Shown here piece after piece: positions 1-60,165 of a DNA stretch of 60,165 bases. The notes under the pieces are model-generated. The model did no database searches and was not told the origin of the DNA. It worked only from the letters and a program-made list of their open reading frames with translations. Source of the stretch: a virus (lineage: Duplodnaviria; Caudoviricetes); IMG/VR virus record IMGVR_UViG_3300007775_000011, positions 1-60,165 of that record. One strand, 5' to 3'. Made by a program: the position numbers and the translations under genes. How positions within the stretch are numbered: the stretch's first letter is position 1; each line of letters opens with the position of its first letter.

Positions 1-11
1 AAAAACTTTTT

Positions 12-923
12 CTAATCCTCTTGTACTAGTTCTTTCATTAGATCATCTGCATATTGCTGTGGAAGCTCCCCCGGATCAATATTTTTATTTTTTAATTCAA
101 TAATATGCACATCTTTTTTATACATAGCAAGATAAGCAGCTATTTTTTCAGCTTGTTCGATGGCTTGGGGATCTGGATCATAGAAAATAAATACTTCATC
201 AAATCTTCTAAGTTTTTTGGCCTGTTCCCTTCGGTATTTAATTCCAAACGAGTTAACTGATCCAAATCCTAGTCTCCATGTATCGGTAATTCCTTCATTT
301 AGTACAACTTTACTGCCGGGAACATTATCTAAACCATATAGACAATGTTTATGGTCTATGACTTCTAGTTCTTTTTTACAGGCTTTATATTTTAATTTAG
401 ATTTTTCGGTGTAATCCCTTCCTTGATAACTTACAAGTTTACCATATTGATAAATTGGAGCTATTATTCTGAATTTATAAGGGCCGGTATGATTTGTGCC
501 TAAAAGCCCCCAATCTTTTTCAAGTTTATCCGGGTCAAATCCCCTAGATTTGAGATAAGATTTATGGGCTTTATTAAGAGATCCAGTGCCGGGGGGCAGT
601 ATTAATTCTTTTATTCGTTTACGCAACCCACTTGTTTTATCGTTTGCGGGGATTTTATAAGCTGACCTATACCTAGATATTATTTTAGTAGTTTCTCTCC
701 AGGAGCAGCCAGACAAAGCCTTTACTACTTTTTTAATTGAATGGCCTCCACATCTCCAGCAACTATAAAAGCTGTCTGTAAGATGAAAACCAAGGTGCCA
801 ACCCGGATTTCCCCGGCAGAAAGGACATGGAATATGTACCCAACCGATAGAACAATGTTTATGTCCTTCAGTTCGATATTGTATTCCAGTATCTCGGTAA
901 TATCTAATGGCGTCAAATATCAT
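12..923 (-). CDS. DNA primase (Zn finger + Toprim)
   Basis: N-terminal CPFC...CWRC zinc-binding motif; YQGR, EGITD and YDPD Toprim motifs. Confidence 0.85.
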   Translation of the reverse strand: MIFDAIRYYRDTGIQYRTEGHKHCSIGWVHIPCPFCRGNPGWHLGFHLTDSFYSCWRCGGHSIKKVVKALSGCSWRETTKIISRYRSAYKIPANDKTSGLRKRIKELILPPGTGSLNKAHKSYLKSRGFDPDKLEKDWGLLGTNHTGPYKFRIIAPIYQYGKLVSYQGRDYTEKSKLKYKACKKELEVIDHKHCLYGLDNVPGSKVVLNEGITDTWRLGFGSVNSFGIKYRREQAKKLRRFDEVFIFYDPDPQAIEQAEKIAAYLAMYKKDVHIIELKNKNIDPGELPQQYADDLMKELVQED

Positions 924-1141
924 TATTTATTACCGTATGATTTTTTGAGTAAATAGGATAAGTTTAGGCCCATCCAAGATTTTTTACAATTAATGTTATG
1001 ATCATCATAGATCATATAAATAGTAATCAATCCTTTTGTTTTCCATCTTCTGGGAATTGATTCTAAAAAATCACATTTCATAAAATTAATTTGCAATCCC
1101 ATTTCATAAAATTTATTTGGATTTATTGAATGTTTTTTCAT
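923..1141 (-). CDS. hypothetical protein
   Basis: 72 aa ORF with overlapping start/stop coupling to both neighbours. Confidence 0.5.
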   Translation of the reverse strand: MKKHSINPNKFYEMGLQINFMKCDFLESIPRRWKTKGLITIYMIYDDHNINCKKSWMGLNLSYLLKKSYGNK

Positions 1142-2799
1142 CTCTTATTCTCCAATTTTTTGAGTAAATATTGAATTGTATTTTTTTCATTGACTTTTCC
1201 ATCTAATACTTGATCAGTCATACATTGTTTTTTATCTATTATTTGGATTAAATCTTCTTCCACAGTACCCATTGCGACCAAATAATAATTAGTGCAGTGT
1301 CTTGTCTGAGTCATTCTATTAATTCGATCCTCTGCTTGTTCATGATCAGAAGTTTTAAATGAGAATTCTATTGTTACTGAGTTTGCCGCAGCAGTAAGGG
1401 TAAGAGCTACACTGGCGGCTTTTAAATTTCCAATAAAGACAGTACAATTAGGGTCATTTTGGAATTTTAATTCAGATTGTCTTCTTTGTTTTGGTGATTT
1501 TGAACCATCTATTACGACACACTTATTTTGGAATTTATTGTATAGCTCCTCAATAATCACTTTATGATGAGCAAATATAACAAGTTTTTCTCCACTTCTT
1601 AAAAATTCTTCAATCCATTTAATACATTCTTTTATTTTAGAAAAAGCAGCAGCTTGTCGCAGTGCAGTTAGTCTTTCAATTGCCGGTAAGTTTTCGGTGG
1701 CGGCTAATTCTCTATTATATGATGCTTTATTTATTTCAATAGGAATAACTGATCTGATTTTTCCCGGCAGTTCTTTTAAAACTTCCGTCTTTTTCCTTCT
1801 GATCATAACTGAGCCCCGGAGCTTCTTATATAATTCATTAACATTAGATTGTCCGGTAAAGTTCCATCCAAATCCATTATGTTTTGGGTCACAATATCTG
1901 TGAGCGAACTTCCACCAACTTGGAAATATGGTAGAATCAATCATTTTAATAATTGGGAATAATTCAAGAATTTGATTTTCAAGAGGTGTTCCGGTTAATC
2001 CCTGAACGTGTTTTGCTTTTTTTGCTAATATTTCAAAAGCCCATCCCATTTGGCTTTTATTATTTCCAGCCATATGGAATTCATCGGCAGTAACAGATTT
2101 CCAATTAATATTAGCAAGATCGGGTCGAAGTGATACCTTTTTGCCTGTTTTTCTACAGACACGACAATCTTTTTTAAGTATCTTATTGCCGCTGCATTTA
2201 GGACAGGTATTTGTTACTGCAAGAATATTATAATTTATAATGACTATATCCCCGTATATTTTAACAGGGTTTTTACCATTGATGATTTGGACTGTTACAC
2301 CGGTCATTAATTCTTCTGCCTTTTCGGCCCACATATATTTAGCTGTAGCGGGGCAGCATATAATAGCCGGTCTTGCATCTTGTCGGAGTTGTAGCCAGGC
2401 AAGTGTTTGATAGGTTTTACCCAACCCCATATCATCGGCATTTAAAACTTTACCATTCCTGGCTTCATAAAATGCAACTCCATCTCGTTGAAAATTTTTT
2501 AATATTGCATTAAATCCTGTAATATTTTTGATGCTTTTTATTTGAAGGGGGTTTTTTCGATTATTTTTCCATTTCCGTAATTCCCGGCTTAATCTAAATT
2601 CCCAAGAACATAATTTTTTGATATTTTCTTCACAAAATTTGGTAGTCCATAAAGGGCCGGATTTATCAAATTTTCTGCCGCTTAGTGTTTTGACTTTTGC
2701 TATTAAATCCCATTGGGGTGGAAATTTAATATGTAATAAGTCATTTTCTAAATAGACAAATCTTTCAGGAAGAATAGGTTTTTTCTTAAGTAATTTCAT
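1138..2799 (-). CDS. SNF2-family (SMARCAL1/HARP-like) helicase
   Basis: DDMGLGKT Walker A, DEFH Walker B, LTGTP, QAEDRINR motif VI; N-terminal HARP-like segment. Confidence 0.9.
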   Translation of the reverse strand: MKLLKKKPILPERFVYLENDLLHIKFPPQWDLIAKVKTLSGRKFDKSGPLWTTKFCEENIKKLCSWEFRLSRELRKWKNNRKNPLQIKSIKNITGFNAILKNFQRDGVAFYEARNGKVLNADDMGLGKTYQTLAWLQLRQDARPAIICCPATAKYMWAEKAEELMTGVTVQIINGKNPVKIYGDIVIINYNILAVTNTCPKCSGNKILKKDCRVCRKTGKKVSLRPDLANINWKSVTADEFHMAGNNKSQMGWAFEILAKKAKHVQGLTGTPLENQILELFPIIKMIDSTIFPSWWKFAHRYCDPKHNGFGWNFTGQSNVNELYKKLRGSVMIRRKKTEVLKELPGKIRSVIPIEINKASYNRELAATENLPAIERLTALRQAAAFSKIKECIKWIEEFLRSGEKLVIFAHHKVIIEELYNKFQNKCVVIDGSKSPKQRRQSELKFQNDPNCTVFIGNLKAASVALTLTAAANSVTIEFSFKTSDHEQAEDRINRMTQTRHCTNYYLVAMGTVEEDLIQIIDKKQCMTDQVLDGKVNEKNTIQYLLKKLENKR

Positions 2800-2951
2800 T
2801 TAGTTCGGGTTCTTTTTATTTTAGTGGGGGTGGGTTTGGTTCTAATTCTTTTTGATTCCCCTATTCGATAGGCTATTATTGCGTGACAGTTTGGACATTC
2901 TTTAGTCCATTTTTCTCTGATCATAATTGATTTATTACATATAGGACACAT
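2796..2951 (-). CDS. small zinc-ribbon protein (51 aa; not in ORF track)
   Basis: MCPICNK...ECPNCH followed by a basic tail; ATGA overlap with the helicase start. Confidence 0.6.
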   Translation of the reverse strand: MCPICNKSIMIREKWTKECPNCHAIIAYRIGESKRIRTKPTPTKIKRTRTK

Positions 2952-3068
2952 TTAATTTACTCCATATGCCATGGCCCATTTAAAAAGCATAAATAAAACA
3001 ATATAAACAAAAATTATACATCCAAGGAATTCTTCTATATTGTTTTTTATATATTTGATAGGGTTCAT
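2952..3068 (-). CDS. small membrane peptide (38 aa; not in ORF track)
   Basis: MNPIKYIKNNIEEFLGCIIFVYIVLFMLFKWAMAYGVN, one hydrophobic segment, tightly packed between neighbours. Confidence 0.5.
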   Translation of the reverse strand: MNPIKYIKNNIEEFLGCIIFVYIVLFMLFKWAMAYGVN

Positions 3069-3070
3069 TT

Positions 3071-3544
3071 TTAAATCTCTTTTATATCGTCACGGTATTT
3101 ACAAAATGAATTTTTCCAGTCGGCAAGTGCGTCAATCGCATTACAGGCATCCTCAGATAAGTTATCACGATTAGCGCGGGTAATATGCGCAATGAGTTGA
3201 AAAATATGTTTGTCATCCCATTTTACATTAAATGCTCCGCAATACAAAGGAAGACAAGAAAAATCGAGGTCGGCCCACTGAAGGTCGGCTCTACGAAGAT
3301 TGGCTCCACGAAGGTCGGCTCCACTAAGGTCGGCTCTACGAAGATTGGCTCCACGAAGGTCGGCTCTACGAAGATTGGCTCCACGAAGGTCGGCTCTACG
3401 AAGATTGGCCCATTGAAGGTCGGCTCTACGAAGATTGGCTCCACTAAGGTCGGCTTCACGGAGATAGGCCCTGACCCCCAAACTATCCCCTTTAATCCAT
3501 AATTTATGCTTGATAATAATGCATTTCAGTTTTCTTGTGTCCAT
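3071..3544 (-). CDS. pentapeptide repeat protein
   Basis: A(D/N)Lxx repeats ([10 protein letters not shown]) encoded by near-perfect 30-bp tandem repeats; AAGGAG RBS. Confidence 0.9.
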
Positions 3545-3564
3545 ATTTTTATTCTCCTTTATTA

Positions 3565-3595
3565 AAAAGCTCCCCAGATATTCTAGGGAGCTTTT
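3565..3595 (-). terminator. intrinsic terminator
   Basis: AAAAGCTCCC...GGGAGCTTTT hairpin with T tracts, downstream of the DUF932 gene. Confidence 0.6.
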
Positions 3596-3603
3596 ATGGA
3601 TAA

Positions 3604-4587
3604 TTAAGCGGCAATTTTTACCGCTTCTTCAAAGGCTTTATTTTTTAATGAATTGAATTCACCAAACCAGGCAGAGTTTAATCTGGAATCAGTGGATCTA
3701 GTAGAACGATCATGATCAGCAAATTGGGTGACCGCATTAAGAAGACCCCAGACTGTACCGTCTGAAGAAGACATACCGGAACCAATAGCCCCGCCCTGGA
3801 ACAATTCAATGATCCGGGCCATTCTGCGTGGTTGGGGCTGTTCTTCGATACTTTTTTCAGCATCTCCCATTACGTTAATTAGGAATTTGACTGCTTGTTT
3901 ATCGCTGATTTTCTTTTCCGTCATAGCGATAATATTGCTTTTAAAATTCTTAAAAGAATCATGAACCAGACCAAGTTCGGCTTTAACTTCTTCAGGATTG
4001 AATTCACGGGAGTGAGGAACTTTTACAGAATATTCTTTCTGCCCTTCTCCCTTGTCGATAGCAAAAGAAAGAGTGTTATTGCAAACTACTCTAACTGAAG
4101 TAAATTGAGCTGTAGTAGCCAAAGAACCGTCACAGGAAGTAGCAAGGAGCAAATAGGATTCAATCCTATCATGTTTAATAGTAGCAACATCCCCGGTTTT
4201 AGCCAAAGCCCATATTTTTTTACCGTTGAACATACTACCGGCTGTTTCCATTTTGAATCCGGCTGTTTCGATTAGAGAGCGATAAAATTCAAGGACTTCT
4301 TTTGGCTGTACTACTTTGTATTGATCGGAAACGATTGAGAGGGGTTCTTGATTATCGGAGCGAAAAAGAACATTTTTATTTGGAAAAGGGAAAACTTCGT
4401 TATACTCTTCTCCGGTAGGATTAAAACGAACAGGGGCAGAAAGGATATCCCAATTTAGTCGGGCTTCCTCTATCCAAGTTTCAATAGGGGCATCAGCTGA
4501 TATCTTCTGGCCAAGCCCGTGCCACGGTACCTGACCTGCATAACCCATACTCTGTCCATCATTGATTTCATAAAGTTCGTGTGCCAT
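3604..4587 (-). CDS. DUF932 / TIGR03299 phage-plasmid protein
   Basis: MAHEL...[14 protein letters not shown] and WGLLNAVT motifs. Confidence 0.9.
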
Positions 4588-4649
4588 GGTAATTCTCCTT
4601 TGTCCTATTTAGGGTTGGAGTTAATAAAGCGGGTTTTGATTATGATTTA

Positions 4650-4678
4650 ATTATAAAAAATCGGATTAAGAAAGTAAA
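4650..4678 (-). promoter_or_regulatory. sigma70-type early promoter
   Basis: TTTACT-17 nt-TATAAT on the - strand with an upstream T-rich UP-like tract. Confidence 0.7.
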
Positions 4679-4887
4679 GAAAAAAAAGAATAAAAAGAAA
4701 ACTTTTATTCAAGTTTTTATCTATTTACTTGAAACAACAAATAAAAATTCAATTATAAAAAACCTCTTTACTTTTAAAAATCTGACTCTTACTCTTACCG
4801 TTAGTTACTTTAATTTTTAACAAATAGTTAAAAATTTAACTTAAAACAAATCATTCTAAAACCTTTTCTCAAAAACAAATCATTCCA

Positions 4888-5517
4888 ATGTCCAGAAAAA
4901 GAACCAAAACATATAAACCCAAAAGAAAGAGAACAAAAAACTATTCTCATAAAAAGAAACCCCCTATAAAACCAATCAATAGACAACATTATCATTCTTT
5001 CCAACCTGGTAATGAACTTTGGAAATTAGCCAAGAATCCCGGTAGGAACACTATATACCAATCAGCAGAAGAACTTTGGAAAAAAGCTTGCGAATATTTC
5101 GAGTATATAATTAATAATCCCCTAAAGGAAGCAAAGGTGGTTAATGATCACGGTACCCCTGATGTTATATACGTTGACAAGCTTCAAGCAATGACCAAAG
5201 AGGGGCTTTGTATTGTTCTTGGTATAGGTACCTCCACTTATGATGACTATCGGAAAAGGCCGGAATTTTCGGGTATCTGTAGTGAAATAGATAGTGTTAT
5301 GCGTAATCAGACTATAACCGGAGCGGCGGCAGGTCTATTGAATCATGCTATTATTGCCCGTTATTTAGGATTATCAGAAAAAAAAGAAGTAACCGGAGCC
5401 GATGGAGAACCTTTAATGCCGGTATCAGAGAATAATGAAAGAGCCAAGCAATCACGTTTGGCTTTAATGGCAAGTGTATCTGATGATCTAATTGAAGATG
5501 AAGGGGATGAAGAATGA
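4888..5517 (+). CDS. terS: terminase small subunit (P22 gp3-like)
   Basis: FQPGNELW...EELW..ACEYF, GAAAGLLNHAIIARYLGL; precedes TerL. Confidence 0.85.
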   Translation: MSRKRTKTYKPKRKRTKNYSHKKKPPIKPINRQHYHSFQPGNELWKLAKNPGRNTIYQSAEELWKKACEYFEYIINNPLKEAKVVNDHGTPDVIYVDKLQAMTKEGLCIVLGIGTSTYDDYRKRPEFSGICSEIDSVMRNQTITGAAAGLLNHAIIARYLGLSEKKEVTGADGEPLMPVSENNERAKQSRLALMASVSDDLIEDEGDEE

Positions 5518-5906
5518 TAACCGAAGAACAATATAAAAAAGCAATAGAGGATAGGAAGAAAGCAGAAGATATTATATCCCAGTATCATCAGGAATCCAAT
5601 GAGAGATTCGATGAAAGGTATCAGGAATTTGAAAAGGGAACCAAACCTTTTACCGATGATGAATTGAGATATGCTGCATATAACAGATGTCCTTGCGGCC
5701 ACGGTCTTGCTTATCCTAAAAACTGTAGGTTGAATCACTTTTGGGATTGTTCAGCTATTTTAAAAGGTATTGCGGATACAAAAGTGCAACATACTGGAAA
5801 ATTACCTTTTATGTTTTATTCAATAAAATCTGAAGATCAACCAAGTGCTCGTGGGGCTACAACTAGGGGCCCAGTTGTTCCTCAAGTTAAAAAGGATATA
5901 TCTTGA
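5514..5906 (+). CDS. hypothetical protein with Cys/His motif
   Basis: RCPCGHG...HFWDC; overlap-coupled to neighbours. Confidence 0.6.
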   Translation: MITEEQYKKAIEDRKKAEDIISQYHQESNERFDERYQEFEKGTKPFTDDELRYAAYNRCPCGHGLAYPKNCRLNHFWDCSAILKGIADTKVQHTGKLPFMFYSIKSEDQPSARGATTRGPVVPQVKKDIS

Positions 5907-7366
5907 ATTATCCTAATTTATTACAGTTCTGGAAAATCCAAATGTTACACCAAATGGGTGTCAAGGCGGTTATTCGTCCTTGTCATAAGGTGAAAGCACG
6001 AGCATTAACCAGATTAGTATTGGGGGAGCTTCCCAAACCAAATTTAATGATATTAGAACCTCCCCGGATCGGTAAAACTGATTTAGGGGTTAAAGCGTTT
6101 GTGCCTTGGGGCATGAGTTGGTTTCCTGATAGTGAATTTATTTTATCAAGTTACGCATCTTCACTTGCAACTGATAATAGTGTTTATATCAGGAATACTC
6201 TTGCATCTGATTGGTACCGTTCTATGATAGATGAAGAATGGGGAGCTAAGGTCAGAATAATGGGAGATAAAGCTGCCGGACGTTCTGATCATTTTTTTAC
6301 AGAACAGGGAGGCTCAGTTAAAGCGGTTGGACGTGGTGGCGGTATTACCGGATTTGGTGCTGGTAAGTTGAGAAAGGAATTTGGAGGGGCTATCATGATG
6401 GACGATATGATGAAAGCCCAGGAAGCTAAATCTCCAGCGATTAGAGCGGAAACCGTAAACTATTATAAGTCTACCCTTAAAAGCCGCCGGAATCGTCTTA
6501 AAACTCCAAAGACCCCCCTTGTTTTAATTATGCAGAGACTTCATAATCAGGACTTGGCCGGACATCTACTCAAAGAAGAAAGAGAGCAGTGGAATGTGGT
6601 ACAGATCCCGGCTCTTGATGAAAATGATATTAGTATTTGGGAAGATCGTTGCAGTCAAGAAGAAATGCTGGAAATGAGAGAGTATGACCCTGAAACTTTT
6701 TATGCCCAATATATGCAGAATCCCCAAGCCAGTTCTTCTATTATTCTTAAACCTGATTGGTGGAAGTATTGGAGAAATAAAGCAGCACTTGAAAATCGAA
6801 TTACACTTAAATTCATAACAGCTGATACTGCGTTTAAAGCAGCAGATGATAACGATTGGTCAGTATTTCAATGTTGGGGTTGTGAAGGGACAAGAGGTTT
6901 ACATTTAATTGATCAAATAAGGGGCCGTTGGGAGTTTCCTGAGTTGGTTCCTGTAGCAAAGGAATTTTGGTTAAAACATAGTACATATATTAGAGGTATA
7001 ACACCAGCATCTGAATTCTGGATAGAAGACAAAGCAAGCGGCATATCTCTTATCCAGACAATGCGAAAAGAGCCGTATAGCATCCCGGTAAATGCCTGGA
7101 CTCCTGACGAGATGCAAACCAGTCCTGATAAAGTAGGGAGAGCCAAACAAGCAGCCCAGCCCCTTTGTGCGGGTAGGATATCTGTCCCTGACCCGGAGAT
7201 GGGAAAAGAATTTAAGTTTTCACGTGATTTAGTAAATGAAGCTGAGGCATTTACTAATGATGATAGTCATCTTTATGATGATCAGGTTGATACATTTACG
7301 CAAGCGGTTTCTATTTGGATGGAAAGAGGCGGGGGCACCGGCCCTATGCCTTTGATGGACTCATAA
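5903..7366 (+). CDS. terL: terminase large subunit
   Basis: PPRIGKT Walker A, MMDD Walker B, IMQRLH, ADTA, IEDKASG and DDQVD nuclease motifs. Confidence 0.92.
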   Translation: MNYPNLLQFWKIQMLHQMGVKAVIRPCHKVKARALTRLVLGELPKPNLMILEPPRIGKTDLGVKAFVPWGMSWFPDSEFILSSYASSLATDNSVYIRNTLASDWYRSMIDEEWGAKVRIMGDKAAGRSDHFFTEQGGSVKAVGRGGGITGFGAGKLRKEFGGAIMMDDMMKAQEAKSPAIRAETVNYYKSTLKSRRNRLKTPKTPLVLIMQRLHNQDLAGHLLKEEREQWNVVQIPALDENDISIWEDRCSQEEMLEMREYDPETFYAQYMQNPQASSSIILKPDWWKYWRNKAALENRITLKFITADTAFKAADDNDWSVFQCWGCEGTRGLHLIDQIRGRWEFPELVPVAKEFWLKHSTYIRGITPASEFWIEDKASGISLIQTMRKEPYSIPVNAWTPDEMQTSPDKVGRAKQAAQPLCAGRISVPDPEMGKEFKFSRDLVNEAEAFTNDDSHLYDDQVDTFTQAVSIWMERGGGTGPMPLMDS

Positions 7367-7384
7367 TTTAAGGAGGAATATATA

Positions 7385-7884
7385 ATGTCATTTGATTGGA
7401 AAAAAACGGTTAAAGCAATTGCACCTATGATCGGAACCGCTATTGGAGGCCCATTTGGTGGAATGGCATCTGCTGCTATTACTTCTGTATTGGGTATCAG
7501 TCCTGATTCTACAGATGATCAAATATCTGAAGCAATAAAGACCGCTTCCCCGGAACAGTTGGTTGCCCTTCGGAAAGCCGAGAAGGGTTTTAAAATCAAA
7601 ATGAAAGAACTGGATATCAAGATCGTGATTCAGCCAGACAAAGAGAAGTTGCCCTTGGTGGTGATTTGACGGTACAAATTCTTGCTGTTTTGGTTCTTAT
7701 CGGGTTTTTGGGAATGTGTATTTATTTAATCGGATGGGGACTGGAAGAGACCGCAAATGCGGGTTTAGCCGGTACTGTTATTGGTTATGTATCAGCCAAG
7801 GCAACTCAGGTTTGTAATTACTATTTTGGATCATCAAAGGGAAGTAAAGATAAAACCATATTAGCTGGTTTAGTAAATAAATAA
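7385..7884 (+). pseudogene. holin-like gene interrupted by a frameshift near 7620
   Basis: Frame 1 gives APMIGTAIGGPFGG...KMKELDI; the -1 frame continues YQDRDSARQRE plus two TM helices and YYFGSSKGSKDKT, together resembling one 3TM-holin-like protein. Confidence 0.7.
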
Positions 7885-7898
7885 AAGGAGAAGAACAA

Positions 7899-8285
7899 AT
7901 GCCGGTATCTTATTCAGTTGATCCTATACAGCCACCCAGAAACGCCACTCTTGAAATTCATGAGTTTGTAGTTGAAGCAGATGGTGCTGGAGTAGTACCT
8001 AATCAAGATACAGCATCAATTCACGGTTGGGTAGCTTTGGTGGAAGTTGTACCTGATTCTGTAGCTCCCCCTGCTGCTGCTTTTGATATCGCTCTTAATA
8101 CTCAGGATGGTATTGATGTATTGGGTGGACAGGGAGATCAGATTAGTGTATCCGCTCCTTCTCAATTTGTTCCGCAAGTCGGGGATGGTTTGGGCACAAG
8201 GCCCGTGTCTGGGGTTCTTACTTTCACTTGTTCTAATATTGGGGCAAGTAATAAAGTGGTCATTAAAGTCACCGTGGAAAAATAA
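7899..8285 (+). CDS. hypothetical beta-rich virion protein
   Basis: 128 aa, AAGGAG RBS, in the late operon. Confidence 0.6.
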   Translation: MPVSYSVDPIQPPRNATLEIHEFVVEADGAGVVPNQDTASIHGWVALVEVVPDSVAPPAAAFDIALNTQDGIDVLGGQGDQISVSAPSQFVPQVGDGLGTRPVSGVLTFTCSNIGASNKVVIKVTVEK

Positions 8286-9211
8286 TGTCAGGATCAAGCT
8301 CACGATCATACGGCCATTTTATTTATGCTGCCCTGGCTTCTTTATTTCAAGAGGCTCCGGGATCGGAAATAATACTACCTGATCCTGGCACTTACTACAA
8401 GTGGTCAAATTCGACTGTAGGGCAGCAATCAGCTCCTTATGGGGTAATAGCTGACTCTGCTAATGATCGGCTCTTAGTCGCTAAAAAAGGGGGCGGCAAT
8501 TATCTAATTAATTATAATGCTTCTATAGAGATTGATCCCAATCAGTGTTTCGGAGCTGCTTTATTTAAAAATGGGGTTTTAATACCCTCTACAATACAAA
8601 GACAGACTTCACCTGAACCAGCAAGAATCCATGCTGATAGTATTAGTTTAGTTGTTGGGGATTTAGTAACTGGAAGTATTGATAATTTAAAAATCCAAGA
8701 TGGTGTATTTTATGAAATTGCCGAAAAAACTGGGATACCTGGATTTTCTTTATTAATGACTTTTACAGATGGAGAAGCTTTATCTGATATATTTGAGTTT
8801 ATTGGTGATTATGATGGTTCAGCAAGTCATCAGGTAAAGGGGTCTGTTTACAATAATACAGGAACTATTTTTGATAATTTTACTTTATTTGATGCTGATT
8901 TTGCTTCCTTACCTTCTATTCAGTACAAAAAACGGTTTACTTTTCCCGGTACGTTATCTGATTATTATAATAATGACAAGGAAGTAATTATTAAAATTGA
9001 ACACGAGACATCAGGAAATACCAACCATAGATTTTATATGGATGAAATAGCAATAGTCAGGAGAAAATCAATATTGAATATATCAGCATCTGACATTATT
9101 CCTTTATCTCCGGGTGATTATATTGATTTGAGATTTTTTTGTCCTGCTAATTCCCAAACAGTAATTGTTAAAGATGCAAATTTAAACATTATTAAGAAAT
9201 ATAATAGTTGA
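8285..9211 (+). CDS. putative virion appendage protein (jelly-roll-like)
   Basis: beta-rich 308 aa protein between TerL and portal; N-terminal SSSRSYG motif. Confidence 0.5.
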   Translation: MSGSSSRSYGHFIYAALASLFQEAPGSEIILPDPGTYYKWSNSTVGQQSAPYGVIADSANDRLLVAKKGGGNYLINYNASIEIDPNQCFGAALFKNGVLIPSTIQRQTSPEPARIHADSISLVVGDLVTGSIDNLKIQDGVFYEIAEKTGIPGFSLLMTFTDGEALSDIFEFIGDYDGSASHQVKGSVYNNTGTIFDNFTLFDADFASLPSIQYKKRFTFPGTLSDYYNNDKEVIIKIEHETSGNTNHRFYMDEIAIVRRKSILNISASDIIPLSPGDYIDLRFFCPANSQTVIVKDANLNIIKKYNS

Positions 9212-9220
9212 GGTTGTTTT

Positions 9221-9580
9221 ATGTCAAGTTCAAGATCATATGGCCGGGGCCCAATAATTGATGAGATATTTAATGACATAGGAACTAAGTCAACGGGGAC
9301 AGTAACTATTGATTATAATAATGGGTCTTATCAAAAACTTACTGTTGGTGGTGATATTTCTATTGCTTTTAGTAATTTACCTGTATCTGGGAAAGCATGG
9401 GGAATTACTCTTGAACTTGTAAATGGGGCCGCTCATACTATTACTTGGCCAGCCGCTTTAAAAACTCCAGCCGGGGATACTTTAGAACAGACAGCTGCTG
9501 GAACTGATATACTTGTTTTTACTGGGCATACAGGCTCTGATACTATTTATGGTATGACTGCTGCGGAGGATATACAGTGA
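9221..9580 (+). CDS. fibre-associated beta-sandwich protein
   Basis: TIDYNNGSYQKLT...FSNLP...ITWP...GTDILVF, a pattern common in phage fibre domains; N-terminal SSSRSYG. Confidence 0.6.
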   Translation: MSSSRSYGRGPIIDEIFNDIGTKSTGTVTIDYNNGSYQKLTVGGDISIAFSNLPVSGKAWGITLELVNGAAHTITWPAALKTPAGDTLEQTAAGTDILVFTGHTGSDTIYGMTAAEDIQ

Positions 9581-10797
9581 TATCACGTAAAATGATGATG
9601 GCAGCAGCAGGGGCCGATAAAATACCTGGGCCATTTAATACGGTTGTGTTTTTAGGACACAGTTTTACCGCTAATAATGATCTTGTAAAGCGGGTTAATG
9701 TACTTCAAAATGCCAGTTGTGCTTTGTATAATAGAGGTATAAATGGAGATAAATATACCGATATGCTTGCGAGATTTGATACTGATGTATCTCCTAATAA
9801 CCCTGATTTAGTTTTGTTGGATTCTCCAACAAATGATATAACAAATGGGATTACCGCTGCCACAATACAAGCTACATTTAATTCTATAAAGGCAAAATGT
9901 GATTTAATTGGAGCAACTTTGATGACTACTGAGCTAACTCCATGGAAGAATTATTCTATGTGGACCGAAGCAAAGCAGACTCAAACAGAATTATGGAATG
10001 CGATTTTACCTAGTATTGGAGTTGCCTATACAAAATCATATGATATTCTAGGTGAGCCAGGCAGTCCAGAAGAACTAAATGCTTTATATGATGGTTTAGA
10101 TGGCGTACCAGATGGTTTACATTTGAATTCAGCTGGATTTGATATATATGCACCAATTCGATCATCTGCTTTTACGGGAGGGATAAATGGTCCTGCAGAA
10201 GCTTTAAAAGCACTTGGCTGGGCTGCTGGAGATGATTTTGATGGGTTGGCTCCCCACCCATCGTTTGGTGGTGGGAAGGTTAAGAACCATGTAATGGATT
10301 TAGATGAAACATTTTTAGGATGGTTTGATGTTTCTGGCGTTGGGAACTGGACTACAATGGGGGATGGTAGTATAGGAAATACAACCCAGATATTTGAAAA
10401 AATTGCATATGATACAGGAAACCAAGATGGGATACATAATATTGATCTAGTCTGGCCATCAAACCCAAATATGGCTGTTGGGGTAAGAGATACCTTGAAC
10501 GGTAATGATGCCGTGTATGTTCTTATTAGCTCTACAACTATATCATTATATAATAGTACTACCGCTGGCGGACAAGTACAGGTTGACCAAGTAACAGGGT
10601 TATCATATACACCCGGTGATATTGTAAAGCTTGAAGCGGTGTGTAATGGGACAACTATAAGTTTTACTATTAATGATGATAGTAATACAACTGTATCTTT
10701 TAATGGGTTTGACATTAATAATACAGATGGAAAAATCACACTTTTTAACGGCAATGCTAATCATAGGTTCAGAAAATTTAGAACTAAATTATTATAA
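9577..10797 (+). CDS. SGNH/GDSL hydrolase with lectin-like C-terminal domain
   Basis: VFLGHSFT, NRGING, TND and DGLH blocks. Confidence 0.8.
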   Translation: MISRKMMMAAAGADKIPGPFNTVVFLGHSFTANNDLVKRVNVLQNASCALYNRGINGDKYTDMLARFDTDVSPNNPDLVLLDSPTNDITNGITAATIQATFNSIKAKCDLIGATLMTTELTPWKNYSMWTEAKQTQTELWNAILPSIGVAYTKSYDILGEPGSPEELNALYDGLDGVPDGLHLNSAGFDIYAPIRSSAFTGGINGPAEALKALGWAAGDDFDGLAPHPSFGGGKVKNHVMDLDETFLGWFDVSGVGNWTTMGDGSIGNTTQIFEKIAYDTGNQDGIHNIDLVWPSNPNMAVGVRDTLNGNDAVYVLISSTTISLYNSTTAGGQVQVDQVTGLSYTPGDIVKLEAVCNGTTISFTINDDSNTTVSFNGFDINNTDGKITLFNGNANHRFRKFRTKLL

Positions 10798-10814
10798 GTA
10801 TAAAGAGATTAATT

Positions 10815-12983
10815 ATGTCAAGACAACGCACAAAATATTATAATGCTGCTTTTTCTAGTCCTACCGGAGCAGGAGGGGTTGGAGACCGGGGAGCTAGAAA
10901 TTATGTTCCATTTGGCGGTGATAATCCTTATTTTTCTCAAGATTATGTTTACAGGTGGAGACAGTACACCCGTTTATATGAGACATCATGGGAAGCTCGA
11001 AAGATTATTAATATTATTCCTGAAGATGCGTTGAGAAAGGAATGGATTGCAGAAGGTATCCCGGAAGAGATGGCCAAATATATCCAGGGAAGATTAGACC
11101 GTCTGCAATTTAATAATATTTTGAAAAGGAGTTTAAAGCTTGAGAGACTTCTTGGCGGTTGTCTCACTTTTATGGGTATTGATTCTGATAAAGATGATCC
11201 TTCAATTAAATATAATCCAACTGAAAAATCGGCATTAAGGTTTTTTAATGCTATTCCTGTTAGTAGAATAGCTCGGATGACTTGGGATCACAATCCCCTT
11301 TCTGAACATTATATGAGGCCCGAAAGCTTTTTGATTAATAGTCAAGAAGTCCACGTGAGCCGTTGTTTAGTTTGGGATGGGGAACCTCTTTTTGATCCCT
11401 ATGATTTTGCTCTTACCCAGTTCAGGTCAAATTTAGCTGGTTTCGGCCCTTCTAAGCTTGCTAATGTTTGGGATGATATAGTTAAAGCAGTAGGGACAAG
11501 GCAAGCTGCTTATCAATTAATTCAAACAAATAATGCTGTAATTGCCGCAGTAAAAGGTCTGAAAGATTTAAGCGGTACAAATGCCGGCAAGACTGCATTA
11601 GAGAAAGTCAAGGATATTGCAAATCAATTAAGTATATACAGGGCTGCTCTTATTGATGAGAATAGTGTTGATATTAAACAGCGGTCTGCTTCTTTTGGTT
11701 CTGTTCCTGAATTGATCTTGACTTTTATTCAGATTCTTTCTGCTGCATCCGATATACCGGCAACCAGATTTATTGGACAAGCTCCGGGAGGATTAAACGC
11801 AACCGGAGAATCTGACCTTGAAAATTACTATAACGTGATTGATGCTTATCAGCGACAGAGGATTGAGCCCCAGATCAGAAAAACGTATGACATTATTGGA
11901 TATTGGAAATTTAAAGATGCTTGGAAAAAAGAAAGGGAAAACTTGGGATTCAAATTTCCCCCTCTTTGGAATCAATCTGATCTTGAAGAAGCTGATACCA
12001 ATATGAAACATATTGAAAATGCCATGAAAGCTTTAGATGCCGGTTTAATGGATGAAAATAAAGTTATTGAGGAAATGAATAATCGTGGTGTTTTTACGGT
12101 AGACCTTGATGAAATTGACGAAAATTTATTGGATGATATTGATATAGATTCTGGCACCGGCTCCCTTCCTTCTCCTGCTCTTTCTCCCAGCAGGGCTTCA
12201 TCCCCGCTTCCTGCTGCCAATCCTGGTCAAGCTGGTGGAGGAAGGGAGCCAAATGCCGGTGATAAAGATGATGAATCAAAATATACAAGAAGAGAACCCG
12301 ATGGAAAAGGTGGATGGATTTATCATTATAACAAACTCAGGAATACCGGCAGTGCGATGCTTTTAATAAAGAAAGCCGGACATAACCCAGATCAATATGA
12401 TTTAGATCAATTTGTAAAGGGTTATAAAGTGGAGCAGGAACATAAAGACGTAACCAAAGGTGATCCGGTATCCACTGCTAAAATTGTTTTAGCTCATTTG
12501 GATGAGAAACCTGATTATTATGATCGACTTGAAAAGGTGGAAAATAATAATGGTGAATATCCACCCCCTATCCCGGTTGAACTTCATGGACTCCCTTTTG
12601 GCATTGAGAACCCTAAAGGATCAGTTAGAACGGGAATAGGTTGGGAAGTGGTGATGCCAGCTCATTATGGTCATATAAGATTTACTAAAGGATCAGATGA
12701 AGAAGAAATTGATGCTTATGTCGGTCCCTATCCTGAAAGTGAGATTGTATTTATAATTGACCAAAAGGACATTGAATCTGATACCTTTGATGAGCATAAA
12801 TGTATTTTTGGTTGTTTGAGTATGACTCAGGCCAAGGAACTGTATGCCGCAGGATTTAGTGACGGTAAAGGCCCGGATCGAATAATGTCTATTACCCCAG
12901 CCACTATTGATCGGTTTAAACAGTGGTTGGTTACGGGAGGACATAAAATCCCGTTTAATAATAAGCGAAAAAGGACTAAATAA
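10815..12983 (+). CDS. portal protein (DUF1073-type) with C-terminal DUF5661-like and inorganic pyrophosphatase-like domains
   Basis: AASDIPATRFIGQAPGGLNATGESDLENYY portal signature; EQEH...AHLDEKPDYY; IENPKGSVR...HYG...D..DAYVG...FDEHK. Confidence 0.85.
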   Translation: MSRQRTKYYNAAFSSPTGAGGVGDRGARNYVPFGGDNPYFSQDYVYRWRQYTRLYETSWEARKIINIIPEDALRKEWIAEGIPEEMAKYIQGRLDRLQFNNILKRSLKLERLLGGCLTFMGIDSDKDDPSIKYNPTEKSALRFFNAIPVSRIARMTWDHNPLSEHYMRPESFLINSQEVHVSRCLVWDGEPLFDPYDFALTQFRSNLAGFGPSKLANVWDDIVKAVGTRQAAYQLIQTNNAVIAAVKGLKDLSGTNAGKTALEKVKDIANQLSIYRAALIDENSVDIKQRSASFGSVPELILTFIQILSAASDIPATRFIGQAPGGLNATGESDLENYYNVIDAYQRQRIEPQIRKTYDIIGYWKFKDAWKKERENLGFKFPPLWNQSDLEEADTNMKHIENAMKALDAGLMDENKVIEEMNNRGVFTVDLDEIDENLLDDIDIDSGTGSLPSPALSPSRASSPLPAANPGQAGGGREPNAGDKDDESKYTRREPDGKGGWIYHYNKLRNTGSAMLLIKKAGHNPDQYDLDQFVKGYKVEQEHKDVTKGDPVSTAKIVLAHLDEKPDYYDRLEKVENNNGEYPPPIPVELHGLPFGIENPKGSVRTGIGWEVVMPAHYGHIRFTKGSDEEEIDAYVGPYPESEIVFIIDQKDIESDTFDEHKCIFGCLSMTQAKELYAAGFSDGKGPDRIMSITPATIDRFKQWLVTGGHKIPFNNKRKRTK

Positions 12984-12984
12984 A

Positions 12985-13023
12985 CCACTTGTTTTTAAAT
13001 TTAAGAGGGATTTAAAACTTTTT
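12985..13023 (+). repeat. conserved intergenic motif, copy 1
   Basis: CCACTTGTTTTTAAATTTAAGAGGGATTTAAAACTTTTT; also at 18124, 27255 and (- strand) 55549-55587. Confidence 0.85.
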
Positions 13024-13041
13024 AATAGGAGAGTATTTTAG

Positions 13042-13128
13042 ATGAGTAAAAAGATTCTTATAACAGGAGCAAGCGGTTTTGTAGGAAAGCATCTTGTTTC
13101 TAGGTGTTATAGATTAGGTTGGGTTTGA
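13042..13128 (+). pseudogene. remnant of an NAD-dependent sugar epimerase/dehydratase
   Basis: AGGAG RBS then MSKKILITGASGFVGKHLVSRCYRLGWV*, a GxxGxxG Rossmann start truncated at 28 aa. Confidence 0.75.
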
Positions 13129-13170
13129 AGATAGTTTAAAGTTTACTATTAATTTTTAAAGGAGAATATC

Positions 13171-13791
13171 ATGCCGAAGGGATCGAAAGTTTATAGAAAT
13201 AGTACTGATTCTACTATTAAATATCAAGTATTATCTTCTTATGGCACTAAAGGTCCAATTTTACCTATGAATGAAATATGGAAAAAATGGATGTGGAAAA
13301 TCCAGAAAGTAGATCATGGGGCACGTACAGTCACTTTAAAATCTTTTGCTCAGCTAAACAATTCATATAATGATTATAGCTTTGAAATTGAATGGGAAGC
13401 TGATCAAATAAATCCTGATATGAAACTAAATAGAGTTTATCGGTTATCTGCTCCTCAACAGCAAAAAGCTATATCTATGACCCATGATTATATAAAAAGA
13501 AATTTTAGAGTTAAACCTGAATCAATTAAAATTAAAAGGATTTCAAAGCAAACGTCTGATTTTCAAAATGGTTGTAATAAAGCTACTCAAGAAATCAACA
13601 ATAAGTTGATGAATGCCAAGAAGGTTTACGCCCATCCAAAAGATTCAAGATGGTACATTGTAAATCTTTCTTCCAGCTCCCTATCTCCCAGATATCACAT
13701 TATGGGACCAACTGGTCCTCATGGTAATGATATGACGGATTTAGAGCAAGCCAAAAAGAAATTGGATGCGACATATCGGTTGAGTAAATAA
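13171..13791 (+). CDS. hypothetical protein (putative internal head protein)
   Basis: AAGGAG RBS; shares FQNGxxKAxxExNNKLxNA with the 14716 ORF. Confidence 0.65.
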   Translation: MPKGSKVYRNSTDSTIKYQVLSSYGTKGPILPMNEIWKKWMWKIQKVDHGARTVTLKSFAQLNNSYNDYSFEIEWEADQINPDMKLNRVYRLSAPQQQKAISMTHDYIKRNFRVKPESIKIKRISKQTSDFQNGCNKATQEINNKLMNAKKVYAHPKDSRWYIVNLSSSSLSPRYHIMGPTGPHGNDMTDLEQAKKKLDATYRLSK

Positions 13792-13793
13792 CA

Positions 13794-14708
13794 ATGCCTA
13801 TCTTACTTGATTATAAACAGCTAGAAAAGCTGAAACAAAAACGTAAAGCCCGTAAAATGAAAAGACAACGGGATAATATATCTATGGAACGTACTTTGAA
13901 GAAAAGTATGGATAAACTTTGGAAAGAAGTTTTGTTACCTGCTTCTGAAGAAATCCGGGATATGATCAAGAGGAAAGCCCCTGCATCTGATATTGCTGAA
14001 TTGATGGATCGGGTATTAAGAAAAGCTGAATTTGAATATGGTCTTGCTTCTGATGAATTTATAACAGAATGGCAATTAAGTGTAGATCGGCAAACCAGAA
14101 CAGAAATGTTAAAAGGGTTACAGGAAAGTTTGGGGGTGGATATGACCGCTTTCTATGACACCCCGGAAATAAAAGATGTTCTTGAATCATCTACATTGGA
14201 AATGTCCCAATTAATTAAAACCATTCCTAATGATTATTTGAGTGATGTAGCCAGGGCTGTTAATGATAATTTTACTGGTAGACCTTTACCGGAGAATAGA
14301 ACACTTTTACAACAAGTTCAGCATTTAGGAAAAGTGACTAAAAATCGGTCAAAAGTAATAGCACGAGACCAGACAAAAAAACTCAGTTCGGCCCTTAATA
14401 GGCATCGTCAGGAATCTATTGGGGTTGAAATGTATATTTGGCGTACTGTAAAGGATGAGCGTGTTGTGGGCAAACCGGGGGGAAGATACCCGAAAGGAAA
14501 CAAAGCGCATGGCAATCACTGGATGATGGACGGTAAATATTGCCGGTGGGATGATCCAACTGTTTATAGTACCGATAAAGGTAAGACTTGGAAAAAGCGT
14601 AAAAGCGATATGCCCAAGAATAATCCTGGCGATGATATTTTATGTCGGTGCCACGCAGAGCCGGTTATTGATATTCAACAAATAATTAAATTTGCCGAAG
14701 CGGCATAA
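13794..14708 (+). CDS. MuF-like head morphogenesis protein
   Basis: IARDQT, YIWRTVKDERV, PGDDILCRCHAEPVI. Confidence 0.9.
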   Translation: MPILLDYKQLEKLKQKRKARKMKRQRDNISMERTLKKSMDKLWKEVLLPASEEIRDMIKRKAPASDIAELMDRVLRKAEFEYGLASDEFITEWQLSVDRQTRTEMLKGLQESLGVDMTAFYDTPEIKDVLESSTLEMSQLIKTIPNDYLSDVARAVNDNFTGRPLPENRTLLQQVQHLGKVTKNRSKVIARDQTKKLSSALNRHRQESIGVEMYIWRTVKDERVVGKPGGRYPKGNKAHGNHWMMDGKYCRWDDPTVYSTDKGKTWKKRKSDMPKNNPGDDILCRCHAEPVIDIQQIIKFAEAA

Positions 14709-14715
14709 TAAAGGA

Positions 14716-15141
14716 GGATTAAGTATGTCTCGTGTAACCATTTTGAAAGATAGCAGTTCAGGTGAATTTCGTGTTCCTGGACCAAGTGGGACAGAGGCAT
14801 CTGCCTATTATACGGATAGTAAATCAGATGCAGAAGGGACTGCCAAGCGGATGTGGAATGATTCCAATATTCAGATTAATTTTAGAACGGTTCCTGATTT
14901 TGATCGGTTTCAGAATAAGAATTTTCAAAATGGCCGTATGAAAGCTAAAAATGAAACCAATAATAAGTTGGCAAATGCCAATCCTGATGGAACAATAAGT
15001 CCTGATGAAGATCGGAAAAGAAAAGATTTAATTCAAAAAGCCAAAAGAATTTCGGAAGAATTAAAAAGAGAAGCTTACAATATTGGGGGTTCTTTTCGTG
15101 GTCCGGGAATCTGGGTTGAGGTAAAAAGGAATCTTGGATAA
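14716..15141 (+). CDS. hypothetical protein (putative internal head protein); likely ATG at 14725
   Basis: AAGGAGG RBS before MSRVT; FQNG..KA..E.NNKL.NA motif. Confidence 0.6.
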   Translation, partial: GLSMSRVTILKDSSSGEFRVPGPSGTEASAYYTDSKSDAEGTAKRMWNDSNIQINFRTVPDFDRFQNKNFQNGRMKAKNETNNKLANANPDGTISPDEDRKRKDLIQKAKRISEELKREAYNIGGSFRGPGIWVEVKRNLG

Positions 15142-15168
15142 ATAATTTATTTAAAAGGGAAAACAAAA

Positions 15169-16389
15169 ATGCAAATCACAAACAGAATAAATATCCCCAT
15201 TCCAACCGGATCAAGCCGGGAATATACTGAGGAAGGTTTTCTCAGGTGTAAATGTCGTGTACTGGCTGAAAGGGTGATGCCATACTCCAGAGCAGAACTT
15301 GAACAGATACCCCCGGAAATTACAGATGATCCTATTCTGCTTTTTGTGGGTAGGGATTCTATATCTGATCCCGACTCTCTGAGAAGTTTAGAAGGGGCTG
15401 CAGCTGTAGCGGGGGATCATAATTGGCTTGATCCTGAAGTCATTAAACAATATCAAGTAGGTCATGTTGCGGGTACTCCAAGAATGGATGGCCCCTATCT
15501 GGAATGTGATTTATTTATTACCGATAAGGAGGCAATAGAACAAATCGAAAATAAGGAACTTGAAGAAATATCTGCTGCTTATTCAGCTGATGCTGAATTC
15601 GGGGAGGGAGAATATGAAGGCCAGCCCTACCACGCTGAACAGCGGCAGTTGCGATATAATCACGTTGCTATAATTCCGGCTGGGTCTGGTCGGGCAGGTC
15701 GTGACGTAAAAATTCTCAATAAGAAAAACAAAGATGGAGGAAACCAGATGTCAGAAGATACAGTCAAAATGGTTCGTATCAAGTTGGTCCATAGCAATAA
15801 AATGGTTGCTATGAATGAGGATTCCGCTGCTGCTGTTGAGGAAGAAGCTACAGCAATGGATGGTAAGTTGGGCACTCTTATGAATGAACTGGAAGAGGCC
15901 AAAGGCGGTCGGGAAGAACTGGAGGCCAAAATACAGGAACTGGAAGGTGAGCTTTCTGTATACAAAGAGAAGTTGGATGAACTTCTTGGCGGACAGGATG
16001 CTGCTGTTGAGGAAGCTGCTGCAAATATGGTAGCGGAATCAGAAGAGGCTGAAGAGATCATGGAAAATTCCCCCATGTTTGATGAAGAGGGGGAAGAGAT
16101 CGAAAACGAAGACAAACGTGAGGAAATGATGAACTCCATCAAAGGGGTTTATGGGACTGATCTGCATAAAAAGGTTCTGACTACTGTTGGAATTAAATGC
16201 GAGAATATGTCTCCTGATCATATCCGTGGTGCTTTTAAGGCTCAGCACCAGCTTGCCTCTTCCGGTAAAAACCGTAAAGTGGTTGCGGGTCTTCAGATGA
16301 ACAATTCCATGACCCAAAAGACAACCGATGGGGCCCAGATCAGTGAACGCAATCCCCTTCAGCGTTTGGGTTTTCCGGCAAAGCAGTAA
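15169..16389 (+). CDS. prohead protease/scaffold (DUF2213)
   Basis: EISAAY, YNHVAII..GRAG motifs; acidic coiled-coil scaffold C-terminus. Confidence 0.88.
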   Translation: MQITNRINIPIPTGSSREYTEEGFLRCKCRVLAERVMPYSRAELEQIPPEITDDPILLFVGRDSISDPDSLRSLEGAAAVAGDHNWLDPEVIKQYQVGHVAGTPRMDGPYLECDLFITDKEAIEQIENKELEEISAAYSADAEFGEGEYEGQPYHAEQRQLRYNHVAIIPAGSGRAGRDVKILNKKNKDGGNQMSEDTVKMVRIKLVHSNKMVAMNEDSAAAVEEEATAMDGKLGTLMNELEEAKGGREELEAKIQELEGELSVYKEKLDELLGGQDAAVEEAAANMVAESEEAEEIMENSPMFDEEGEEIENEDKREEMMNSIKGVYGTDLHKKVLTTVGIKCENMSPDHIRGAFKAQHQLASSGKNRKVVAGLQMNNSMTQKTTDGAQISERNPLQRLGFPAKQ

Positions 16390-16461
16390 TAACAGTGGGT
16401 AAATTGGCCAAGTATCCCGAAAGTTAGAAATTTAATTAATTCAACATAAGGAGTAAAAACA

Positions 16462-17088
16462 ATGCCTTCTTTTCAGAATGGATACAGAGGAAGTGTAAAT
16501 GGTTCTGTCCAGACCAGTTATACAGATCAGCCGGGGGTTTCTGTTCCCGGTATGGCAGCATTTGCCAGTGATATTAACCTTCGTGATGCTTACCTGATCG
16601 GAGAAACTGATGGTGTAGCCGCAGGTAAAGGTATTCAGCTGATTCACCAGACTGAAGCTGATTATAACCTCCAGCATCCCAATATGGCTGTATATCTTCC
16701 TAATGGTGGGGAAGATGTTACTCACTTTGGCGGTATCGTTATGTTTGATGAAGCGATGCAGTCAGACTCCAACGGTATTCCCGGTTGGGCCAAAGGTCGT
16801 GTTGGTCGGGTTATGCGTCCTGTTCGTAATGGTGGCCGGATTTGGGTCAAAGCTGTGGAAGCTGTTACCCTTGATGATACTGTCAATTGGGTTATCGTTG
16901 CCCCGGCTGACGAATCTTATGAGGTTGGTGAGTTTGCCCCATCTGCTCTTGGAGGTGGAAGTGCCGGAACTTCAGTTGCTTTGCCTCATTGTAAATGGGT
17001 TGTGCCGGCAGCTGCTGGTGGAAATGCGATGATTGAAATGCTTGGAACACTGACTGCTACTGTTCCGGGAAATTCCAGCAGCGCATAA
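16462..17088 (+). CDS. head decoration/cement protein
   Basis: position between scaffold and MCP; GRIWVKA motif. Confidence 0.75.
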   Translation: MPSFQNGYRGSVNGSVQTSYTDQPGVSVPGMAAFASDINLRDAYLIGETDGVAAGKGIQLIHQTEADYNLQHPNMAVYLPNGGEDVTHFGGIVMFDEAMQSDSNGIPGWAKGRVGRVMRPVRNGGRIWVKAVEAVTLDDTVNWVIVAPADESYEVGEFAPSALGGGSAGTSVALPHCKWVVPAAAGGNAMIEMLGTLTATVPGNSSSA

Positions 17089-17137
17089 TTTTTATTAATC
17101 AATTTACTTTATTAATCAATAAAAGGAGGGCAAACAA

Positions 17138-18103
17138 ATGCCTTATGATTTTAGTACAGGTGGCAGTGGTCAGGTAACGGCAACTGAATTGATCGTCAGT
17201 GTATTCGATCAGGTTGAGGCCGGATTCTATGATGCGCTATATCCTGAAATCCTGTGGAGAAACCACATCAATGAGGGAAGTATCAAAACGGAAATCAACC
17301 CCGGTGCAATGAACTATGTATACCGTTCCAGAGATGTTAAGGGAATGGGCCAGTTTGTTCAGGGTGATCCCAATAATATTCCAAGGGTCGGTCAGGTAGT
17401 TGGTCAGGTAACTGTACCGATTCTGGATGCTGCGGTTGGATCTACTCTTACCGATATGGAAGCTCAGAGATATCAGTTTGGCTATCAGTCTGCTCTTGCC
17501 CAGGATTATGGCGAGATCATGAAGAAAGCTGCTGATTACCATATTGAGCGTACTTTCTTCTTTGGTAATGATGCAGCCCAGTTCCTGCCTTATTTGGACT
17601 ATCCGACTGTAGACAAGATTGTAACTGATCCTTGGGCATCTGGTACCCCTGAAGATTGGGTTGCTTCTATCAATGATGCCATTACTACGGTATGGACCAA
17701 CAGCAAGACTATCCATTTGCCTGATACGGTTGAACTGCCTCCGGCAAAATTCTCCCTGTTGACCCAGGCTTTTGTTATCGGTAATGTCGCTGGTTCCGGT
17801 GGTGCTGGAGTAGCTGTGTCCGCTCTGGAATACCTGAAGAAAAACAACATTTATACCGCAATGACTGGAAAAGAGCTGAATGTCAAAGTTCTTCGGTATC
17901 TGGAAGGTGCTGGTGTAGCTGGTGTTGATCGGGCTATTGTAAAAGAAAGCCAGGACAGGAACTTTGTTATGCCGTTCCCGCTGGCTTATCAGTTAGCCCA
18001 GCCTGTGCCGATTCCACTGGGTGTTGATATTTTTGCTCAGTACATTTTCGGTAGCTTCAATGTTCGGTACCCTGCAGCAATGGCCTATGTAGATGGCCTT
18101 TAA
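17138..18103 (+). CDS. major capsid protein (DUF2184-type)
   Basis: 321 aa; FFGN, PDTVELPP and terminal VRYPAAMAYVDGL; AAGGAGG RBS. Confidence 0.88.
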   Translation: MPYDFSTGGSGQVTATELIVSVFDQVEAGFYDALYPEILWRNHINEGSIKTEINPGAMNYVYRSRDVKGMGQFVQGDPNNIPRVGQVVGQVTVPILDAAVGSTLTDMEAQRYQFGYQSALAQDYGEIMKKAADYHIERTFFFGNDAAQFLPYLDYPTVDKIVTDPWASGTPEDWVASINDAITTVWTNSKTIHLPDTVELPPAKFSLLTQAFVIGNVAGSGGAGVAVSALEYLKKNNIYTAMTGKELNVKVLRYLEGAGVAGVDRAIVKESQDRNFVMPFPLAYQLAQPVPIPLGVDIFAQYIFGSFNVRYPAAMAYVDGL

Positions 18104-18117
18104 TCGGTAAATGAACC

Positions 18118-18164
18118 GGGAGGCCACTTGTTTTTAAATTTAAGAGGGATTTGAGTGGCCTCCC
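18118..18164 (+). repeat. conserved intergenic motif, copy 2, enclosed in an 11-bp stem
   Basis: GGGAGGCCACT...AGTGGCCTCCC flanks the motif core directly after the MCP stop. Confidence 0.8.
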
Positions 18165-18207
18165 TTCCCTTACCTTTCCAAAGAAATAAAAACGAAGGAG
18201 AAAGAAA

Positions 18208-18861
18208 ATGGCAACCAGAAGACGAACAAAGAAAACCCCTACCACGGGAAAGTCTCCGACAAAAATGAAAAAAGTCGCAGATATGAACAAGAAAGAACTT
18301 CAGGCCTATGCTTGGGAAAATTACCAGATTAATCTTGATCCTGATCAACTCAAAAAAGATGAGATGCTCAAGGCCATTGAAAATTTGGAAGCTGGTCGGG
18401 AATCTTTGAAAGCATCCAGTGAAAATCTGGAAGAAGAAAAAACCCCGGCACCGGCCCCGCCATCACGAAGACGAACAGCACCGGCCCCATCACCGGAAGC
18501 AAGTATTAAATCCAGTCCAACTATATCTATCGCCAATCAGCACACTGGTGGAATTTCTTTTCCAAGGAAAACCGATGATGGAAGACCTCTGCCCCCTCTG
18601 CGCCTCCCCCCCGGTGAAGTTACCCCAGTGGATCGGGAAATCTGGGAACTCGTCAAGAAAAAGGAAGTTGTTAAGCACTATCTCGACAAAGGACTGCTGG
18701 CTGAAACGACAAAACGGGGGAAAGTGCCTATGTTGGACAATACCTCAACCACGCTCCCGATTCCAGAGCATCTTCAGGATGAAGAGCAGACTGGAGGGAC
18801 AACGGGCCGTGCGGCAGAACTTCGTAAAAAACAAGTTGGGACAGTTACCTTGGACACGTAA
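18208..18861 (+). CDS. hypothetical protein (Rho-N-like small helical domain, Pro-rich linker)
   Basis: MNKKELQAYA...LKKDEMLKAI; position after MCP. Confidence 0.6.
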   Translation: MATRRRTKKTPTTGKSPTKMKKVADMNKKELQAYAWENYQINLDPDQLKKDEMLKAIENLEAGRESLKASSENLEEEKTPAPAPPSRRRTAPAPSPEASIKSSPTISIANQHTGGISFPRKTDDGRPLPPLRLPPGEVTPVDREIWELVKKKEVVKHYLDKGLLAETTKRGKVPMLDNTSTTLPIPEHLQDEEQTGGTTGRAAELRKKQVGTVTLDT

Positions 18862-18951
18862 ATAGTATTTGATTTTTTAGTTATTGGACATCAATCCTGA
18901 GCTGAAATATTCTCAGGATTGTTTCGAGCAACTAAAAAGGAGAGATTGAAA

Positions 18952-19338
18952 ATGTCTATAACATACGCAGATTTTATTGAAAAGTTTCCTGCTTTTTCAA
19001 GTTTAACTGAAGCAGAAGTAACAAGGCAATTAAATTTTTCTTCCCGTTTATTAGATAGTTCAGCTTGGAATGATTTTTATCAGGATGCTGTTTATTTAGA
19101 TACCGCTCATACATTATCTATAAGAACTTTGGCAAATAACGGTGGAACAGGAGGGGGACAACAAGCTGGAGTAGGGCAAATCACATCTGCATCTGTAGCT
19201 GGTATGTCTACCAGTTTTGCTCAGTTAAATACTGGGGAGGGAAATTATACTGTAGATTGGTATTCTAAAACATCTTATGGGCAGGAATTTTTAAGGTTAC
19301 AATCAATTATTATTCCAGCGGGGGTTATGGCAATATGA
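18952..19338 (+). CDS. head-tail connector (DUF4054-like)
   Basis: F..KFPAF, AHTL, ITSASV, TSYGQEFLRL; AAGGAG RBS before ATG 18952. Confidence 0.8.
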   Translation: MSITYADFIEKFPAFSSLTEAEVTRQLNFSSRLLDSSAWNDFYQDAVYLDTAHTLSIRTLANNGGTGGGQQAGVGQITSASVAGMSTSFAQLNTGEGNYTVDWYSKTSYGQEFLRLQSIIIPAGVMAI

Positions 19339-20318
19339 ATATATTTATCACATGTCCAAATTTTTCTCGTCACGGGGGAATTAGAGTTATTCTTGAGTGG
19401 GCAAATAGATTATCTGAAAATCATATTATTTATTTAAGGACTGATGACATTCATGATTGTAATTGGTTTAATATTAAATCTAATGTCCATATTGTTCGGG
19501 ATGATTCTTATATTTGGAAAAGTGATTGTTTAATTATATCTTCTCCCCATGGAGTTGAATATTTACATCATCCTGCTAGACCTGAAAAGACTTTTGTATT
19601 TTGCCAAATGGCTGAACATCTCTTCCGGTTAAATGATGTTCACTGGCAGAATTTTTGCAGACGTTTTTATTTAGCAGATGCCCCTATGATTTCCATTAGT
19701 AAATGGAATGAAGATTTATTCAGAAAAGCCGGGAGAAAAGGGAAGATTTATCAGGTAGGTAATGGAGTAAATTTGGACCACTTCCCTATTTCCGATAAAC
19801 CTAAAAATGGAAAAATTGTATTGGTGGAAGGATGGGAACCTGGGAATCCAACAAAAGATTGGGATAGAATAGGCCCCAGAGTAGCGCAAAGACTTAAAAA
19901 AGATGGATATATTATTTGGACTTATATTACATCAAAATTGTCTGAAAAATATAGAAGTATTCCTAATCGAGTTGCTTTTAATCCTAATCAAGAACAATTA
20001 AATGATCTTTATGAGAAAGCTACTATATTGATCAAAGCATCTAAATATGATGCCCGTTCTTGTTCTCCAATGGAAGCAATGACTAAGGGAACTGTATCCG
20101 CTCGTGCTATTTATGAAGGTGATGATGATTTAAAGCATCGTTATAATTGTCTTAGATCTACTTATAATGAAGATGATTTATATGATAATGCAAAAAGACT
20201 TTTGAATAATCCTGACCGAAGAGAAGAGTTGGCAAATAATTGTATTGAATATATAAAGACTTTTAATTGGGATTATTGGATGAATCAAATTGAATCTATT
20301 TTAGTGGGGAGTAAATGA
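19335..20318 (+). CDS. glycosyltransferase, GT-B/GT4-like
   Basis: HGGIRVILEWAN, NGVNLDHF, LYEKATILI.AS..D....SPMEAM. Confidence 0.85.
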   Translation: MNIFITCPNFSRHGGIRVILEWANRLSENHIIYLRTDDIHDCNWFNIKSNVHIVRDDSYIWKSDCLIISSPHGVEYLHHPARPEKTFVFCQMAEHLFRLNDVHWQNFCRRFYLADAPMISISKWNEDLFRKAGRKGKIYQVGNGVNLDHFPISDKPKNGKIVLVEGWEPGNPTKDWDRIGPRVAQRLKKDGYIIWTYITSKLSEKYRSIPNRVAFNPNQEQLNDLYEKATILIKASKYDARSCSPMEAMTKGTVSARAIYEGDDDLKHRYNCLRSTYNEDDLYDNAKRLLNNPDRREELANNCIEYIKTFNWDYWMNQIESILVGSK

Positions 20319-20950
20319 AAGATCGTGTTTGTATAATTTCGGTTGTTTATGGGGAGCCGGAATGGAAAAAGACAAAAGAATGTCTGGAATTATTAGATAT
20401 TCCTGTCAATTATATTGATCGTGGTGGTGTAGGTTCTTTGGCAGAGGCTATTAATAAAGGTTTTACCAAATATGCTAAACCAAAGCATGATTATGTTTTA
20501 TTTGTTACCAATGTAACTTTTCCATCTATGATGTTGAAAAAGTTAGTCAAGGAAATGGACAGGTCTGGTTATGCTGCTATTCATCCAAGTTTTAATAGTG
20601 ATCATCATTTTTGTCGTCCTCTCAATCAAGATTGCACGGTGGAATCTCCTTTTGTTGAATTTACTTGTTGTATGGTTCGGAGAGATGTTTTTTTAAATCA
20701 CTATTTAGATGAAAGGATGCCTTATTGGGGACATGATCTTGATTGGGGATATCGGGTTAAAAGATCTGGTTATGATGTAGGAATATATCATGGAATTAAA
20801 TTGGAACATGTCTATATAAGACATAATAAAAAGAAGCATCCATTAACCCAAGAAAGAAAAAGATTAAGGAATAATGCAGACTCAAGTACAAAAGCTGCTT
20901 TAATTGATAAATATGGTCCCAATTGGAGGGATTTTGTATGGGCACTATAA
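20315..20950 (+). CDS. glycosyltransferase, GT2-like
   Basis: LAEAINKG, LDERMPYWGHDLDWGYR. Confidence 0.75.
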   Translation: MKDRVCIISVVYGEPEWKKTKECLELLDIPVNYIDRGGVGSLAEAINKGFTKYAKPKHDYVLFVTNVTFPSMMLKKLVKEMDRSGYAAIHPSFNSDHHFCRPLNQDCTVESPFVEFTCCMVRRDVFLNHYLDERMPYWGHDLDWGYRVKRSGYDVGIYHGIKLEHVYIRHNKKKHPLTQERKRLRNNADSSTKAALIDKYGPNWRDFVWAL

Positions 20951-21597
20951 AAAAAGCTGCTGAGAGATCGGCACAATCGCAAGTAGAACTTTGGCAAGAT
21001 AATCATTATTATGATGAAGCTGAGCCCTATATTGAGGAACAGTGGAAAAATTTAATATGGCCTATTATTAAAAATTTAAATTTTTCTCATGTTGTTGATT
21101 TAGCTTGTGGGCGGGGTCGGAATACAACTAAATTAATTCCTATTTGTAAAAAGATAAGTTTAGTTGATATTGCTTCTAATAATATTAAATTTTGTAAAAA
21201 ACGATTCAAAAAAGAATCAAAAGTTGATTATTATTTGGGAAGTGGGGTTGAAATTCCGGTACCTGATAATTCAGTATCTTTAGTGTATTGTTTTGATGCT
21301 ATGGTACATTTTCCCCCGGAAGTAGTTTTTGAATATTTGAATGAAATTAAACGTGTTCTGATTCCGGGCGGGGCCGCTTTTTTACATCATTCCAATTGGA
21401 ATAAAAATTCAAATATTAATTTTTCAACCAATCCCCATGCTAGAAATCATATGTCCAGAAATCTTATGATGTATTGGGCCAATTCAATTGATCTGAAAAT
21501 AGTATCATCTCAGATTATTGATTGGGGTGAGGGAATTTATAAAGCAACTGATTTAGATTGCGTTACACTTTTGAGGAAGAAAATATGCCAGGGATAA
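20938..21597 (+). CDS. class I SAM-dependent methyltransferase
   Basis: VVDLACGRG, FDAMVHF, RVLIPGG; GGAGG RBS before ATG 20938. Confidence 0.88.
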   Translation: MGTIKKAAERSAQSQVELWQDNHYYDEAEPYIEEQWKNLIWPIIKNLNFSHVVDLACGRGRNTTKLIPICKKISLVDIASNNIKFCKKRFKKESKVDYYLGSGVEIPVPDNSVSLVYCFDAMVHFPPEVVFEYLNEIKRVLIPGGAAFLHHSNWNKNSNINFSTNPHARNHMSRNLMMYWANSIDLKIVSSQIIDWGEGIYKATDLDCVTLLRKKICQG

Positions 21598-22601
21598 TTA
21601 TTGAGGGAACAAAAACAGTTTATTGGCCAATACCAAAAAATGGCTGTACTACAATGAAAGCCTATCTTTGTCAAGTTTTTGGATTGGGTAATCAAAAAAA
21701 TGTCCATACGGCTCCTTTTCCAAAAACACCAACCCCAATGAAAGGTTATAGGAATTTTGCTATTGTACGCAATCCCTATGCTCGTTTATATTCTCTTTGG
21801 AAAAATAAAATATCGCCGGAAAGAGTAAAGCATCCAAAATTTAAAGAAAATCAAGTTGATCCTAATGTCTTTAAAAGATGGCCTGATTTATTTAGAGCAA
21901 ATATGTCTTTTGAAGAATTTGTGGATGCTGTTCTTTCTATACCTCCCCAAGAGGCTGATCATCATTTTAGTCCTCAGTCTCTTCAGATTCCTAAACAGGG
22001 TGTTGAGATTTGTAAATTGGAAGAGGTAGCCCCCTTAATGCATTCTATTATGCCAGCATATAACACTTCCCCCAAAAGTGATTGGAAGAGTTTTTATAAA
22101 TTTGGATCAATGACCCAAAGAGTTTGGGACTACTATAAACAAGATTTTCTCCGGTTTAAATATCCTTTACCTTTTAATACTATTCTTGTTGATTGTGATG
22201 GCGTGTTAACAGATGGAAAATTAACAATAGATCGTAACGGGGAGAAATCTTTTAAATCTTTTCATGCACGGGATGTTCGAGCCATCCGGGAATTGGTAAG
22301 CCATGGATATAATATTGTATTAGTTACTGCTGATGGTTGGCCCGGAATATATCATTTTGCTGAAAAAGTAAGAGCAGAAGTTTGCGTGAAAAGAAATAAG
22401 GCAGAGATACCTTATACCAATTATTTAGCTATTGGAGATGATGCTTGGGATGTTCCGATGATGGAAAATGCATCTGGGCGGTTTGCCCCTCTTGATGCTG
22501 ATCCTTCAATTTTACAAATGCCTTTTGTAAATCGTTTAGAGACTCCGGGTGGTAAAGGAGTTATGGCTGAATTAGCACGTATTTTGTTGGGAGAAGGTTA
22601 A
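21585..22601 (+). CDS. sulfotransferase (Sulfotransfer_2-like) fused to a KdsC-like HAD phosphatase
   Basis: IPKNGCTT, VRNPYARLYS, DHHFSPQS; then DCDGVLTDG, IGDDAWD, GGKGVMAE. Confidence 0.85.
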   Translation: MPGIIIEGTKTVYWPIPKNGCTTMKAYLCQVFGLGNQKNVHTAPFPKTPTPMKGYRNFAIVRNPYARLYSLWKNKISPERVKHPKFKENQVDPNVFKRWPDLFRANMSFEEFVDAVLSIPPQEADHHFSPQSLQIPKQGVEICKLEEVAPLMHSIMPAYNTSPKSDWKSFYKFGSMTQRVWDYYKQDFLRFKYPLPFNTILVDCDGVLTDGKLTIDRNGEKSFKSFHARDVRAIRELVSHGYNIVLVTADGWPGIYHFAEKVRAEVCVKRNKAEIPYTNYLAIGDDAWDVPMMENASGRFAPLDADPSILQMPFVNRLETPGGKGVMAELARILLGEG

Positions 22602-23333
22602 ATGAAAGTTGATGTAGTATATACCCTGGCCCCTATGTCGAAAAATGGGGAGGATTGGGAATTGCGCTATTCATTACGATCTTTGTCCAATCAACCATGG
22701 GTAGGTAATATTTTTATTGTAGGATACAAACCGGAATGGGTTTGTAATGCTATACATATACTATTAGATGATCCTTATAAATCAAAAGATGCTAATATTA
22801 TCAGAAAGGTTTTAAAAGCTTGCGAACATCCTGAATTATCTGATGATTTTATTATTAATAGTGATGATCATTATATAATGAATAAAATTCGTTTGATGGA
22901 TTTGGGGCCGTGGTTAGAATATCCATCATCATTAAAAGATGCTTATTTAAAACAAGTAGTTTCTCGTTGGTATATTCGATTAATTAAAACTATTGATTTC
23001 TGTAATAGAAGGAATTTGCCCCAGTGGGTATTTGAAAGTCATATTCCATATCTTGTAAATAAACAAAAATATCAAAAGGTCATGTCCAATATTCCTTATG
23101 ATAAAGATAATGGATTAATGACCCATATTTATTACAATTTAGTATTAAAATATTCTCCTTTAAAAACCATACAGGGAACTGTAGTCAGGTTAAAAAAAGA
23201 AGAAACATATGAAGAAATAAAAGAAAAATTAAAATCTTGTATTTTCTTAAATCATAATGATCAGGGACTTTCCGATGGATTAAAACAAATTATGTCAGAA
23301 AGATTTTCTAAACCTTCACCGTGGGAGAAATAA
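22602..23333 (+). CDS. Stealth-like sugar-phosphotransferase
   Basis: DVVYT, ELRYSLRSL, LSDDFIINSDD, HIPY. Confidence 0.7.
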   Translation: MKVDVVYTLAPMSKNGEDWELRYSLRSLSNQPWVGNIFIVGYKPEWVCNAIHILLDDPYKSKDANIIRKVLKACEHPELSDDFIINSDDHYIMNKIRLMDLGPWLEYPSSLKDAYLKQVVSRWYIRLIKTIDFCNRRNLPQWVFESHIPYLVNKQKYQKVMSNIPYDKDNGLMTHIYYNLVLKYSPLKTIQGTVVRLKKEETYEEIKEKLKSCIFLNHNDQGLSDGLKQIMSERFSKPSPWEK

Positions 23334-23334
23334 A

Positions 23335-23769
23335 ATGAATTGGAAAGGGGTTTGTATTCATCATTCTTTAACAGAGGACAGTGATACAAGATCATGGGAA
23401 GCGATCAGAAAATATCATATACATACTAATGGTTGGGATGAGATCGGATATCATTTTGGAATTGAAGATGTAGAGGGTCGGATTCATGTCAGGATAGGCC
23501 GTCCAACTAATATGCAAGGGGCCCACGCTCCATCTCTTAATCAATCTCATATAGGAATTTGCGTTGTTGGCAATTATGATGGGATACCGCCCTGCCCTGA
23601 ATATATTCGTAGACTTGTTTTGTTAATTCATGATTTGTCTATTTTTTATAAGTTTCCTATTAATTATGAATCTATTCGATTTCATAATGAAGTAGCGCAC
23701 AAAACCTGTCCGGGTAAACTCTTCCCGGCAAAATCTGAAATAATTAAAATGGTTAATAAATTAAATTGA
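23335..23769 (+). CDS. endolysin, N-acetylmuramoyl-L-alanine amidase (amidase_2)
   Basis: IHHS, IGYHF, GAHA, IGIC, H...KTCPG. Confidence 0.92.
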   Translation: MNWKGVCIHHSLTEDSDTRSWEAIRKYHIHTNGWDEIGYHFGIEDVEGRIHVRIGRPTNMQGAHAPSLNQSHIGICVVGNYDGIPPCPEYIRRLVLLIHDLSIFYKFPINYESIRFHNEVAHKTCPGKLFPAKSEIIKMVNKLN

Positions 23770-24242
23770 AATCATTTACCCGAAGAAAAAACAAAAATGC
23801 CGGTACTGAGTTATTGAACCGGCTTAAAAAAACAGCATCAAGGGAAATTGCGGTGGGGTTCCCGAAAGGAAAAGCTCAAGCCTATCCTGATGGGACTTCT
23901 GTTATTGATGTAGCTGCTCAAAATGTTTATGGGACTCCAACAATTCCCCAACGTGATTTTATGACTTTGGCTTCTAGTGATATCCGGGAAAAGACAAGAC
24001 CTATTATAAAACGGATTGTAAAAGAGGCCAATAAAAAAGGAGGTAATGAAAGGGTGGTTGATTCTCTCCAAAATGCTGCAGGAGAAGTTGCAAAATCAGC
24101 TATTCAAAAAGCCATTATTGATTTAGATACCCCGCCAAATGCTCCATCTACTATTGACGCAAAGGGGTCTTCTAATCCTTTGATTGATACAGGACATATG
24201 AAAGATTCCGTGACTTTTGATATCCGGGAGAAATCAAAATGA
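23766..24242 (+). CDS. neck/tail completion protein (HK97 gp10-like)
   Basis: IPQRDFM, PPNAPSTI..KGSSNPLIDTG. Confidence 0.8.
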   Translation: MKSFTRRKNKNAGTELLNRLKKTASREIAVGFPKGKAQAYPDGTSVIDVAAQNVYGTPTIPQRDFMTLASSDIREKTRPIIKRIVKEANKKGGNERVVDSLQNAAGEVAKSAIQKAIIDLDTPPNAPSTIDAKGSSNPLIDTGHMKDSVTFDIREKSK

Positions 24243-24628
24243 GTATCCTTCCTTTAAATGCCGCTACATTATGTTTGGGTTTATTTGAACAAACTCTTAC
24301 TGTAGCTGATTATTCTTATATTACTGAAAACGGAATTGATAAAAAACAATTATATGGATCAAGGGTCAGTATAAAAGCAGCTGTTGATGCTTCTGGAAAT
24401 CAACAGCTTATTCGTATTTTTGGTGGGGCCGTATCGGATGGGGATATCGGAATATATACAAAAGAAATTTTATATATCCTTGATGAATTTACTAATTTGA
24501 CAGATCGAAAAAACACAATTATTACTTATTCCGGGTTATTATATTCTATTAAGCAAAAAGCTGATTGGAGTGAACAGGCTGGGGCTTATGTTTATTTGGC
24601 TGGTAGATATGTAGATCAAGGAAGATAA
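24239..24628 (+). CDS. head closure protein
   Basis: size, synteny and C-terminal DW motif. Confidence 0.6.
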   Translation: MSILPLNAATLCLGLFEQTLTVADYSYITENGIDKKQLYGSRVSIKAAVDASGNQQLIRIFGGAVSDGDIGIYTKEILYILDEFTNLTDRKNTIITYSGLLYSIKQKADWSEQAGAYVYLAGRYVDQGR

Positions 24629-24629
24629 A

Positions 24630-25214
24630 ATGCCGATAAGAACAAGCATAGATGAACTTTACAATAAAATTGGTGCTGTGATTTTATTATCTACTGGAAG
24701 AAATTGGTGGAGAAAGTCCGGGATTAATACGGCCCCTAAATCTACATATAGTTTGGTTAATATTACGCAAAGCGATTCAATTGAAAATCAAATAACAGAA
24801 GATGTAGAAAAAGATACCCCCGCTATTACTGGAGAAATATTTGAACAAGTAACTTGGGGGACATCTTTATTGGATATTGAAGTTGAATTTTTTCGGAGTG
24901 GGGATAATGATACAGCGTCCGATGCCGCAACTAGATTTAAAAATAGTTTGGCCTTACAGGCACGATTTTATGATTTGTGGGAAGTCTGCGGATTATCGGG
25001 ATCAGTTAGATTAACCAATATTGGAGAAGTCTTTCGACAAGATACAGAACCAAGATGGCGGGTTCAGTTTTCTGTTTACGCAAATGTAACAGATCCTGTA
25101 CCTCTTAATGATAATGATCTTTTTGATATTAATTCCCAAACAGTTGAGGTTACTCATGTTGGGATTGATGATACAGAAACAGATTTAGATGATGTTGTTA
25201 TTAATAACGAATAG
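24630..25214 (+). CDS. tail terminator
   Basis: size and position directly upstream of the sheath. Confidence 0.65.
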   Translation: MPIRTSIDELYNKIGAVILLSTGRNWWRKSGINTAPKSTYSLVNITQSDSIENQITEDVEKDTPAITGEIFEQVTWGTSLLDIEVEFFRSGDNDTASDAATRFKNSLALQARFYDLWEVCGLSGSVRLTNIGEVFRQDTEPRWRVQFSVYANVTDPVPLNDNDLFDINSQTVEVTHVGIDDTETDLDDVVINNE

Positions 25215-25229
25215 TAGGAGGAACAAAAG

Positions 25230-26756
25230 ATGCCTTATGTAACAGCTGACACAAGTTTGCCAAGAAGTCTAGATGTTTCAATTTCTTTATCCAGAGCCCA
25301 GGCAGAAACAAGAACAGACCTCAGCCTCCCGGCAGTGGTACTTGAAGATTTGGGATTTTTCCCAAATGAAAACAGGGTTCGTTTTTACTCGACTATTGAA
25401 GCGGTGGAAGCGGATTTTGCGGCAGGAACGGAAGCTCATTTTGCTGCTTCTGCTTTCTTTAATCAAACCCCCAAGGCTGATACTCTGGCAATTGGAGAAG
25501 TTTACCTGACAGCCCAACCAGCTTTGCTGGCTTCTGCGGTTTTTACTGCCGCTGAAATTACGGCACTGACTTCTATATCTGATGGGTCAATGGATATTAC
25601 ATATAATCCAGACACAGAAGGTTCTGCTGGCCCTACGACTATTTCAATGACAGGTCTTGATTTTACTGCGGTAACTGATGAGGCTTCTATAGCTTCTATA
25701 CTGAATGCCGCTACAGATTCTGGTATTTCAGTTAGTGTAAAAACTCTTCCGGGCGGTAATAAGCACGTTGTATTTACCACTGTCGCTACCGGTGATAATG
25801 TAGTAGTGACTTATCCATCAGCCGGGGTTTCTGGTACTTATGTTGGAGATTTGCTCAACTTGACCAGTGCTCAGGGTGGTTCTGTAATGAACGGATATAC
25901 CCCAACTGATATTGGTTCTGAATTGACCAACGTATTTAATGCGGCAAATCAGGCCGGTAAATATATTTATGGTTGGGCTCTTTCCGCTGATCTTCGTGAT
26001 GTTTCTATCCAAACTACAGCTGCAGCTTGGGTACTTTCCCGGACAGGTTTTATGGTTCTCACTACCAATGATGTGACTGCCGTTGATCCTTCTTACTCAG
26101 CTGATATTGGTTCTGTGGTATCAGCTACCGGAAACCGGAGAGTGACTTGCGTTTATCATGATAATGCCCAGAGATATCCTGATGTTTCTATTTTGGCTTA
26201 TATGCTTCACGTAGATTATCGGCTCCAAGATTCTACTGTTACGGCAAAATTCAAAGAACTGCCCGGAATTGAAACAGTAGATGTGACTGAAACTGAATGG
26301 TCAACTCTCCAGGAAAAAGGATACAATACCTATACGGCTATTGGAAATGATGCCCGTACCTATCGTGATGGGGATACAAGCAGTTCCAGCTGGTATATGG
26401 ACACTGTGATCAATCTGGATAATTTCGTTGAAGATTTATCCGTGGCCGTTTTCAATGTTTTCTTGCGCAATAAGAAAATCCCCTACACTACACAGGGCCA
26501 GGCTCTTTTGGTTGATGCTTGTCGGGATGTTGGGAATCAGTACACTTATAACGGTACTTTTGCGGATCGTGAAACCACAGATTCAACTCGGAAATCAGGA
26601 ACAGTATTGGTGCCGGCAGTAGTAATTACCCCAACCCCAATTGCTCAGTCTTCAGTTGCGGACAGAGCAGCAAGAAGTGGCCCCCCGATTGCTATGGAAG
26701 TTCAAGAAGCAGGGGCCATTCATTCTGTTTCTATTAATGTTGAAGTTGTCAGTTAA
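25230..26756 (+). CDS. tail sheath protein (DUF3383)
   Basis: TAKFKELPG, KIPYT.QG, GAIHSVSI. Confidence 0.9.
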   Translation: MPYVTADTSLPRSLDVSISLSRAQAETRTDLSLPAVVLEDLGFFPNENRVRFYSTIEAVEADFAAGTEAHFAASAFFNQTPKADTLAIGEVYLTAQPALLASAVFTAAEITALTSISDGSMDITYNPDTEGSAGPTTISMTGLDFTAVTDEASIASILNAATDSGISVSVKTLPGGNKHVVFTTVATGDNVVVTYPSAGVSGTYVGDLLNLTSAQGGSVMNGYTPTDIGSELTNVFNAANQAGKYIYGWALSADLRDVSIQTTAAAWVLSRTGFMVLTTNDVTAVDPSYSADIGSVVSATGNRRVTCVYHDNAQRYPDVSILAYMLHVDYRLQDSTVTAKFKELPGIETVDVTETEWSTLQEKGYNTYTAIGNDARTYRDGDTSSSSWYMDTVINLDNFVEDLSVAVFNVFLRNKKIPYTTQGQALLVDACRDVGNQYTYNGTFADRETTDSTRKSGTVLVPAVVITPTPIAQSSVADRAARSGPPIAMEVQEAGAIHSVSINVEVVS

Positions 26757-26782
26757 TTTTGAAATATTAAGGAGGTAGTACA

Positions 26783-27238
26783 ATGGCTCGAATTAATTTA
26801 TATGCCCAGAACAGACACACGTTGGTTGTGGATGGTACGCCAATCACCGGATTTGCCGATGGAGATTGGTTGGCGGTAAAAGTTGATGGTAATGTCGCTG
26901 AAAGGACGCAGGGAGGTGATGGCCCCTCTATGAATATCAGTGTTCCCCAAGGCGGTATCATTACTGTTAATCTGCTTCCGACTTCTCCGGCCCTTGGTAT
27001 TCTTTATTCAATCCGGGATGCTCAGCAACTTACTCCCCGCTTATTCAGCATTGTGTTGATATCTGGAGTGGAAGAGATTATCCAAGCGGGTGGATGTGCT
27101 TTTGGAGAGCTTCCTGAATTTCAGACAGGTGGTCCGACAATGAAAGGCAGGAGTTTTCCTTTTGAATGTTCTCAGATCAAATTGGATTCCAGTGGAGTGG
27201 AAGCTGTTGCCGGTGGTCTTCTTGGAGGATTGATTTAA
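26783..27238 (+). CDS. tail tube protein
   Basis: ITGFADG, G.ITVNLLPTSP; follows the sheath. Confidence 0.85.
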   Translation: MARINLYAQNRHTLVVDGTPITGFADGDWLAVKVDGNVAERTQGGDGPSMNISVPQGGIITVNLLPTSPALGILYSIRDAQQLTPRLFSIVLISGVEEIIQAGGCAFGELPEFQTGGPTMKGRSFPFECSQIKLDSSGVEAVAGGLLGGLI

Positions 27239-27254
27239 TAAACCCTTCTTTTAG

Positions 27255-27293
27255 CCACTTGTTTTTAAATTTAAGAAGGATTTAAAATTTTTT
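27255..27293 (+). repeat. conserved intergenic motif, copy 3
   Basis: CCACTTGTTTTTAAATTTAAGAAGGATTTAAAATTTTTT. Confidence 0.85.
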
Positions 27294-27340
27294 AATACTA
27301 GGGGTTATTTAAAGAATAAAAGTAAAGGAGAAAGAAAACT

Positions 27341-27814
27341 ATGGAAAAGCGAGAAAAAACTTTTGAAGACAGACTCTATATTATTTTGACGCCACCGGTT
27401 CTCAAGGCTATGCCTTTATGTACAAAGGTAATGGTATTATTGGGGCCGGTGATAGGGTCTTTGGGAAAAGATGTTAAAAAAGGTGGATGGGATGCTTTTT
27501 CTCAAGCTGTATCTATAATGGATGCTGATACAGTTCAAAATTTGATGATATCTGCAGTTAAGATGTCTCAATTAACATTTGACGGAGTTTTGTTGACTGA
27601 TGATTTAAATTTTGAACGACACTTTGGACAATATCGTCAAGATTTATACCAGGTATGTCTTTGGTGCTTGTGGGAGAGCGTGAAGGATTTTTTACCCATT
27701 CAGGGACTCTCCACCCTGAAAGATCTGGAGAAGAAACTGAACAAGAGCAAGGAAGGATTTGGGAACCAGATGAAGACCGAAACAACATCAAGCTCCCAGA
27801 AGGATGGACAGTAG
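27341..27814 (+). CDS. tail assembly chaperone (G)
   Basis: between tube and tape measure; ERHF...LYQV..W. Confidence 0.75.
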   Translation: MEKREKTFEDRLYIILTPPVLKAMPLCTKVMVLLGPVIGSLGKDVKKGGWDAFSQAVSIMDADTVQNLMISAVKMSQLTFDGVLLTDDLNFERHFGQYRQDLYQVCLWCLWESVKDFLPIQGLSTLKDLEKKLNKSKEGFGNQMKTETTSSSQKDGQ

Positions 27815-27975
27815 ATTGGTGGCTTGGTCGGCCTGTCTGGGCTGGTATGTGTTCTTGGAATGAACTGGGTGATGGTAGTATAACAATAAAGGATTTACTT
27901 CAAATGCATCGAAGTCTTAATTTGAAAGATTGGATTGAAAAGAAATCCTATGAACTTAATAAGGAGGGGTCTTGA
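27688..27975 (+). CDS. -1 frameshift extension of the chaperone (GT)
   Basis: in-frame T TTT TTA slippery heptamer at 27688-27694; open -1 frame ending WWLGRPV...ELGDGSITIKDL. Confidence 0.7.
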   Translation, partial: FFTHSGTLHPERSGEETEQEQGRIWEPDEDRNNIKLPEGWTVDWWLGRPVWAGMCSWNELGDGSITIKDLLQMHRSLNLKDWIEKKSYELNKEGS

Positions 27976-27976
27976 A

Positions 27977-28258
27977 ATGCCAACTGGGGTTTTAACAGTA
28001 GATATTAACCAAGCTATTGTTTTATTGGTTGGAGTAGTTGGGGTTAAAATTTTATATAATTTGGTAGATGTTCTTTTTGCCAAATATAAAACATCTAGAG
28101 ATCATCTTTCCAAAGAAGAATTCCACACTATTTGTGAAAGCAGACGTTCCCGGTGTTCTAATACTCTGACTAAAAAAGTGGATGCTATAGCCAAAGTCAC
28201 CTTGGCCATGGCAGTAAAAATGAATATTGACGTTAAAGATATTGAGGGGTTATTGTAA
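27977..28258 (+). CDS. small single-TM membrane protein
   Basis: AAGGAGG RBS; hydrophobic AIVLLVGVVGVKILY. Confidence 0.55.
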   Translation: MPTGVLTVDINQAIVLLVGVVGVKILYNLVDVLFAKYKTSRDHLSKEEFHTICESRRSRCSNTLTKKVDAIAKVTLAMAVKMNIDVKDIEGLL

Positions 28259-29847
28259 TGCCTTCGGTTATTGATGAACTTGTCACGATATTGGGTATTG
28301 AAGTTGATGGAGGGGTTGGAAAAACTCTCCAAACTTTTAATGCTGGTTTAGATTCTGTAACAAGATTTGCAGGTTGGGCCGGGGCCGCTTTAATAGCCAC
28401 TGCCGGTTCAATTGCTTATTTTACAGAAAGAACAGCTGAAAGTACCGCTGAATTGGACAAGTTTCATCAATTAACTGGTATTAGTACCGATAATGTTCAG
28501 GGGCTAATGCATGCAGTAGAACAAGTTGGGGGAGAAGCAGACAATTTAAAATCAGATTTAATGGGATTGACTAAATCAATGTCAAGTCCTGTTCCCGGAG
28601 AATTCAATCATACTCTCTTTATGATGGGCGTTAATGTCCGAAAGAGTAATGGAGAAATTAAAAAAGCAGATGAGATTTTACTAGATGTAGCTGATAAAAT
28701 GAAAGGTATGTCTAGTATAGAGCAATTACAATGGGGTAGTAAAATTGGTCTGAGTGACGATACCATTTTATTACTCCAGGAAGGTCGGGAAGCAATTGAA
28801 GGATTACAGCAACAAGCTGCTGACATCCCAACTATTGTCAATAAAGAAAACATACGAAACGCAAGAGAATTCATAACTCAAATGAAAATGATCAGGCGGG
28901 TTATTACATATATATCACAAGAAGCGACCAGTGCGGCTGGACCTGCTTTAAAATCTATTGTAAAAGATATGACCCAGTGGCTTAAAATGAACCGGGAATT
29001 TATTCAAATGGGTCTTCGGAATTTCATTGAAGGTATTGTATCTGGATTTAAAAGATTTGGATATTGGATAAAATCCATAAAAGAAGCTTTTGATAATTTC
29101 CTACCTGGAGTTGGTAAATTTATTGAAGGATTTACTGATATGCAGGTTATTAGTTCGGTTGTATTTGCTATTCTTTCTAGTTTAGCAATTGTAATTGGAA
29201 TTGCCGCCGCTAAATTTATAATAATTGGAGCGGCTATAACGGCAGTTGCTTTGGCTTTTGAAGATTTTATTGTTTATTTACAAGGCGGTGAATCTGTTTT
29301 TGGAAGTCTAATTGAATGGACTGAAAAGTTATATGAAAAGTTTTCTAATCGTTTTCCGGCTTTATCTGGTTTTTTAGGGGATTTAGCAGAAGTATTAAAA
29401 GGATCGGTTTTAATAGCTGTTGATGCTGTAAAAAATTCTTTTGATTTATTATGGGAAGGATTAAAAATGATTGGCGGGGGATTAGTTTGGCTTTTAGATA
29501 AAATTAACTCTGGCCTTGGAAAAATGGGATATGGAACCAAGTCTATATCAGATCAGATTCAAGATAATATGAAAAATATGAGGGAATCTTCTGATTCATT
29601 TTTAAAAGGTTTCGTAAAAGATGCCCAAAATTTTAATCTAAATGCATCAGCTCAAATAAATGCTCCGAAAGTTAAAGCTGGTATAAATAGAGGTTCTCAG
29701 AAAACAATACACCAGAAAACAGAAGTAAAAAATGATTTTCATATAACTGGTTCTAATGCGCAAGAAATAGCGGATGCAGCATCTGAAAAAATGGAAATGA
29801 CTATGCATAAAATTTTTCCGGGCGGTTTAGCCCCTGTGGTGGATTAA
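28258..29847 (+). CDS. tape measure protein
   Basis: VIDELVTILG N-terminus, helical repeats, TM segment, EDFIVYLQGGES motif. Confidence 0.88.
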   Translation: MPSVIDELVTILGIEVDGGVGKTLQTFNAGLDSVTRFAGWAGAALIATAGSIAYFTERTAESTAELDKFHQLTGISTDNVQGLMHAVEQVGGEADNLKSDLMGLTKSMSSPVPGEFNHTLFMMGVNVRKSNGEIKKADEILLDVADKMKGMSSIEQLQWGSKIGLSDDTILLLQEGREAIEGLQQQAADIPTIVNKENIRNAREFITQMKMIRRVITYISQEATSAAGPALKSIVKDMTQWLKMNREFIQMGLRNFIEGIVSGFKRFGYWIKSIKEAFDNFLPGVGKFIEGFTDMQVISSVVFAILSSLAIVIGIAAAKFIIIGAAITAVALAFEDFIVYLQGGESVFGSLIEWTEKLYEKFSNRFPALSGFLGDLAEVLKGSVLIAVDAVKNSFDLLWEGLKMIGGGLVWLLDKINSGLGKMGYGTKSISDQIQDNMKNMRESSDSFLKGFVKDAQNFNLNASAQINAPKVKAGINRGSQKTIHQKTEVKNDFHITGSNAQEIADAASEKMEMTMHKIFPGGLAPVVD

Positions 29848-29848
29848 T

Positions 29849-30529
29849 ATGGCTATTTCAGACAGATTAAGAGTTGTTGCTAATTCTTTGGTTGGTGGTA
29901 ATATTGTTACTATTTTGGCACGCTCCGCAATCAGATTGAATGCATTACGACAAGCAGCTATTTTTGAGGCTAAAAGAAATCAAGTTTATTCCCAAACAGT
30001 TCCTTATCAACCACCGGCCCCTCTTATAGCTGGGGTACCTGTTTCTGCCCGATTACAAGAAACCTATTCATATACATCTAGTCCTACGCAACATGCCGTT
30101 GAGAGCGGGGCTATTTTAACGGATCATGTAATTGTTCAGCCCATCAAAATTAATTTATCTTTTGAGGTTTCCAACTTCCAAGATGGCGTTGCTGAGTATG
30201 CTCTTATACTGCTTGAAGATATGTGGAAAAATCGAAGACCTTTGGAGTTAATTACAGAACATAAAAAAATTCAAGATATGGTTTTAATTAATCTTCAAGC
30301 AGACAATTCTGCTCCGGTTTGGGGTAAATTAGTTTTCCGGGCAACATTCCAACAAATTAAATTAGTAAGTTTGGAAACAATAGATTATCCAGAGGAAAAA
30401 CTGAGACCAGCAGATACTACAGGTGGTCCAGATACTTTTTTGAGTTCGGAATCAGCTACTAATCAAGGATTACAGCAACCAAAAGATGTATCTGGTGCTG
30501 CTAGATTATGGGAGTTATTTACAGGATGA
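29849..30529 (+). CDS. baseplate/tube initiator (Dit-like)
   Basis: TQHAVESGAILTDHVIVQP. Confidence 0.8.
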   Translation: MAISDRLRVVANSLVGGNIVTILARSAIRLNALRQAAIFEAKRNQVYSQTVPYQPPAPLIAGVPVSARLQETYSYTSSPTQHAVESGAILTDHVIVQPIKINLSFEVSNFQDGVAEYALILLEDMWKNRRPLELITEHKKIQDMVLINLQADNSAPVWGKLVFRATFQQIKLVSLETIDYPEEKLRPADTTGGPDTFLSSESATNQGLQQPKDVSGAARLWELFTG

Positions 30530-30855
30530 AAATAATTGAATTAGAGCCCAGAGGACAAGGAACAACTTCTGTTGATTTAGAGGATGCCATTGTCACTTTT
30601 GTCACTAGATATAATTATTCAGCTAATTGCTGGACTTTAGATTTAATTGATGCTGAAGATAACCCTATATTAATGGGGTTAATGCTTATTCCCAATATTG
30701 ATGTTTTAATTCCATATGCAGAACAAAAAGAATTATATGGATCATTAGTATTGGTGGAAAAAGAAACTGATGATTATCAAGATCCAGATAGATTAGGGGT
30801 AGATACTAAATTAATTTGGTATGCTCCCGGTGAGGAAATAAATATTTTAACATGA
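30526..30855 (+). CDS. baseplate plug protein
   Basis: RYN....WTLDL.D, LGVDTKL.W; synteny. Confidence 0.7.
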   Translation: MKIIELEPRGQGTTSVDLEDAIVTFVTRYNYSANCWTLDLIDAEDNPILMGLMLIPNIDVLIPYAEQKELYGSLVLVEKETDDYQDPDRLGVDTKLIWYAPGEEINILT

Positions 30856-31745
30856 GTGATCAACCGTTTTTAAGACAAGTTGAACTATTGATCGGCCCTT
30901 TATCGGAATGGAGGGGGGGTGGAAACCAAGATCAGGCATTGCGTATTTATAGTGATGGAACTCAAGATCATTTACGGGTTAAGTTTTCGATTCATAAACA
31001 TCTTATTTCAACGGCAACTCCAACAGTTATTTCTGTTTATAATCTTTCAGCGGGGTTAAGAGCTGCTTTGAGAAAATCAGAAGCACAGATTGTTTTAAAT
31101 ATCGGTTGGGAGAATAGAGGATTGACACAAGTTTTTGTAGGTTCTTTATTAGCGGCAGTACATGAAAGACAGGGCGGGGATATTGTAACTAATTTAATAA
31201 GTTTAGCTGGTTTTGGTGGGATATCAAGATCAGTTTATAGTATCACTTATAATAATCAAACTCAGATCAGTACTATCGTAAAAGATTTTGCATCTCAAAT
31301 TCCGGGAATTAAAATTGATCCAAAATTAATCAATATCAAAGGAACTACTGTCCGGGCCCAGGGATGGTCTTTTGCAGGACATACAAGTGAGGGTTTAGAT
31401 AGATTGGCTCGAATGTTCGGATTTAGCTGGTGGATAAATAACGGCTATTTTAACGCTCTAAGCGATAATAAAGCACTTCAGGGGGGTAGGGTATTAATTA
31501 GTAGTAAAAACGGTTCTCTATTAAAGGCAGAGCCTATGTTAGCCTCACCTATGCAGAAACAAGCAGGGACAACTATCCAATCAATTCTTAATCCTGATAT
31601 TGAGCCGGGGAAATTAATTCAATTAGAAAGTGAAGTTAATCCAAAGTTAAATGGAGAATATAAAGTTCATACTTTAAGTCATTCAGGTGATACTTTCGGA
31701 AATGATTGGCGGTCAAGTATTGAAAGTTGGATTCAGGTAATTTAA
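30852..31745 (+). CDS. baseplate hub protein
   Basis: ISVYNLS, LNPDIEPG, HSGDTFGNDW. Confidence 0.8.
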   Translation: MSDQPFLRQVELLIGPLSEWRGGGNQDQALRIYSDGTQDHLRVKFSIHKHLISTATPTVISVYNLSAGLRAALRKSEAQIVLNIGWENRGLTQVFVGSLLAAVHERQGGDIVTNLISLAGFGGISRSVYSITYNNQTQISTIVKDFASQIPGIKIDPKLINIKGTTVRAQGWSFAGHTSEGLDRLARMFGFSWWINNGYFNALSDNKALQGGRVLISSKNGSLLKAEPMLASPMQKQAGTTIQSILNPDIEPGKLIQLESEVNPKLNGEYKVHTLSHSGDTFGNDWRSSIESWIQVI

Positions 31746-32602
31746 TGGATAATCGAATACAAAAAGATAAAGATTCTGCATTAAAAGAAACAATTGATCG
31801 TGCTATGTCTCGATTAAACACTTGTATTCCTGGTATTATAGAATCATTTGATACTTCTAATCAAACAGCTGAAGTATCACCGGCTATAAGAATGAGAGTG
31901 AGTATTGAAGGAGAAGATACCCAATTTATTGATCTTCCAAAAATTATTCAGGTGCCTTTAGTTTTTCCTTATGCGGCTACTGCTGGTTTTGCTCTTACTC
32001 TTCCGGTAAAAAAAGGTGATTCTTGTCTTTTAGTTTTTTCACAAAGGGCTATTGATAATTGGCATGATAAAGGAGGGATACAAACCCCGGAAGTTGAGGG
32101 GGTTTCTGGCAGGCACCATGATTTAACAGATGCCTTTGCTATAATGGCCCCTGCTGCTATTCCTGATGTTTTGGGAAGTTGGCAATCAGATGCTATTGAA
32201 TTGAGGAATAAAGCAAGAACATCCCGACTTACTGTAACAGATAGTAAAGTAGAAACTAAAGTGGCATCAACTTCTTTTGTTGTTAATTCAGACGGAACCA
32301 TAATTGGGACTTGTGATTCTATGACAGTCACGGCAAGTACTAAAGTGACTATGACAACCCCTCTTGTTGAATGTTCTGCGAATGTAACAATTGGTGGTAA
32401 TTTAACAGTAACTGGATTGACTATAACCGGGGGTTTATCTTCTCTTGGGACATATGGAGCTGGAATTGCTACTTTCTCCGGTGGTCTTACAAATACCGGG
32501 GGAGATATTTCTAGTGATGGTATATCTCTTGAAAGTCATACCCATCCACAAGGAAGTGATTCAAATGGAGATTCACAACAAGATACAGGAGGGCCGCAAT
32601 AA
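31745..32602 (+). CDS. baseplate spike (Gp138-like)
   Basis: TCIPGII, PVKKGD.CLLVFSQRAIDNW, RHHDLTDA, terminal HxH metal-binding motif. Confidence 0.88.
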   Translation: MDNRIQKDKDSALKETIDRAMSRLNTCIPGIIESFDTSNQTAEVSPAIRMRVSIEGEDTQFIDLPKIIQVPLVFPYAATAGFALTLPVKKGDSCLLVFSQRAIDNWHDKGGIQTPEVEGVSGRHHDLTDAFAIMAPAAIPDVLGSWQSDAIELRNKARTSRLTVTDSKVETKVASTSFVVNSDGTIIGTCDSMTVTASTKVTMTTPLVECSANVTIGGNLTVTGLTITGGLSSLGTYGAGIATFSGGLTNTGGDISSDGISLESHTHPQGSDSNGDSQQDTGGPQ

Positions 32603-32982
32603 TGGCTTTTACATGGGGCATTGATTTATCTCATTTTGATCTTGTAATTGGGACAGATGGAAAATTATTAACTGTTTACGGGGCTGAAGAAGTTCGGCAG
32701 CGTATTTTAGTGACTCTTCAACACCATTGGCAAGAATATTTTAGAAATGTTCCTGCTGGAATTCCTTGGTATGATTACATTTTAGGAAGTAAAAATAAAC
32801 AAATTGTGGAAGCTTTATTACGCAGGGCCATATTAGATGTTCCTGACGTATTTAGTATTTTATCTTTAAAATTATATCCCCCAACTTCAACTAATAGAAA
32901 TTATGAATTAGATACATTAGTTGAAGTATTAGGGGATGATTCACCAGAAATGATCCAATTAACTGAATCTCTTATAATATAA
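32602..32982 (+). CDS. baseplate wedge/sheath initiator
   Basis: EEVRQRI..L..W.EYF....GIPW. Confidence 0.75.
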   Translation: MAFTWGIDLSHFDLVIGTDGKLLTVYGAEEVRQRILVTLQHHWQEYFRNVPAGIPWYDYILGSKNKQIVEALLRRAILDVPDVFSILSLKLYPPTSTNRNYELDTLVEVLGDDSPEMIQLTESLII

Positions 32983-32996
32983 GGGGGGAGATTATT

Positions 32997-34217
32997 ATGT
33001 CCTATGGAGTAACAGATGAAGGGTTTGTTTTAAAAAGGCTTGATGATATTTTATCTGATTTAATCAGTGAATTATCCACAATAACAGATCCCCAATCAGG
33101 TGAAAGTTTAACCCCTGATTTAACTGATGAAAATGATCCTCTAGTACAAATTATTAATGCTTTTGGTGATGGATTATCAGATGCTTGGGAAGTTTTACAA
33201 CTTTCCTATAATCAATATGATCCTTTAAAAGCAACCGGGGCCGGTTTATCAGGGCTGGTTCAATTGAATGCTTTAACTAGAAAAGCTGGTACAGAAACAA
33301 CGGTTACTTTAACAATGTCTGGTGATGCTGGTTTAAATATAACAGCAGGTAAAAAAGTTTCAACATTAGATGATTCTGTTGTTTTTACTCTCCCGGCATG
33401 GACGTTTGATGGGGGCGGTTCTGCTTCTGTAATTGGTACTGCTACAGAAAAGGGAGTTTTGGAAGCGGCGGCAGGGGAAGTTGTAAAAATAGTAACACCA
33501 ATATCTGGTTGGGATTCAGTAACAAACGCATCAGATGCTATTCCCGGTACTGCTGAAGAAACAGATACTGAATTAAGAGCAAGACAACAAAATAGTACTT
33601 CAGCAACTGGATCTTCTTTTGTAGATGCTCTTTATGGGGCTTTATCCGCATTAGATGGGGTTGAATATACTAAAGTTTATCAGAATTTAACTTTAGTGAC
33701 TGATGCTCGAAGTATTCCCGGTAAAACTGTTGCGGTTGTTATACAGGGCGGTGATGATGATGAAATTTCAGAAACTATATTTCAAAGACTTCCTGCTGGT
33801 GCCGGAACATTTGGGACAACCGCAACAGAACAAACTGATACCCAAGGAATAGTATATCCCATTTTATTTTCTAGACCAGCTGGAATTGATATATATGTTG
33901 AAATTGAAATTGAAGTAATTGACACTGATTTATGGCCAACAGATGGACAAGATATCATGAAAGCTGATATTCTTACCTATGTAACATCAGGTGCCTCAGC
34001 TATTGGAATAACATCTGGATATGATCGTGATGGATATATTCCTGGAGAAGATGTTTATGCTTCTGAATTATATACCCCAATTAATAAACAAAAAGGAATT
34101 AGAATCAATAGTGTTTTAGTAGGGACAAGTGATCCCGGTTCTGCATCTTCTGTTTCGATTGCTTGGAATGAAATAGCATCTTTTGATACCGCCAATATAA
34201 ATATTACGGAAATATAA
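32997..34217 (+). CDS. baseplate J-like wedge protein
   Basis: GVTDEGF, G..EETDTELRAR, FSRP. Confidence 0.9.
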   Translation: MSYGVTDEGFVLKRLDDILSDLISELSTITDPQSGESLTPDLTDENDPLVQIINAFGDGLSDAWEVLQLSYNQYDPLKATGAGLSGLVQLNALTRKAGTETTVTLTMSGDAGLNITAGKKVSTLDDSVVFTLPAWTFDGGGSASVIGTATEKGVLEAAAGEVVKIVTPISGWDSVTNASDAIPGTAEETDTELRARQQNSTSATGSSFVDALYGALSALDGVEYTKVYQNLTLVTDARSIPGKTVAVVIQGGDDDEISETIFQRLPAGAGTFGTTATEQTDTQGIVYPILFSRPAGIDIYVEIEIEVIDTDLWPTDGQDIMKADILTYVTSGASAIGITSGYDRDGYIPGEDVYASELYTPINKQKGIRINSVLVGTSDPGSASSVSIAWNEIASFDTANINITEI

Positions 34218-34219
34218 AT

Positions 34220-34924
34220 ATGGCTTTTACATCTATTACCCCGGAACAAAAAGACAGTTTGACAAGAGCTATTGCAAGAACATTATTGCAATTTAGGAAT
34301 AGTCCTGTATTTCAGTATATTCTTGAAGCTTTTATTACTGAAATACAAGCTTTTCAAGATGCTGCTTTTGATCTTATACAGAATAGAGGGCCGGCAGATG
34401 CAACTGGAGTTAATTTGGAAGCTATTGGAAGAATAGTTGGACAAGACAGAACTATATTTGATTATTCTGAATTAGCTTGGTTTGCTGCTGATACTATCGG
34501 ACAGGGAGCTGACCAAGCTCCGGTTTGGGTTACCAATGCCCCTTTAACTGAATCTATTGAAGCTGATGATACTTGGTATAGACAATTAATTGAAGGTAGG
34601 GTACATAGAAATTTTACCCAATATGGATCAATCCCGGAAATACAAGAAGTAGCCAGAATCACTTTTGGAATTGAATTAAGTATATATAGAACAGGGCCGA
34701 TGGTAGTTCAATTGGCAGTACCAAGTTCAATTCCTACTTGGATTTTAAATTATTTAACTAAAACATTTCAAAATAATTATGTAGAAAATCAATATTATTT
34801 ACCATATCCAGCGACAATGTCTATTGATTCTGTATTAATAATGCCGGAAACTTCATTCACACCTGATGTGGCGGGAGCCGGTGCAGATGTTGGGGTAGCA
34901 GCTGTAGCTATCCCTATTTCATAA
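34220..34924 (+). CDS. baseplate wedge protein (DUF2612-like)
   Basis: ATGVNLEAIGRIVG, DDTWYR. Confidence 0.8.
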   Translation: MAFTSITPEQKDSLTRAIARTLLQFRNSPVFQYILEAFITEIQAFQDAAFDLIQNRGPADATGVNLEAIGRIVGQDRTIFDYSELAWFAADTIGQGADQAPVWVTNAPLTESIEADDTWYRQLIEGRVHRNFTQYGSIPEIQEVARITFGIELSIYRTGPMVVQLAVPSSIPTWILNYLTKTFQNNYVENQYYLPYPATMSIDSVLIMPETSFTPDVAGAGADVGVAAVAIPIS

Positions 34925-34943
34925 TTTAAGGAGGGTTTAAAAA

Positions 34944-36575
34944 ATGGCGCAAAGAGATCAAAATATACCTGCAGTTTGGGCTGATGGAGCTGCTGATGTT
35001 CCGGCCTCCCCTGTTGCTTCAACAACATATAGAAAATCTTCAATTTCAGCGGGGGATATAACATCAGCCTGGCCATATTCTCAAGTTGTGGATAGTGCTA
35101 TTCACAATGAGGTTTTAGGAAGATTGACATATTTAATGAAGGAGTTGGAAGAAAGATCAGTTTTGATTTGGTCTCCTAATACAGAATATAAAACTGGGAC
35201 TTATTGTCTTGGACCTACAAATTTTTTACGATATATGGCAACCCAAGATTCTACCAATGAAAATCCCGAAGACGAAACCGGTGAATGGATTTTGGTAGAT
35301 TTGAGACAAACTATTGAAACAACAGCATCAGCTACTTCTACTGCTTTGGGATTATCTCTTTTTCATGAAATTAGTGGAACTGCTACAATAACCGGATTTA
35401 CTGGAATTGCTGGAGTAGTTTATCACTGTAGAGCAATTGGGGCTTTTACTCTTACTCACCACGCTACTGATTTAATAATAACCCAAGGCGGTGCTAATAT
35501 TACTGTAGCAGCAGGAGATACATTTGATGTTCAAATGCTTACGACTACCACGGCGCGGATTGTTAACTATATAAATGTAACCGGATACTCAAATACTCAG
35601 AACAACACTAATGTTGGCGCAGGATATAACGTATTCAACTCTTTCACTACCGGAACAGATAATACGGTAGTTGGATATGCTGCATTTTCAAACACAGGGA
35701 CAACTCAGTATTATGCTACCGCTATTGGAAAATACTCATTAAGGAATGTTAATAACGCTAATTATCCTACAGCAGTTGGATATCAATCTGCTGAGGCTCT
35801 CACTACTGGATCACACACAACTGCAATAGGGTATAATTCATTAAGAAGTGTCACCACGGCAGACTATAACACAGCGGTAGGTGGGGCTGCGGCAGAACTT
35901 ACTACTGGCAGCAGAAATACAGCTATTGGAGCTAATGCTCTGGGAGTAAACACAACTGGCGGGTATAATACTGCTGTTGGCGCATTGGCTCTTGATAGCG
36001 CAGACGCAACAGGGAATACAGCCGTTGGAGCTGGAGCTGGTGGAGCTGTAACCTCCGGAGGGAATAATACAATAATTGGTCAAGCTGGGTTGTCTCTTAC
36101 TACAGGGAGTAATAATACCATTATTGGTAATTCGGCTGGGTCTAGCTCTTCTCCATCCGGACAACTAACCACCGAAAGCAACAGAATCTGTCTTGGTGAT
36201 ACTAGTGTAACAAATGCTTATATAAAAGTTGCTTGGACAGTCACCTCAGATGCAAGAGATAAGGCAGATGTGACAGACTTCAACCACGGGCTTGACTATA
36301 TCTCTCAATTGCGACCTGTGAATTTTGTATGGGATGATCGAAGTAGTTATGAAAATGGGGTATCTGATGGTTCAAAGAAAAAGGATAAAATACAACTTGG
36401 TTTTTTAGCTCAAGAGGTTAGCGATGTTGAAAAGAGTTTATGTATTGATAATGATTGCATAGTTGATACAAGCAATACGGAACTATTCGGGATGCAGGAA
36501 ACTAAATTAATACCCGTCCTGGTAAACGCTATCAAAGAATTACAAGAAAGATTGATAAAATTAGAAAGCAAATGA
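34944..36575 (+). CDS. tail fibre with C-terminal intramolecular chaperone (Peptidase S74)
   Basis: NTAVG/NTAIG beta-helix repeats; SDARDK cleavage motif; GFLAQEV; LVNAIKEL. Confidence 0.9.
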   Translation: MAQRDQNIPAVWADGAADVPASPVASTTYRKSSISAGDITSAWPYSQVVDSAIHNEVLGRLTYLMKELEERSVLIWSPNTEYKTGTYCLGPTNFLRYMATQDSTNENPEDETGEWILVDLRQTIETTASATSTALGLSLFHEISGTATITGFTGIAGVVYHCRAIGAFTLTHHATDLIITQGGANITVAAGDTFDVQMLTTTTARIVNYINVTGYSNTQNNTNVGAGYNVFNSFTTGTDNTVVGYAAFSNTGTTQYYATAIGKYSLRNVNNANYPTAVGYQSAEALTTGSHTTAIGYNSLRSVTTADYNTAVGGAAAELTTGSRNTAIGANALGVNTTGGYNTAVGALALDSADATGNTAVGAGAGGAVTSGGNNTIIGQAGLSLTTGSNNTIIGNSAGSSSSPSGQLTTESNRICLGDTSVTNAYIKVAWTVTSDARDKADVTDFNHGLDYISQLRPVNFVWDDRSSYENGVSDGSKKKDKIQLGFLAQEVSDVEKSLCIDNDCIVDTSNTELFGMQETKLIPVLVNAIKELQERLIKLESK

Positions 36576-36895
36576 AATATACCTTAATCATAATCGCAAT
36601 TATCTGTTGCAGTTGCACAAAGATGGAGATTGCCACAAACTCTTTGCTGGTTGCCGATTGGTCACAGACAAGGCAATTCCCGGATAATAATATTGAAGAG
36701 AAAAACATCATACTTGGTAAATATCCAAGCAAAGAACATATTAATTATTATTTTGCCGGTTGTCTATTGACAAACACAATTTTACACAGAACATTGCCAG
36801 ACAAGTATTTAGATTATTACCAGAAAGGATTAATAATTGTTCAGGTTGGTGCTATATCTAACAATTATAGTCTAGGGGTAAGGGTTAAATTTTAA
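36572..36895 (+). CDS. putative lipoprotein
   Basis: signal peptide with Cys lipobox-like end (IICCSC); DWSQT and E.N.ILG motifs; terminal Phe. Confidence 0.6.
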   Translation: MKYTLIIIAIICCSCTKMEIATNSLLVADWSQTRQFPDNNIEEKNIILGKYPSKEHINYYFAGCLLTNTILHRTLPDKYLDYYQKGLIIVQVGAISNNYSLGVRVKF

Positions 36896-37531
36896 TTATC
36901 TATCTTCAACTTCAATAACACTGGTCTTTCCTTTCTTTTTAATATGAAAGATTCGATCAGCAGATTCAATTAAAGCGGGGTCGTGGCTAATAATAATATG
37001 CTGCAGACCCCGCTTATGGCTTATTTCTCTCATCATAGCTCCAATTTTCGGTCGAGCTTTTTTATCAGGATTTTTAAAGGGCTCATCCATTATTATTACA
37101 TTTCTGGGGGCAGGGTTCTGTATATCTCTTAGAGATATTTTTAAAGCATAGGAAGCGACATCAACTTGTCCATATCCTGCACCACCCATTGGATCAGCCA
37201 ATCTCCCATCTCTTTCAAAATAAAGTGGTATTTCTGTCCTCCCAGCACTGATATTAAACTCCATAGCAAGTTTATAGGCTTCTTCTCCGAAAACTGCGGA
37301 CAGAGCCAAATTGGGCGGCTCTGTGACGTGATATTCTAACTCAGCTTGGGTAGCTTTCGCAACTTCCTGTAGAATAGCTCGTGCTTGTTCTACATATCGT
37401 TGTCTTCGGCGGGTATTAATAAGGGCTTTATTTTTCTTTTCCAGGTCTTCTTTTTTCTGGTCTCTCCGGCCCTTTTTTTGTTCTAATTCAGTTCTAATCT
37501 TCTTCAGATTCATCTTCATTCCCGATTTCAT
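36896..37531 (-). CDS. SbcC/Rad50-like ATPase, C-terminal half
   Basis: coiled coil, signature-like GYGQ, IIMDEPF Walker B, IISH. Confidence 0.8.
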   Translation of the reverse strand: MKSGMKMNLKKIRTELEQKKGRRDQKKEDLEKKNKALINTRRRQRYVEQARAILQEVAKATQAELEYHVTEPPNLALSAVFGEEAYKLAMEFNISAGRTEIPLYFERDGRLADPMGGAGYGQVDVASYALKISLRDIQNPAPRNVIIMDEPFKNPDKKARPKIGAMMREISHKRGLQHIIISHDPALIESADRIFHIKKKGKTSVIEVEDR

Positions 37532-37754
37532 ATTTTATCTTAAAAGCATCCAAGCCCTTTTCCAAACCCTTTTTGATTTGTTTACCCTTTTTTTCCAAAT
37601 CAGATAAAGAAAAATCAATTTTATCCGGGGAAGTTTTAAAATCTTGTTTCATTTGCCGTTCAGTTGCTTTTAATTCCCCATCAATTTCACTTAATCGGGT
37701 TTGTTTTTTCTTTACGGTTTTTTGTAAATTTTTTATTTCTTGGACAGCATCCAT
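37494..37754 (-). CDS. small coiled-coil protein
   Basis: AAGGAG RBS; heptad-rich sequence. Confidence 0.6.
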   Translation of the reverse strand: MDAVQEIKNLQKTVKKKQTRLSEIDGELKATERQMKQDFKTSPDKIDFSLSDLEKKGKQIKKGLEKGLDAFKIKYEIGNEDESEED

Positions 37755-37823
37755 TTTTCTTTTCTCCTTTTTTATTTGTCTCCTTATAGGGTAATATATT
37801 ATCTCCCCAATTCTCCACGTCTT

Positions 37824-38786
37824 TCATCGGTTTTCCTTTTCGGTAAATTCCCAAACTAAATCTTGGACAGGTTGCCTTACTTTATTTTCAGCAAAGAATT
37901 TTTCCAAATTAGTTTCATAATGCAAAGATATGCTTTTAATGGTATTTAAACGAGATATAAAAGCATCCATTCTTTCATCTCGGTCTTTTACAATATCTAT
38001 ATGTTCCCGGCTTATTACATTAGGATCAATAGGAATATTAATTGATTCTAAAGTATTAGTGCCGGCATCCCATAAAAATACTCTTGATTTAAAAGTTTCC
38101 TGTCCAGCAGACATTCTCATTATGCTACCGGGATTGACTAACCGATTGCCCTTATAAGCAGATTCAAAAGATTGGTGATTATGTCCCGATATGATTAAAT
38201 CATAATCAGGGAAATCTCGAAGTAATTTTATGGATGCGCCATTTGGATCAGCTCCGGGGTAGGGTCTTCTGCCCTGATAGACTTCAGTATGGACCATAGC
38301 AACTGCGGGAAGGTGTTTGTTTTTATTTTTAAGAGGTTTTAAAGGATGTCGCCATGGGTAGGTATATAAAACGAAAGAATCCCCCCTACCACCAAAATCA
38401 GAGGGTTCTATTATAGTTTCTTCTTCTTTCAATACTTGGATTTTTCCAGCTTTCCATAAAACATATAATCCAGATTCTTCTATTCGATCTATTTTATGAG
38501 CTGGCAGATCGTGATTACCGGGAATTGTAATAATATCATTGGGCAGGAATTTAAGCATTATTCCCAATAAAAATGGGGAACATTTCCAATTTTCGGTTAA
38601 ATCCCCGGCATGAAGGATGGGACATTTATGTTTTTTTCGGAGCCTTTCAATAAATCTCCACTTAATTATTTGAGTTTGGATATAATCTTCATCCAATCTA
38701 CAAACTGGGGTACTATCATAAGCATGGAGATCAGCCGTTATAATAGCTGATACATTTTTCATCATTCTTCCTCCAATACCCAGCAA
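37824..38786 (-). CDS. SbcD/Mre11-like nuclease
   Basis: ADLH, AGDL, GNHD, GHNH, NPGS metallophosphoesterase motifs. Confidence 0.9.
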   Translation of the reverse strand: MLGIGGRMMKNVSAIITADLHAYDSTPVCRLDEDYIQTQIIKWRFIERLRKKHKCPILHAGDLTENWKCSPFLLGIMLKFLPNDIITIPGNHDLPAHKIDRIEESGLYVLWKAGKIQVLKEEETIIEPSDFGGRGDSFVLYTYPWRHPLKPLKNKNKHLPAVAMVHTEVYQGRRPYPGADPNGASIKLLRDFPDYDLIISGHNHQSFESAYKGNRLVNPGSIMRMSAGQETFKSRVFLWDAGTNTLESINIPIDPNVISREHIDIVKDRDERMDAFISRLNTIKSISLHYETNLEKFFAENKVRQPVQDLVWEFTEKENR

Positions 38787-39817
38787 TTTTCACATTTTTT
38801 AGGTAGTTTAGTTTTTAATTTTTTTAGACTTTCAGAAAGTTCTTTTTCAACTTCTTCTTTCTCTTCCTTTAATTTCAAGAAATTTTCTTTTAATGAATTC
38901 AAATTTCTGTAATCTTTTCTAATACTTTCTAAAGATTCAGAAAATTTTAATAATTTATCAAGTTCTTTTCCGGCATTTATAAATACAACTAATCCTTCTT
39001 GTTCTTTTATTAAGGATTGGTAGTGGTTTCTTAAATTAGTTATTTGTAATATTATAGATTTTGTATCAGTTAATTTTTGGGAATCTTCTAATAATGAAGT
39101 AATATCTTCTTCAGCATCCCGGAATATTTCGAGTGATTCCCGTTCTTTCTCTAATTCTGCGTGGGAATCTTTTAATTTATTTAATTTGGATATATTTCGA
39201 TTAATATTATTGAGTTGTTTTTCCCAACCTTCTAAATCTTCAAGATCACCTTCCATTTCTTCAAGATATGTATAGGCTTTTAATTCATCTTCTAGTTCTT
39301 CAACTTCGATTCCTATTGCTTTTAATTGGGCAGCAACTCTTCTATTTTCTTTTTCGGAATTTGAAAGAGCGGTATCAATAACTTGTAAATCAGCAGCTTT
39401 ATTTAATATTTTGGCTACTTCGGAAGCATTAGAATTGAGAAGGTAGAATTGGTCTTTCTGTTCCTGAAAACAAATATCAGTTACATTAAGAGCGTGTTGG
39501 ATAGGCTCTGGGACTTTTACCCCGAAACCGGCAAAAATTTCTTCATCATTTAAGTGGTATTCATTTTTGCTTTTTGTGCGTAGTCTTGTTATAACATCAT
39601 TATCTGAGGTAGTAATAGAAGAGGACATTTCATCAGCGTCCCAATTCATTAAAGTTTCTATACCGGGAGATTTATTAGTCATGAGCCAAAACAATCCCCG
39701 GTAAATAGCAGATTTACCTGAATCAGTATCTCCAATGATAAGATTAATTCCCGGATGGAAATTTAAAGTAATATCTTTCCATCTTTGAATATTAATTAAT
39801 CTTGCTGACAATATCAT
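38762..39817 (-). CDS. SbcC/Rad50-like ATPase, N-terminal half
   Basis: GDTDSGKS Walker A, Q-loop, long coiled coil ending in CENC (zinc-hook-like). Confidence 0.85.
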   Translation of the reverse strand: MILSARLINIQRWKDITLNFHPGINLIIGDTDSGKSAIYRGLFWLMTNKSPGIETLMNWDADEMSSSITTSDNDVITRLRTKSKNEYHLNDEEIFAGFGVKVPEPIQHALNVTDICFQEQKDQFYLLNSNASEVAKILNKAADLQVIDTALSNSEKENRRVAAQLKAIGIEVEELEDELKAYTYLEEMEGDLEDLEGWEKQLNNINRNISKLNKLKDSHAELEKERESLEIFRDAEEDITSLLEDSQKLTDTKSIILQITNLRNHYQSLIKEQEGLVVFINAGKELDKLLKFSESLESIRKDYRNLNSLKENFLKLKEEKEEVEKELSESLKKLKTKLPKKCENCWVLEEE

Positions 39818-40380
39818 TTTGTCCTTCTCCTGGTTCTTTCAACAAATTGTTTGACAAGTTTATTATGTCTTCCGGCTGCATAAACCCCGCAGGCATCGGC
39901 TATATGCTCAAACCTTCCTTTGTTCCAGACTTTTTTTGTAATTTGATAAGAAAACCCTTTGCCTGTTTTTGACATTTTTCCGTTATATAATTCAACGGCT
40001 CTTTCCATCATTTCTTCTTTCGTAGCATTGGGTTTATTACAAAATGCTATTTTAACATCACGTGGATCATACCATTCAATAGGGATTTTTAACAAAGCGA
40101 ATGTTGCACTTGCGCTGGCAGTAGCCAAACCCATAGCTCGTGCTGCTGTAGATGATTGGCTACCACCGTGCGGTATTTCTCCCATTCCTGCTTGTATTCT
40201 ATATCTTTTACAAATTTTTTCGATTTCTAGTGCAATATACGCAGATCGGTTGGCATTATCATTTGATAATTTTATACTTGAATCTTTTTTGGTTGAAATA
40301 CAACCATCTCGAACAGGTTTATGATTACGGAATACAACCCATCCAATATTTGAAAAAGCTATATCAAGACAAAGAATCAT
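39814..40380 (-). CDS. ruvC: RuvC-like Holliday junction resolvase
   Basis: ILCLD, GE.P, DVK, ATKEEM, HIADA. Confidence 0.8.
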   Translation of the reverse strand: MILCLDIAFSNIGWVVFRNHKPVRDGCISTKKDSSIKLSNDNANRSAYIALEIEKICKRYRIQAGMGEIPHGGSQSSTAARAMGLATASASATFALLKIPIEWYDPRDVKIAFCNKPNATKEEMMERAVELYNGKMSKTGKGFSYQITKKVWNKGRFEHIADACGVYAAGRHNKLVKQFVERTRRRTK

Positions 40381-40520
40381 TTAATTTTCTCTTTTTTTAT
40401 TAAATAATAATTTGTCTTATAATATATAAGGGCTTTGTTTTCTCCCATAGAATATCCTAAGAATAAAAAGGATATTAAAAGAGCGGTTATCAAAAATATA
40501 AAAAATATTAAAGGTCGCAT
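40377..40520 (-). CDS. small membrane peptide (47 aa; not in ORF track)
   Basis: MRPLIFFIFLITALLISFLFLGY...; ATGA overlap with ruvC. Confidence 0.45.
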   Translation of the reverse strand: MRPLIFFIFLITALLISFLFLGYSMGENKALIYYKTNYYLIKKEKIK

Positions 40521-40540
40521 AAATCAATACTCATAAAAAT

Positions 40541-40876
40541 TTAATTGATCGGAAAAGGGAATTTCACGGATTGTAATTTTTCAAGTTCCGCTTTATTCTT
40601 TTTAGTAGATATTTTTTTCCTTTTTAATTTTGCTATTCTTTGCTGAATAGCATTATAAGCAGAAGCAGACCTCATTAACCATCTTTTATCATCTATACAT
40701 CGGACATTAAAAGAAATATGCTTTAAAGCCTTATAATATCTTCTGCGAATATCCCGGAATATCTCACCAGTATTTCCGGTTCCTTTTCCTGATCTTATAA
40801 AATATTGAGCATCTCGAATAGATAAGCCTGAAGGATACACCATTTTTCTGATTTGCCGTGCTCTTTTACCGTTCAT
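40541..40876 (-). CDS. hypothetical basic protein
   Basis: MNGKRARQIRK...RRRYYKALK; AAGGAG RBS. Confidence 0.65.
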   Translation of the reverse strand: MNGKRARQIRKMVYPSGLSIRDAQYFIRSGKGTGNTGEIFRDIRRRYYKALKHISFNVRCIDDKRWLMRSASAYNAIQQRIAKLKRKKISTKKNKAELEKLQSVKFPFPIN

Positions 40877-40897
40877 AGTAGTCTCCTTTATAAAATA

Positions 40898-42025
40898 TTA
40901 ATATCGGGCTTTACGGCCCAATTTGAGTGATTCCTCACGATTCCACCAAGCTCGTTGGACGATTCTTTTTAATTTCTTTTCTTTCCCGGCATCTTCAATA
41001 GCTCTTACAAGTTTGTCTTTGCCATTTTCATTCATGTCAAATTCCGGGGCTTTGATCCAAGAACCGCCTTTCCAATGTCCAACATCAATTAAAAATTGGA
41101 CCATAGAAGCATTATCATCAATTCCTAGATCATCATATATATTGAATTCAATATCCCGGAGTTTGCCGGTAATTGAATTTTTATCCATAGTTATTTTACT
41201 AGTTACCCCTATTTTGACACCTTGTTCTTTTATGGAGGCTTTCTTTTTGAGAAAAGGTCGTACATGTGAATAAAAATAAGGAGCCTCACCCCCACTGGTA
41301 GTATAGTGAGATTGTCCCGGCATAGGGTTTATTCTTTGTCGGAGTTGTTGAGTAAGAATAAATAATGAATTGGTATCAGCTACACATCCATTAAGCATAC
41401 GGAGAATTTGACCTAATATTTTGGCCTTTTCAGTGTTGAAACTTCCTGCAATTTTTTTAACAGCTTCTTTACTTTTTGCAGCTGCTAATGCTTTTTTCAT
41501 TTCTTTTTCGATTTCTTCATCAGTTGAGAAACTGTCCAAACTATCTGATACCCAAATAAATTTTTTGCCTTTTTTAGATAGTTGGAGCATATTGTTTTTT
41601 AAATCTTGAATAGTATTGGAAATTCCAGATTCATCTTCATTCCCTTTCAGATCTTTATACAATAATCCACTAGGGGTTTGAAGACGGTCTAAAAGAGGTG
41701 GGAAAAGTCTTTTTAAATCAAAATCACACCTTCTTTCAACATCATCATAAACTAGAAGATAATCATCAAATTTAGAATCAAGACAGGCTTCAGCAAAAGC
41801 GGAAAGAACAAGAATAGTTTTGCCAGCTGCAGATTGACCAGGCATAGTATTGATTCTGCCCAATGGCCATCCCCCGTTTACATCTCCAGACATAGCCAAA
41901 TTCAACATAGTTGAACCAGTCTTTAAAAAACCAGTAACAGGTTTGGTATCCGTCCGGGGTTTTCTTTTTCTTTCCACACTTTTCACGACAGCATCAGCTG
42001 ATCGTCTTCTGGTTCTTCGGGTCAT
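40898..42025 (-). CDS. recA: RecA/UvsX-like recombinase
   Basis: TGSTMLNLAMSG, GQSAAGKT, DSLD, QLR, TSGG; likely start MTRRT at 42025. Confidence 0.88.
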   Translation of the reverse strand: MTRRTRRRSADAVVKSVERKRKPRTDTKPVTGFLKTGSTMLNLAMSGDVNGGWPLGRINTMPGQSAAGKTILVLSAFAEACLDSKFDDYLLVYDDVERRCDFDLKRLFPPLLDRLQTPSGLLYKDLKGNEDESGISNTIQDLKNNMLQLSKKGKKFIWVSDSLDSFSTDEEIEKEMKKALAAAKSKEAVKKIAGSFNTEKAKILGQILRMLNGCVADTNSLFILTQQLRQRINPMPGQSHYTTSGGEAPYFYSHVRPFLKKKASIKEQGVKIGVTSKITMDKNSITGKLRDIEFNIYDDLGIDDNASMVQFLIDVGHWKGGSWIKAPEFDMNENGKDKLVRAIEDAGKEKKLKRIVQRAWWNREESLKLGRKARY

Positions 42026-42212
42026 AAAGCTTCTCCAATCCTTCTTTATTGAAAAAATAATGGTTATGCTTGCCTCCCGGTTGTATACATATACCAGCTT
42101 TTGTAGCATGGGCAATCAGGGTTGGTTTTGTTAAAACCATTCCATATTTATCCATGAGCATTTTTAATGCTTCATTGGTCCTGATTAATTCAGGTTGTTT
42201 TTTTTCTTTCAT
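41994..42212 (-). CDS. small HTH/excisionase-like protein
   Basis: LIRTNEAL...TKPTLIAH...G...PGG..YFF. Confidence 0.5.
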   Translation of the reverse strand: MKEKKQPELIRTNEALKMLMDKYGMVLTKPTLIAHATKAGICIQPGGKHNHYFFNKEGLEKLYDPKNQKTIS

Positions 42213-42331
42213 AACTCTTCCTTTTGTAAAAATTAATTAACAAATAAGGCTGTGTATTATTTTTCGTAGGGTGGAATCATTTATCCCTATTTCCACCATC
42301 TAAGGGCACCTCATTTGTTAATTAAAGGTTT

Positions 42332-43690
42332 TTAATCTTCAGCCTCTTCTTCGAGTTTTTCTTTTAGGTCATCGCAATCTTCCCAAACATCGCATTTACG
42401 ACATTTATTAGAAGTATTACAATCATGTCCATACCGAAGACCGTGAGGACATTTCCCATCTTCTTCCGGTTCTTCCTCATCCTTATCCTCATCTTTTTTC
42501 TTTTTGGAGGTTCGGCGGGAAGTTTTCTTTTTAGAAGATTTCTTTGGAGGTTCTTCCTCTTCTTCCTCATCCTCTTCTTCCGGTTCTTCCTCTTCTTCCG
42601 GTTCTTCCTCTTCCTCTTCAGGAAGATCAAGTTCAAGGATTTCGGCAATTTCTTCTCTCATTTCCTCTTCATCAAGTTTCAGAAGAGAGACATCAAGGGA
42701 ATATTGTTTGATGAGTTTCTTCATTTCCTTGAGAGACATTTCAGAAAGTTCTTCCCCATCAATATTAGGGGCTTCCTGTTCCTCTTCCTCTTCCTCTTCT
42801 TCCCCGACTTCTGGATCCATTCCATAATAGACCTTTTCCAGTTCTTCATATTCAAGAACATGAAGACAATCAGTCAAATCAATATCATGGAAAACAGCCC
42901 AATCAGGTAAGCTCTTTTTAAAGCTCTCAAAATCAATCCGGTCAGCAGTACCATAAAATTCATCGGTCATGCGGATATCAAGAGCAATCTTGTCTTCGGG
43001 ATCGGCAAACCAAGGCTCATTGTCTTCGATTTCTTCAATTTCAGATTCAAGAGCCTTACCGAAACAATGAAAACTGATATCAAAAAGGAAGAGGTGGTTA
43101 TCATCACTTTGGTGATCAAAGAACAAATAAAGCTCCCGTTGTTTCGGCTTGATTGCTTTGATCACGTCTTCATTGACGTCTTTATCTTTACGAAGTTCAA
43201 CTAAATCTTCACAAATGGGACACCGCTTGTTAAAGGTCTTGGCAGGGCAAATGACTTTTGCCTCATCTGGGCCAATCTCAGCGTGACGGTAATATGTACG
43301 TTTATAGTATATTCCACCTGGTTCGATCTTATCCGGATGATTATAAACCTTGGCCTCATAAGGCATAGCACTGACCAAAATATTGGTCTTGTGTTTTTTC
43401 TTCGGAAAATCAAGCTGGAAAAATTCTACTCCTTTTGGGAGCTGTATATAATTTCCACCGCCCTGTTCCCGTTCCTGGGTTTGCTCTTTCGCCCGTTGGC
43501 GCATAGCTCCCATTGCTTTTTTATCACGCTTTTTAGCGGATTTCTTGCCTGCTTTTCTTGCCATGTCATTACTCCTGTTGTTTGGGTTTTTTGTTTTTTG
43601 GAAAGCTATCATATTATTTTGTTCTTCGGGATAGGCTTTCCAGTATTTCATCCATTCCGGTGTTCCCGGCGTTAAACTTTTGAAATTCAT
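42332..43690 (-). CDS. single-stranded DNA-binding protein (T4 gp32-like); alternative start at 43564
   Basis: H..IG....ICP....CPICE zinc motif; very acidic tail; terminal CPHG..C..C..C. Confidence 0.75.
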   Translation of the reverse strand: MNFKSLTPGTPEWMKYWKAYPEEQNNMIAFQKTKNPNNRSNDMARKAGKKSAKKRDKKAMGAMRQRAKEQTQEREQGGGNYIQLPKGVEFFQLDFPKKKHKTNILVSAMPYEAKVYNHPDKIEPGGIYYKRTYYRHAEIGPDEAKVICPAKTFNKRCPICEDLVELRKDKDVNEDVIKAIKPKQRELYLFFDHQSDDNHLFLFDISFHCFGKALESEIEEIEDNEPWFADPEDKIALDIRMTDEFYGTADRIDFESFKKSLPDWAVFHDIDLTDCLHVLEYEELEKVYYGMDPEVGEEEEEEEEQEAPNIDGEELSEMSLKEMKKLIKQYSLDVSLLKLDEEEMREEIAEILELDLPEEEEEEPEEEEEPEEEDEEEEEEPPKKSSKKKTSRRTSKKKKDEDKDEEEPEEDGKCPHGLRYGHDCNTSNKCRKCDVWEDCDDLKEKLEEEAED

Positions 43691-44229
43691 TTGCGTGTTC
43701 TTCTAGTTCTTTTTTGTCCTTTCATCCGGTCTTTTACTTTACCCCGGATTTTTTCTGATTTATTTTCAATATATTGCTGATATTCTTCCCCAAGGTTTCG
43801 GGGGAGATCGGGCCCAGCAAAATATTCCATTCCCATTAATTTGACCATTTCAATCAAAGTATATCTCCTTTCCCGGACTTTACTGATGGCAACGGAAAGG
43901 AGGTTTAAATTGAATTCAGCTTGATTGAGTTGTTCTTTGGCTTCAATATGGTCTTCATGGTTTCTGTAATAAGCTTCTACAGTTTGGGCATTTGCTTTAC
44001 CACCGGGAATATTTGAAGGATCATCCCAAGCTTCTTGGATTAATCGTGATCGGGTTATTTTGGAATTTTCCCAAGCCTCATCTCGTTCTTTTTTTAACTG
44101 GGCTTCCAATTGCCCATAAAACCCAAAAAGAGAAGGTTGACGCAATAATTCAACATCAAGTTGATTTGGGTCAATATCTAAATCTTCATCAATATCGAAT
44201 TCATCAATATCAAAATTTTTTTCTTCCAT
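43687..44229 (-). CDS. UvsY-like recombination mediator
   Basis: DLDIDPNQLD.E..RQP, helical; adjacent to SSB and RecA. Confidence 0.6.
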   Translation of the reverse strand: MEEKNFDIDEFDIDEDLDIDPNQLDVELLRQPSLFGFYGQLEAQLKKERDEAWENSKITRSRLIQEAWDDPSNIPGGKANAQTVEAYYRNHEDHIEAKEQLNQAEFNLNLLSVAISKVRERRYTLIEMVKLMGMEYFAGPDLPRNLGEEYQQYIENKSEKIRGKVKDRMKGQKRTRRTRK

Positions 44230-44305
44230 AGTCTTTCTCCTTACCTGATAAAGTTAAATAATTAAATAAATATAAAAGAAAATAAAGAAAAAAGAAAGTA
44301 AAAAA

Positions 44306-45274
44306 TTAAAAAGGAATCTCTTCTTCATCATCTTCTTCAACAGCTTTACACGCATCATAACTAGCCATTGTTAAACCGGGGAAACCAGTATTATAGAAAG
44401 GCTCTTTAAAGGCATCCATTATTACAAAAGCAAGGGGATGATCTTCTTTTAATAAAACAGAATTACAATAATTCAAAACAGCATATCTGACTTTTTCGGG
44501 GTCTTGTCCTTTAAACCGAAAAAGAATATCTCTGATTTTATCCCATCCTTTTGCGTTGATCAATCCATTACAAAGATCAATCACCTGAGATTCCTGTAAT
44601 ATGATTTTGTCAAGAGCTTCTTCTTGTTCTTCAGGGTCAAGATCAATAATCTGATCTAATGCTGTTAAAGCATCCCTGGGATGTCCTTCTGAGCCCTTAA
44701 TAATTTGATTAAGAATATCTTTTCCAACTCTTTTTCTTTCTTTTTTACAAACCTTTTTTAAAAGTTGGAGTAAATCACGTCTTTCTAATACTTCGACTTC
44801 AAAGATAGAACACCGGCTTTTAATAGTACCCAGGATATCTTCCGGGTTGGTTGAACAAAGAAAAAAGAAAGCATGTTCAGGCGGTTCTTCCAATAATTTT
44901 AAAAGAGCATTTTGTGGTTTATTTTTCGGGCTATTTCCACCCTCCCCGAAAAGGTGGAACTCATCAAGAATCCAGCCTTTATTTTTACTTTCCCCCAAAC
45001 TGGATAAATTAGCACTATCAATTATAGCACGGGCATCTTCAATTTTTCGATGATTGGAGCAATTTATTTCTTTCTGATTGAATCCCTGACAATCTAATTC
45101 ATGGGCCATTATTCGAGCCATAGTTGTTTTCCCGCAACCTTTTGGGCCGGTAAATAGAAAACTATGAGGTATTTTGTTTTTATCTCGTTTAATTATACTG
45201 GCTAAACTTTTTACTAATTTTTCATTACCATAAACTTCATACAAGCTTTCAGGCCGGTAATTAAGATGTAACAT
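44306..45274 (-). CDS. dnaX: clamp loader (DNA pol III gamma/tau-like)
   Basis: YRP, GPKGCGKT, DEFH, NALLKLLEEPP, SRC. Confidence 0.9.
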   Translation of the reverse strand: MLHLNYRPESLYEVYGNEKLVKSLASIIKRDKNKIPHSFLFTGPKGCGKTTMARIMAHELDCQGFNQKEINCSNHRKIEDARAIIDSANLSSLGESKNKGWILDEFHLFGEGGNSPKNKPQNALLKLLEEPPEHAFFFLCSTNPEDILGTIKSRCSIFEVEVLERRDLLQLLKKVCKKERKRVGKDILNQIIKGSEGHPRDALTALDQIIDLDPEEQEEALDKIILQESQVIDLCNGLINAKGWDKIRDILFRFKGQDPEKVRYAVLNYCNSVLLKEDHPLAFVIMDAFKEPFYNTGFPGLTMASYDACKAVEEDDEEEIPF

Positions 45275-45275
45275 A

Positions 45276-45671
45276 TTATCTCCCCTTAATTATTTTGTAT
45301 TTAATATTTGAGGCAAAGATAAATTTGCCCTGCTCTATACTTTCCCCTAATCGACACCCTTCACAATCCGGGGAACATCTTTTATAATGAGTATGATATC
45401 TTTTAAATTTATTTCTTTTATTAATGCACCATGATCTGAATTTTTCTTTTGCCTCTTCTTTTGTAATTCCGTAAAATATGGCAGGTTGGGAATTTTTAGC
45501 GGCAAAACATATTCGGGAAAACCTCCATTTATTTTTTATCCTGCAATCAACGACCTTTGTTTTGCCTAAGCATAATCCACATTTCATCATCGGCACCTTC
45601 ACCAAATTCCATGTTAAAATAATCCTCAGCACAAGGAACACAAAACCCATGTGACCACCCAGAAACGCCAA
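45276..45671 (-). CDS. hypothetical Cys-containing protein (start uncertain, likely ~45590)
   Basis: MMKCGLCLGKTKVVDCR...CSPDCEGC. Confidence 0.45.
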   Translation of the reverse strand: MAFLGGHMGFVFLVLRIILTWNLVKVPMMKCGLCLGKTKVVDCRIKNKWRFSRICFAAKNSQPAIFYGITKEEAKEKFRSWCINKRNKFKRYHTHYKRCSPDCEGCRLGESIEQGKFIFASNIKYKIIKGR

Positions 45672-45750
45672 GCCCGTCTTTTACGCCAAGCCATGCCCCA
45701 CACCTGCAGCAAAAAGAGACTATGGCCGGGATGCTCGTTGTGATTATCAT
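45547..45750 (-). CDS. small zinc-finger protein
   Basis: CCRCGAWLG...SHGFCVPC. Confidence 0.6.
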   Translation of the reverse strand: MIITTSIPAIVSFCCRCGAWLGVKDGLGVSGWSHGFCVPCAEDYFNMEFGEGADDEMWIMLRQNKGR

Positions 45751-45758
45751 GTTTTATC

Positions 45759-45796
45759 CTTTAACCGTACACGGTCGGCATAATACTCTGTTAAGT
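45759..45796 (+). other. degenerate terminal attC (right arm)
   Basis: ...GGCATAATACTCT GTTAAGT; R' coincides with the stop of ORF 45791. Confidence 0.4.
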
Positions 45797-46045
45797 AGCA
45801 CGTAGTTTTCTTTCTATCTCTTCCGCACTGTCCCGTTTAAAGTCAATCCATTGGTGGTTCTCACCATTGTTACACTGCATTTCACCATCATCACCATACA
45901 ATCCACTCTTTGAGCAACCGTGATTTAACCACAGCAATTCACGCAACTTCTTCTCGCTACTTAACAAGTCGCTTGAGTTCGACGGCAAACCCGCCGGTTT
46001 GGTTGCTCTTATCAATTCTCCAGTTGCTATTTCTGTTCCTGCCAT
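45791..46045 (-). CDS. cassette ORF, hypothetical
   Basis: AAGGAGG RBS and ATG inside attC 45959-46092; LRELLWLNHGC..LYGDDGEMQC. Confidence 0.75.
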   Translation of the reverse strand: MAGTEIATGELIRATKPAGLPSNSSDLLSSEKKLRELLWLNHGCSKSGLYGDDGEMQCNNGENHQWIDFKRDSAEEIERKLRAT

Positions 46046-46092
46046 TTCATTCCTCCTTAGTTGGGTTTCCGCGTCTCAACTTGGTGTTAAAA
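45959..46092 (+). other. attC site
   Basis: ACTTAAC AAGTC GCTTGAGTTCGAC ... GCGTCTCAAC TTGGT GTTAAAA. Confidence 0.75.
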
Positions 46093-46341
46093 ACCCTCTT
46101 CATAATTGCAATAGTCGCAGGTTGCCTTACAGTTTCTTGGCAATGCCAATGTTTTCTTGCCAGATAATCTCAAAGGGTATTCCCCACAATTAGGGCATAC
46201 CAAATAAGGCTCAACCGGCTTAGTGGTTGCAATAACACGGCTTTTAACAACCGCATCAACCGGACTCGCTACCTCTGGCTTGTCTGGGCAGTTATCACAT
46301 TTTCCGGGAATTTTTACGCAATCTTCACATTCTGTTTTCAT
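46087..46341 (-). CDS. cassette ORF, zinc-ribbon protein
   Basis: CEDC..CDNC, CPNC..CDYC; stop lies in R', start lies inside the next attC. Confidence 0.7.
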   Translation of the reverse strand: MKTECEDCVKIPGKCDNCPDKPEVASPVDAVVKSRVIATTKPVEPYLVCPNCGEYPLRLSGKKTLALPRNCKATCDYCNYEEGF

Positions 46342-46374
46342 TATCTGCTCTCCTGTTATGGCAACACGTTGGTG
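46242..46374 (+). other. attC site
   Basis: TTTTAAC AACC GCATCAACCGGAC ... TCCTGTTATGG CAACAC GTTGGTG; extra base in L''. Confidence 0.75.
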
Positions 46375-46377
46375 CGC

Positions 46378-46608
46378 TTAATAACATGGATATTCACAGG
46401 CGCTCACGCAGTCATCACACCACGGCACCCCGTTACGTGGTACTTTTGCCAATTCTTTCTTGCTAACAAAAACTCCGCATTCGTGGCATTTTTCACGCTT
46501 TTGCACAGAACCAGTAAATTCAGTGGATTCGCTAACCTTGGCGTTTTGGTGGCAGTTATAAGGCGACAAGGTGCATGTGTCGTCATAAATGCAGTCTATA
46601 CATTCCAT
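46378..46608 (-). CDS. cassette ORF, Cys-rich protein
   Basis: MECIDC...CHEC...CDDC; start inside attC 46505-46637. Confidence 0.65.
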   Translation of the reverse strand: MECIDCIYDDTCTLSPYNCHQNAKVSESTEFTGSVQKREKCHECGVFVSKKELAKVPRNGVPWCDDCVSACEYPCY

Positions 46609-46637
46609 TCGCTCACCTTTGATTATGGTCGTTAGCA
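46505..46637 (+). other. attC site
   Basis: ACAGAAC CAGT AAATTCAGTGGAT ... CCTTTGATT ATGGTC GTTAGCA. Confidence 0.65.
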
Positions 46638-46853
46638 AAACGTCATACCAAGTAAAAACTGGAGCCTGTTTTCTAATTTCTCCAAATGCTCACGAGGCAC
46701 AACGCACACTGGCGTTCCATTCTCTATCTCTGCTGCTTCCTGCCACTCCGACAGGTATTTATCAGGCATCCCGCCGTGATCCATGACTATCTTCCCACCT
46801 ATTATTCTTAGCTTGTCTGGGGCAGCATCCCCAAGCTTTCTTATATTTTTCAC
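46632..46853 (-). CDS. cassette ORF, hypothetical
   Basis: GGAGG RBS then GTG at 46853; stop in R'. Confidence 0.65.
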   Translation of the reverse strand: MKNIRKLGDAAPDKLRIIGGKIVMDHGGMPDKYLSEWQEAAEIENGTPVCVVPREHLEKLENRLQFLLGMTFC

Positions 46854-46868
46854 GGCGTACCTCCTGTT

Positions 46869-46958
46869 TGCTAACCAGCGCATTAAATCGACTGGAATAA
46901 TCTTTGGTTATTAAAATCGGCCAGCCCATCGGCCAGCGGTTTATGCTAAACGTTAGCG
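46869..46958 (+). other. attC site
   Basis: TGCTAAC CAGC GCATTAAATCGACTGG ... CCAGCGGTTTATGC TAAAC GTTAGCG; closely similar to 59405-59494. Confidence 0.9.
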
Positions 46959-47222
46959 GTCCATGAATGGGCCGACAATAGTAACGTCAATAGTCCCTAA
47001 ATTCCATCCCCTTCTGTGTCGTATGCGTCTGCCAGGGGAGTAAGACAAAATATACCAAAGGTTTTGCCGTTTGATCTCAATCTTGATGCCCCACTGCATC
47101 CAGTTCGGCATTGCCTGGTTTACGGATTTACGAAGCCGATGGAATCCGCTAACCAGGCGTTGCACTCTGACCCCATGGGGCGTGGGTTCTTTGGTTGTTT
47201 GTTTATTCGGTGTTTCCATCAT
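46953..47222 (-). CDS. cassette ORF, hypothetical
   Basis: AAGGAG RBS and ATG inside attC 47147-47272; stop in R'. Confidence 0.65.
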   Translation of the reverse strand: MMETPNKQTTKEPTPHGVRVQRLVSGFHRLRKSVNQAMPNWMQWGIKIEIKRQNLWYILSYSPGRRIRHRRGWNLGTIDVTIVGPFMDR

Positions 47223-47272
47223 TTCAAATCTCCTTTGTTCACCCATGGGTCAGGTGAACTTAAACGCTCTAT
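47147..47272 (+). other. attC site (R' core mutated GTT>GCT)
   Basis: CGCTAAC CAGGC GTTGCACTCTGACCCCATGGG ... CCCATGGGTCAGGTGAAC TTAAAC GCTCTAT. Confidence 0.75.
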
Positions 47273-47431
47273 TTCCCGTCTAAATTATCCCATATATGGT
47301 CTAAAACCTTATTTCCAAGCTCTGTGTATCTAAGCCAGCCTCGCAATCCGCAGTCTCGCAAAGTCTTGTCTTTCAAAGTCTCAAATTCCTTTTGCTTGTT
47401 ATCCGGCTACCAGTTATGCCGGTCGTTATCT
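47269..47431 (-). pseudogene. truncated cassette: ORF remnant plus attC right half
   Basis: open frame ...LRGWLRYTELGNKVLDHIWDNLDGK* without a clear start; CAGTTATGC CGGTC GTTATCT without a left arm. Confidence 0.5.
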
Positions 47432-47629
47432 TCGACAACCTTTCATGCCAATAACGACTTCAAATTTTTCATGGCAGTTTTCACATTCCACAGTAAAACA
47501 TCCATTGTGTTTCTTGGGCTTCTTGTATCTCGCCCACGTTTCACACTTTTTGCACTGTCTGGGCAATCCTTTCAAAAACCGTTCACATCCAGGCTGAGAA
47601 ATTTCATCAATAAAATCTAAATTTTCCAT
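47426..47629 (-). CDS. cassette ORF, zinc-ribbon protein
   Basis: MENLDF...CKKC...CENC; stop in R'; could start at 47677 inside the attC. Confidence 0.65.
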   Translation of the reverse strand: MENLDFIDEISQPGCERFLKGLPRQCKKCETWARYKKPKKHNGCFTVECENCHEKFEVVIGMKGCRR

Positions 47630-47632
47630 GTC

Positions 47633-47718
47633 AGATAACCATCGCATTAACGCAGACTGGAAGAAAGCTGGCGGCATTGGCTCGTTCAAGGCCCAGCAGC
47701 TCAACAAAAACGTTATAT
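47633..47718 (+). other. attC site
   Basis: AGATAAC CATC GCATTAACGCAGACTGG ... CCAGCAGCTCAAC AAAAAC GTTATAT. Confidence 0.7.
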
Positions 47719-47733
47719 TGCTAAATAAAAATG

Positions 47734-47847
47734 TTGCCATGAAGGGAGTTGAACCCTCATCTGCCACCAGAAAAATCATACAGAATCGAACTGTATCAGC
47801 TTCCCCACCTTTCATGGGGAGGTGTCTGCCAATTTCACCACATGGCA
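47734..47847 (-). ncRNA. tRNA-like RNA occupying a whole cassette
   Basis: acceptor stem TGCCATG/CATGGCA, Leu-type D arm GTGAAATTGGCAGACAC, T arm GAGGGTTCAACTCCCTT; non-canonical anticodon loop and an extra TTCGATT hairpin. Confidence 0.7.
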
Positions 47848-47976
47848 ACATAACAAAAAAATAAAGCGGATTGCTAAAACCGTGGCGGATTTAAGTTATT
47901 GGCTGTGGCGCTACATTTCGGTAACGTCCAAGTTTTATACTAGCAATCCGCAACAGCTTATTATAGGTTGTTATCT
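47848..47976 (+). other. attC site (long, VCR-like layout)
   Basis: ACATAAC AAAA AAATAAAGCGGATTGCTA ... CAGCTTATT ATAGGTT GTTATCT. Confidence 0.75.
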
Positions 47977-48147
47977 TTCCCGTTCACGCATGGCATCCAA
48001 GGCCATGTTTATTAAGCGGGAAATTCCTTTACCTTTTTGCGCCCTGATCCACCTGTTATTAATCCGGCTTATCCTTGCGCCTATTCGTACATGGTCGGTT
48101 GTAGGGCCAACCTTTCGGCCAGCCCCTTTTCTTGCACCGCCTCTCAT
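47971..48147 (-). CDS. small DNA-binding protein (RGG motif + ribbon-helix-helix-like; not in ORF track)
   Basis: MRGGARKGAGRK...VRIGARIS...ISRLINMALD, 58 aa; stop in R'. Confidence 0.75.
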   Translation of the reverse strand: MRGGARKGAGRKVGPTTDHVRIGARISRINNRWIRAQKGKGISRLINMALDAMRERER

Positions 48148-48359
48148 ATGTATTTACCTGTTACAGGAGATACAACATACAAACCGCTTTCACTGTGCAA
48201 ATCATCTTTGATGCTACATATCCCTTCAGCCTCCAAAGTCTCAAAGGCAGCAAATAACTGTTTCTGCCCGGTGTGTATATTAAAACATCTCCCGTTATCC
48301 ATAGCCAAAGAGTTACATATCATCCTCACTGCTTCTATTTGCGCTTGTGCCTTTTTCAT
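48144..48359 (-). CDS. cassette ORF, hypothetical
   Basis: GGAGG RBS; first gene after the cassette promoter; ATGA-coupled to the next gene. Confidence 0.7.
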   Translation of the reverse strand: MKKAQAQIEAVRMICNSLAMDNGRCFNIHTGQKQLFAAFETLEAEGICSIKDDLHSESGLYVVSPVTGKYI

Positions 48360-48373
48360 GGTGTATCCTCCGT

Positions 48374-48429
48374 TTGGCTTTATTGCCCTTTGTTAAATAC
48401 AGAATATCATCATTTTTGATTTTTGTCTA
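48374..48429 (-). promoter_or_regulatory. cassette-borne promoter plus conserved leader
   Basis: TAGACA-17 nt-TATTCT with TGn extension; leader AACAAAGGGCAATAAAGCCAA repeated at 60089-60112. Confidence 0.7.
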
Positions 48430-48463
48430 CCTTTTTTCAATAAATAATTAAAATAAAGTAAAA

Positions 48464-48529
48464 AGATAACAAATAAATTAACGACGACAGGAAACCTGCG
48501 GTTTATCAGCCCTCATTATTGCCGTTATA
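48464..48529 (+). other. attC site (right boundary of array A)
   Basis: AGATAAC AAAT AAATTAACGACGACAGG AAA CCTGCGGTTTAT ... GTTATAT. Confidence 0.6.
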
Positions 48530-48606
48530 TTTTTAAGCTATTCCATCAATGTGGGTTATTGTTTCAACCCACCGGACAGGTATATCACCGGCCCATTCCT
48601 TGTCAT

Positions 48607-50055
48607 TCATCGAATAAAATTATTTGAACAAATAGGACAAGTCCAAATATTTTTCTTTTTATTATGGTACATCCATTCATTTCCGCAATTACAAGGATGA
48701 AAATGAACTTCATCTTTTTCATACCAACTTTTTCCAGCTGGAGAAAATTCTGTTTCAGCGTCAAGTGGTACGATTAACCACGGCCATACTTCACGAATAT
48801 CATGGCACATTATTTTATCAGTAACTTTCATTACATGATTTATTTCAGAGGGCTCAAAATCAAAAACAATAGCATCATGAATCTGTCCTAAGATCTTTGT
48901 TTCCCATTTCTCTTCTATAGATATTTTTTGAATATGAATCAAAGACCAAAGAAGACAATGAAAAGCTGATCCCTGTACAGCATAATTGATAGCTTCATTC
49001 CGGGACATTACTCCCTGATATCTAAAACCTGTAAAACTATCAAAATATCCATTTTCTTGATAGGATTCTACATGATCATTTTTCCATTGATTATAAACTG
49101 GATAGCGGTCTTCCCAAAATTTTCTTTCAACTTTTTGTATATGCTTTTCAAATTTTTTATAGGATCGGATACCGTGTTTTGCTAAATGTTTTTTTAATGG
49201 AACCCCATCTGCTGTTTTAAGATTTAACTGTTCTATTCCTACCCAAAGAGCTTGGGCGCAATTAACATAATAATCACCGTAAAATTGAGGAAAGACAAAC
49301 TTATTTTTACCGCAATATCTTGCATCTTTTGTCCACTCATCCATTTCTAATTTATAGCATTCCATTGCCATATCTCGGTGCATATCTCTTTCCGGGTCGG
49401 TAATATCCTCTATCATAGTGGGATCACGATGATAACAAGCGGCAACTTTTACTTCTATGCCGCCATAATCTTTTTCCCCAAATACTCTTTTATCTGTTCT
49501 TGGTAAAAAAGCTTTTCTTACCATACTTTTTACCCAAGGGATTCTAACCGGGATATTTTGGAAATTAATATTAGATGATGATGAACGAAAAGTGACTACA
49601 GTATGTAAATTAAAAAATGGGTAAAGAAAACCATCAACCTGTTCTCTGAGTATTCCTCCAAGATAGGTACCTTGGATTTTTTCCATTTTTCTTCTTTCTA
49701 ATAATAAATTAAGCCATTCCATATTAAGAGCTTGTAAACTTTCTTCATCAGTGGAACCTTGATCACCGCCAGTTTGTTTTTTTGCTTTTAATTTTAAATG
49801 ATCATAAAGAAGTTCGGATAATTGTTCATTGGAATTATATTTGAATTTACTGCCATATAACTCTTTCCATTTCTGTACTTCTTTATACTCACTTAATTTG
49901 ATTTCAGCTTTTTTGATTTTTTTTGTTAATCTTCGATCTTGTAAATGGCAATGATCTAAATCAATTTTCATTCCATTCAACTGGATCTGAGAAAGAGCCA
50001 ATGCCCCTTCATGAAGCAGCTGATATCCTTTGATGTCAACAGGAGTTATTTGCAT
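48607..50055 (-). CDS. polA: family A DNA polymerase, polymerase domain
   Basis: TFRSSS.NINFQNIP, DYGGIE (motif A), R..GK...F..FYG (motif B), NYAVQGSA, QIHD (motif C). Confidence 0.92.
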   Translation of the reverse strand: MQITPVDIKGYQLLHEGALALSQIQLNGMKIDLDHCHLQDRRLTKKIKKAEIKLSEYKEVQKWKELYGSKFKYNSNEQLSELLYDHLKLKAKKQTGGDQGSTDEESLQALNMEWLNLLLERRKMEKIQGTYLGGILREQVDGFLYPFFNLHTVVTFRSSSSNINFQNIPVRIPWVKSMVRKAFLPRTDKRVFGEKDYGGIEVKVAACYHRDPTMIEDITDPERDMHRDMAMECYKLEMDEWTKDARYCGKNKFVFPQFYGDYYVNCAQALWVGIEQLNLKTADGVPLKKHLAKHGIRSYKKFEKHIQKVERKFWEDRYPVYNQWKNDHVESYQENGYFDSFTGFRYQGVMSRNEAINYAVQGSAFHCLLWSLIHIQKISIEEKWETKILGQIHDAIVFDFEPSEINHVMKVTDKIMCHDIREVWPWLIVPLDAETEFSPAGKSWYEKDEVHFHPCNCGNEWMYHNKKKNIWTCPICSNNFIR

Positions 50056-51281
50056 ATATCAATTCCCAATTTTTTACGTTTTTCCCATTGAACTTCAGCC
50101 AACCGATATTCCAATAAAGAATCCAGAGCATTTCTTTTTAGAACATCTTTCATATTAGCTTCATAAATTCTATTAAAAGAATTAGCGTGCTTTTCCGTCC
50201 CTTTTAAAAATTCCCCGGTTGCGTCTTTAAAATCCATTATTCCAAAATTAACAATACTTTGAAATTCAAGATCATTACACCCACGGCGATTATCTAATGT
50301 ATGAGATCCATACATTGTATCCCATAACCAACCTTCTGGGATTATATTCATAATATGTCTAGTCCACATATCTTCAAATTTCATGTGATGGGCTATTTTT
50401 TTAATATTTGGATTTTTAAGAATCCGGCCCCAAATCCTTTCAACATTTATATCATCAAAAGGAAAGGCAAAAGCATTATCCCTATCAGTTGCTATACTTA
50501 AAGTGACAATATGGTGTCCTTTTGCAATAGGACGTAGACCAGTTGTTTCATAATCAAAAGCAATAGGATTTATAAACCCTCTATTTATTTCTTCCAATTT
50601 GGGCAGTATTTGTTTAGGAGATGTTAAAATTTCAATACAACTTTCAGGGTCTTTCCATTCCGGGAAATCATCTTGGTAATGATCAATAGCATTTTTGAGA
50701 TCCATCTCAAATATAGTTTCAATAACCTGATTCCCGTGCGCGGCTTTTTTTACATAAGCTGGGTGGTACATTGGGAATATCCAACATTTATGATCTTGGT
50801 CAGGTATTTGCCAACCCCTCCAAGAATAAATCCCGGTACCCACAGAAACACGATGGCCGAAACAACTATCAATAGCGATATTACCCAATAAAAATATGGC
50901 CTTTGGTTTGTATTTTTTAATGACTTTTAAAATCCGGTTTCGACAAGCTTGGATTTCTTTTGGTTTTGGATTTCTACTATCAGGTGGGTGACAATTAACG
51001 CTATTGATTTTTATACAATCTCTATCTATATCAATCTTGTTTCTTTTTAATAATCTGCGGAGATATAGACCTGGTTTACCAACTAATTGTTTTCCAAGTT
51101 TATCTTCTTTTTCTCCCGGAGCCTCAGCCCAGATTAATATTTCTTTTTTACCTTCTCCGTGAGGTTTCATTTTCGGAGATTTACAAGACCGATATAGACC
51201 GCAGGAGGCGCATCCAATAGTTTTACCGGATGCCCCCCTGTTTATTCCAACAATTTCGTCTTTACTAAAAAAGCCGGACAT
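50046..51281 (-). CDS. family-4 uracil-DNA glycosylase domain fused to a 3'-5' exonuclease domain (N-terminal part of a split SPO1-type polymerase)
   Basis: CASC..C, EAPG..ED, CHPP..R.P, YHPAY; then DYETTGL, HHMKFE, DTM, NALD. Confidence 0.88.
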   Translation of the reverse strand: MSGFFSKDEIVGINRGASGKTIGCASCGLYRSCKSPKMKPHGEGKKEILIWAEAPGEKEDKLGKQLVGKPGLYLRRLLKRNKIDIDRDCIKINSVNCHPPDSRNPKPKEIQACRNRILKVIKKYKPKAIFLLGNIAIDSCFGHRVSVGTGIYSWRGWQIPDQDHKCWIFPMYHPAYVKKAAHGNQVIETIFEMDLKNAIDHYQDDFPEWKDPESCIEILTSPKQILPKLEEINRGFINPIAFDYETTGLRPIAKGHHIVTLSIATDRDNAFAFPFDDINVERIWGRILKNPNIKKIAHHMKFEDMWTRHIMNIIPEGWLWDTMYGSHTLDNRRGCNDLEFQSIVNFGIMDFKDATGEFLKGTEKHANSFNRIYEANMKDVLKRNALDSLLEYRLAEVQWEKRKKLGIDICK

Positions 51282-52315
51282 CAGTTTTCCTTTGCCATAG
51301 CTACAACGTGTTTGAAGTTATCCTTTTCAAATAATATTGATTTATCTCCAATAATCGCAGTACGAAACATTTTAAGAATTTGGATAAAATTTGAAGGGTT
51401 AATTTTAAAAGTACATTCCCCGGCTTTGGATTTCATTTTAAGGGACTTTTTAAACCACCCATTATCCCCTTTCCCTTCCACTGTTAACTTTTTCTTGTTA
51501 ACAGAAACTATCAATGAATTATTATCTGCCATAATAGTTGCATTATTTATAGCAGATATCAAATCTTTGGGAAATTCAATTTCATCTCCATCTACTTTAA
51601 AAAAACTGGAAATATCTGGATATTTCCCATCGTGCGTTCTACAGCTAAAAATGGTGCCTAAGCGGTTTTTAAAATGGGCCCATCCTTCGGTATGGGAAAT
51701 CTTTACAGGCTTATAAGAAGCTAAATGACGAGCTGAGGAAGCTGGTAAAAGATACCCTTCACTATCAGCTCCTGTTTCTGTGTCCCAAATAGTAGCACGG
51801 GAATTATCACAAGATTGAATAAAATCAGGCTTTACATATAAACATGTAAAAATTGGTTGGGAAGCATCGCCGGAAGCAGAGAAAATACAACTGTTTATAG
51901 CGGTAATAAAATTATCAGGATTAGGGATTTTCTTAAACTTTTTGGGTTGTGACATTTCTTCGATAGGCAAACGAATTTCTTGTTCAAGTCTGATCCCGGC
52001 TTCCCCATCCGATTCTGTAGAGATAGTTAATTCAGAATTATCAATTTCCAGTTCAATTTCTTCGCAAGAAAAACTTTTTAAAATACTGAAAAACTCTCTT
52101 GCTTGAACTGCTGCCTTCATATCTAAAGAACCATCCCCAACAAGTGGGTGTTGTATGGCTATTTCATCATTAAAAGTCATAGCCATATCTTCATTAAATA
52201 CAAAACAGGAAGCTTGCTCAACAAGACTATTTTCAGAAGCAATCCCCGGCTGAAGTATTTGTAAAATATCCAATAATTCTTTTCTATTAATTTTCATTGC
52301 TCCTTCTCCTTGCAT
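51281..52315 (-). CDS. dnaN: DNA polymerase sliding clamp (beta-like)
   Basis: KINRKELL, CDNSR, GKYPD; size. Confidence 0.8.
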   Translation of the reverse strand: MQGEGAMKINRKELLDILQILQPGIASENSLVEQASCFVFNEDMAMTFNDEIAIQHPLVGDGSLDMKAAVQAREFFSILKSFSCEEIELEIDNSELTISTESDGEAGIRLEQEIRLPIEEMSQPKKFKKIPNPDNFITAINSCIFSASGDASQPIFTCLYVKPDFIQSCDNSRATIWDTETGADSEGYLLPASSARHLASYKPVKISHTEGWAHFKNRLGTIFSCRTHDGKYPDISSFFKVDGDEIEFPKDLISAINNATIMADNNSLIVSVNKKKLTVEGKGDNGWFKKSLKMKSKAGECTFKINPSNFIQILKMFRTAIIGDKSILFEKDNFKHVVAMAKEN

Positions 52316-52322
52316 TAAATTA

Positions 52323-53144
52323 TTATTCCCAACTATGTATTTTTTTTATTTCAACAGGATTCATTCTTTTTTTGAAAAAATAAAGAGATTCACTATCAAG
52401 ACAACCCCCATCATTAATCAATCTTGGATCATTTTGAATAAATGGAAAGGTATAAAAACAATATTGGACATATTCAGATAGAAAAGGTTCTGGAGCGCAT
52501 ATACAATAACGAAAATTGATATATTTCCAATTGTAATCCCAAATTACAATAGCTTTTAATTCGTTATTGCAGCATAATCCATAACGATTAAACCCCTTAT
52601 CTAAATAAATAGTTAATGTTTCGGGGTCATATATGACTTCTTCGGAGTTTTTATTTTGCAACCATTTTAAAAAAAGTTCATTAATATCATCACTCATTCT
52701 TTTTGTAACATAATTGCAACAAGGATCATTTAAGTTAACCCAAGTATATAATTTTCCTTTCGGCCATTTTTTGATATTTTTTCTAAAGGTTTTCCATTTA
52801 TTCCCTGAAAGATCCAAAAAGTTTCTTTGATCAAAAATAAATTCATAATCAAGAAATTTAGATATAGGGCCACAAACTCTATATACATTTGGCCAATTAG
52901 GAAAATCGGCCCGTACTCCTTTCATTGGCATATAAGGCCATTTTATATCTGTTCGGAGCGGGGGGAATAAATCAAATTTTTTATCATCAAAAGCATGAAT
53001 ACCGCTATGATTTTGTTCTTCAGTAATTCCGGCTTTTTCAAAATATTCACGACTAATGAAAAAGTTAGGATCAATCTTGGTTTTTTTCAGAGTTTCCAGA
53101 TATAATCCCAAGTGTTGTTCCTTCTGGTTGTTTTTTTGTCCCAC
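52323..53144 (-). CDS. DUF2156/GNAT-fold protein
   Basis: DYEFIF....LDLSGNKWKTFRKNIKKW, INDGG....L..FK.RMNP. Confidence 0.6.
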   Translation of the reverse strand: MGQKNNQKEQHLGLYLETLKKTKIDPNFFISREYFEKAGITEEQNHSGIHAFDDKKFDLFPPLRTDIKWPYMPMKGVRADFPNWPNVYRVCGPISKFLDYEFIFDQRNFLDLSGNKWKTFRKNIKKWPKGKLYTWVNLNDPCCNYVTKRMSDDINELFLKWLQNKNSEEVIYDPETLTIYLDKGFNRYGLCCNNELKAIVIWDYNWKYINFRYCICAPEPFLSEYVQYCFYTFPFIQNDPRLINDGGCLDSESLYFFKKRMNPVEIKKIHSWE

Positions 53145-53179
53145 AACTTGATCCCCCCATTTTTATTAAAGCGGTTTCC

Positions 53180-53365
53180 TTAAATATAAACAATTAATTC
53201 TTGTTCCATTTGCTTTAATAAATTTTTTGCTATTCTTTTCCGCTTATTATTTTTGCAATATTCTTCCATTGCGTCTATAATAATTTTAGATTCTTTGGTG
53301 GAAGCAAAAATAATAGAATCCCCCGTTTCTGTTCCTTTTCCATTATATAATAGAGCGATTTTCAT
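53180..53365 (-). CDS. hypothetical protein
   Basis: 61 aa, ATGA-coupled. Confidence 0.55.
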   Translation of the reverse strand: MKIALLYNGKGTETGDSIIFASTKESKIIIDAMEEYCKNNKRKRIAKNLLKQMEQELIVYI

Positions 53366-53589
53366 AATGTTATTTTTTCAAGTTTTATTTTAGAGGGTTT
53401 TCTTGATTGAGGAGTAAAATCTAATTCTTGTATCATTTCGGCTTGTCCCTTACTTAAAAAAGTAAGAGCCTCAGAACGTTGTCCCCAAGTCCATTTACCA
53501 TCTTTAACAGTGAGGAATTTTTTCCAGTTTCTTTTTTTAGATTTAGGTATAGAAACGATTAAGAATATTTCTATTTCCATTTGATTCAT
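53362..53589 (-). CDS. hypothetical protein
   Basis: 75 aa, GGGGG RBS. Confidence 0.55.
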   Translation of the reverse strand: MNQMEIEIFLIVSIPKSKKRNWKKFLTVKDGKWTWGQRSEALTFLSKGQAEMIQELDFTPQSRKPSKIKLEKITL

Positions 53590-53630
53590 CCCCCGGTTTT
53601 GGTTTAATTACTTATTTTCAACTTTTAGGG

Positions 53631-53684
53631 ATTGGAGGGGGAATTGAACCCCCCAACAGCGTCCTACCCTTTCCTAAGCCCAAT
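53631..53684 (-). ncRNA. tRNA-like minihelix (acceptor stem + T arm only)
   Basis: ATTGGG...GGGGG TTCAATT CCCCC TCCAAT. Confidence 0.4.
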
Positions 53685-53876
53685 ACATAAAAACCAAAAA
53701 TAAATAATTAATAAAGGGGTGGGACTAGAATGGGAGAGCCAGCCCCACCCCTTTAAAGTCCTACATAAAGGCGTAATTTTATAAAATATTATAAATTATT
53801 GTTTTAATCTAATCCATAAACAAACCACCTCCTTCTTCCGGGCCAACTATCCGGGATCGGCTACTTGGTTTATTAA

Positions 53877-54125
53877 TTAGTATTTCCTTATTTTATTTTT
53901 GGGATCGAAAGCTTTGGCAAAAAAAGCTTTTAATTCACCATATCCATTACCAAATATTTTATCCCAAAACTGAGAATAATAATATATATTTCCATCATCT
54001 TCCTCCCAAGACAAAATTCCTTTTAAATCTCCATCTTTACAAATTTTAAATTCAATTTTAGAACAGGAGGCATTGTGTTGTTTAAGTGTATTTTTTAAAA
54101 GCTTTTCAATCTTTTTTAAATTCAT
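53877..54125 (-). CDS. hypothetical protein
   Basis: GGGAG RBS before MNLKKIEK. Confidence 0.55.
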   Translation of the reverse strand: MNLKKIEKLLKNTLKQHNASCSKIEFKICKDGDLKGILSWEEDDGNIYYYSQFWDKIFGNGYGELKAFFAKAFDPKNKIRKY

Positions 54126-54309
54126 TTTCTTTCTCCCTTTCTTTTTGTTCTTGGACAAATTTTGTAAAGAAAGATTTTTCAATAGCTTCAAATTCATCAG
54201 AAGTTAAATTAATATTGCGTTTAAAAAATAACCCTTCCCGGTCTTTAAAATCCAATTGAATAGTTCTGCGATCATTTTTATATACTGTAGGAAGTTTAGC
54301 AATAATCAT
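54106..54309 (-). CDS. hypothetical protein
   Basis: 67 aa, abuts the upstream glycosyltransferase. Confidence 0.5.
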   Translation of the reverse strand: MIIAKLPTVYKNDRRTIQLDFKDREGLFFKRNINLTSDEFEAIEKSFFTKFVQEQKEREKENEFKKD

Positions 54310-54310
54310 A

Positions 54311-55456
54311 TTATTTTCTTTTGATAAGTTTCATTCCATATTCATCATTGCTTTTTATTGGGGTAATATCAGGTTTTAAAATTGGTTTATTACGTTTAAA
54401 TTTTGAATAATCAACTTGATGGTGCCAACGATTAAATTTAAAAACTATATCAACAACATCAGGATGTTGTTTTTGGAGACTTTTAGCAAATGATTTTCGA
54501 TAATCATTTGTATTGTATACATTATCTGTATTTCCACCTTTTAAGGCTCCTTTAGTTTTTCCACCGTCAAATGTTTTTCCTTTATTCATTAAAAGGACAT
54601 AGAATAATAAAGTACAATATCCATCTTTTAATAATCTGAGACTGAGATCAGTATCTTCATTATATCTTCCCCGCCATCTATGCGGCAGATCAGTCTTTAA
54701 AAGAATACAAGAATAAATTCTGGAATTGAATAAATAAGGAGGGTGATTGGGAGATCGGTCACGGACGAAACCTTGATCATGTGGTCCGGCCATTACTATA
54801 TTTTCATATCTGTCAACAAAATCTTCCATAGCCCGAAAGAAACCACCCCCGGTCACTTTTAATCTTCGGTTATGATTACACCTTGTAAATGTAGTTATAT
54901 TGTCATCAACAGTCCAATGACGTTTAAATCCTCTTTTTTTACACCATTCCCATATATAATTTCGTGCCGGCACTGATCCTCTTCCAAGATCATGAAAAGG
55001 CATAACAACTACTTTATTTTTTCCAAGGTGTTTTATATATTCTTCAGCTTCGGTTTCTTCAACAAAAAATTTATAAGAAACCCCAAGTTGATCCAGTAGT
55101 TTTCCTGTAGTTTGGACATCGGCCCTTCCTTTACTCGGTATACAAACTGGATATTTAGAATCTTCAGGTGGGCCCGTATATTCAAATTTATTTTTTTCAA
55201 GTGGTTTTTGTCCAGGGTACCACGCAGAATCAGTTCTTTTATTAATTCTAATTCCTAATTTTTCGGCAAATTCTTTTACATCTTCTTCAGTCATAAAATT
55301 CATAACTATTCTGCGTTGTGGAGATGCATCTTTCATAACAAATTCAGGCATTCCCCACCACATATCTTTCCAATGTGGCTCGAATAATCCAAAATCAATA
55401 GATTCTTTTTCACGGGTAGGTCGATTTTCGTTTAATTCTTTTTCAAAATTATCCAT
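54311..55456 (-). CDS. TAGT/GREB1-like GT-A glycosyltransferase
   Basis: WWGMPEF N-terminal domain; YPVCIPSKGR, ARNYIW, WTVDDN, WRGRYNEDTDLSLRLL, GGNT, RWHHQVDY. Confidence 0.8.
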   Translation of the reverse strand: MDNFEKELNENRPTREKESIDFGLFEPHWKDMWWGMPEFVMKDASPQRRIVMNFMTEEDVKEFAEKLGIRINKRTDSAWYPGQKPLEKNKFEYTGPPEDSKYPVCIPSKGRADVQTTGKLLDQLGVSYKFFVEETEAEEYIKHLGKNKVVVMPFHDLGRGSVPARNYIWEWCKKRGFKRHWTVDDNITTFTRCNHNRRLKVTGGGFFRAMEDFVDRYENIVMAGPHDQGFVRDRSPNHPPYLFNSRIYSCILLKTDLPHRWRGRYNEDTDLSLRLLKDGYCTLLFYVLLMNKGKTFDGGKTKGALKGGNTDNVYNTNDYRKSFAKSLQKQHPDVVDIVFKFNRWHHQVDYSKFKRNKPILKPDITPIKSNDEYGMKLIKRK

Positions 55457-55468
55457 ATTAATACCTGT

Positions 55469-55536
55469 TTTAATTATTTTTATTTTTTAAATAAACAACT
55501 TGTTTCGACTCTATTTAAAAAATAAAAATAATTAAA
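55469..55536. repeat. perfect 25-bp A/T-only inverted repeat, 18-nt spacer
   Basis: TTTAATTATTTTTATTTTTTAAATA / TATTTAAAAAATAAAAATAATTAAA. Confidence 0.85.
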
Positions 55537-55548
55537 GGGGCGAGTACT

Positions 55549-55587
55549 AAAAAGTTTTAAATCCCTCTTAAATTTAAAAACAAGGGG
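55549..55587 (-). repeat. conserved intergenic motif, copy 4
   Basis: reverse complement CCCCTTGTTTTTAAATTTAAGAGGGATTTAAAACTTTTT, preceded by a GGGGATATA/TATATCCCC hairpin. Confidence 0.85.
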
Positions 55588-55630
55588 GATATACCGTTTG
55601 ATATATCCCCCATTTCGATCCGGGTATATA

Positions 55631-56179
55631 TTATTTCCCGGATGCCTGTTTTCTCAGAACGGCATAGATGGCGTTGCCGATAACACGGTATGACTTTTCA
55701 GGGAATTTTTCCTTAACTTCAAGAACAACATCATCTTCGTGTCTGTCCCCAAGACCGTCTTTCAGGGTTTCCTGCAGAAAAGTTGCCATCCCTTCTTTCT
55801 TTTTGCCGGCACCTTTCTTTTTGGAACCGGATTTTTTAGCCTTGCTCTTATCTTTCGGAGCGGCCTTTTTTTCTTCTTCCTCTTTGGCCCCTTCTTCATT
55901 GACCTTGGGACCAATTTCAAGTTCTTCAAAAAGAGCCCAGGTTTCATCGGTCAGCGGATCACTTTCAGCAACATCAGCGTCTGCGATTTCGATAATTTCC
56001 GCTTTCAGTTCTTCGATGTCGGAATCGGTATCAAGAGGTGGTTCAAGACCGATAACATCATTCAGATCTTCGGCGGCGGCGATCAGGCGTTTATCCATAC
56101 TGGGGCCTTTTTTCTTGGCCGGGGCTTTTTTCTTGCCGGTGGTATTTTTCGTTGTTTTTCCTGTTGCTTTCTTTGCCAT
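55631..56179 (-). CDS. Lys-rich/acidic hypothetical protein (histone H1-like tracts)
   Basis: MAKKATGKTTK..KKAPAKKK; AAGGAG RBS; own promoter. Confidence 0.75.
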   Translation of the reverse strand: MAKKATGKTTKNTTGKKKAPAKKKGPSMDKRLIAAAEDLNDVIGLEPPLDTDSDIEELKAEIIEIADADVAESDPLTDETWALFEELEIGPKVNEEGAKEEEEKKAAPKDKSKAKKSGSKKKGAGKKKEGMATFLQETLKDGLGDRHEDDVVLEVKEKFPEKSYRVIGNAIYAVLRKQASGK

Positions 56180-56245
56180 GGTAATTCTCCTTTGTTTTGG
56201 TTTGTTTATGGCTTTTGGTTAAGTACTGTATTGATCTTGTAAAAC

Positions 56246-56274
56246 ATCATATTCTATTTTTAACACTAAGTAAA
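56246..56274 (-). promoter_or_regulatory. sigma70-type promoter
   Basis: TTTACT-17 nt-TATGAT with a T-rich UP tract, same design as 4650-4678. Confidence 0.65.
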
Positions 56275-56312
56275 GAAAAAAAAGAGATAAAAAAGAAAAA
56301 AATTAATTTTTA

Positions 56313-57860
56313 TTAAAAATAGCTTCCCAAATAAGGTCTGCCGGTTTCTAAAGATTGCAAAACTTTAATCTCCAAAGATTGATCAAATTCACCTTCCCTA
56401 CCCAATAAAGGTGACATTCTCATTATTTTATCTTTCTTTTCTTTTGCTGTTTGGTTTAAAGCATAAGCAGCAGTCACGTGATCCCACTTTCTTCCGGATT
56501 CACTAAAGTTTTTAGTTCTTAATTTTCTTGTTTCTAATCCATCTGAATCTGCCTGGGTAGCGGTAATGAAACATAAATTATATTTTAAACTGATTTGCCG
56601 CACTGCTTTCCAAACCTCATTAATTTTATGTCTCATATCAATTCGATTATCAGACCATTCAAGTAAATCAATATAATCCAAAACCAATACTTTCGGAATC
56701 CATCCTCTATTTGCCCATATTTCTAAAATAGATATTAATTCATTAATTCTCAAAGAAGGTCGGGCAACTACACGAAAATCATTAGACCCGGAAAATTTGC
56801 TCATCCATTTCAATCCAGCTCTATAGCCTTCACGCCAAGTCAAAGGTTCCACCTTTTCTCTGATTTTATACCAGACTGCTCCTTTAAATTTTTGAGGATT
56901 CCTTTTTAAACAATATGTACAGGGGACATATCCTAATTCGGTTGCATCTTCAAATGAAATTTTCGCAGGCGGTTCATCTTCTTTTTCCGGCTCTTCATAT
57001 AGTCCAAAATCGCAAGTTCTTTTTTTTATACTACAAGAATCGGTTTGATTATGAAGACAATCTATTATTGGTATTTTAATTTCACCACAATATCTTTGGT
57101 CATAGCTTTTTTGGCATAATCTTACATGAAGTCTTCTGACCTGCTGTTCCTCACTTAAATCTCCGATTTGAAATAAGGCAACTCTATTACGAAAACGATG
57201 AGCCCGGAAAGCTAACTCATCAAGCCACCACGTTTTACCTCTTTTTGCCGGGGCTAAAAAAGAAATGAAAGTTCCTTCTGAAAATTGATTATTAAAAAGA
57301 ACGTCTAAAGCTCCTGGATATGTGAAAAGAGGGTCTTGGAACGTCTCAAAAGCAGTTCTGATTTTATCAGCATTAGTAAAAGGATTGAAACCCAAATCTT
57401 CATGAAGTTCTATAGATCGGTAATTTTCAAGAACTTCTTGTGCATGTAACGGCTCATCATCATGTAAAGCTTGGCTGGCTTCTCTAATTGTTATTTTTAT
57501 TCTTCTTTCGTCTAGATAAGCTCTTGATTGTTTTAAATAATATTCAAAGTCATATTCTTTTTCTTTTTCATATTGGTTACTCAAAGAATCCATAAGATCA
57601 GCCATATCATCGGCCAAATCTTCATCAATATCATCTTTTCTTACTTTTTGATCATATATCTCTTGGAGTAGTTTCCCCGGAGCTTTCCCAAATTCTTCAT
57701 GGTATTCTAAAATCCAATTACATAATAATTTACTTACATCAGCTTGGAATAAATCAAGATTTAATTCAGGATATATGGACTTCAGAAAGGGGGTGCTAAT
57801 AGCCAACCCAATTAATAAATTCCTTTCTGAAGAAACTTTTATTTTTCTTTTGCGTATCAT
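56313..57860 (-). CDS. dnaB: replicative DnaB-like helicase
   Basis: APAKRGKT Walker A, VLDYIDLL, ITATQA, FSES..K; Cys-rich insertion. Confidence 0.82.
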   Translation of the reverse strand: MIRKRKIKVSSERNLLIGLAISTPFLKSIYPELNLDLFQADVSKLLCNWILEYHEEFGKAPGKLLQEIYDQKVRKDDIDEDLADDMADLMDSLSNQYEKEKEYDFEYYLKQSRAYLDERRIKITIREASQALHDDEPLHAQEVLENYRSIELHEDLGFNPFTNADKIRTAFETFQDPLFTYPGALDVLFNNQFSEGTFISFLAPAKRGKTWWLDELAFRAHRFRNRVALFQIGDLSEEQQVRRLHVRLCQKSYDQRYCGEIKIPIIDCLHNQTDSCSIKKRTCDFGLYEEPEKEDEPPAKISFEDATELGYVPCTYCLKRNPQKFKGAVWYKIREKVEPLTWREGYRAGLKWMSKFSGSNDFRVVARPSLRINELISILEIWANRGWIPKVLVLDYIDLLEWSDNRIDMRHKINEVWKAVRQISLKYNLCFITATQADSDGLETRKLRTKNFSESGRKWDHVTAAYALNQTAKEKKDKIMRMSPLLGREGEFDQSLEIKVLQSLETGRPYLGSYF

Positions 57861-57887
57861 AGAACGGTACCAATCAGATGCAAGAGT
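57855..57887 (-). repeat. 33-bp exact copy of terL 6197-6229 (inverted)
   Basis: ACTCTTGCATCTGATTGGTACCGTTCTATGATA at both loci. Confidence 0.9.
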
Positions 57888-57935
57888 TTATGCCGCGCAT
57901 TCATTGGCGCGGTCTGGTTATAATCGGCGTTATAT
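57859..57935 (+). other. attC site (left arm atypical)
   Basis: GCCGCGC...GCGCGGTCTGGTTAT AATCGGC GTTATAT; left arm is the terL-identical segment. Confidence 0.55.
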
Positions 57936-57937
57936 TG

Positions 57938-58153
57938 CTAGTTATTGAAAACTATCAATTCCACCGGCACATTACGCACAGACCCATCGGGCATCTCTAC
58001 AACCGCAGTAGTAAAGTTCCCCGGGCCATTCTCAAACTCTTCATAGTTAACCCCAAACTGGTGAAACACCCCATTTCCTACAGCAACCTTATCAAAGTGT
58101 GTTTGGCCCTTTACCCTTTGCCACTCATAAACAACAACTTTCCTAGTTTCCAT
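57938..58153 (-). CDS. cassette ORF, conserved-looking phage hypothetical protein
   Basis: G.FHQFGVNYEEFENGPGNFTTAVVEMPDG. Confidence 0.8.
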   Translation of the reverse strand: METRKVVVYEWQRVKGQTHFDKVAVGNGVFHQFGVNYEEFENGPGNFTTAVVEMPDGSVRNVPVELIVFNN

Positions 58154-58167
58154 ATATTAGCCCCCCA

Positions 58168-58261
58168 AGATAACAATTAAATTCACGCAGACGGCGCGAA
58201 CGTGGGCGGCACTATCCGTGTATTTCTTCGGTGGTGCCGCTGATGATTATGTGCGTTATGC
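58168..58261 (+). other. attC site
   Basis: AGATAAC AATT AAATTCACGCAGACGGC ... GCCGCTGATGATT ATGTGC GTTATGC. Confidence 0.8.
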
Positions 58262-58480
58262 GTACGAATAACTTGATCCGAACTCTTCTTTATATCCACA
58301 CGAACAAACACCAAACTTGTCTACTCTGTATATCTCTCCAAATGGGCCACTGTCTAATGTTTTTCTACCAAATATTTTTACTTTATGTCCCAAGTATTGA
58401 GCGTGATAGTCGAGTGTACTCATAACACCACGGTTAACTTGACAAGAAGAGGCTTGTGTCTTTTTTGTTGTTTCTTTCAT
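58256..58480 (-). CDS. cassette ORF, hypothetical (H...CSC motif)
   Basis: start inside attC 58420-58507; stop in R'. Confidence 0.7.
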   Translation of the reverse strand: MKETTKKTQASSCQVNRGVMSTLDYHAQYLGHKVKIFGRKTLDSGPFGEIYRVDKFGVCSCGYKEEFGSSYSYA

Positions 58481-58507
58481 GGCTTACAAGTTACCTCCAC
58501 GTTATGT
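58420..58507 (+). other. attC site
   Basis: TCATAAC ACCAC GGTTAACTTGAC ... CAAGTTACC TCCAC GTTATGT. Confidence 0.85.
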
Positions 58508-58831
58508 TCTCAACTTGCGACGGTATTCATCCATCCCAATACGTCGCAAATTTGAGTAATCATTGTCAAGCAAAGCCCATGCGAAGAAAACACCGTAGGT
58601 AATCATGGCAACGGTACGCAAATACTCCCCCGGGCCAATTACTAGCCAACAAACAACCACTAATATTATAGACGGCAAACCGAACAGCAAACAGAATCGG
58701 GTGATATCGTTGTACCAAAACCAAATCCAAAAAGAATCATAACCAGTCGCTTCACTTGACCCCAAGGGGTCGGCGTTCTGCGCTTTGTCAAATCCTGTTT
58801 CTGGGTCTAAATCAAACGGGCTATTATTCAT
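58502..58831 (-). CDS. cassette ORF, two-TM membrane protein
   Basis: GGAGG RBS and ATG inside attC 58737-58871; two hydrophobic helices. Confidence 0.75.
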   Translation of the reverse strand: MNNSPFDLDPETGFDKAQNADPLGSSEATGYDSFWIWFWYNDITRFCLLFGLPSIILVVVCWLVIGPGEYLRTVAMITYGVFFAWALLDNDYSNLRRIGMDEYRRKLRT

Positions 58832-58871
58832 TTTGTCCTCCCCTTGGGTCAAGTGACCTCAATCGTTATCT
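58737..58871 (+). other. attC site
   Basis: TCATAAC CAGTC GCTTCACTTGACCCCAAGGGG ... CCCCTTGGGTCAAGTGACC TCAATC GTTATCT. Confidence 0.88.
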
Positions 58872-59123
58872 TGCCGACCATGTTAAAAAGCTTTTATATG
58901 CCATCCCAGCCCAAAACATATACAACGGAAGCCATGTTTTATTTTCAACTGCTGCTCCTATAAAATAGGCAGGCATCCAAACAGTAGCACAAACAAAAAA
59001 GGCTATTAGCATCCTCCACTTCTTGACAAAGATAACCAGTCGCTTAACAGCTGACCGCAAGAACTGGTGCGGTTTTTGTTCCTCTTCTGCTATCGTTACC
59101 GTCTGTTCATGGTCGTATTTCAT
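58866..59123 (-). CDS. cassette ORF, two-TM membrane protein
   Basis: AAGGAG RBS and ATG inside attC 59030-59168; stop in R'. Confidence 0.75.
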   Translation of the reverse strand: MKYDHEQTVTIAEEEQKPHQFLRSAVKRLVIFVKKWRMLIAFFVCATVWMPAYFIGAAVENKTWLPLYMFWAGMAYKSFLTWSAR

Positions 59124-59168
59124 TGGTTTCTCCTTCTTGCGGCAGGTTAGCTTATTAAAACGGTGGGT
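59030..59168 (+). other. attC site (R' degenerate)
   Basis: AGATAAC CAGTC GCTTAACAGCTGACCGCAAGAA ... TTCTTGCGGCAGGTTAGC TTATTAAAAC GGTGGGT. Confidence 0.65.
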
Positions 59169-59180
59169 TGCTCAAGTATC

Positions 59181-59387
59181 TTAAGTAATGGCTCCGTTTA
59201 CATCTATGTTTGTAACGTCAGCAAGAACTCCCTCAAGCCATCTAATATTGTCATGCCATGCCTCAGTAAAAGTTATTTTTCCGGTATCAATATCTTCCTG
59301 GTGCATAAACTCAAATCCACAGATGTTTTCATACTTCTGCATGCACTGACGCTGTTTACTGTTTATTTTCTTTGCGTATACAGCCAT
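59181..59387 (-). CDS. cassette ORF, hypothetical
   Basis: AGGAGG RBS 7 nt before MAVYAKK. Confidence 0.75.
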   Translation of the reverse strand: MAVYAKKINSKQRQCMQKYENICGFEFMHQEDIDTGKITFTEAWHDNIRWLEGVLADVTNIDVNGAIT

Positions 59388-59404
59388 TCGCATACCTCCT
59401 TGCA

Positions 59405-59494
59405 ACCCAACCAGCGCATTAAAGCCGACTGGAATAAAGTTTGTTTATTAAAATCTGCCAGCACGGGGCCAGCGGTTTATGCTTAACGTTAGTT
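59405..59494 (+). other. attC site
   Basis: ACCCAAC CAGC GCATTAAAGCCGACTGG ... CCAGCGGTTTATGC TTAAC GTTAGTT. Confidence 0.9.
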
Positions 59495-59497
59495 TAC

Positions 59498-59635
59498 TTA
59501 GTGCGTATTAACCACACTCTTGATATCTATACTATGCAATCTACTTTCCTTTAGTGCCAAATTAATAGCCTCGAAAAATTCCATCATCATTTTGCTTTCC
59601 CATACTTCACCATTATAAAAAGTAACTTTCCACAT
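59498..59635 (-). CDS. cassette ORF (45 aa; not in ORF track)
   Basis: GAGG RBS; MWKVTFYNGEVWESKMMMEFFEAINLALKESRLHSIDIKSVVNTH. Confidence 0.65.
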   Translation of the reverse strand: MWKVTFYNGEVWESKMMMEFFEAINLALKESRLHSIDIKSVVNTH

Positions 59636-59649
59636 AAATTTACCTCGTA

Positions 59650-59734
59650 AACTAATAATAAAATTAATCTGACTAGAAGAAGTTTGGGTTGCAAGCGCAG
59701 TCTGGTGGCTGGAAGCTTATTATCGGCGTTATCT
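59650..59734 (+). other. attC site (R'' AAC>AAT)
   Basis: AACTAAT AATA AAATTAATCTGACTAG ... CTGGAAGCTTATT ATCGGC GTTATCT. Confidence 0.65.
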
Positions 59735-59893
59735 TTCAGTAGCTTCAACCTTGCAGCCCTTTAAGACTATTCGGAAAAGGTCTGGCTTATTCTTTGCCCA
59801 GTTCCCCAAGGTCTGCAAGCTCTGTCCGGTCAACCGTGCAACCACAGAGAGGCTTTTCAGTCCCTCCGCTTTTGCCTGTTGTGATGGGGTCAT
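59729..59893 (-). CDS. small HTH DNA-binding protein
   Basis: MTPSQQAKAEGLKSLSVVARLTGQSLQTLGNWAKNKPDLF; stop in R'. Confidence 0.75.
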   Translation of the reverse strand: MTPSQQAKAEGLKSLSVVARLTGQSLQTLGNWAKNKPDLFRIVLKGCKVEATER

Positions 59894-59894
59894 T

Positions 59895-60068
59895 TTAGTC
59901 ATCTTCTCCGGCAACATACTCTCCGTCCATGTCATAGATAGCAACGCTTCCAGTATGGTCACAATTGTTGTCAAACTGGGTTATAGCAAAATCAAGAGCT
60001 TCTTCTGCTGTCTCGCATCCTGTGATTGTCATTGAGCTGTTTCCGCATATTGCTTTATATTCTTTCAT
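59895..60068 (-). CDS. small acidic protein (57 aa; not in ORF track)
   Basis: AAGGAG RBS; MKEYKAICGNSSMTITGCETAEEALDFA...GEDD. Confidence 0.7.
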   Translation of the reverse strand: MKEYKAICGNSSMTITGCETAEEALDFAITQFDNNCDHTGSVAIYDMDGEYVAGEDD

Positions 60069-60088
60069 TGTTCTTCTCCTTAGTTTGG

Positions 60089-60144
60089 TTGGCTTTATTG
60101 CCCTTTGTTAAACATAGAATACCAAACTATTTTAAACATTGCGA
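60089..60144 (-). promoter_or_regulatory. cassette-borne promoter plus conserved leader
   Basis: extended -10 TGGTATTCT; leader core identical to 48374-48397. Confidence 0.65.
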
Positions 60145-60165
60145 TACTTATTTTAAATTATTTTA

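What the first reader, a model, noticed from the sequence alone, without database searches (positions are those of the whole stretch)
47713..47854. A cassette whose cargo is a tRNA-like RNA with no normal anticodon loop and two T-loops
Seen on the - strand: 7-10 bp acceptor stem, tRNA-Leu-like D arm (TGGTGAAATTGGCAGACAC), stem TCCCCA-TGAAAGG-TGGGGA lacking U33, an extra hairpin ATACAG-TTCGATT-CTGTAT resembling a second T arm, a linker, then a T arm GAGGG-TTCAACT-CCCTT. No CCA is encoded. It fills the space between two attC sites almost exactly. Inference: a mobile tRNA mimic, e.g. a decoy for anticodon nucleases or other tRNA-targeting defences, or an RNase P/Z processing signal.
Basis: partly seen in the sequence, partly recalled or inferred. 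Interest (0 to 1): 0.75.

Follow-up and report, generated by a model that had tools for sequence, protein, structure and literature searches.

The report
Orphan chimeric tRNA-like gene in phage
A soil phage carries one odd gene that looks like a leucine tRNA whose anticodon arm was replaced by a piece of another tRNA, so it probably cannot read codons; it is not an integron cassette and has no known relatives.

Summary
On the - strand, 47734-47847 folds as a 7-bp acceptor stem (11 bp with flanks, 47731-47851), a leucine-type D arm, three perfect hairpins and a normal T arm. No CCA is encoded.

The context claim is wrong. The window is a 60-kb phage record, and the element lies in a GC-rich island of small genes between the DNA polymerase and clamp-loader genes. 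I found no attC-type repeats, no excess of GTTRRRY sites and no integrase.

ARAGORN (default) and Rfam (gathering) do not call it a tRNA. ARAGORN's intron mode does, but it also of 500 versions with a shuffled middle, so that call means nothing.

Comparison with phage tRNAs suggests a chimera. The frame is a tRNA-Leu (acceptor, D arm, variable arm, T arm, A73). Its anticodon arm is replaced by about 49 nt resembling positions 27-72 of a class I tRNA, which supplies the second T arm.

No homologue turned up in viral, metagenome or genome collections, nor in 19 related phage loci. No RNA data exist.

My best reading is a non-decoding tRNA-Leu mimic, possibly chargeable by LeuRS (0.42). A functionless recombination relic is nearly as likely (0.36).

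The parts
47731..47851 (-). Whole element. It is a 121-nt stretch closed by an 11-bp helix (ATGTTGCCATG / CATGGCAACAT). The tRNA-like core with discriminator is 47734-47847.
   Evidence: Sequence. The MFE fold is a multi-helix junction. CM R1 self-score is 158.9 bits, with no second copy in the window.
47841..47847 (-). Acceptor stem, 5' strand TGCCATG (U1, G2...). It pairs with 47735-47741 (CATGGCA).
   Evidence: The U1-A72 start occurs in 14 of 73 unique phage elements with this type of D arm. All 14 belong to the GUC-loop family; none is a tRNA-Leu.
47822..47838 (-). D arm of class II (leucine) type: a 3-bp stem GTG/CAC and an 11-nt loop AAATTGGCAGA containing A14, A15, G18G19.
   Evidence: The 18-mer is shared with at least 118 viral contigs, 99 of 118 called tRNA-Leu.
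47802..47820 (-). Hairpin 1: TCCCCA-TGAAAGG-TGGGGA, in the place of the anticodon arm. It reads as a 6-bp stem with a 7-nt loop (G at position 33), or as a 5-bp stem with a 9-nt loop AUGAAAGGU.
   Evidence: The 17-mer search found only 2 chance hits, both in coding DNA.
47778..47796 (-). Hairpin 2: ATACAG-TTCGATT-CTGTAT, a second T arm with the G53-T54-T55-C56-R57-A58...C61 pattern. It is preceded by linker AGCTG (47797-47801) and followed by GATTTT (47772-47777).
   Evidence: Its best local alignments fall on the variable-loop and T-arm positions (about 42-66) of class I phage tRNAs. The best score is 32, against mean 15.9 and sd 3.2 over 631 unique tRNAs.
47759..47771 (-). Hairpin 3: TCTG-GTGG-CAGA plus T. 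This is the original leucine-type variable arm, and its last T is placed to be U48.
   Evidence: It is in register with the variable arms of phage tRNA-Leu. For example, L086 reads TGCCTTCGGGCGT|GAGGG where the element reads TCTGGTGGCAGAT|GAGGG.
47742..47758 (-). True T arm GAGGG-TTCAACT-CCCTT, directly joined to the acceptor 3' strand.
   Evidence: The tRNA-Sec model aligns this arm and the acceptor stem.
47734..47734 (-). Discriminator A73. The next bases are CAT and then TTTTATTT, so no CCA is encoded.
   Evidence: A73 is the key leucine identity base in E. coli (PMC9976931, passages read).
47855..47951 (-). Upstream structured spacer: GCGGATTGCTA (47951-47941) ... TAGCAATCCGC (47876-47866) followed by a T-run (47865-47855). 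The 5' arm can also pair with a nearer AATCCGC (47891-47885). This is probably what was read as an attC.
   Evidence: The terminator scan did not call it, because its loop is too long for the scan's rule.
47426..47629 (-). Downstream neighbour: a 67-aa Cys-rich protein gene. The 141-aa ORF that runs from 47851 through the element is most likely not real.
   Evidence: It has 4 homologues of 67, 68, 75 and 67 aa that start at the same Met. Only lengths of 36-118 aa were searched. No Shine-Dalgarno sequence precedes 47851, whereas GGAGG-type sites precede other genes.
45500..48400 (-). GC-rich accessory island (GC 0.42-0.48 against 0.30-0.37 in the flanks). It holds about 11 small ORFs plus the element, between the clamp-loader gene (44306-45274) and the PolA gene (48607-50055).
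   Evidence: In 13 PolA-relative loci where both genes were found, the clamp-loader gene starts about 0.02-2.5 kb after the polymerase gene ends, against 3.3 kb here. Promoter-like sites on the - strand occur only at 48440-48401.

Best explanation
The element is a single-copy tRNA-derived RNA gene of a soil phage. Its frame is a class II leucine-type tRNA: acceptor stem, D arm, short variable arm, T arm and A73. Where the 17-nt anticodon arm should be, it carries about 49 nt that look like positions 27-72 of a class I tRNA. That piece consists of an odd 'anticodon' hairpin, a 5-nt variable loop, a second T arm and an A/U-rich tail.

Shown:
- The anatomy.
- The phage context.
- The lack of any canonical anticodon loop.
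- The lack of homologues.

Inferred, in order:
- It is transcribed with the island's small genes from the promoter-like sites near 48.4 kb.
- It is cut out by RNase P and 3' trimming and given CCA, because the acceptor/T minihelix and the D/T-loop elbow are intact.
- It cannot decode on the ribosome.
- It therefore works as a tRNA mimic off the ribosome.

It carries every element that E. coli LeuRS needs (A73, A15-U48, G18G19, A20a, U54:A58, U8:A14), and LeuRS ignores the anticodon and variable arms. So it may even be leucylated.

The most plausible uses are two. It could soak up a host factor that binds the acceptor end, T arm or elbow of tRNAs, for example a tRNA-directed defence toxin. Or it could serve as an aminoacyl carrier that stays out of translation.
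For: - Every predicted helix is perfect: 31 of 31 pairs in the structure given to the model, plus 4 further pairs that extend the acceptor helix.
- The fold is more stable than shuffles: z -3.74, 0 of 200 as stable.
- The D arm is identical to that of phage tRNA-Leu genes, 99 of 118.
- The variable arm and T arm are in register with those genes.
- Hairpin 2 aligns to real T arms at their native position.
- The leucine identity elements listed in PMC9976931 (passages) are all present in the sequence. The same passages state that tRNA-Leu variants lacking the anticodon arm and variable arm remain chargeable.
- It lies on the coding strand inside a foreign-composition island of small accessory genes downstream of promoter-like sites.
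- The ORF across it is not supported.
- There is precedent for phage tRNAs acting against tRNA-directed defences: bioRxiv 10.1101/2023.03.15.532788 and PMC11455837, of which I saw only the search listing and the start of the abstract.
- There is also precedent for irregular soil tRNAs with 'possible five-stem-junction structures' that are probably not used in translation: PMC5389517, passages.
Against: No homologue exists in anything I could search, so there is no covariation or conservation evidence:
- 0 relatives among 28 unique extended Leu-type elements from 43 viral loci.
- 0 true hits for three other patterns.
- 0 of 16 PolA-relative loci and 0 of 3 loci carrying the neighbouring 67-aa gene hold it. 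CM R1 gave no hit at E<=10 in the 16, and at best 7.5 bits in the 3 with filters off.

Further points against:
- No promoter-like site lies directly upstream, and a hairpin plus T-run sits between it and the upstream genes.
- The middle hairpins are only modestly better than chance: 32 of 1000 shuffles are as stable.
- Perfect helices would also be expected from a recent fusion of two working tRNA genes.
- The leader and trailer pair with each other for 4 extra bp including A73, which is not typical of pre-tRNAs.
- The phage's own tandem-GNAT (DUF2156/FemX-like) protein shows no systematic link to tRNA genes: 3 of 44 loci have any tRNA within 10 kb.
Confidence: 0.42

Rival explanations
1. A functionless relic. 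A recent illegitimate recombination or template switch between two tRNA genes put part of a class I tRNA into a tRNA-Leu gene and killed it. The helices are perfect only because there has been no time to decay.
For: - The middle reads as a contiguous block of another tRNA: anticodon-type hairpin, 5-nt loop, T arm and 6-7-nt tail.
- Other phage contigs show rearranged tRNA genes. L141 has a 5' tRNA fragment fused ahead of a tRNA-Leu, and L149 has a tRNA-Leu followed by a stray T arm.
- The element is an orphan: 0 of 19 related loci carry it and no pattern found a relative.
- The record holds no other tRNA gene.
- No promoter of its own was found.
Against: - The event needed is not a single crossover. 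The 5' and 3' acceptor strands still match perfectly, and the Leu variable arm and T arm are retained in register.
- Hairpin 1's loop is not a legitimate anticodon loop of any tRNA, so at least one further change occurred while all stems stayed intact.
- The closing helix is extended by 4 further Watson-Crick pairs.
- Phage genomes are compact and usually lose dead DNA (general knowledge).
Confidence: 0.36
2. A working decoder. It would be a leucine-accepting tRNA that reads codons through hairpin 1. If the A-U closing pair opens, the 9-nt loop AUGAAAGGU contains U-GAA-A, like a Phe anticodon loop, or a GAG Leu loop with two extra A. Alternatively an insert is removed to give a normal tRNA.
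For: - ARAGORN in intron mode calls tRNA-Lys(ttt) with a 38-nt intron. With lowered thresholds it calls Ser(cga), using hairpin 2 as the anticodon arm.
- Large additions to the variable region can be tolerated by active tRNAs: PMC7590224, search listing and start of abstract only.
- Other phage Leu-type genes carry 30-50-nt inserts around the anticodon arm, for example L147/L150/L168.
Against: - The intron call is an artefact of the mode: 477 of 500 constructs with a shuffled middle are also called, against 4 of 500 in default mode.
- That call also needs a mismatched stem, has U37, and uses up the Leu variable arm.
- The Ser(cga) call has a mismatched acceptor stem.
- No outer anticodon stem flanks the insert, unlike L150.
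- G33 or a 9-nt loop, and U37, are outside the canonical pattern (recalled tRNA consensus).
- No bacterial enzyme is known to remove short tRNA inserts (recalled).
Confidence: 0.1
3. A dedicated aminoacyl donor. The leucylated mimic would feed the phage's own DUF2156/FemX-like transferase (52323-53144), keeping that reaction separate from translation.
For: - The 273-aa protein models at pLDDT 91.8. Its best structural matches are aminoacyl-tRNA-dependent transferases: DUF2156 2hqy, the MprF C domain, Sbb17/Sba18 and FemX, with Foldseek E from 9e-8 to 2e-4.
- 26 of 47 family members hit PF09924.
- LeuRS charges without reading the anticodon.
Against: - The protein family sits directly before the sliding-clamp gene in 44 of 44 viral loci, and only 3 of those 44 loci have any tRNA within 10 kb.
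- None of the 44 holds an element like this one. The only R1 hit is an ordinary tRNA-Leu in L219, at 42.4 bits.
- In this phage the gene lies 4.5 kb away, outside the island.
- TM-scores are moderate (0.5-0.66), and the activity is only inferred from the fold.
Confidence: 0.05
4. An integron gene cassette bounded by attC sites.
For: Small ORFs lie in a row, and inverted repeats flank the element.
Against: - It is a phage record with terminase, primase, helicase, PolA, clamp, clamp loader, RecA-like and SbcCD-like genes.
- There is no tyrosine recombinase.
- GTTRRRY is not enriched: 89 against 113.6 expected.
- No shared repeat family occurs between the ORFs.
Confidence: 0.01

Closest known systems
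Phage-encoded class II tRNA-Leu genes
   Same: The D arm is identical (18-mer). The variable arm and T arm are in register, A73 is present, no CCA is encoded as in many of them, and all tertiary-pair nucleotides are kept.
   Different: There is no Leu anticodon arm. About 49 nt of foreign tRNA-like sequence with a second T arm sits in its place. It starts U1-A72, where 54 of the 59 non-GUC elements start with G and none with T. The core is 114 nt, against 81-87 nt for ordinary ones. ARAGORN default and Rfam gathering do not call it.
Irregular / allo-tRNAs of soil bacteria (Mukai et al., PMC5389517; review PMC7609411)
   Same: They come from soil and have extra arms. The paper mentions 'five-stem-junction structures' and an extra loop, anticodons that do not fit the body, and members suspected of not working in translation (passages).
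   Different: Allo-tRNAs have 8/4 or 9/3 acceptor/T branches and a long D stem with a tetraloop. This element is 7/5 with a 3-bp D stem and an 11-nt loop, and its extra arms lie in the variable region. The supplementary figures with those structures could not be seen.
Phage tRNAs that counter tRNA-directed defences (T5 tRNA-Tyr against retron Ec78; PARIS)
   Same: Each is a phage-borne tRNA gene carried as an accessory trait, and the island context is similar (listing and abstract only).
   Different: Those are working tRNAs that replace a cleaved host tRNA. This element has no usable anticodon loop, so it could act only as a sponge. No defence target is known for it.
Other extended Leu-type tRNA-like genes in phage contigs
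   Same: They share the Leu-type D arm, a closed acceptor stem and 30-55 extra nt between the D arm and T arm. The GUC-loop family also shares U1-A72 and G2-C71.
   Different: None shares the middle hairpins. The GUC family has G73 and a recognisable 7-nt loop. L147/L150/L168 keep an intact anticodon stem around their insert.
Integron gene cassette / attC
   Same: Only a superficial likeness: a short unit between inverted repeats within a row of small ORFs.
   Different: There are no attC core sites, no integrase, and the genome is a phage.

Membership tests
Canonical bacterial/phage tRNA | Recognised by standard detectors (ARAGORN default; Rfam tRNA clan at gathering score) | tested here: not met
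   ARAGORN found 0 genes in the window. Rfam found 0 matches at gathering. The best permissive hit was tRNA-Sec at 14.4 bits, E 4.8, against a gathering score of 47.
Canonical bacterial/phage tRNA | 7-bp acceptor stem, D arm with A14/G18G19, and T arm with the GTTCRANNC loop joined directly to the acceptor 3' strand | tested here: met
   Sequence and folds.
Canonical bacterial/phage tRNA | 5-bp anticodon stem with a 7-nt loop, U33 and a purine at 37 (consensus recalled) | tested here: not met
   Hairpin 1's loop is UGAAAGG (G33), or a 9-nt loop. Hairpin 2's loop is UUCGAUU (U37, and T-loop-like).
Intron-containing tRNA | A specific call in intron mode, with an intact anticodon stem around the insert | tested here: not met
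   ARAGORN -i calls Lys(ttt) with a 38-nt intron. It also of 500 middle-shuffled constructs. The proposed stem has a mismatch and consumes the variable arm.
Class II tRNA-Leu | Leu-type D arm, short hairpin variable arm before the T stem, and A73 | tested here: met
   The identity elements are those listed in PMC9976931.
Class II tRNA-Leu | An anticodon for a leucine codon (NAG or YAA) | tested here: not met
   No such triplet sits in a canonical loop position.
Class II tRNA-Leu | Charged by LeuRS | not testable with these tools
   Needs an in vitro leucylation assay.
Integron gene cassette | attC sites with R''/R' cores (RYYYAAC / GTTRRRY; consensus recalled) at the cassette ends, repeated along an array | tested here: not met
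   GTTRRRY occurs 89 times against 113.6 expected. There is no flanking repeat family. The 5' junction reads GTTATGT, which does not fit the consensus.
Integron gene cassette | Integron integrase (tyrosine recombinase) and a bacterial or plasmid context | tested here: not met
   PF00589 gave 0 matches in the record, while the control genomes gave 14 of 14. It is a virus record, 87% complete.
Allo-tRNA (8/4 or 9/3) | A 12-bp acceptor/T branch split 8/4 or 9/3, and a long D stem with a tetraloop (PMC5389517 passages) | tested here: not met
   The branch is 7/5, with a 3-bp D stem and an 11-nt loop.
Known tRNA-like RNAs in Rfam (tmRNA, mascRNA, Y RNA and others) | A match to the family's covariance model | tested here: not met
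   None at gathering. mascRNA scored 15.1 bits, E 2.5, against a gathering score of 42.5. ARAGORN's tmRNA mode found nothing.

The most novel reading that the evidence does not exclude
A phage has built a leucylatable but non-decoding tRNA mimic by grafting a second T arm and a dummy anticodon hairpin onto a tRNA-Leu frame. It uses the mimic off the ribosome in one of two ways. It could be a sponge for a host defence factor that attacks the acceptor end, T arm or elbow of tRNAs. Or it could be a private aminoacyl donor for the phage's own DUF2156/FemX-like transferase. Leu-type and Ser-type bodies are the natural choice for such carriers, because their synthetases ignore the anticodon. The same logic may explain the wider set of odd class II tRNA-like genes seen in phage contigs.
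Probability: 0.12. Interest if true: 0.75.

Novelty: new variant of a known kind. Interest (0 to 1): 0.35.

Why it matters
If the RNA is made and processed, it would be a natural example of a virus re-engineering a tRNA frame into something that the tRNA-handling enzymes still accept but the ribosome cannot use. That bears on three topics: phage counter-defence against tRNA-directed toxins, non-translational uses of aminoacyl-tRNA, and how standard tRNA finders miss irregular tRNA genes.

If it is a relic, it is a clean snapshot of how tRNA genes recombine in phage accessory regions.

Either way, the integron reading should be dropped. As a single orphan without expression data, its present weight is modest.

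Tried and rejected
- Integron/attC reading: rejected.
- Coding reading (141-aa ORF 47426-47851): rejected as unlikely. Longer homologues were not searched for.
- Intron-containing tRNA-Lys: rejected after the shuffle control.

Homologue hunts that led nowhere:
- The D-arm 18-mer found only ordinary tRNA-Leu genes and other odd forms.
- D-arm...T-loop with a 55-85-nt gap in viral contigs gave 43 loci and 28 unique sequences, none alike in the middle.
- The hairpin-1 17-mer gave 2 chance hits in coding DNA.
- A tighter D...T pattern in metagenome contigs gave 2 hits, both the tRNA cluster of an unrelated phage. The same pattern in genome contigs gave 0.
- A hairpin-2...hairpin-3 pattern gave 0 in viral contigs and 2 chance hits in Acidobacteriota coding DNA.
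- blastn of the element against all loci matched only the D arm.
- CM R1 found nothing in 16 PolA-relative loci or in 3 loci with the 67-aa neighbour, filters off. In 44 loci with the 273-aa gene it found only an ordinary tRNA-Leu.

Other searches:
- Phage GenBank blastn of 46500-49000: no match.
- Sequencing runs: no RNA holder listed. There are two soil DNA runs. One is the probable source, and the other holds identical fragments that cover 47593-47743, i.e. only the 3' edge of the element.
- Small ORFs of the island: no significant Pfam or PHROG hit.
- Tet_JBP is not found in the record.
- Literature searches for a phage tRNA-like decoy, phage tRNAs with odd variable arms, allo-tRNA in phages, and DUF2156 in phages found no description of such an element.

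Tools and files that were unavailable:
- Supplementary figures S5/S6 of PMC5389517 (five-stem-junction tRNAs) could not be seen and may bear on the comparison.
Full report
**What is there**

All coordinates below are on the - strand.

| Feature | Sequence | Window coordinates |
|---|---|---|
| Acceptor stem (7 bp) | TGCCATG / CATGGCA | 47847-47841 / 47741-47735 |
| U8, G9 | TG | 47840-47839 |
| D arm (3-bp stem, 11-nt loop) | GTG-AAATTGGCAGA-CAC | 47838-47822 |
| Unpaired base | C | 47821 |
| Hairpin 1 | TCCCCA-TGAAAGG-TGGGGA | 47820-47802 |
| Linker | AGCTG | 47801-47797 |
| Hairpin 2 | ATACAG-TTCGATT-CTGTAT | 47796-47778 |
| Linker | GATTTT | 47777-47772 |
| Hairpin 3 | TCTG-GTGG-CAGA | 47771-47760 |
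| Unpaired base | T | 47759 |
| T arm | GAGGG-TTCAACT-CCCTT | 47758-47742 |
| Discriminator | A | 47734 |

After the discriminator comes CAT and then TTTTATTT, so no CCA is encoded. Leader and trailer pair for four more base pairs, which gives an 11-bp closing helix over 47851-47731.

The minimum-free-energy fold reproduces exactly these helices:
- The 142-nt stretch folds at -46.7 kcal/mol, z -3.74, with 0 of 200 shuffles as stable.
- The 115-nt core gives z -2.22, with 6 of 200 shuffles as stable.
- The + strand folds less well and lacks tRNA loop motifs.

What it called a 'linker' contains a third small hairpin.

**Is it a tRNA by the usual tests?**

No. ARAGORN finds no tRNA or tmRNA in the whole window, and Rfam finds nothing at gathering thresholds. 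In permissive mode on 47600-48000 the best hits are far below threshold: tRNA-Sec at 14.4 bits (E 4.8) and mascRNA at 15.1 bits.

With lowered thresholds it calls tRNA-Ser(cga) with a mismatched acceptor stem. I tested the intron call with a control. I kept the acceptor, D and T arms and dinucleotide-shuffled the middle 63 nt. ARAGORN -i then called a tRNA in 477 of 500 constructs, against 4 of 500 in default mode. The intron call therefore carries no information.

**Context**

The window is an IMG/VR virus record of 60,165 bases, linear and estimated 87% complete. It encodes the following:
- a large terminase;
- a primase-like protein, an SNF2 helicase and a DUF932 protein;
- an SbcCD-like pair, a RecA-like protein, a UvsY-like protein and a RuvC-like resolvase;
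- a clamp loader (44306-45274);
- a family A DNA polymerase (48607-50055);
- a UDG/3'-5' exonuclease fusion (50046-51281);
- a beta-clamp (51281-52315);
- a TET-associated glycosyltransferase (54311-55456);
- a DnaB-like protein.

There is no tyrosine recombinase (the control genomes gave 14 of 14). GTTRRRY, the attC core as I recall it, occurs 89 times against 113.6 expected. No repeat family lies between the small ORFs. The integron reading fails.

What flanks the element is different. Upstream there is an 11-nt inverted repeat with a roughly 64-nt interior, followed by a T-run (47951-47855). Its 5' arm has a second possible partner. Downstream there is a weak hairpin with a T-rich run.

The element lies in a 2.9-kb island (about 45.5-48.4 kb) of GC 0.42-0.48, set in flanks of 0.30-0.37. 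In 13 related loci where both genes were found, the clamp-loader gene starts about 0.02-2.5 kb after the polymerase gene ends. Here the gap is 3.3 kb and holds about 11 small, often Cys-rich ORFs without family matches. The only sigma-70-like sites on the - strand of 47300-48500 are at 48440-48401, upstream of the island's first ORF.

The 141-aa ORF that runs through the element is not credible. Its C-terminal 67 aa have four homologues of 67-75 aa that begin at the same Met (only lengths of 36-118 aa were searched). No Shine-Dalgarno sequence precedes 47851, whereas GGAGG-type sites precede other genes.

**Where the parts come from**

ARAGORN of those 118 tRNA-Leu, 1 tRNA-Asp(gtc) and 18 nothing.

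Laid beside these tRNA-Leu genes, hairpin 3 plus 'AT' plus the T stem is in exact register with the Leu variable arm. The element reads TCTGGTGGCAGAT|GAGGG where L086 reads TGCCTTCGGGCGT|GAGGG. Hairpin 3 is therefore the ancestral variable arm.

I aligned the stretch from hairpin 1 to GATTTT against 631 unique tRNAs from 176 loci. The best matches score 32, against a mean of 15.9 and sd 3.2. They fall on the variable loop and T arm (positions about 42-66) of class I tRNAs such as tRNA-Gly(tcc). Only hairpin 2 and its flanks align; hairpin 1 does not.

Read together, hairpin 1, the 5-nt linker, hairpin 2 and the 6-nt tail have the layout of positions 27-72 of a class I tRNA. This block sits where the 17-nt anticodon arm of a tRNA-Leu should be. 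That origin is my inference from layout and partial alignment. It is not proven.

The element starts with U1-A72 and G2-C71. Among 73 unique phage elements with this type of D arm and a closed acceptor stem, 14 start with T, and all 14 belong to a separate family with a GUC-type loop and G73. The other 59 do not start with T (54 start with G). The frame may thus be closer to that odd family than to ordinary tRNA-Leu, although the discriminator is A as in Leu.

**Relatives**

I found none.
- Four different patterns over viral contigs returned either ordinary tRNA-Leu genes, unrelated extended forms, or chance matches in coding DNA. So did one pattern over metagenome contigs and two over one-genome-per-species contigs.
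- A covariance model built on the element alone scores 158.9 bits on itself. It scores 42.4 bits on an ordinary tRNA-Leu in L219, which shows it can see the class II core.
- That model finds nothing at E<=10 in 16 loci around related polymerases. With filters off, it finds nothing better than 7.5 bits in 3 loci that carry the neighbouring 67-aa gene. In L178 the DNA upstream of that gene reads as part of another protein-coding gene (by my reading).

Two soil DNA runs hold the sequence. One is the probable source, and the other holds identical fragments. No RNA run was listed. There is thus no covariation, no conservation and no expression evidence.

**How it most likely works**

The 'top half' of a tRNA is intact: the acceptor/T minihelix and the D-loop/T-loop elbow. 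By established knowledge, which I recall rather than tested, these are the parts read by RNase P, the 3'-end trimming enzymes and the CCA-adding enzyme.

[quoted passage not shown] - A15-U48, G18G19, A20a, G18:U55, G19-C56 and U54:A58 matter.
- Variants lacking the anticodon arm and the variable arm remain chargeable.

Every one of these elements is present in the sequence. Neither candidate anticodon loop is canonical: UGAAAGG has G33, or forms a 9-nt loop if the A-U pair opens, and UUCGAUU is a T-loop with U37.

My best reading (0.42) is therefore a processed, possibly leucylated, non-decoding tRNA mimic that acts off the ribosome. It could be a sponge for something that binds the acceptor end, T arm or elbow, or an aminoacyl carrier. 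A decoy for anticodon nucleases specifically seems less likely, because no natural anticodon loop is imitated.

Almost as likely (0.36) is a recent recombination product with no function. Its helices would be perfect only because both parents were working tRNAs. Rearranged tRNA genes do occur in other phage contigs (L141, L149).

The arguments against the relic are these:
- The acceptor strands remain matched.
- The Leu variable arm and T arm are kept in register.
- The closing helix is extended.
- All stems are intact even though the loop of hairpin 1 is not a legitimate anticodon loop.

The arguments against function are these:
- The element is an orphan.
- It has no promoter of its own.
- The stability of the middle is modest: 32 of 1000 shuffles are as stable.

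**A lead that I followed and mostly discounted**

The 273-aa ORF at 52323-53144 gave a weak Pfam hit to the aminoacyl-tRNA-dependent domain of MprF (E 0.02).
- It belongs to a family of 286 representative clusters.
- 26 of 47 aligned members hit PF09924.
- The AlphaFold model is confident (pLDDT 91.8).
- Its best structural matches are DUF2156, MprF C domains, the aminoacyl-tRNA-dependent peptide synthases Sbb17/Sba18, and FemX.

So a phage enzyme that may use aminoacyl-tRNA sits beside an uncodable Leu-type tRNA mimic, which is suggestive. However, the gene lies directly before the clamp gene in 44 of 44 viral loci. Only 3 of those 44 have any tRNA within 10 kb, and none has an element like this one. 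I give this link 0.05.

**Comparison with the known**

The element works like, and derives from, a class II tRNA-Leu. It fails the tests for a canonical tRNA and for a tRNA-Leu in the anticodon arm.

It recalls the irregular soil tRNAs and allo-tRNAs with extra arms, which may not serve translation (PMC5389517 and PMC7609411, passages). It lacks their 8/4 or 9/3 branch and their D arm.

Phage tRNAs are known to counter tRNA-directed defences (listing and abstract only), but those are working tRNAs.

My searches of the paper library found no description of a phage tRNA-like gene with two T arms. That library lacks most subscription journals.

**Verdict**

- The object is a new variant of a known kind (irregular tRNA-derived genes of phages).
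- It is a single orphan without expression data, and whether it functions is open.
- Interest: 0.35.

Noticed in passing
Loci L008, L035, L037, L077, L091, L094, L105, L157, L161, L163, L164, L165, L169, L170 (viral contigs): This is a family of class-II-shaped tRNA genes in phages. They have U1-A72, G2-C71, G73, a Leu-type D arm, an anticodon loop YUGUCUC or CUGUCAC (GUC), and 40-55-nt variable arms. They make up 14 of 73 unique closed-acceptor elements with this type of D arm. ARAGORN called one such element tRNA-Asp (L037), and at least six of the 14 listed loci gave no call. They carry the determinants that I recall for E. coli AspRS (G73, G2-C71, G10, GUC, C38), but most have U37.
   Followed up: partly
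L147, L150, L168 (viral contigs): These are tRNA-Leu(UAA)-like genes with an insert of about 46 nt inside the anticodon loop, between intact stem halves AAAGGA/TCCTTT. The insert is too short for a group I intron. Other extended Leu-type forms with odd anticodon regions also turned up (L137, L140, L159, L160/L166, L167).
   Followed up: no
window 52323-53144 (-): A 273-aa protein has a confident tandem-GNAT model whose best matches are aminoacyl-tRNA-dependent transferases (DUF2156 2hqy, MprF C domain, Sbb17/Sba18, FemX). It belongs to a family of 286 representative clusters with no Pfam family of its own. In 44 of 44 viral loci it sits directly upstream of the sliding-clamp and polymerase genes. 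A paper search for DUF2156 together with phage found one paper, which I did not read.
   Followed up: partly
window 54311-55456 (-): A TET-associated glycosyltransferase (PF20691, E 5e-40) points to hypermodified DNA. No Tet_JBP domain is found in the 87%-complete record.
   Followed up: partly
window 45500-48400: This is a GC-rich island (0.42-0.48 against 0.30-0.37) of about 11 small ORFs between the clamp-loader and polymerase genes. Several are Cys-rich and zinc-ribbon-like, and none has a family match. The 67-aa member has homologues in phage contigs of GC 0.52-0.55 (L178-L180).
   Followed up: partly
window 47855-47951 (-): This structured spacer lies upstream of the element. The arm GCGGATT(GCTA) can pair either with a near AATCCGC or with a far TAGCAATCCGC that is followed by a T-run. 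That arrangement resembles a terminator/antiterminator choice. It has no Rfam match.
   Followed up: no
L141, L149 (viral contigs): These are rearranged tRNA genes. In L141 a 5' fragment (acceptor plus D arm) is fused ahead of a complete tRNA-Leu. In L149 a complete tRNA-Leu is followed by a stray T arm and 3' fragment.
   Followed up: no

Follow-up and report, generated by a model that had tools for sequence, protein, structure and literature searches.

Both small-gene arrays of a phage genome open with a shared promoter-leader, an orphan ORF and a coupled gene for a putative small DNA-binding protein

The two small-gene arrays in the window, by which we mean the whole 60,165-nt stretch of viral DNA that was analyzed, each start with a unit of the same design, in which a promoter and a shared 24-nt leader are followed by an orphan ORF and a coupled gene for a small, probably DNA-binding protein. 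We read each head as an autoregulated early operon with a swappable payload, built like acr-aca operons, and give this reading a probability of about 55%. Such a unit would combine a sigma-70-type extended -10 promoter, a 5′ leader of ~45 nt containing a strong Shine-Dalgarno site and a short GGC-N6-GCC element (stem or palindrome), a payload ORF, and a minimal DNA-binding protein translationally coupled to the payload. The most likely targets of this protein are operators around the -35/spacer region of the promoter that drives it. The regulator of head 2, B2, would target two AAATA(G/A)TTTG blocks 31 nt apart, and that of head 1, A2, may target tandem CAAAAAT heptads. On entry, a burst of payload would be made, and the regulator would then shut expression down.

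The features of the two heads and of the junctions beside them are given below.

47848..47976, minus strand: J1.1, 129-nt attC-like junction (AGATAAC...GTTATGT), with the A2 stop codon in its left end (sequence; folding)
47971..48147, minus strand: A2, 58 aa, RGG/GAGRK arm plus predicted ribbon-helix-helix (RHH) fold, start overlapping the A1 stop (ORF list, AF2 model, fold search)
48144..48359, minus strand: A1, orphan 71-aa ORF with a strong Shine-Dalgarno site (GGAGG) ahead (ORF list, sequence)
48374..48397, minus strand: shared leader copy 1, with a GGC-N6-GCC mini stem or palindrome inside (sequence search, folding)
48401..48429, minus strand: head-1 promoter, TAGACA-17-TG-a-TATTCT (promoter scan, 9/12 matches, with TG)
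48464..48530, minus strand: J1.0, attC-like junction (ATATAAC...GTTATCT) separating head 1 from the polA stop (sequence; folding)
59650..59734, minus strand: J2.1, junction after B2 (AGATAACGCCGATAATAAGC...), right end approximate (sequence)
59729..59902, minus strand: B2, predicted 57-aa four-helix HTH-like regulator, start ATGACTAA overlapping the B1 stop (ORF list, PHROG, model)
59895..60068, minus strand: B1, orphan 57-aa ORF, strongly acidic (ORF list, protein search)
60089..60112, minus strand: shared leader copy 2 (sequence search, folding)
60116..60165, minus strand: head-2 promoter up to the contig end (read from sequence, family comparison)
60116-60124, minus strand: head-2 extended -10, TG-g-TATTCT (sequence)
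60123-60133, minus strand: putative head-2 operator 2 (11-nt block)
60139-60144, minus strand: weak head-2 -35, TCGCAA (sequence)
60154-60164, minus strand: putative head-2 operator 1 (11-nt block)

The 24-mer TTTAACAAAGGGCAATAAAGCCAA was searched for with up to 3 mismatches and was present in exactly 2 copies in the window, at 48374-48397 and 60089-60112, both on the minus strand, against 0 expected by chance (100 shuffles). It is part of a 36-nt block common to both heads (48374-48409 versus 60089-60124; 92% identity), which contains TGATATTCT (48401-48409) at head 1 and TGGTATTCT (60116-60124) at head 2. The first-pass annotation had described TGnTATTCT and an identical 24-nt segment at both array heads; this is confirmed, and the combination was found nowhere else in the window. 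A generic sigma-70 scan of 45000-60165 showed no excess of promoter-like sites (52 vs 51.1 expected), and none of the RNA runs searched for the window stretch contained it. Judged from their promoter elements, the two sites probably initiate transcription. A T7-like RNAP promoter and a LexA or IHF site at the heads were rejected on inspection by eye.

Outside this genome, the search for the exact leader gave one copy, on a metagenome contig (L024), where it lies beside an integrase and before an unrelated ORF and an HTH-like gene. The L024 copy agrees with those in the window in its -10, in the 5-nt spacing and in 22/24 leader bases, and no attC-like sites were found at this locus. The proposed association of the leader with array heads elsewhere was thus not borne out by the search across contigs. 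The exact 24-mer had 0 matches in IMG/VR; its 17-mer core had 4 there, 0 of them in promoter context, and all 4 matches to the TATTCT-gap-leader pattern were within coding sequence. A 20-mer gave 6 matches in GTDB representative genomes, 0 in context, and 9 in metagenomes, among which L024 was the sole true copy. Blastn of the leader against cultured phages and plasmids returned weak partial AT-rich matches only, and no copy was found near polA relatives at up to 6 mismatches. In 80 B2 loci, 6 matches at 5-6 mismatches were found, none at the B2 promoter, and were read as chance. An origin of the leader in rpsR (its reverse complement reads LALLPFV, with a 22-nt identity in the rpsR 3′ end of a cyanobacterial MAG) was also rejected as chance, because the phage frames continue without a stop and the number of matches fits random expectation.

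Folding of the three leader RNAs gave the GGC-AATAAA-GCC mini-hairpin of the first description as the minimum-free-energy element each time (-4.2 kcal/mol), though with unremarkable z-scores (-0.8 to -1.6). The mini stem lies 13 nt past the -10 in four leader subtypes, with one two-sided change from GGC/GCC to CGC/GCG. All three copies also have an outer stem between the variable 5 nt after the -10 and downstream bases, with differing partners. The outer stem would be located upstream of the likely start site. Rfam returned nothing at the gathering threshold, and the sole match at E ≤ 1 was to a meaningless snoRNA model. The occurrence of the same -10 and leader before three unrelated gene pairs would be explained by a conserved, portable promoter-leader module downstream of which the first genes are swapped.

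The two first ORFs (57-71 aa) are mutually unrelated, as had been noticed, with no similarity between A1 and B1. In a search of 5.8 billion proteins, A1 and B1 each had no homologue except itself. The structural neighbors of the A1 Atlas model were winged-helix-like, every one below the bar of the tool. For A2, the AF2 model (pLDDT 77.9) has residues 1-27 without assigned secondary structure, followed by helices at 28-36 and 42-57, and the fold search gave 43 solved chains at Z ≥ 2 (best Z 3.9), with most of the titles inspected being RHH proteins. The earlier assignment of A2 as RHH-like is therefore supported by the model and by its structural neighbors. The absolute Z values of A2 are low (≤3.9), as expected for ~40 residues. 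Neither Pfam nor Foldseek against the PDB gave a match for A2, and its relatives were limited to a single distant viral locus (L122), which is arranged differently. Two tandem CAAAAAT heptads lie at 48412-48425, inside the head-1 promoter, and are a candidate RHH operator from one sequence only. The B2-type operator is absent from head 1.

In head 2, the B2 start is best read as the ATG overlapping the B1 stop (57 aa) rather than as that of the 81-aa TTG frame. B2 matched PHROG 409 'transcriptional regulator' (E 8.5e-5), and its model has four helices (pLDDT 89.6). In the fold search, ribosomal protein L20 was on top (Z 5-5.7), with many HTH proteins at Z 3.2-3.6; no match was found in Pfam and nothing significant by Foldseek against the PDB. 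Of the DNA-binding gene that had been proposed for each head, the RHH-like A2 stands, but the HTH assignment of B2 holds only in part, with PHROG 409 and the four helices on one side and a fold search tied between L20 and HTH on the other. The contig end truncates the head-2 promoter 1 nt upstream of operator 1.

The relatives of B2 were compared across phages. At E ≤ 0.01 there were 39 proteins including B2, the other 38 being 61-87% identical, and 80 of the 96 viral stretches encoding B2 relatives were retained. The B2 ORF was located by regex in 54 of the 80 loci, on which the upstream-ORF counts are based. In 41/54 loci an upstream ORF has a stop overlapping or abutting the B2 start. These 41 coupled ORFs alone form 33 unrelated clusters, and once A1, B1 and the first ORF of L024 are added, the resulting 44 first ORFs form 36 BLASTP clusters, against a median identity of 64% between B2 pairs. 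The promoter motif CAAATAGTTTGATATAAT (up to 3 mismatches, up to 1.5 kb upstream of B2) was found in 45/78 loci and in 0/78 downstream controls. The conserved promoter of this family has two operator copies. Head 2 matched 25/37 strongly conserved family columns (shuffles: mean 14.1, maximum 26), and has both 11-nt operator blocks and their spacing in common with one further locus (L079); the listed family members show this spacing too. This promoter is also present in the cultured Pseudoalteromonas virus H6/1, where gp41, gp42 and the B2-like gp43 come after it. Near-identical leader types precede differing first ORFs across loci. By sequence comparison, head 2 is a member of a widespread phage unit, and B2 would repress its own promoter. 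The autoregulation proposed at first is thus well supported by comparison for head 2, and A2 may repress head 1 through the heptads.

As to the payload, 32 of 39 upstream ORFs had no match in PHROG, and one of the 39 belongs to a known anti-defense family, being a Lar-like restriction-alleviation protein. An anti-defense or host-takeover role may be proposed for A1 and B1. In many relatives B2 lies 200-1200 nt from the promoter, within a longer early-gene string, so that B2 might be a Cro-like early regulator of the ordinary kind instead of an Aca analog. AttC-like ends (xTAAC...GTTAYRY) bracket the unit in about a quarter of relatives, as in the window.

We were also interested in the possibility that the head cassettes stand in for an integron Pc and mainly supply transcription to promoterless downstream cassettes, in arrays without an integrase/attI/Pc platform. 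The two arrays interrupt the phage replication region and are made up of small genes of foreign appearance. Both are GC-richer insertions with the heads as first units in the direction of transcription, which is in line with a Pc surrogate. Array 1 is also an insertion relative to the backbone, because in 11/16 polA relatives polA is followed within about 420 nt by a 302-322-aa ORF, which in one of these is homologous to the clamp loader of the window (E 3e-57). Junction ends follow xTAAC...GTTAYNT, with AAC...GTT cores and ORF co-orientation at about 8 junctions, and the arrays contain 8 of the window's 11 GTTATCT copies, an enrichment, while AGATAAC/GTTATCT deviates from the R''/R' consensus (RYYYAAC and GTTRRRY). 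Virulent phages are described as carrying attC gene clusters without integrase, or CALINs, in the available text of PMC9892861. The earlier picture of promoter-bearing two-gene units after an attC-like GTTATCT-type junction holds for the heads, except that head 2 has no visible left border, as only 41 nt of the window remain upstream of its repeat copy. However, a single closed hairpin was predicted for just 2 of the 8 junctions, most z-scores are unremarkable, and a crude arm-pairing detector for attC did not rise above shuffles. J1.0 is a single imperfect hairpin closed by ATAAC/GTTAT (z -1.48) and J1.1 one long imperfect hairpin (z -2.41), and J2.1 has no single-hairpin fold (z +1.59). Terminator-like hairpins in J1.4, J2.2 and J2.6 would oppose transcription across the arrays, and the long co-directional replication gene cluster in which the arrays are embedded could transcribe them anyway by read-through. 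In 46 relatives, attC-like elements (loose regex) were enriched directly upstream of the promoter only, with no array downstream. No tyrosine recombinase or integrase was found in the window among the 20 large ORFs scanned, and the J1.4/J2.2 junction repeat had 0 matches in IMG/VR. Taken together, provision of transcription to the arrays is unlikely to be the main role of the heads, although some read-through from them into downstream cassettes may occur.

A toxin-antitoxin-like nature had been suggested as well. In such a reading the first ORF would be the toxin and the DNA-binding protein the antitoxin and autorepressor, and the pair would stabilize the array as in chromosomal integrons. RHH and HTH folds are frequent DNA-binding domains of antitoxins, many RHH antitoxins are among the structural neighbors of A2, and each head does pair two small, coupled genes under a promoter of its own within an attC-like array. 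However, across 41 loci the conserved B2 is accompanied by upstream ORFs from 33 unrelated clusters, and such hypervariable neighbors are incompatible with a cognate toxin-binding partner. Antitoxins of the RelB, ParD and HigA types neutralize their toxins through a C-terminal extension, whereas A2 (58 aa) and B2 (57 aa) are modeled as a DNA-binding domain only. A1 and B1 matched no toxin family. Double-ORF toxin-antitoxin cassettes with their own promoter are known in integrons, one of them phage-borne (PMC9892861, available text), but with a conserved regulator next to dozens of unrelated ORFs this reading is disfavored for the heads, and we find it quite improbable. The shared 36 nt could instead be a homology patch from gene conversion or module exchange, without function beyond the -10, like the PeSLs of T4-like phages, which the accessible part of PMC4122927 describes as composite promoter/terminator motifs and exchange points between unrelated sequences. 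This would agree with 24 identical nt in one genome between unrelated flanks, and with promoter-leader units kept across loci with different first ORFs. The recurrence of the same -10, 5-nt spacing and 22/24 leader bases in the unrelated element L024, and of GGC-N6-GCC or CGC-N6-GCG at constant spacing from the -10 in leaders that have diverged elsewhere, indicates selection on the leader itself, and we doubt that a mere joint accounts for it. Chance similarity or an assembly artifact might be suspected from the contig end 41 nt from one repeat copy and from the CheckV completeness of 87%. No chance matches are expected, the third copy in L024 is independent, the same proteins occur on a second contig of 62,504 nt, and one DNA run, which may be the source sample, has 99% of the sampled words of 45200-50200; this explanation is extremely unlikely.

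If the autoregulated-operon reading is confirmed, the B2 promoter/operator/regulator unit flags hypervariable early genes in dozens of marine-type phages, both cultured and uncultured, and the flagged genes would be prime candidates for new anti-defense or host-takeover proteins, by the same guilt-by-association logic as in anti-CRISPR discovery. The attC-like bracketing would add a regulated promoter module to the few integron-like cassettes reported in phages and suggest an expression route for arrays without an integron platform, and the invariant leader would be a compact, testable 5′-UTR or +1 element. More speculatively, and with rather low confidence, the promoter-operator-repressor units may be mobile attC-bounded cassettes that pass from phage to phage, possibly also to and from the chromosomal integrons of hosts, and provide otherwise promoterless arrays in integrase-less virulent phages with plug-in 'expression heads'. 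The invariant -10/leader would then serve as the functional joint where regulators and payloads recombine, and a common factor would recognize it either as a stem in the RNA or as a palindrome in the DNA.

Among known systems, acr-aca operons are the closest in design. According to the available text of PMC13551039, their autorepressors are HTH or RHH (Aca14) proteins and they have structured 5′-UTR motifs. The heads share with them a strong promoter, small hypervariable orphan ORF(s), a putative conserved small HTH/RHH repressor at the operon end, putative operators overlapping the promoter and conserved 5′ UTR motifs (parts of PMC13551039 and PMC6765145). A conserved small DNA-binding gene lies 3′ of variable ORFs (41/54 coupled; 36 clusters), and promoter operator repeats co-occur with the regulator (45/78 vs 0/78), for head 1 putatively. 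Aca10 and Aca1 were among the B2 fold matches, level at Z 3.4-3.6 with a large number of other HTH proteins, and a profile search of A2 and B2 against PDB sequences gave no significant relation to solved Aca proteins. The heads differ in that defense inhibition by the payload is only putative, in the B2 operators, where a short quasi-palindrome appears to be directly repeated on either side of the -35, and in the bracketing by attC-like sites.

The toxin-antitoxin cassettes of integrons and phage CALINs also have two-gene cassettes, an internal promoter and xTAAC...GTTRRRY-type sites, and integrase-less arrays occur in virulent phages (as far as PMC9892861 was available), but GTTATCT is off GTTRRRY at two positions, the junctions here being attC-like by sequence. 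Neither a cognate toxin family nor a toxin-binding antitoxin region, as in Type II systems, was found, and the head unit, with its hypervariable partner ORF and minimal DNA-binding protein, is not toxin-antitoxin-like. The PeSLs of T4-like phages likewise place a conserved short promoter and a stem-loop at variable-gene borders in hyperplastic regions between core genes, as an exchange point (parts of PMC4122927 and PMC2839356). Their sequences are probably unlike those of the heads, in which the stem has 3 bp and is downstream of the promoter and the unit carries its own repressor gene. From the replication genes scanned, we judge the gene content of the window to be unlike that of a T4-type phage, so that this comparison is an analogy. 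Early units of the Cro/PR type, from temperate and lytic phages, resemble the design proposed for the heads in encoding a small HTH protein in the operon that it represses via repeated operators. In contrast, the heads have no divergent repressor gene or immunity region, and their regulator ends a variable payload instead of opening the operon.

The 24-nt leader (48374-48397 and 60089-60112, minus strand) occurs exactly twice in the window, with 0 copies expected by chance, and TGnTATTCT precedes both copies within a 36-nt repeat that is 92% identical. The claim of the first-pass annotation that both arrays, two blocks of small cassette-like genes, begin with the same -10 and leader was thus confirmed. 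Both copies share one layout: AT-rich sequence leads into an extended -10, which a variable stretch of five bases separates from TAACAAAGGGCAATAAAGCCAA. The next 6-14 bases run up to a strong Shine-Dalgarno site, and the ATG comes after it. The first ORFs, A1 of head 1 (48144-48359) and B1 of head 2 (59895-60068), are unrelated to one another, as had also been noted, and no relatives of either were found in 5.8 billion proteins. The A1 stop is overlapped by A2 (47971-48147) and the B1 stop by B2 (59729-59902). A GTTATCT junction directly precedes head 1; the contig stops before the left border of head 2 is reached. Elsewhere, TGNTATTCT occurs 13 times in the window against 3.8 expected, with 10 of the 13 copies on the plus strand (span 10041-57708), away from both heads.

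The window, an entire IMG/VR virus record of 60,165 nt, is linear and 87% complete (CheckV estimate). The large-ORF scan placed a replication module on the minus strand, spanning roughly 36900-60165:

56313-57860, minus strand: DnaB-like helicase
54311-55456, minus strand: TET-associated glycosyltransferase (PF20691, E 5e-40)
within the module, minus strand: sliding clamp
within the module: exonuclease/UDG gene
48607-50055, minus strand: family-A polymerase
44306-45274, minus strand: clamp loader
within the module: RecA-like gene and SbcCD-like genes
12-923, opposite end of the record from the module: primase

No tyrosine recombinase was present among the 20 large ORFs scanned. The backbone is broken by two stretches (~45275-48606 and 57861-60165) in which small ORFs predominate and G+C is 0.42-0.45, against ~0.35. 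Sixteen viral contigs encode a polymerase related to that of the window (41-49% identity); in 11 of them a 302-322-aa ORF begins within ~420 nt of polA, and in the one contig confirmed this ORF is homologous to the window clamp loader (31% identity, E 3e-57). Because a clamp-loader-sized ORF lies next to polA in relatives, array 1 has been inserted into an otherwise conserved order of genes. At three of the outside loci (L014, L015, L018) the polymerase match extended over ~1.9 kb instead of the usual ~1.35 kb, which suggests a polA insertion, possibly an intein or extra domain. The glycosyltransferase suggests phage DNA hypermodification. In the array 1 tail (45547-46638, minus strand), small Cys-rich (CxxC) ORFs abut without attC-like junctions.

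The B2 family was used to examine head 2. B2 relatives are encoded in 96 IMG/VR stretches, of which the best 80 formed the locus set, and in 33 cultured phage records (30 Vibrio, 2 Marinomonas, 1 Pseudoalteromonas). Of the 54 loci where the gene could be delimited, 41 have an upstream ORF whose stop codon either overlaps the start of B2 or directly adjoins it. These 41 ORFs, together with A1, B1 and the first ORF of the metagenome contig L024, gave 36 clusters from 44 sequences, indicating that ORFs upstream of B2 are hypervariable; B2 pairs have a median identity of 64%. The family promoter reads AAATA(A/G)TTT(G/A)AAATAA, then TTGCAT, spacer cctTCAAATAGTTTG and TATAAT. Its core (≤3 mismatches, ≤1.5 kb upstream of B2) was found in 45/78 loci and in 0/78 same-sized downstream controls. 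Head 2 has both 11-nt blocks in its promoter, at the same 31-nt spacing that family members show, and in Pseudoalteromonas virus H6/1 the promoter-B2 unit lies directly after the DnaB gene. The family -35 is flanked by two copies of the short quasi-palindrome CAAA-N3-TTTG, which are always found together with the regulator gene. Since such paired sites accompanying a regulator gene are the signature of an autoregulated promoter, we infer that B2 is a repressor of its own promoter. Head 1 shares its -10 and leader with head 2 and differs in the spacer, where the heptad CAAAAAT stands twice in tandem. Heptad repeats are bound by RHH repressors, omega among them (title of entry 2bnw), which makes A2 a plausible regulator of head 1. 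The autoregulation proposed earlier is thus backed for head 2 by a promoter family and for head 1 by a single sequence.

The second genes had been described as DNA-binding, which held for A2 as RHH-like and in part for B2 as HTH. The A2 family is small (15 representatives at E≤1e-3), with a conserved MRGGxRxGAGRK followed by a beta-alpha-alpha core, and its model and structural neighbours look like those of ribbon-helix-helix proteins. The B2 model comprises four well-modelled helices and the protein matches a PHROG 'transcriptional regulator' family; fold matches were not decisive. In one viral contig (L122, 1733-2698) a 220-aa ORF is flanked by two A2-like GGKRxGxGR-plus-RHH genes, which gives this one locus two family members.

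The promoter-leader units of the B2 family group into a few types, each nearly invariant. Because these precede differing first ORFs, the unit is conserved as far as the start codon, with the payload exchanged behind it, and the window leader is one of these types. Each of four diverged leader subtypes has, at a distance of 13 nt downstream of the -10, a G+C stem of 3 bp that closes an A-rich loop of 6 nt (GGC-aataaa-GCC, GGC-aataac-GCC, GGC-aattcc-GCC and CGC-aataac-GCG; both sides of the stem are changed in CGC-aataac-GCG). The stem is the minimum-free-energy element of three leader RNAs and is thermodynamically unremarkable. It may be a stem-loop in the RNA, close to its 5′ end, or a DNA palindrome at ~+7 to +18; both readings are testable, because known Aca proteins are described as binding structured 5′-UTR motifs besides promoter DNA (PMC13551039).

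Exact and shortened searches found no true leader copy in IMG/VR, GTDB representative genomes, cultured phages or plasmids. Of nine 20-mer matches from a metagenome scan, the one on L024 proved to be a genuine third copy (TTGACA-17-TATTCT-gtaat-TAACAAAGGGCAATAAAGCCAA-SD-ATG). A tyrosine integrase gene (PF00589, E 3.6e-28) immediately precedes this copy, and the locus has no attC-like sites; the expected association with attC outside the window was therefore not borne out. Three ORFs follow, the first of 71 aa and unrelated to A1 or B1, the second of 65 aa and weakly HTH-like (HTH_23, E 0.003, below the Pfam cut-off). These two overlap at a ATGACTAA junction identical to that of B1/B2. No BLASTP similarity was detected among the protein sets of head 1, head 2 and L024. 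Because L024 repeats the architecture with dissimilar proteins and without attC-like sites, the leader is tied to a small ORF plus small DNA-binding gene, not to attC arrays. A link to rpsR (S18) was rejected, the 22 nt common with its 3′ end in a cyanobacterial MAG being judged chance. The leader reverse complement reads LALLPFV(K/N)(Y/H)RI in 3/3 copies (48374-48397; loci L025 and L035 concerned). At L024 ~5640-5700, reverse strand, a piece resembles by eye the 3′ half of tRNA-Arg(CCU) (anticodon arm, T arm, acceptor end), and its position beside the leader-driven module and the integrase is what one would expect of an attP-type core; no complete tRNA was found there by ARAGORN.

The two arrays have GTTATCT/AGATAAC at densities of 1.2 and 1.7 per kb, against 0.07 and 0 in the remaining window sequence. 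Some eight junctions have the form xTAAC...GTTAYNT, oriented with the genes and often with a stop codon inside the left end. Only J1.0 (before head 1) and J1.1 (after A2) form a single closed imperfect hairpin, and arm pairing was not above shuffles with a crude detector. Of 45 relative loci, 9 have an R′-like heptamer immediately before the promoter (~2.8 expected). Among 12 relative loci picked for an upstream R′-like site already seen, the B2 stop falls within xTAAC in 10, and at least 6 have an R′-like site 33-90 nt after it. Given these three elements, a minority of phages have the whole promoter-payload-B2 unit set between attC-like sites in the manner of an integron cassette, and the same holds for head 1 of the window. 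Integrase-less attC arrays are documented in virulent phages, some sites recombining with IntI1, as described in PMC9892861.

Other features were noticed at the junctions. An ~84-nt element, ~88-96% identical, occurs once per array (46873-46956 at J1.4 and 59409-59492 at J2.2, minus strand) and includes a hairpin that resembles a terminator; the viral locus L083 has a comparable element after its B2 homologue. Two long inverted repeats with TAAC/GTTA ends (58740-58868 and 59045-59149) surround the ribosome-binding site and the 5′ end of each of two ORFs (58502-58852 and 58866-59123), an arrangement unusual for cassette junctions. Between J1.1 and J1.2, a non-coding cassette (47733-47847, minus strand) has a cloverleaf-like fold with two T-arm-like hairpins (-46.7 kcal/mol over 145 nt). 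ARAGORN called it tRNA-Lys(ttt) with a 38-nt insert at relaxed thresholds only, and no Rfam tRNA match was obtained at E≤1. The 141-aa ORF spanning it (47426-47851) is probably spurious.

The heads had also been read as toxin-antitoxin-like, with the first ORF as toxin and the DNA-binding protein as antitoxin. A two-gene cassette with its own promoter is a format known for such systems from integrons, as described in PMC9892861, but this reading is disfavoured because it conflicts with a conserved B2 beside a hypervariable partner and with A2 and B2 models lacking any toxin-binding extension. A pure role as surrogate for the integron Pc is possible but unsupported: terminator-like hairpins stand in J1.4, J2.2 and J2.6, and arrays are missing downstream of the promoter in 46 relatives, with attC-like elements loosely defined.

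With the toxin-antitoxin reading in conflict, Pc unsupported and the acr-aca architecture closest, we file the heads as putative autoregulated early operons with swappable payload, acr-aca-like in working and carried as attC-like-bounded cassettes. A known anti-defence family was found for 1/39 payload ORFs (Lar). In a profile search against PDB sequences neither A2 nor B2 had a significant match to a solved Aca protein; in architecture, acr-aca operons, among which Aca14 is described as a recent RHH regulator (PMC13551039), are the closest match to the heads.
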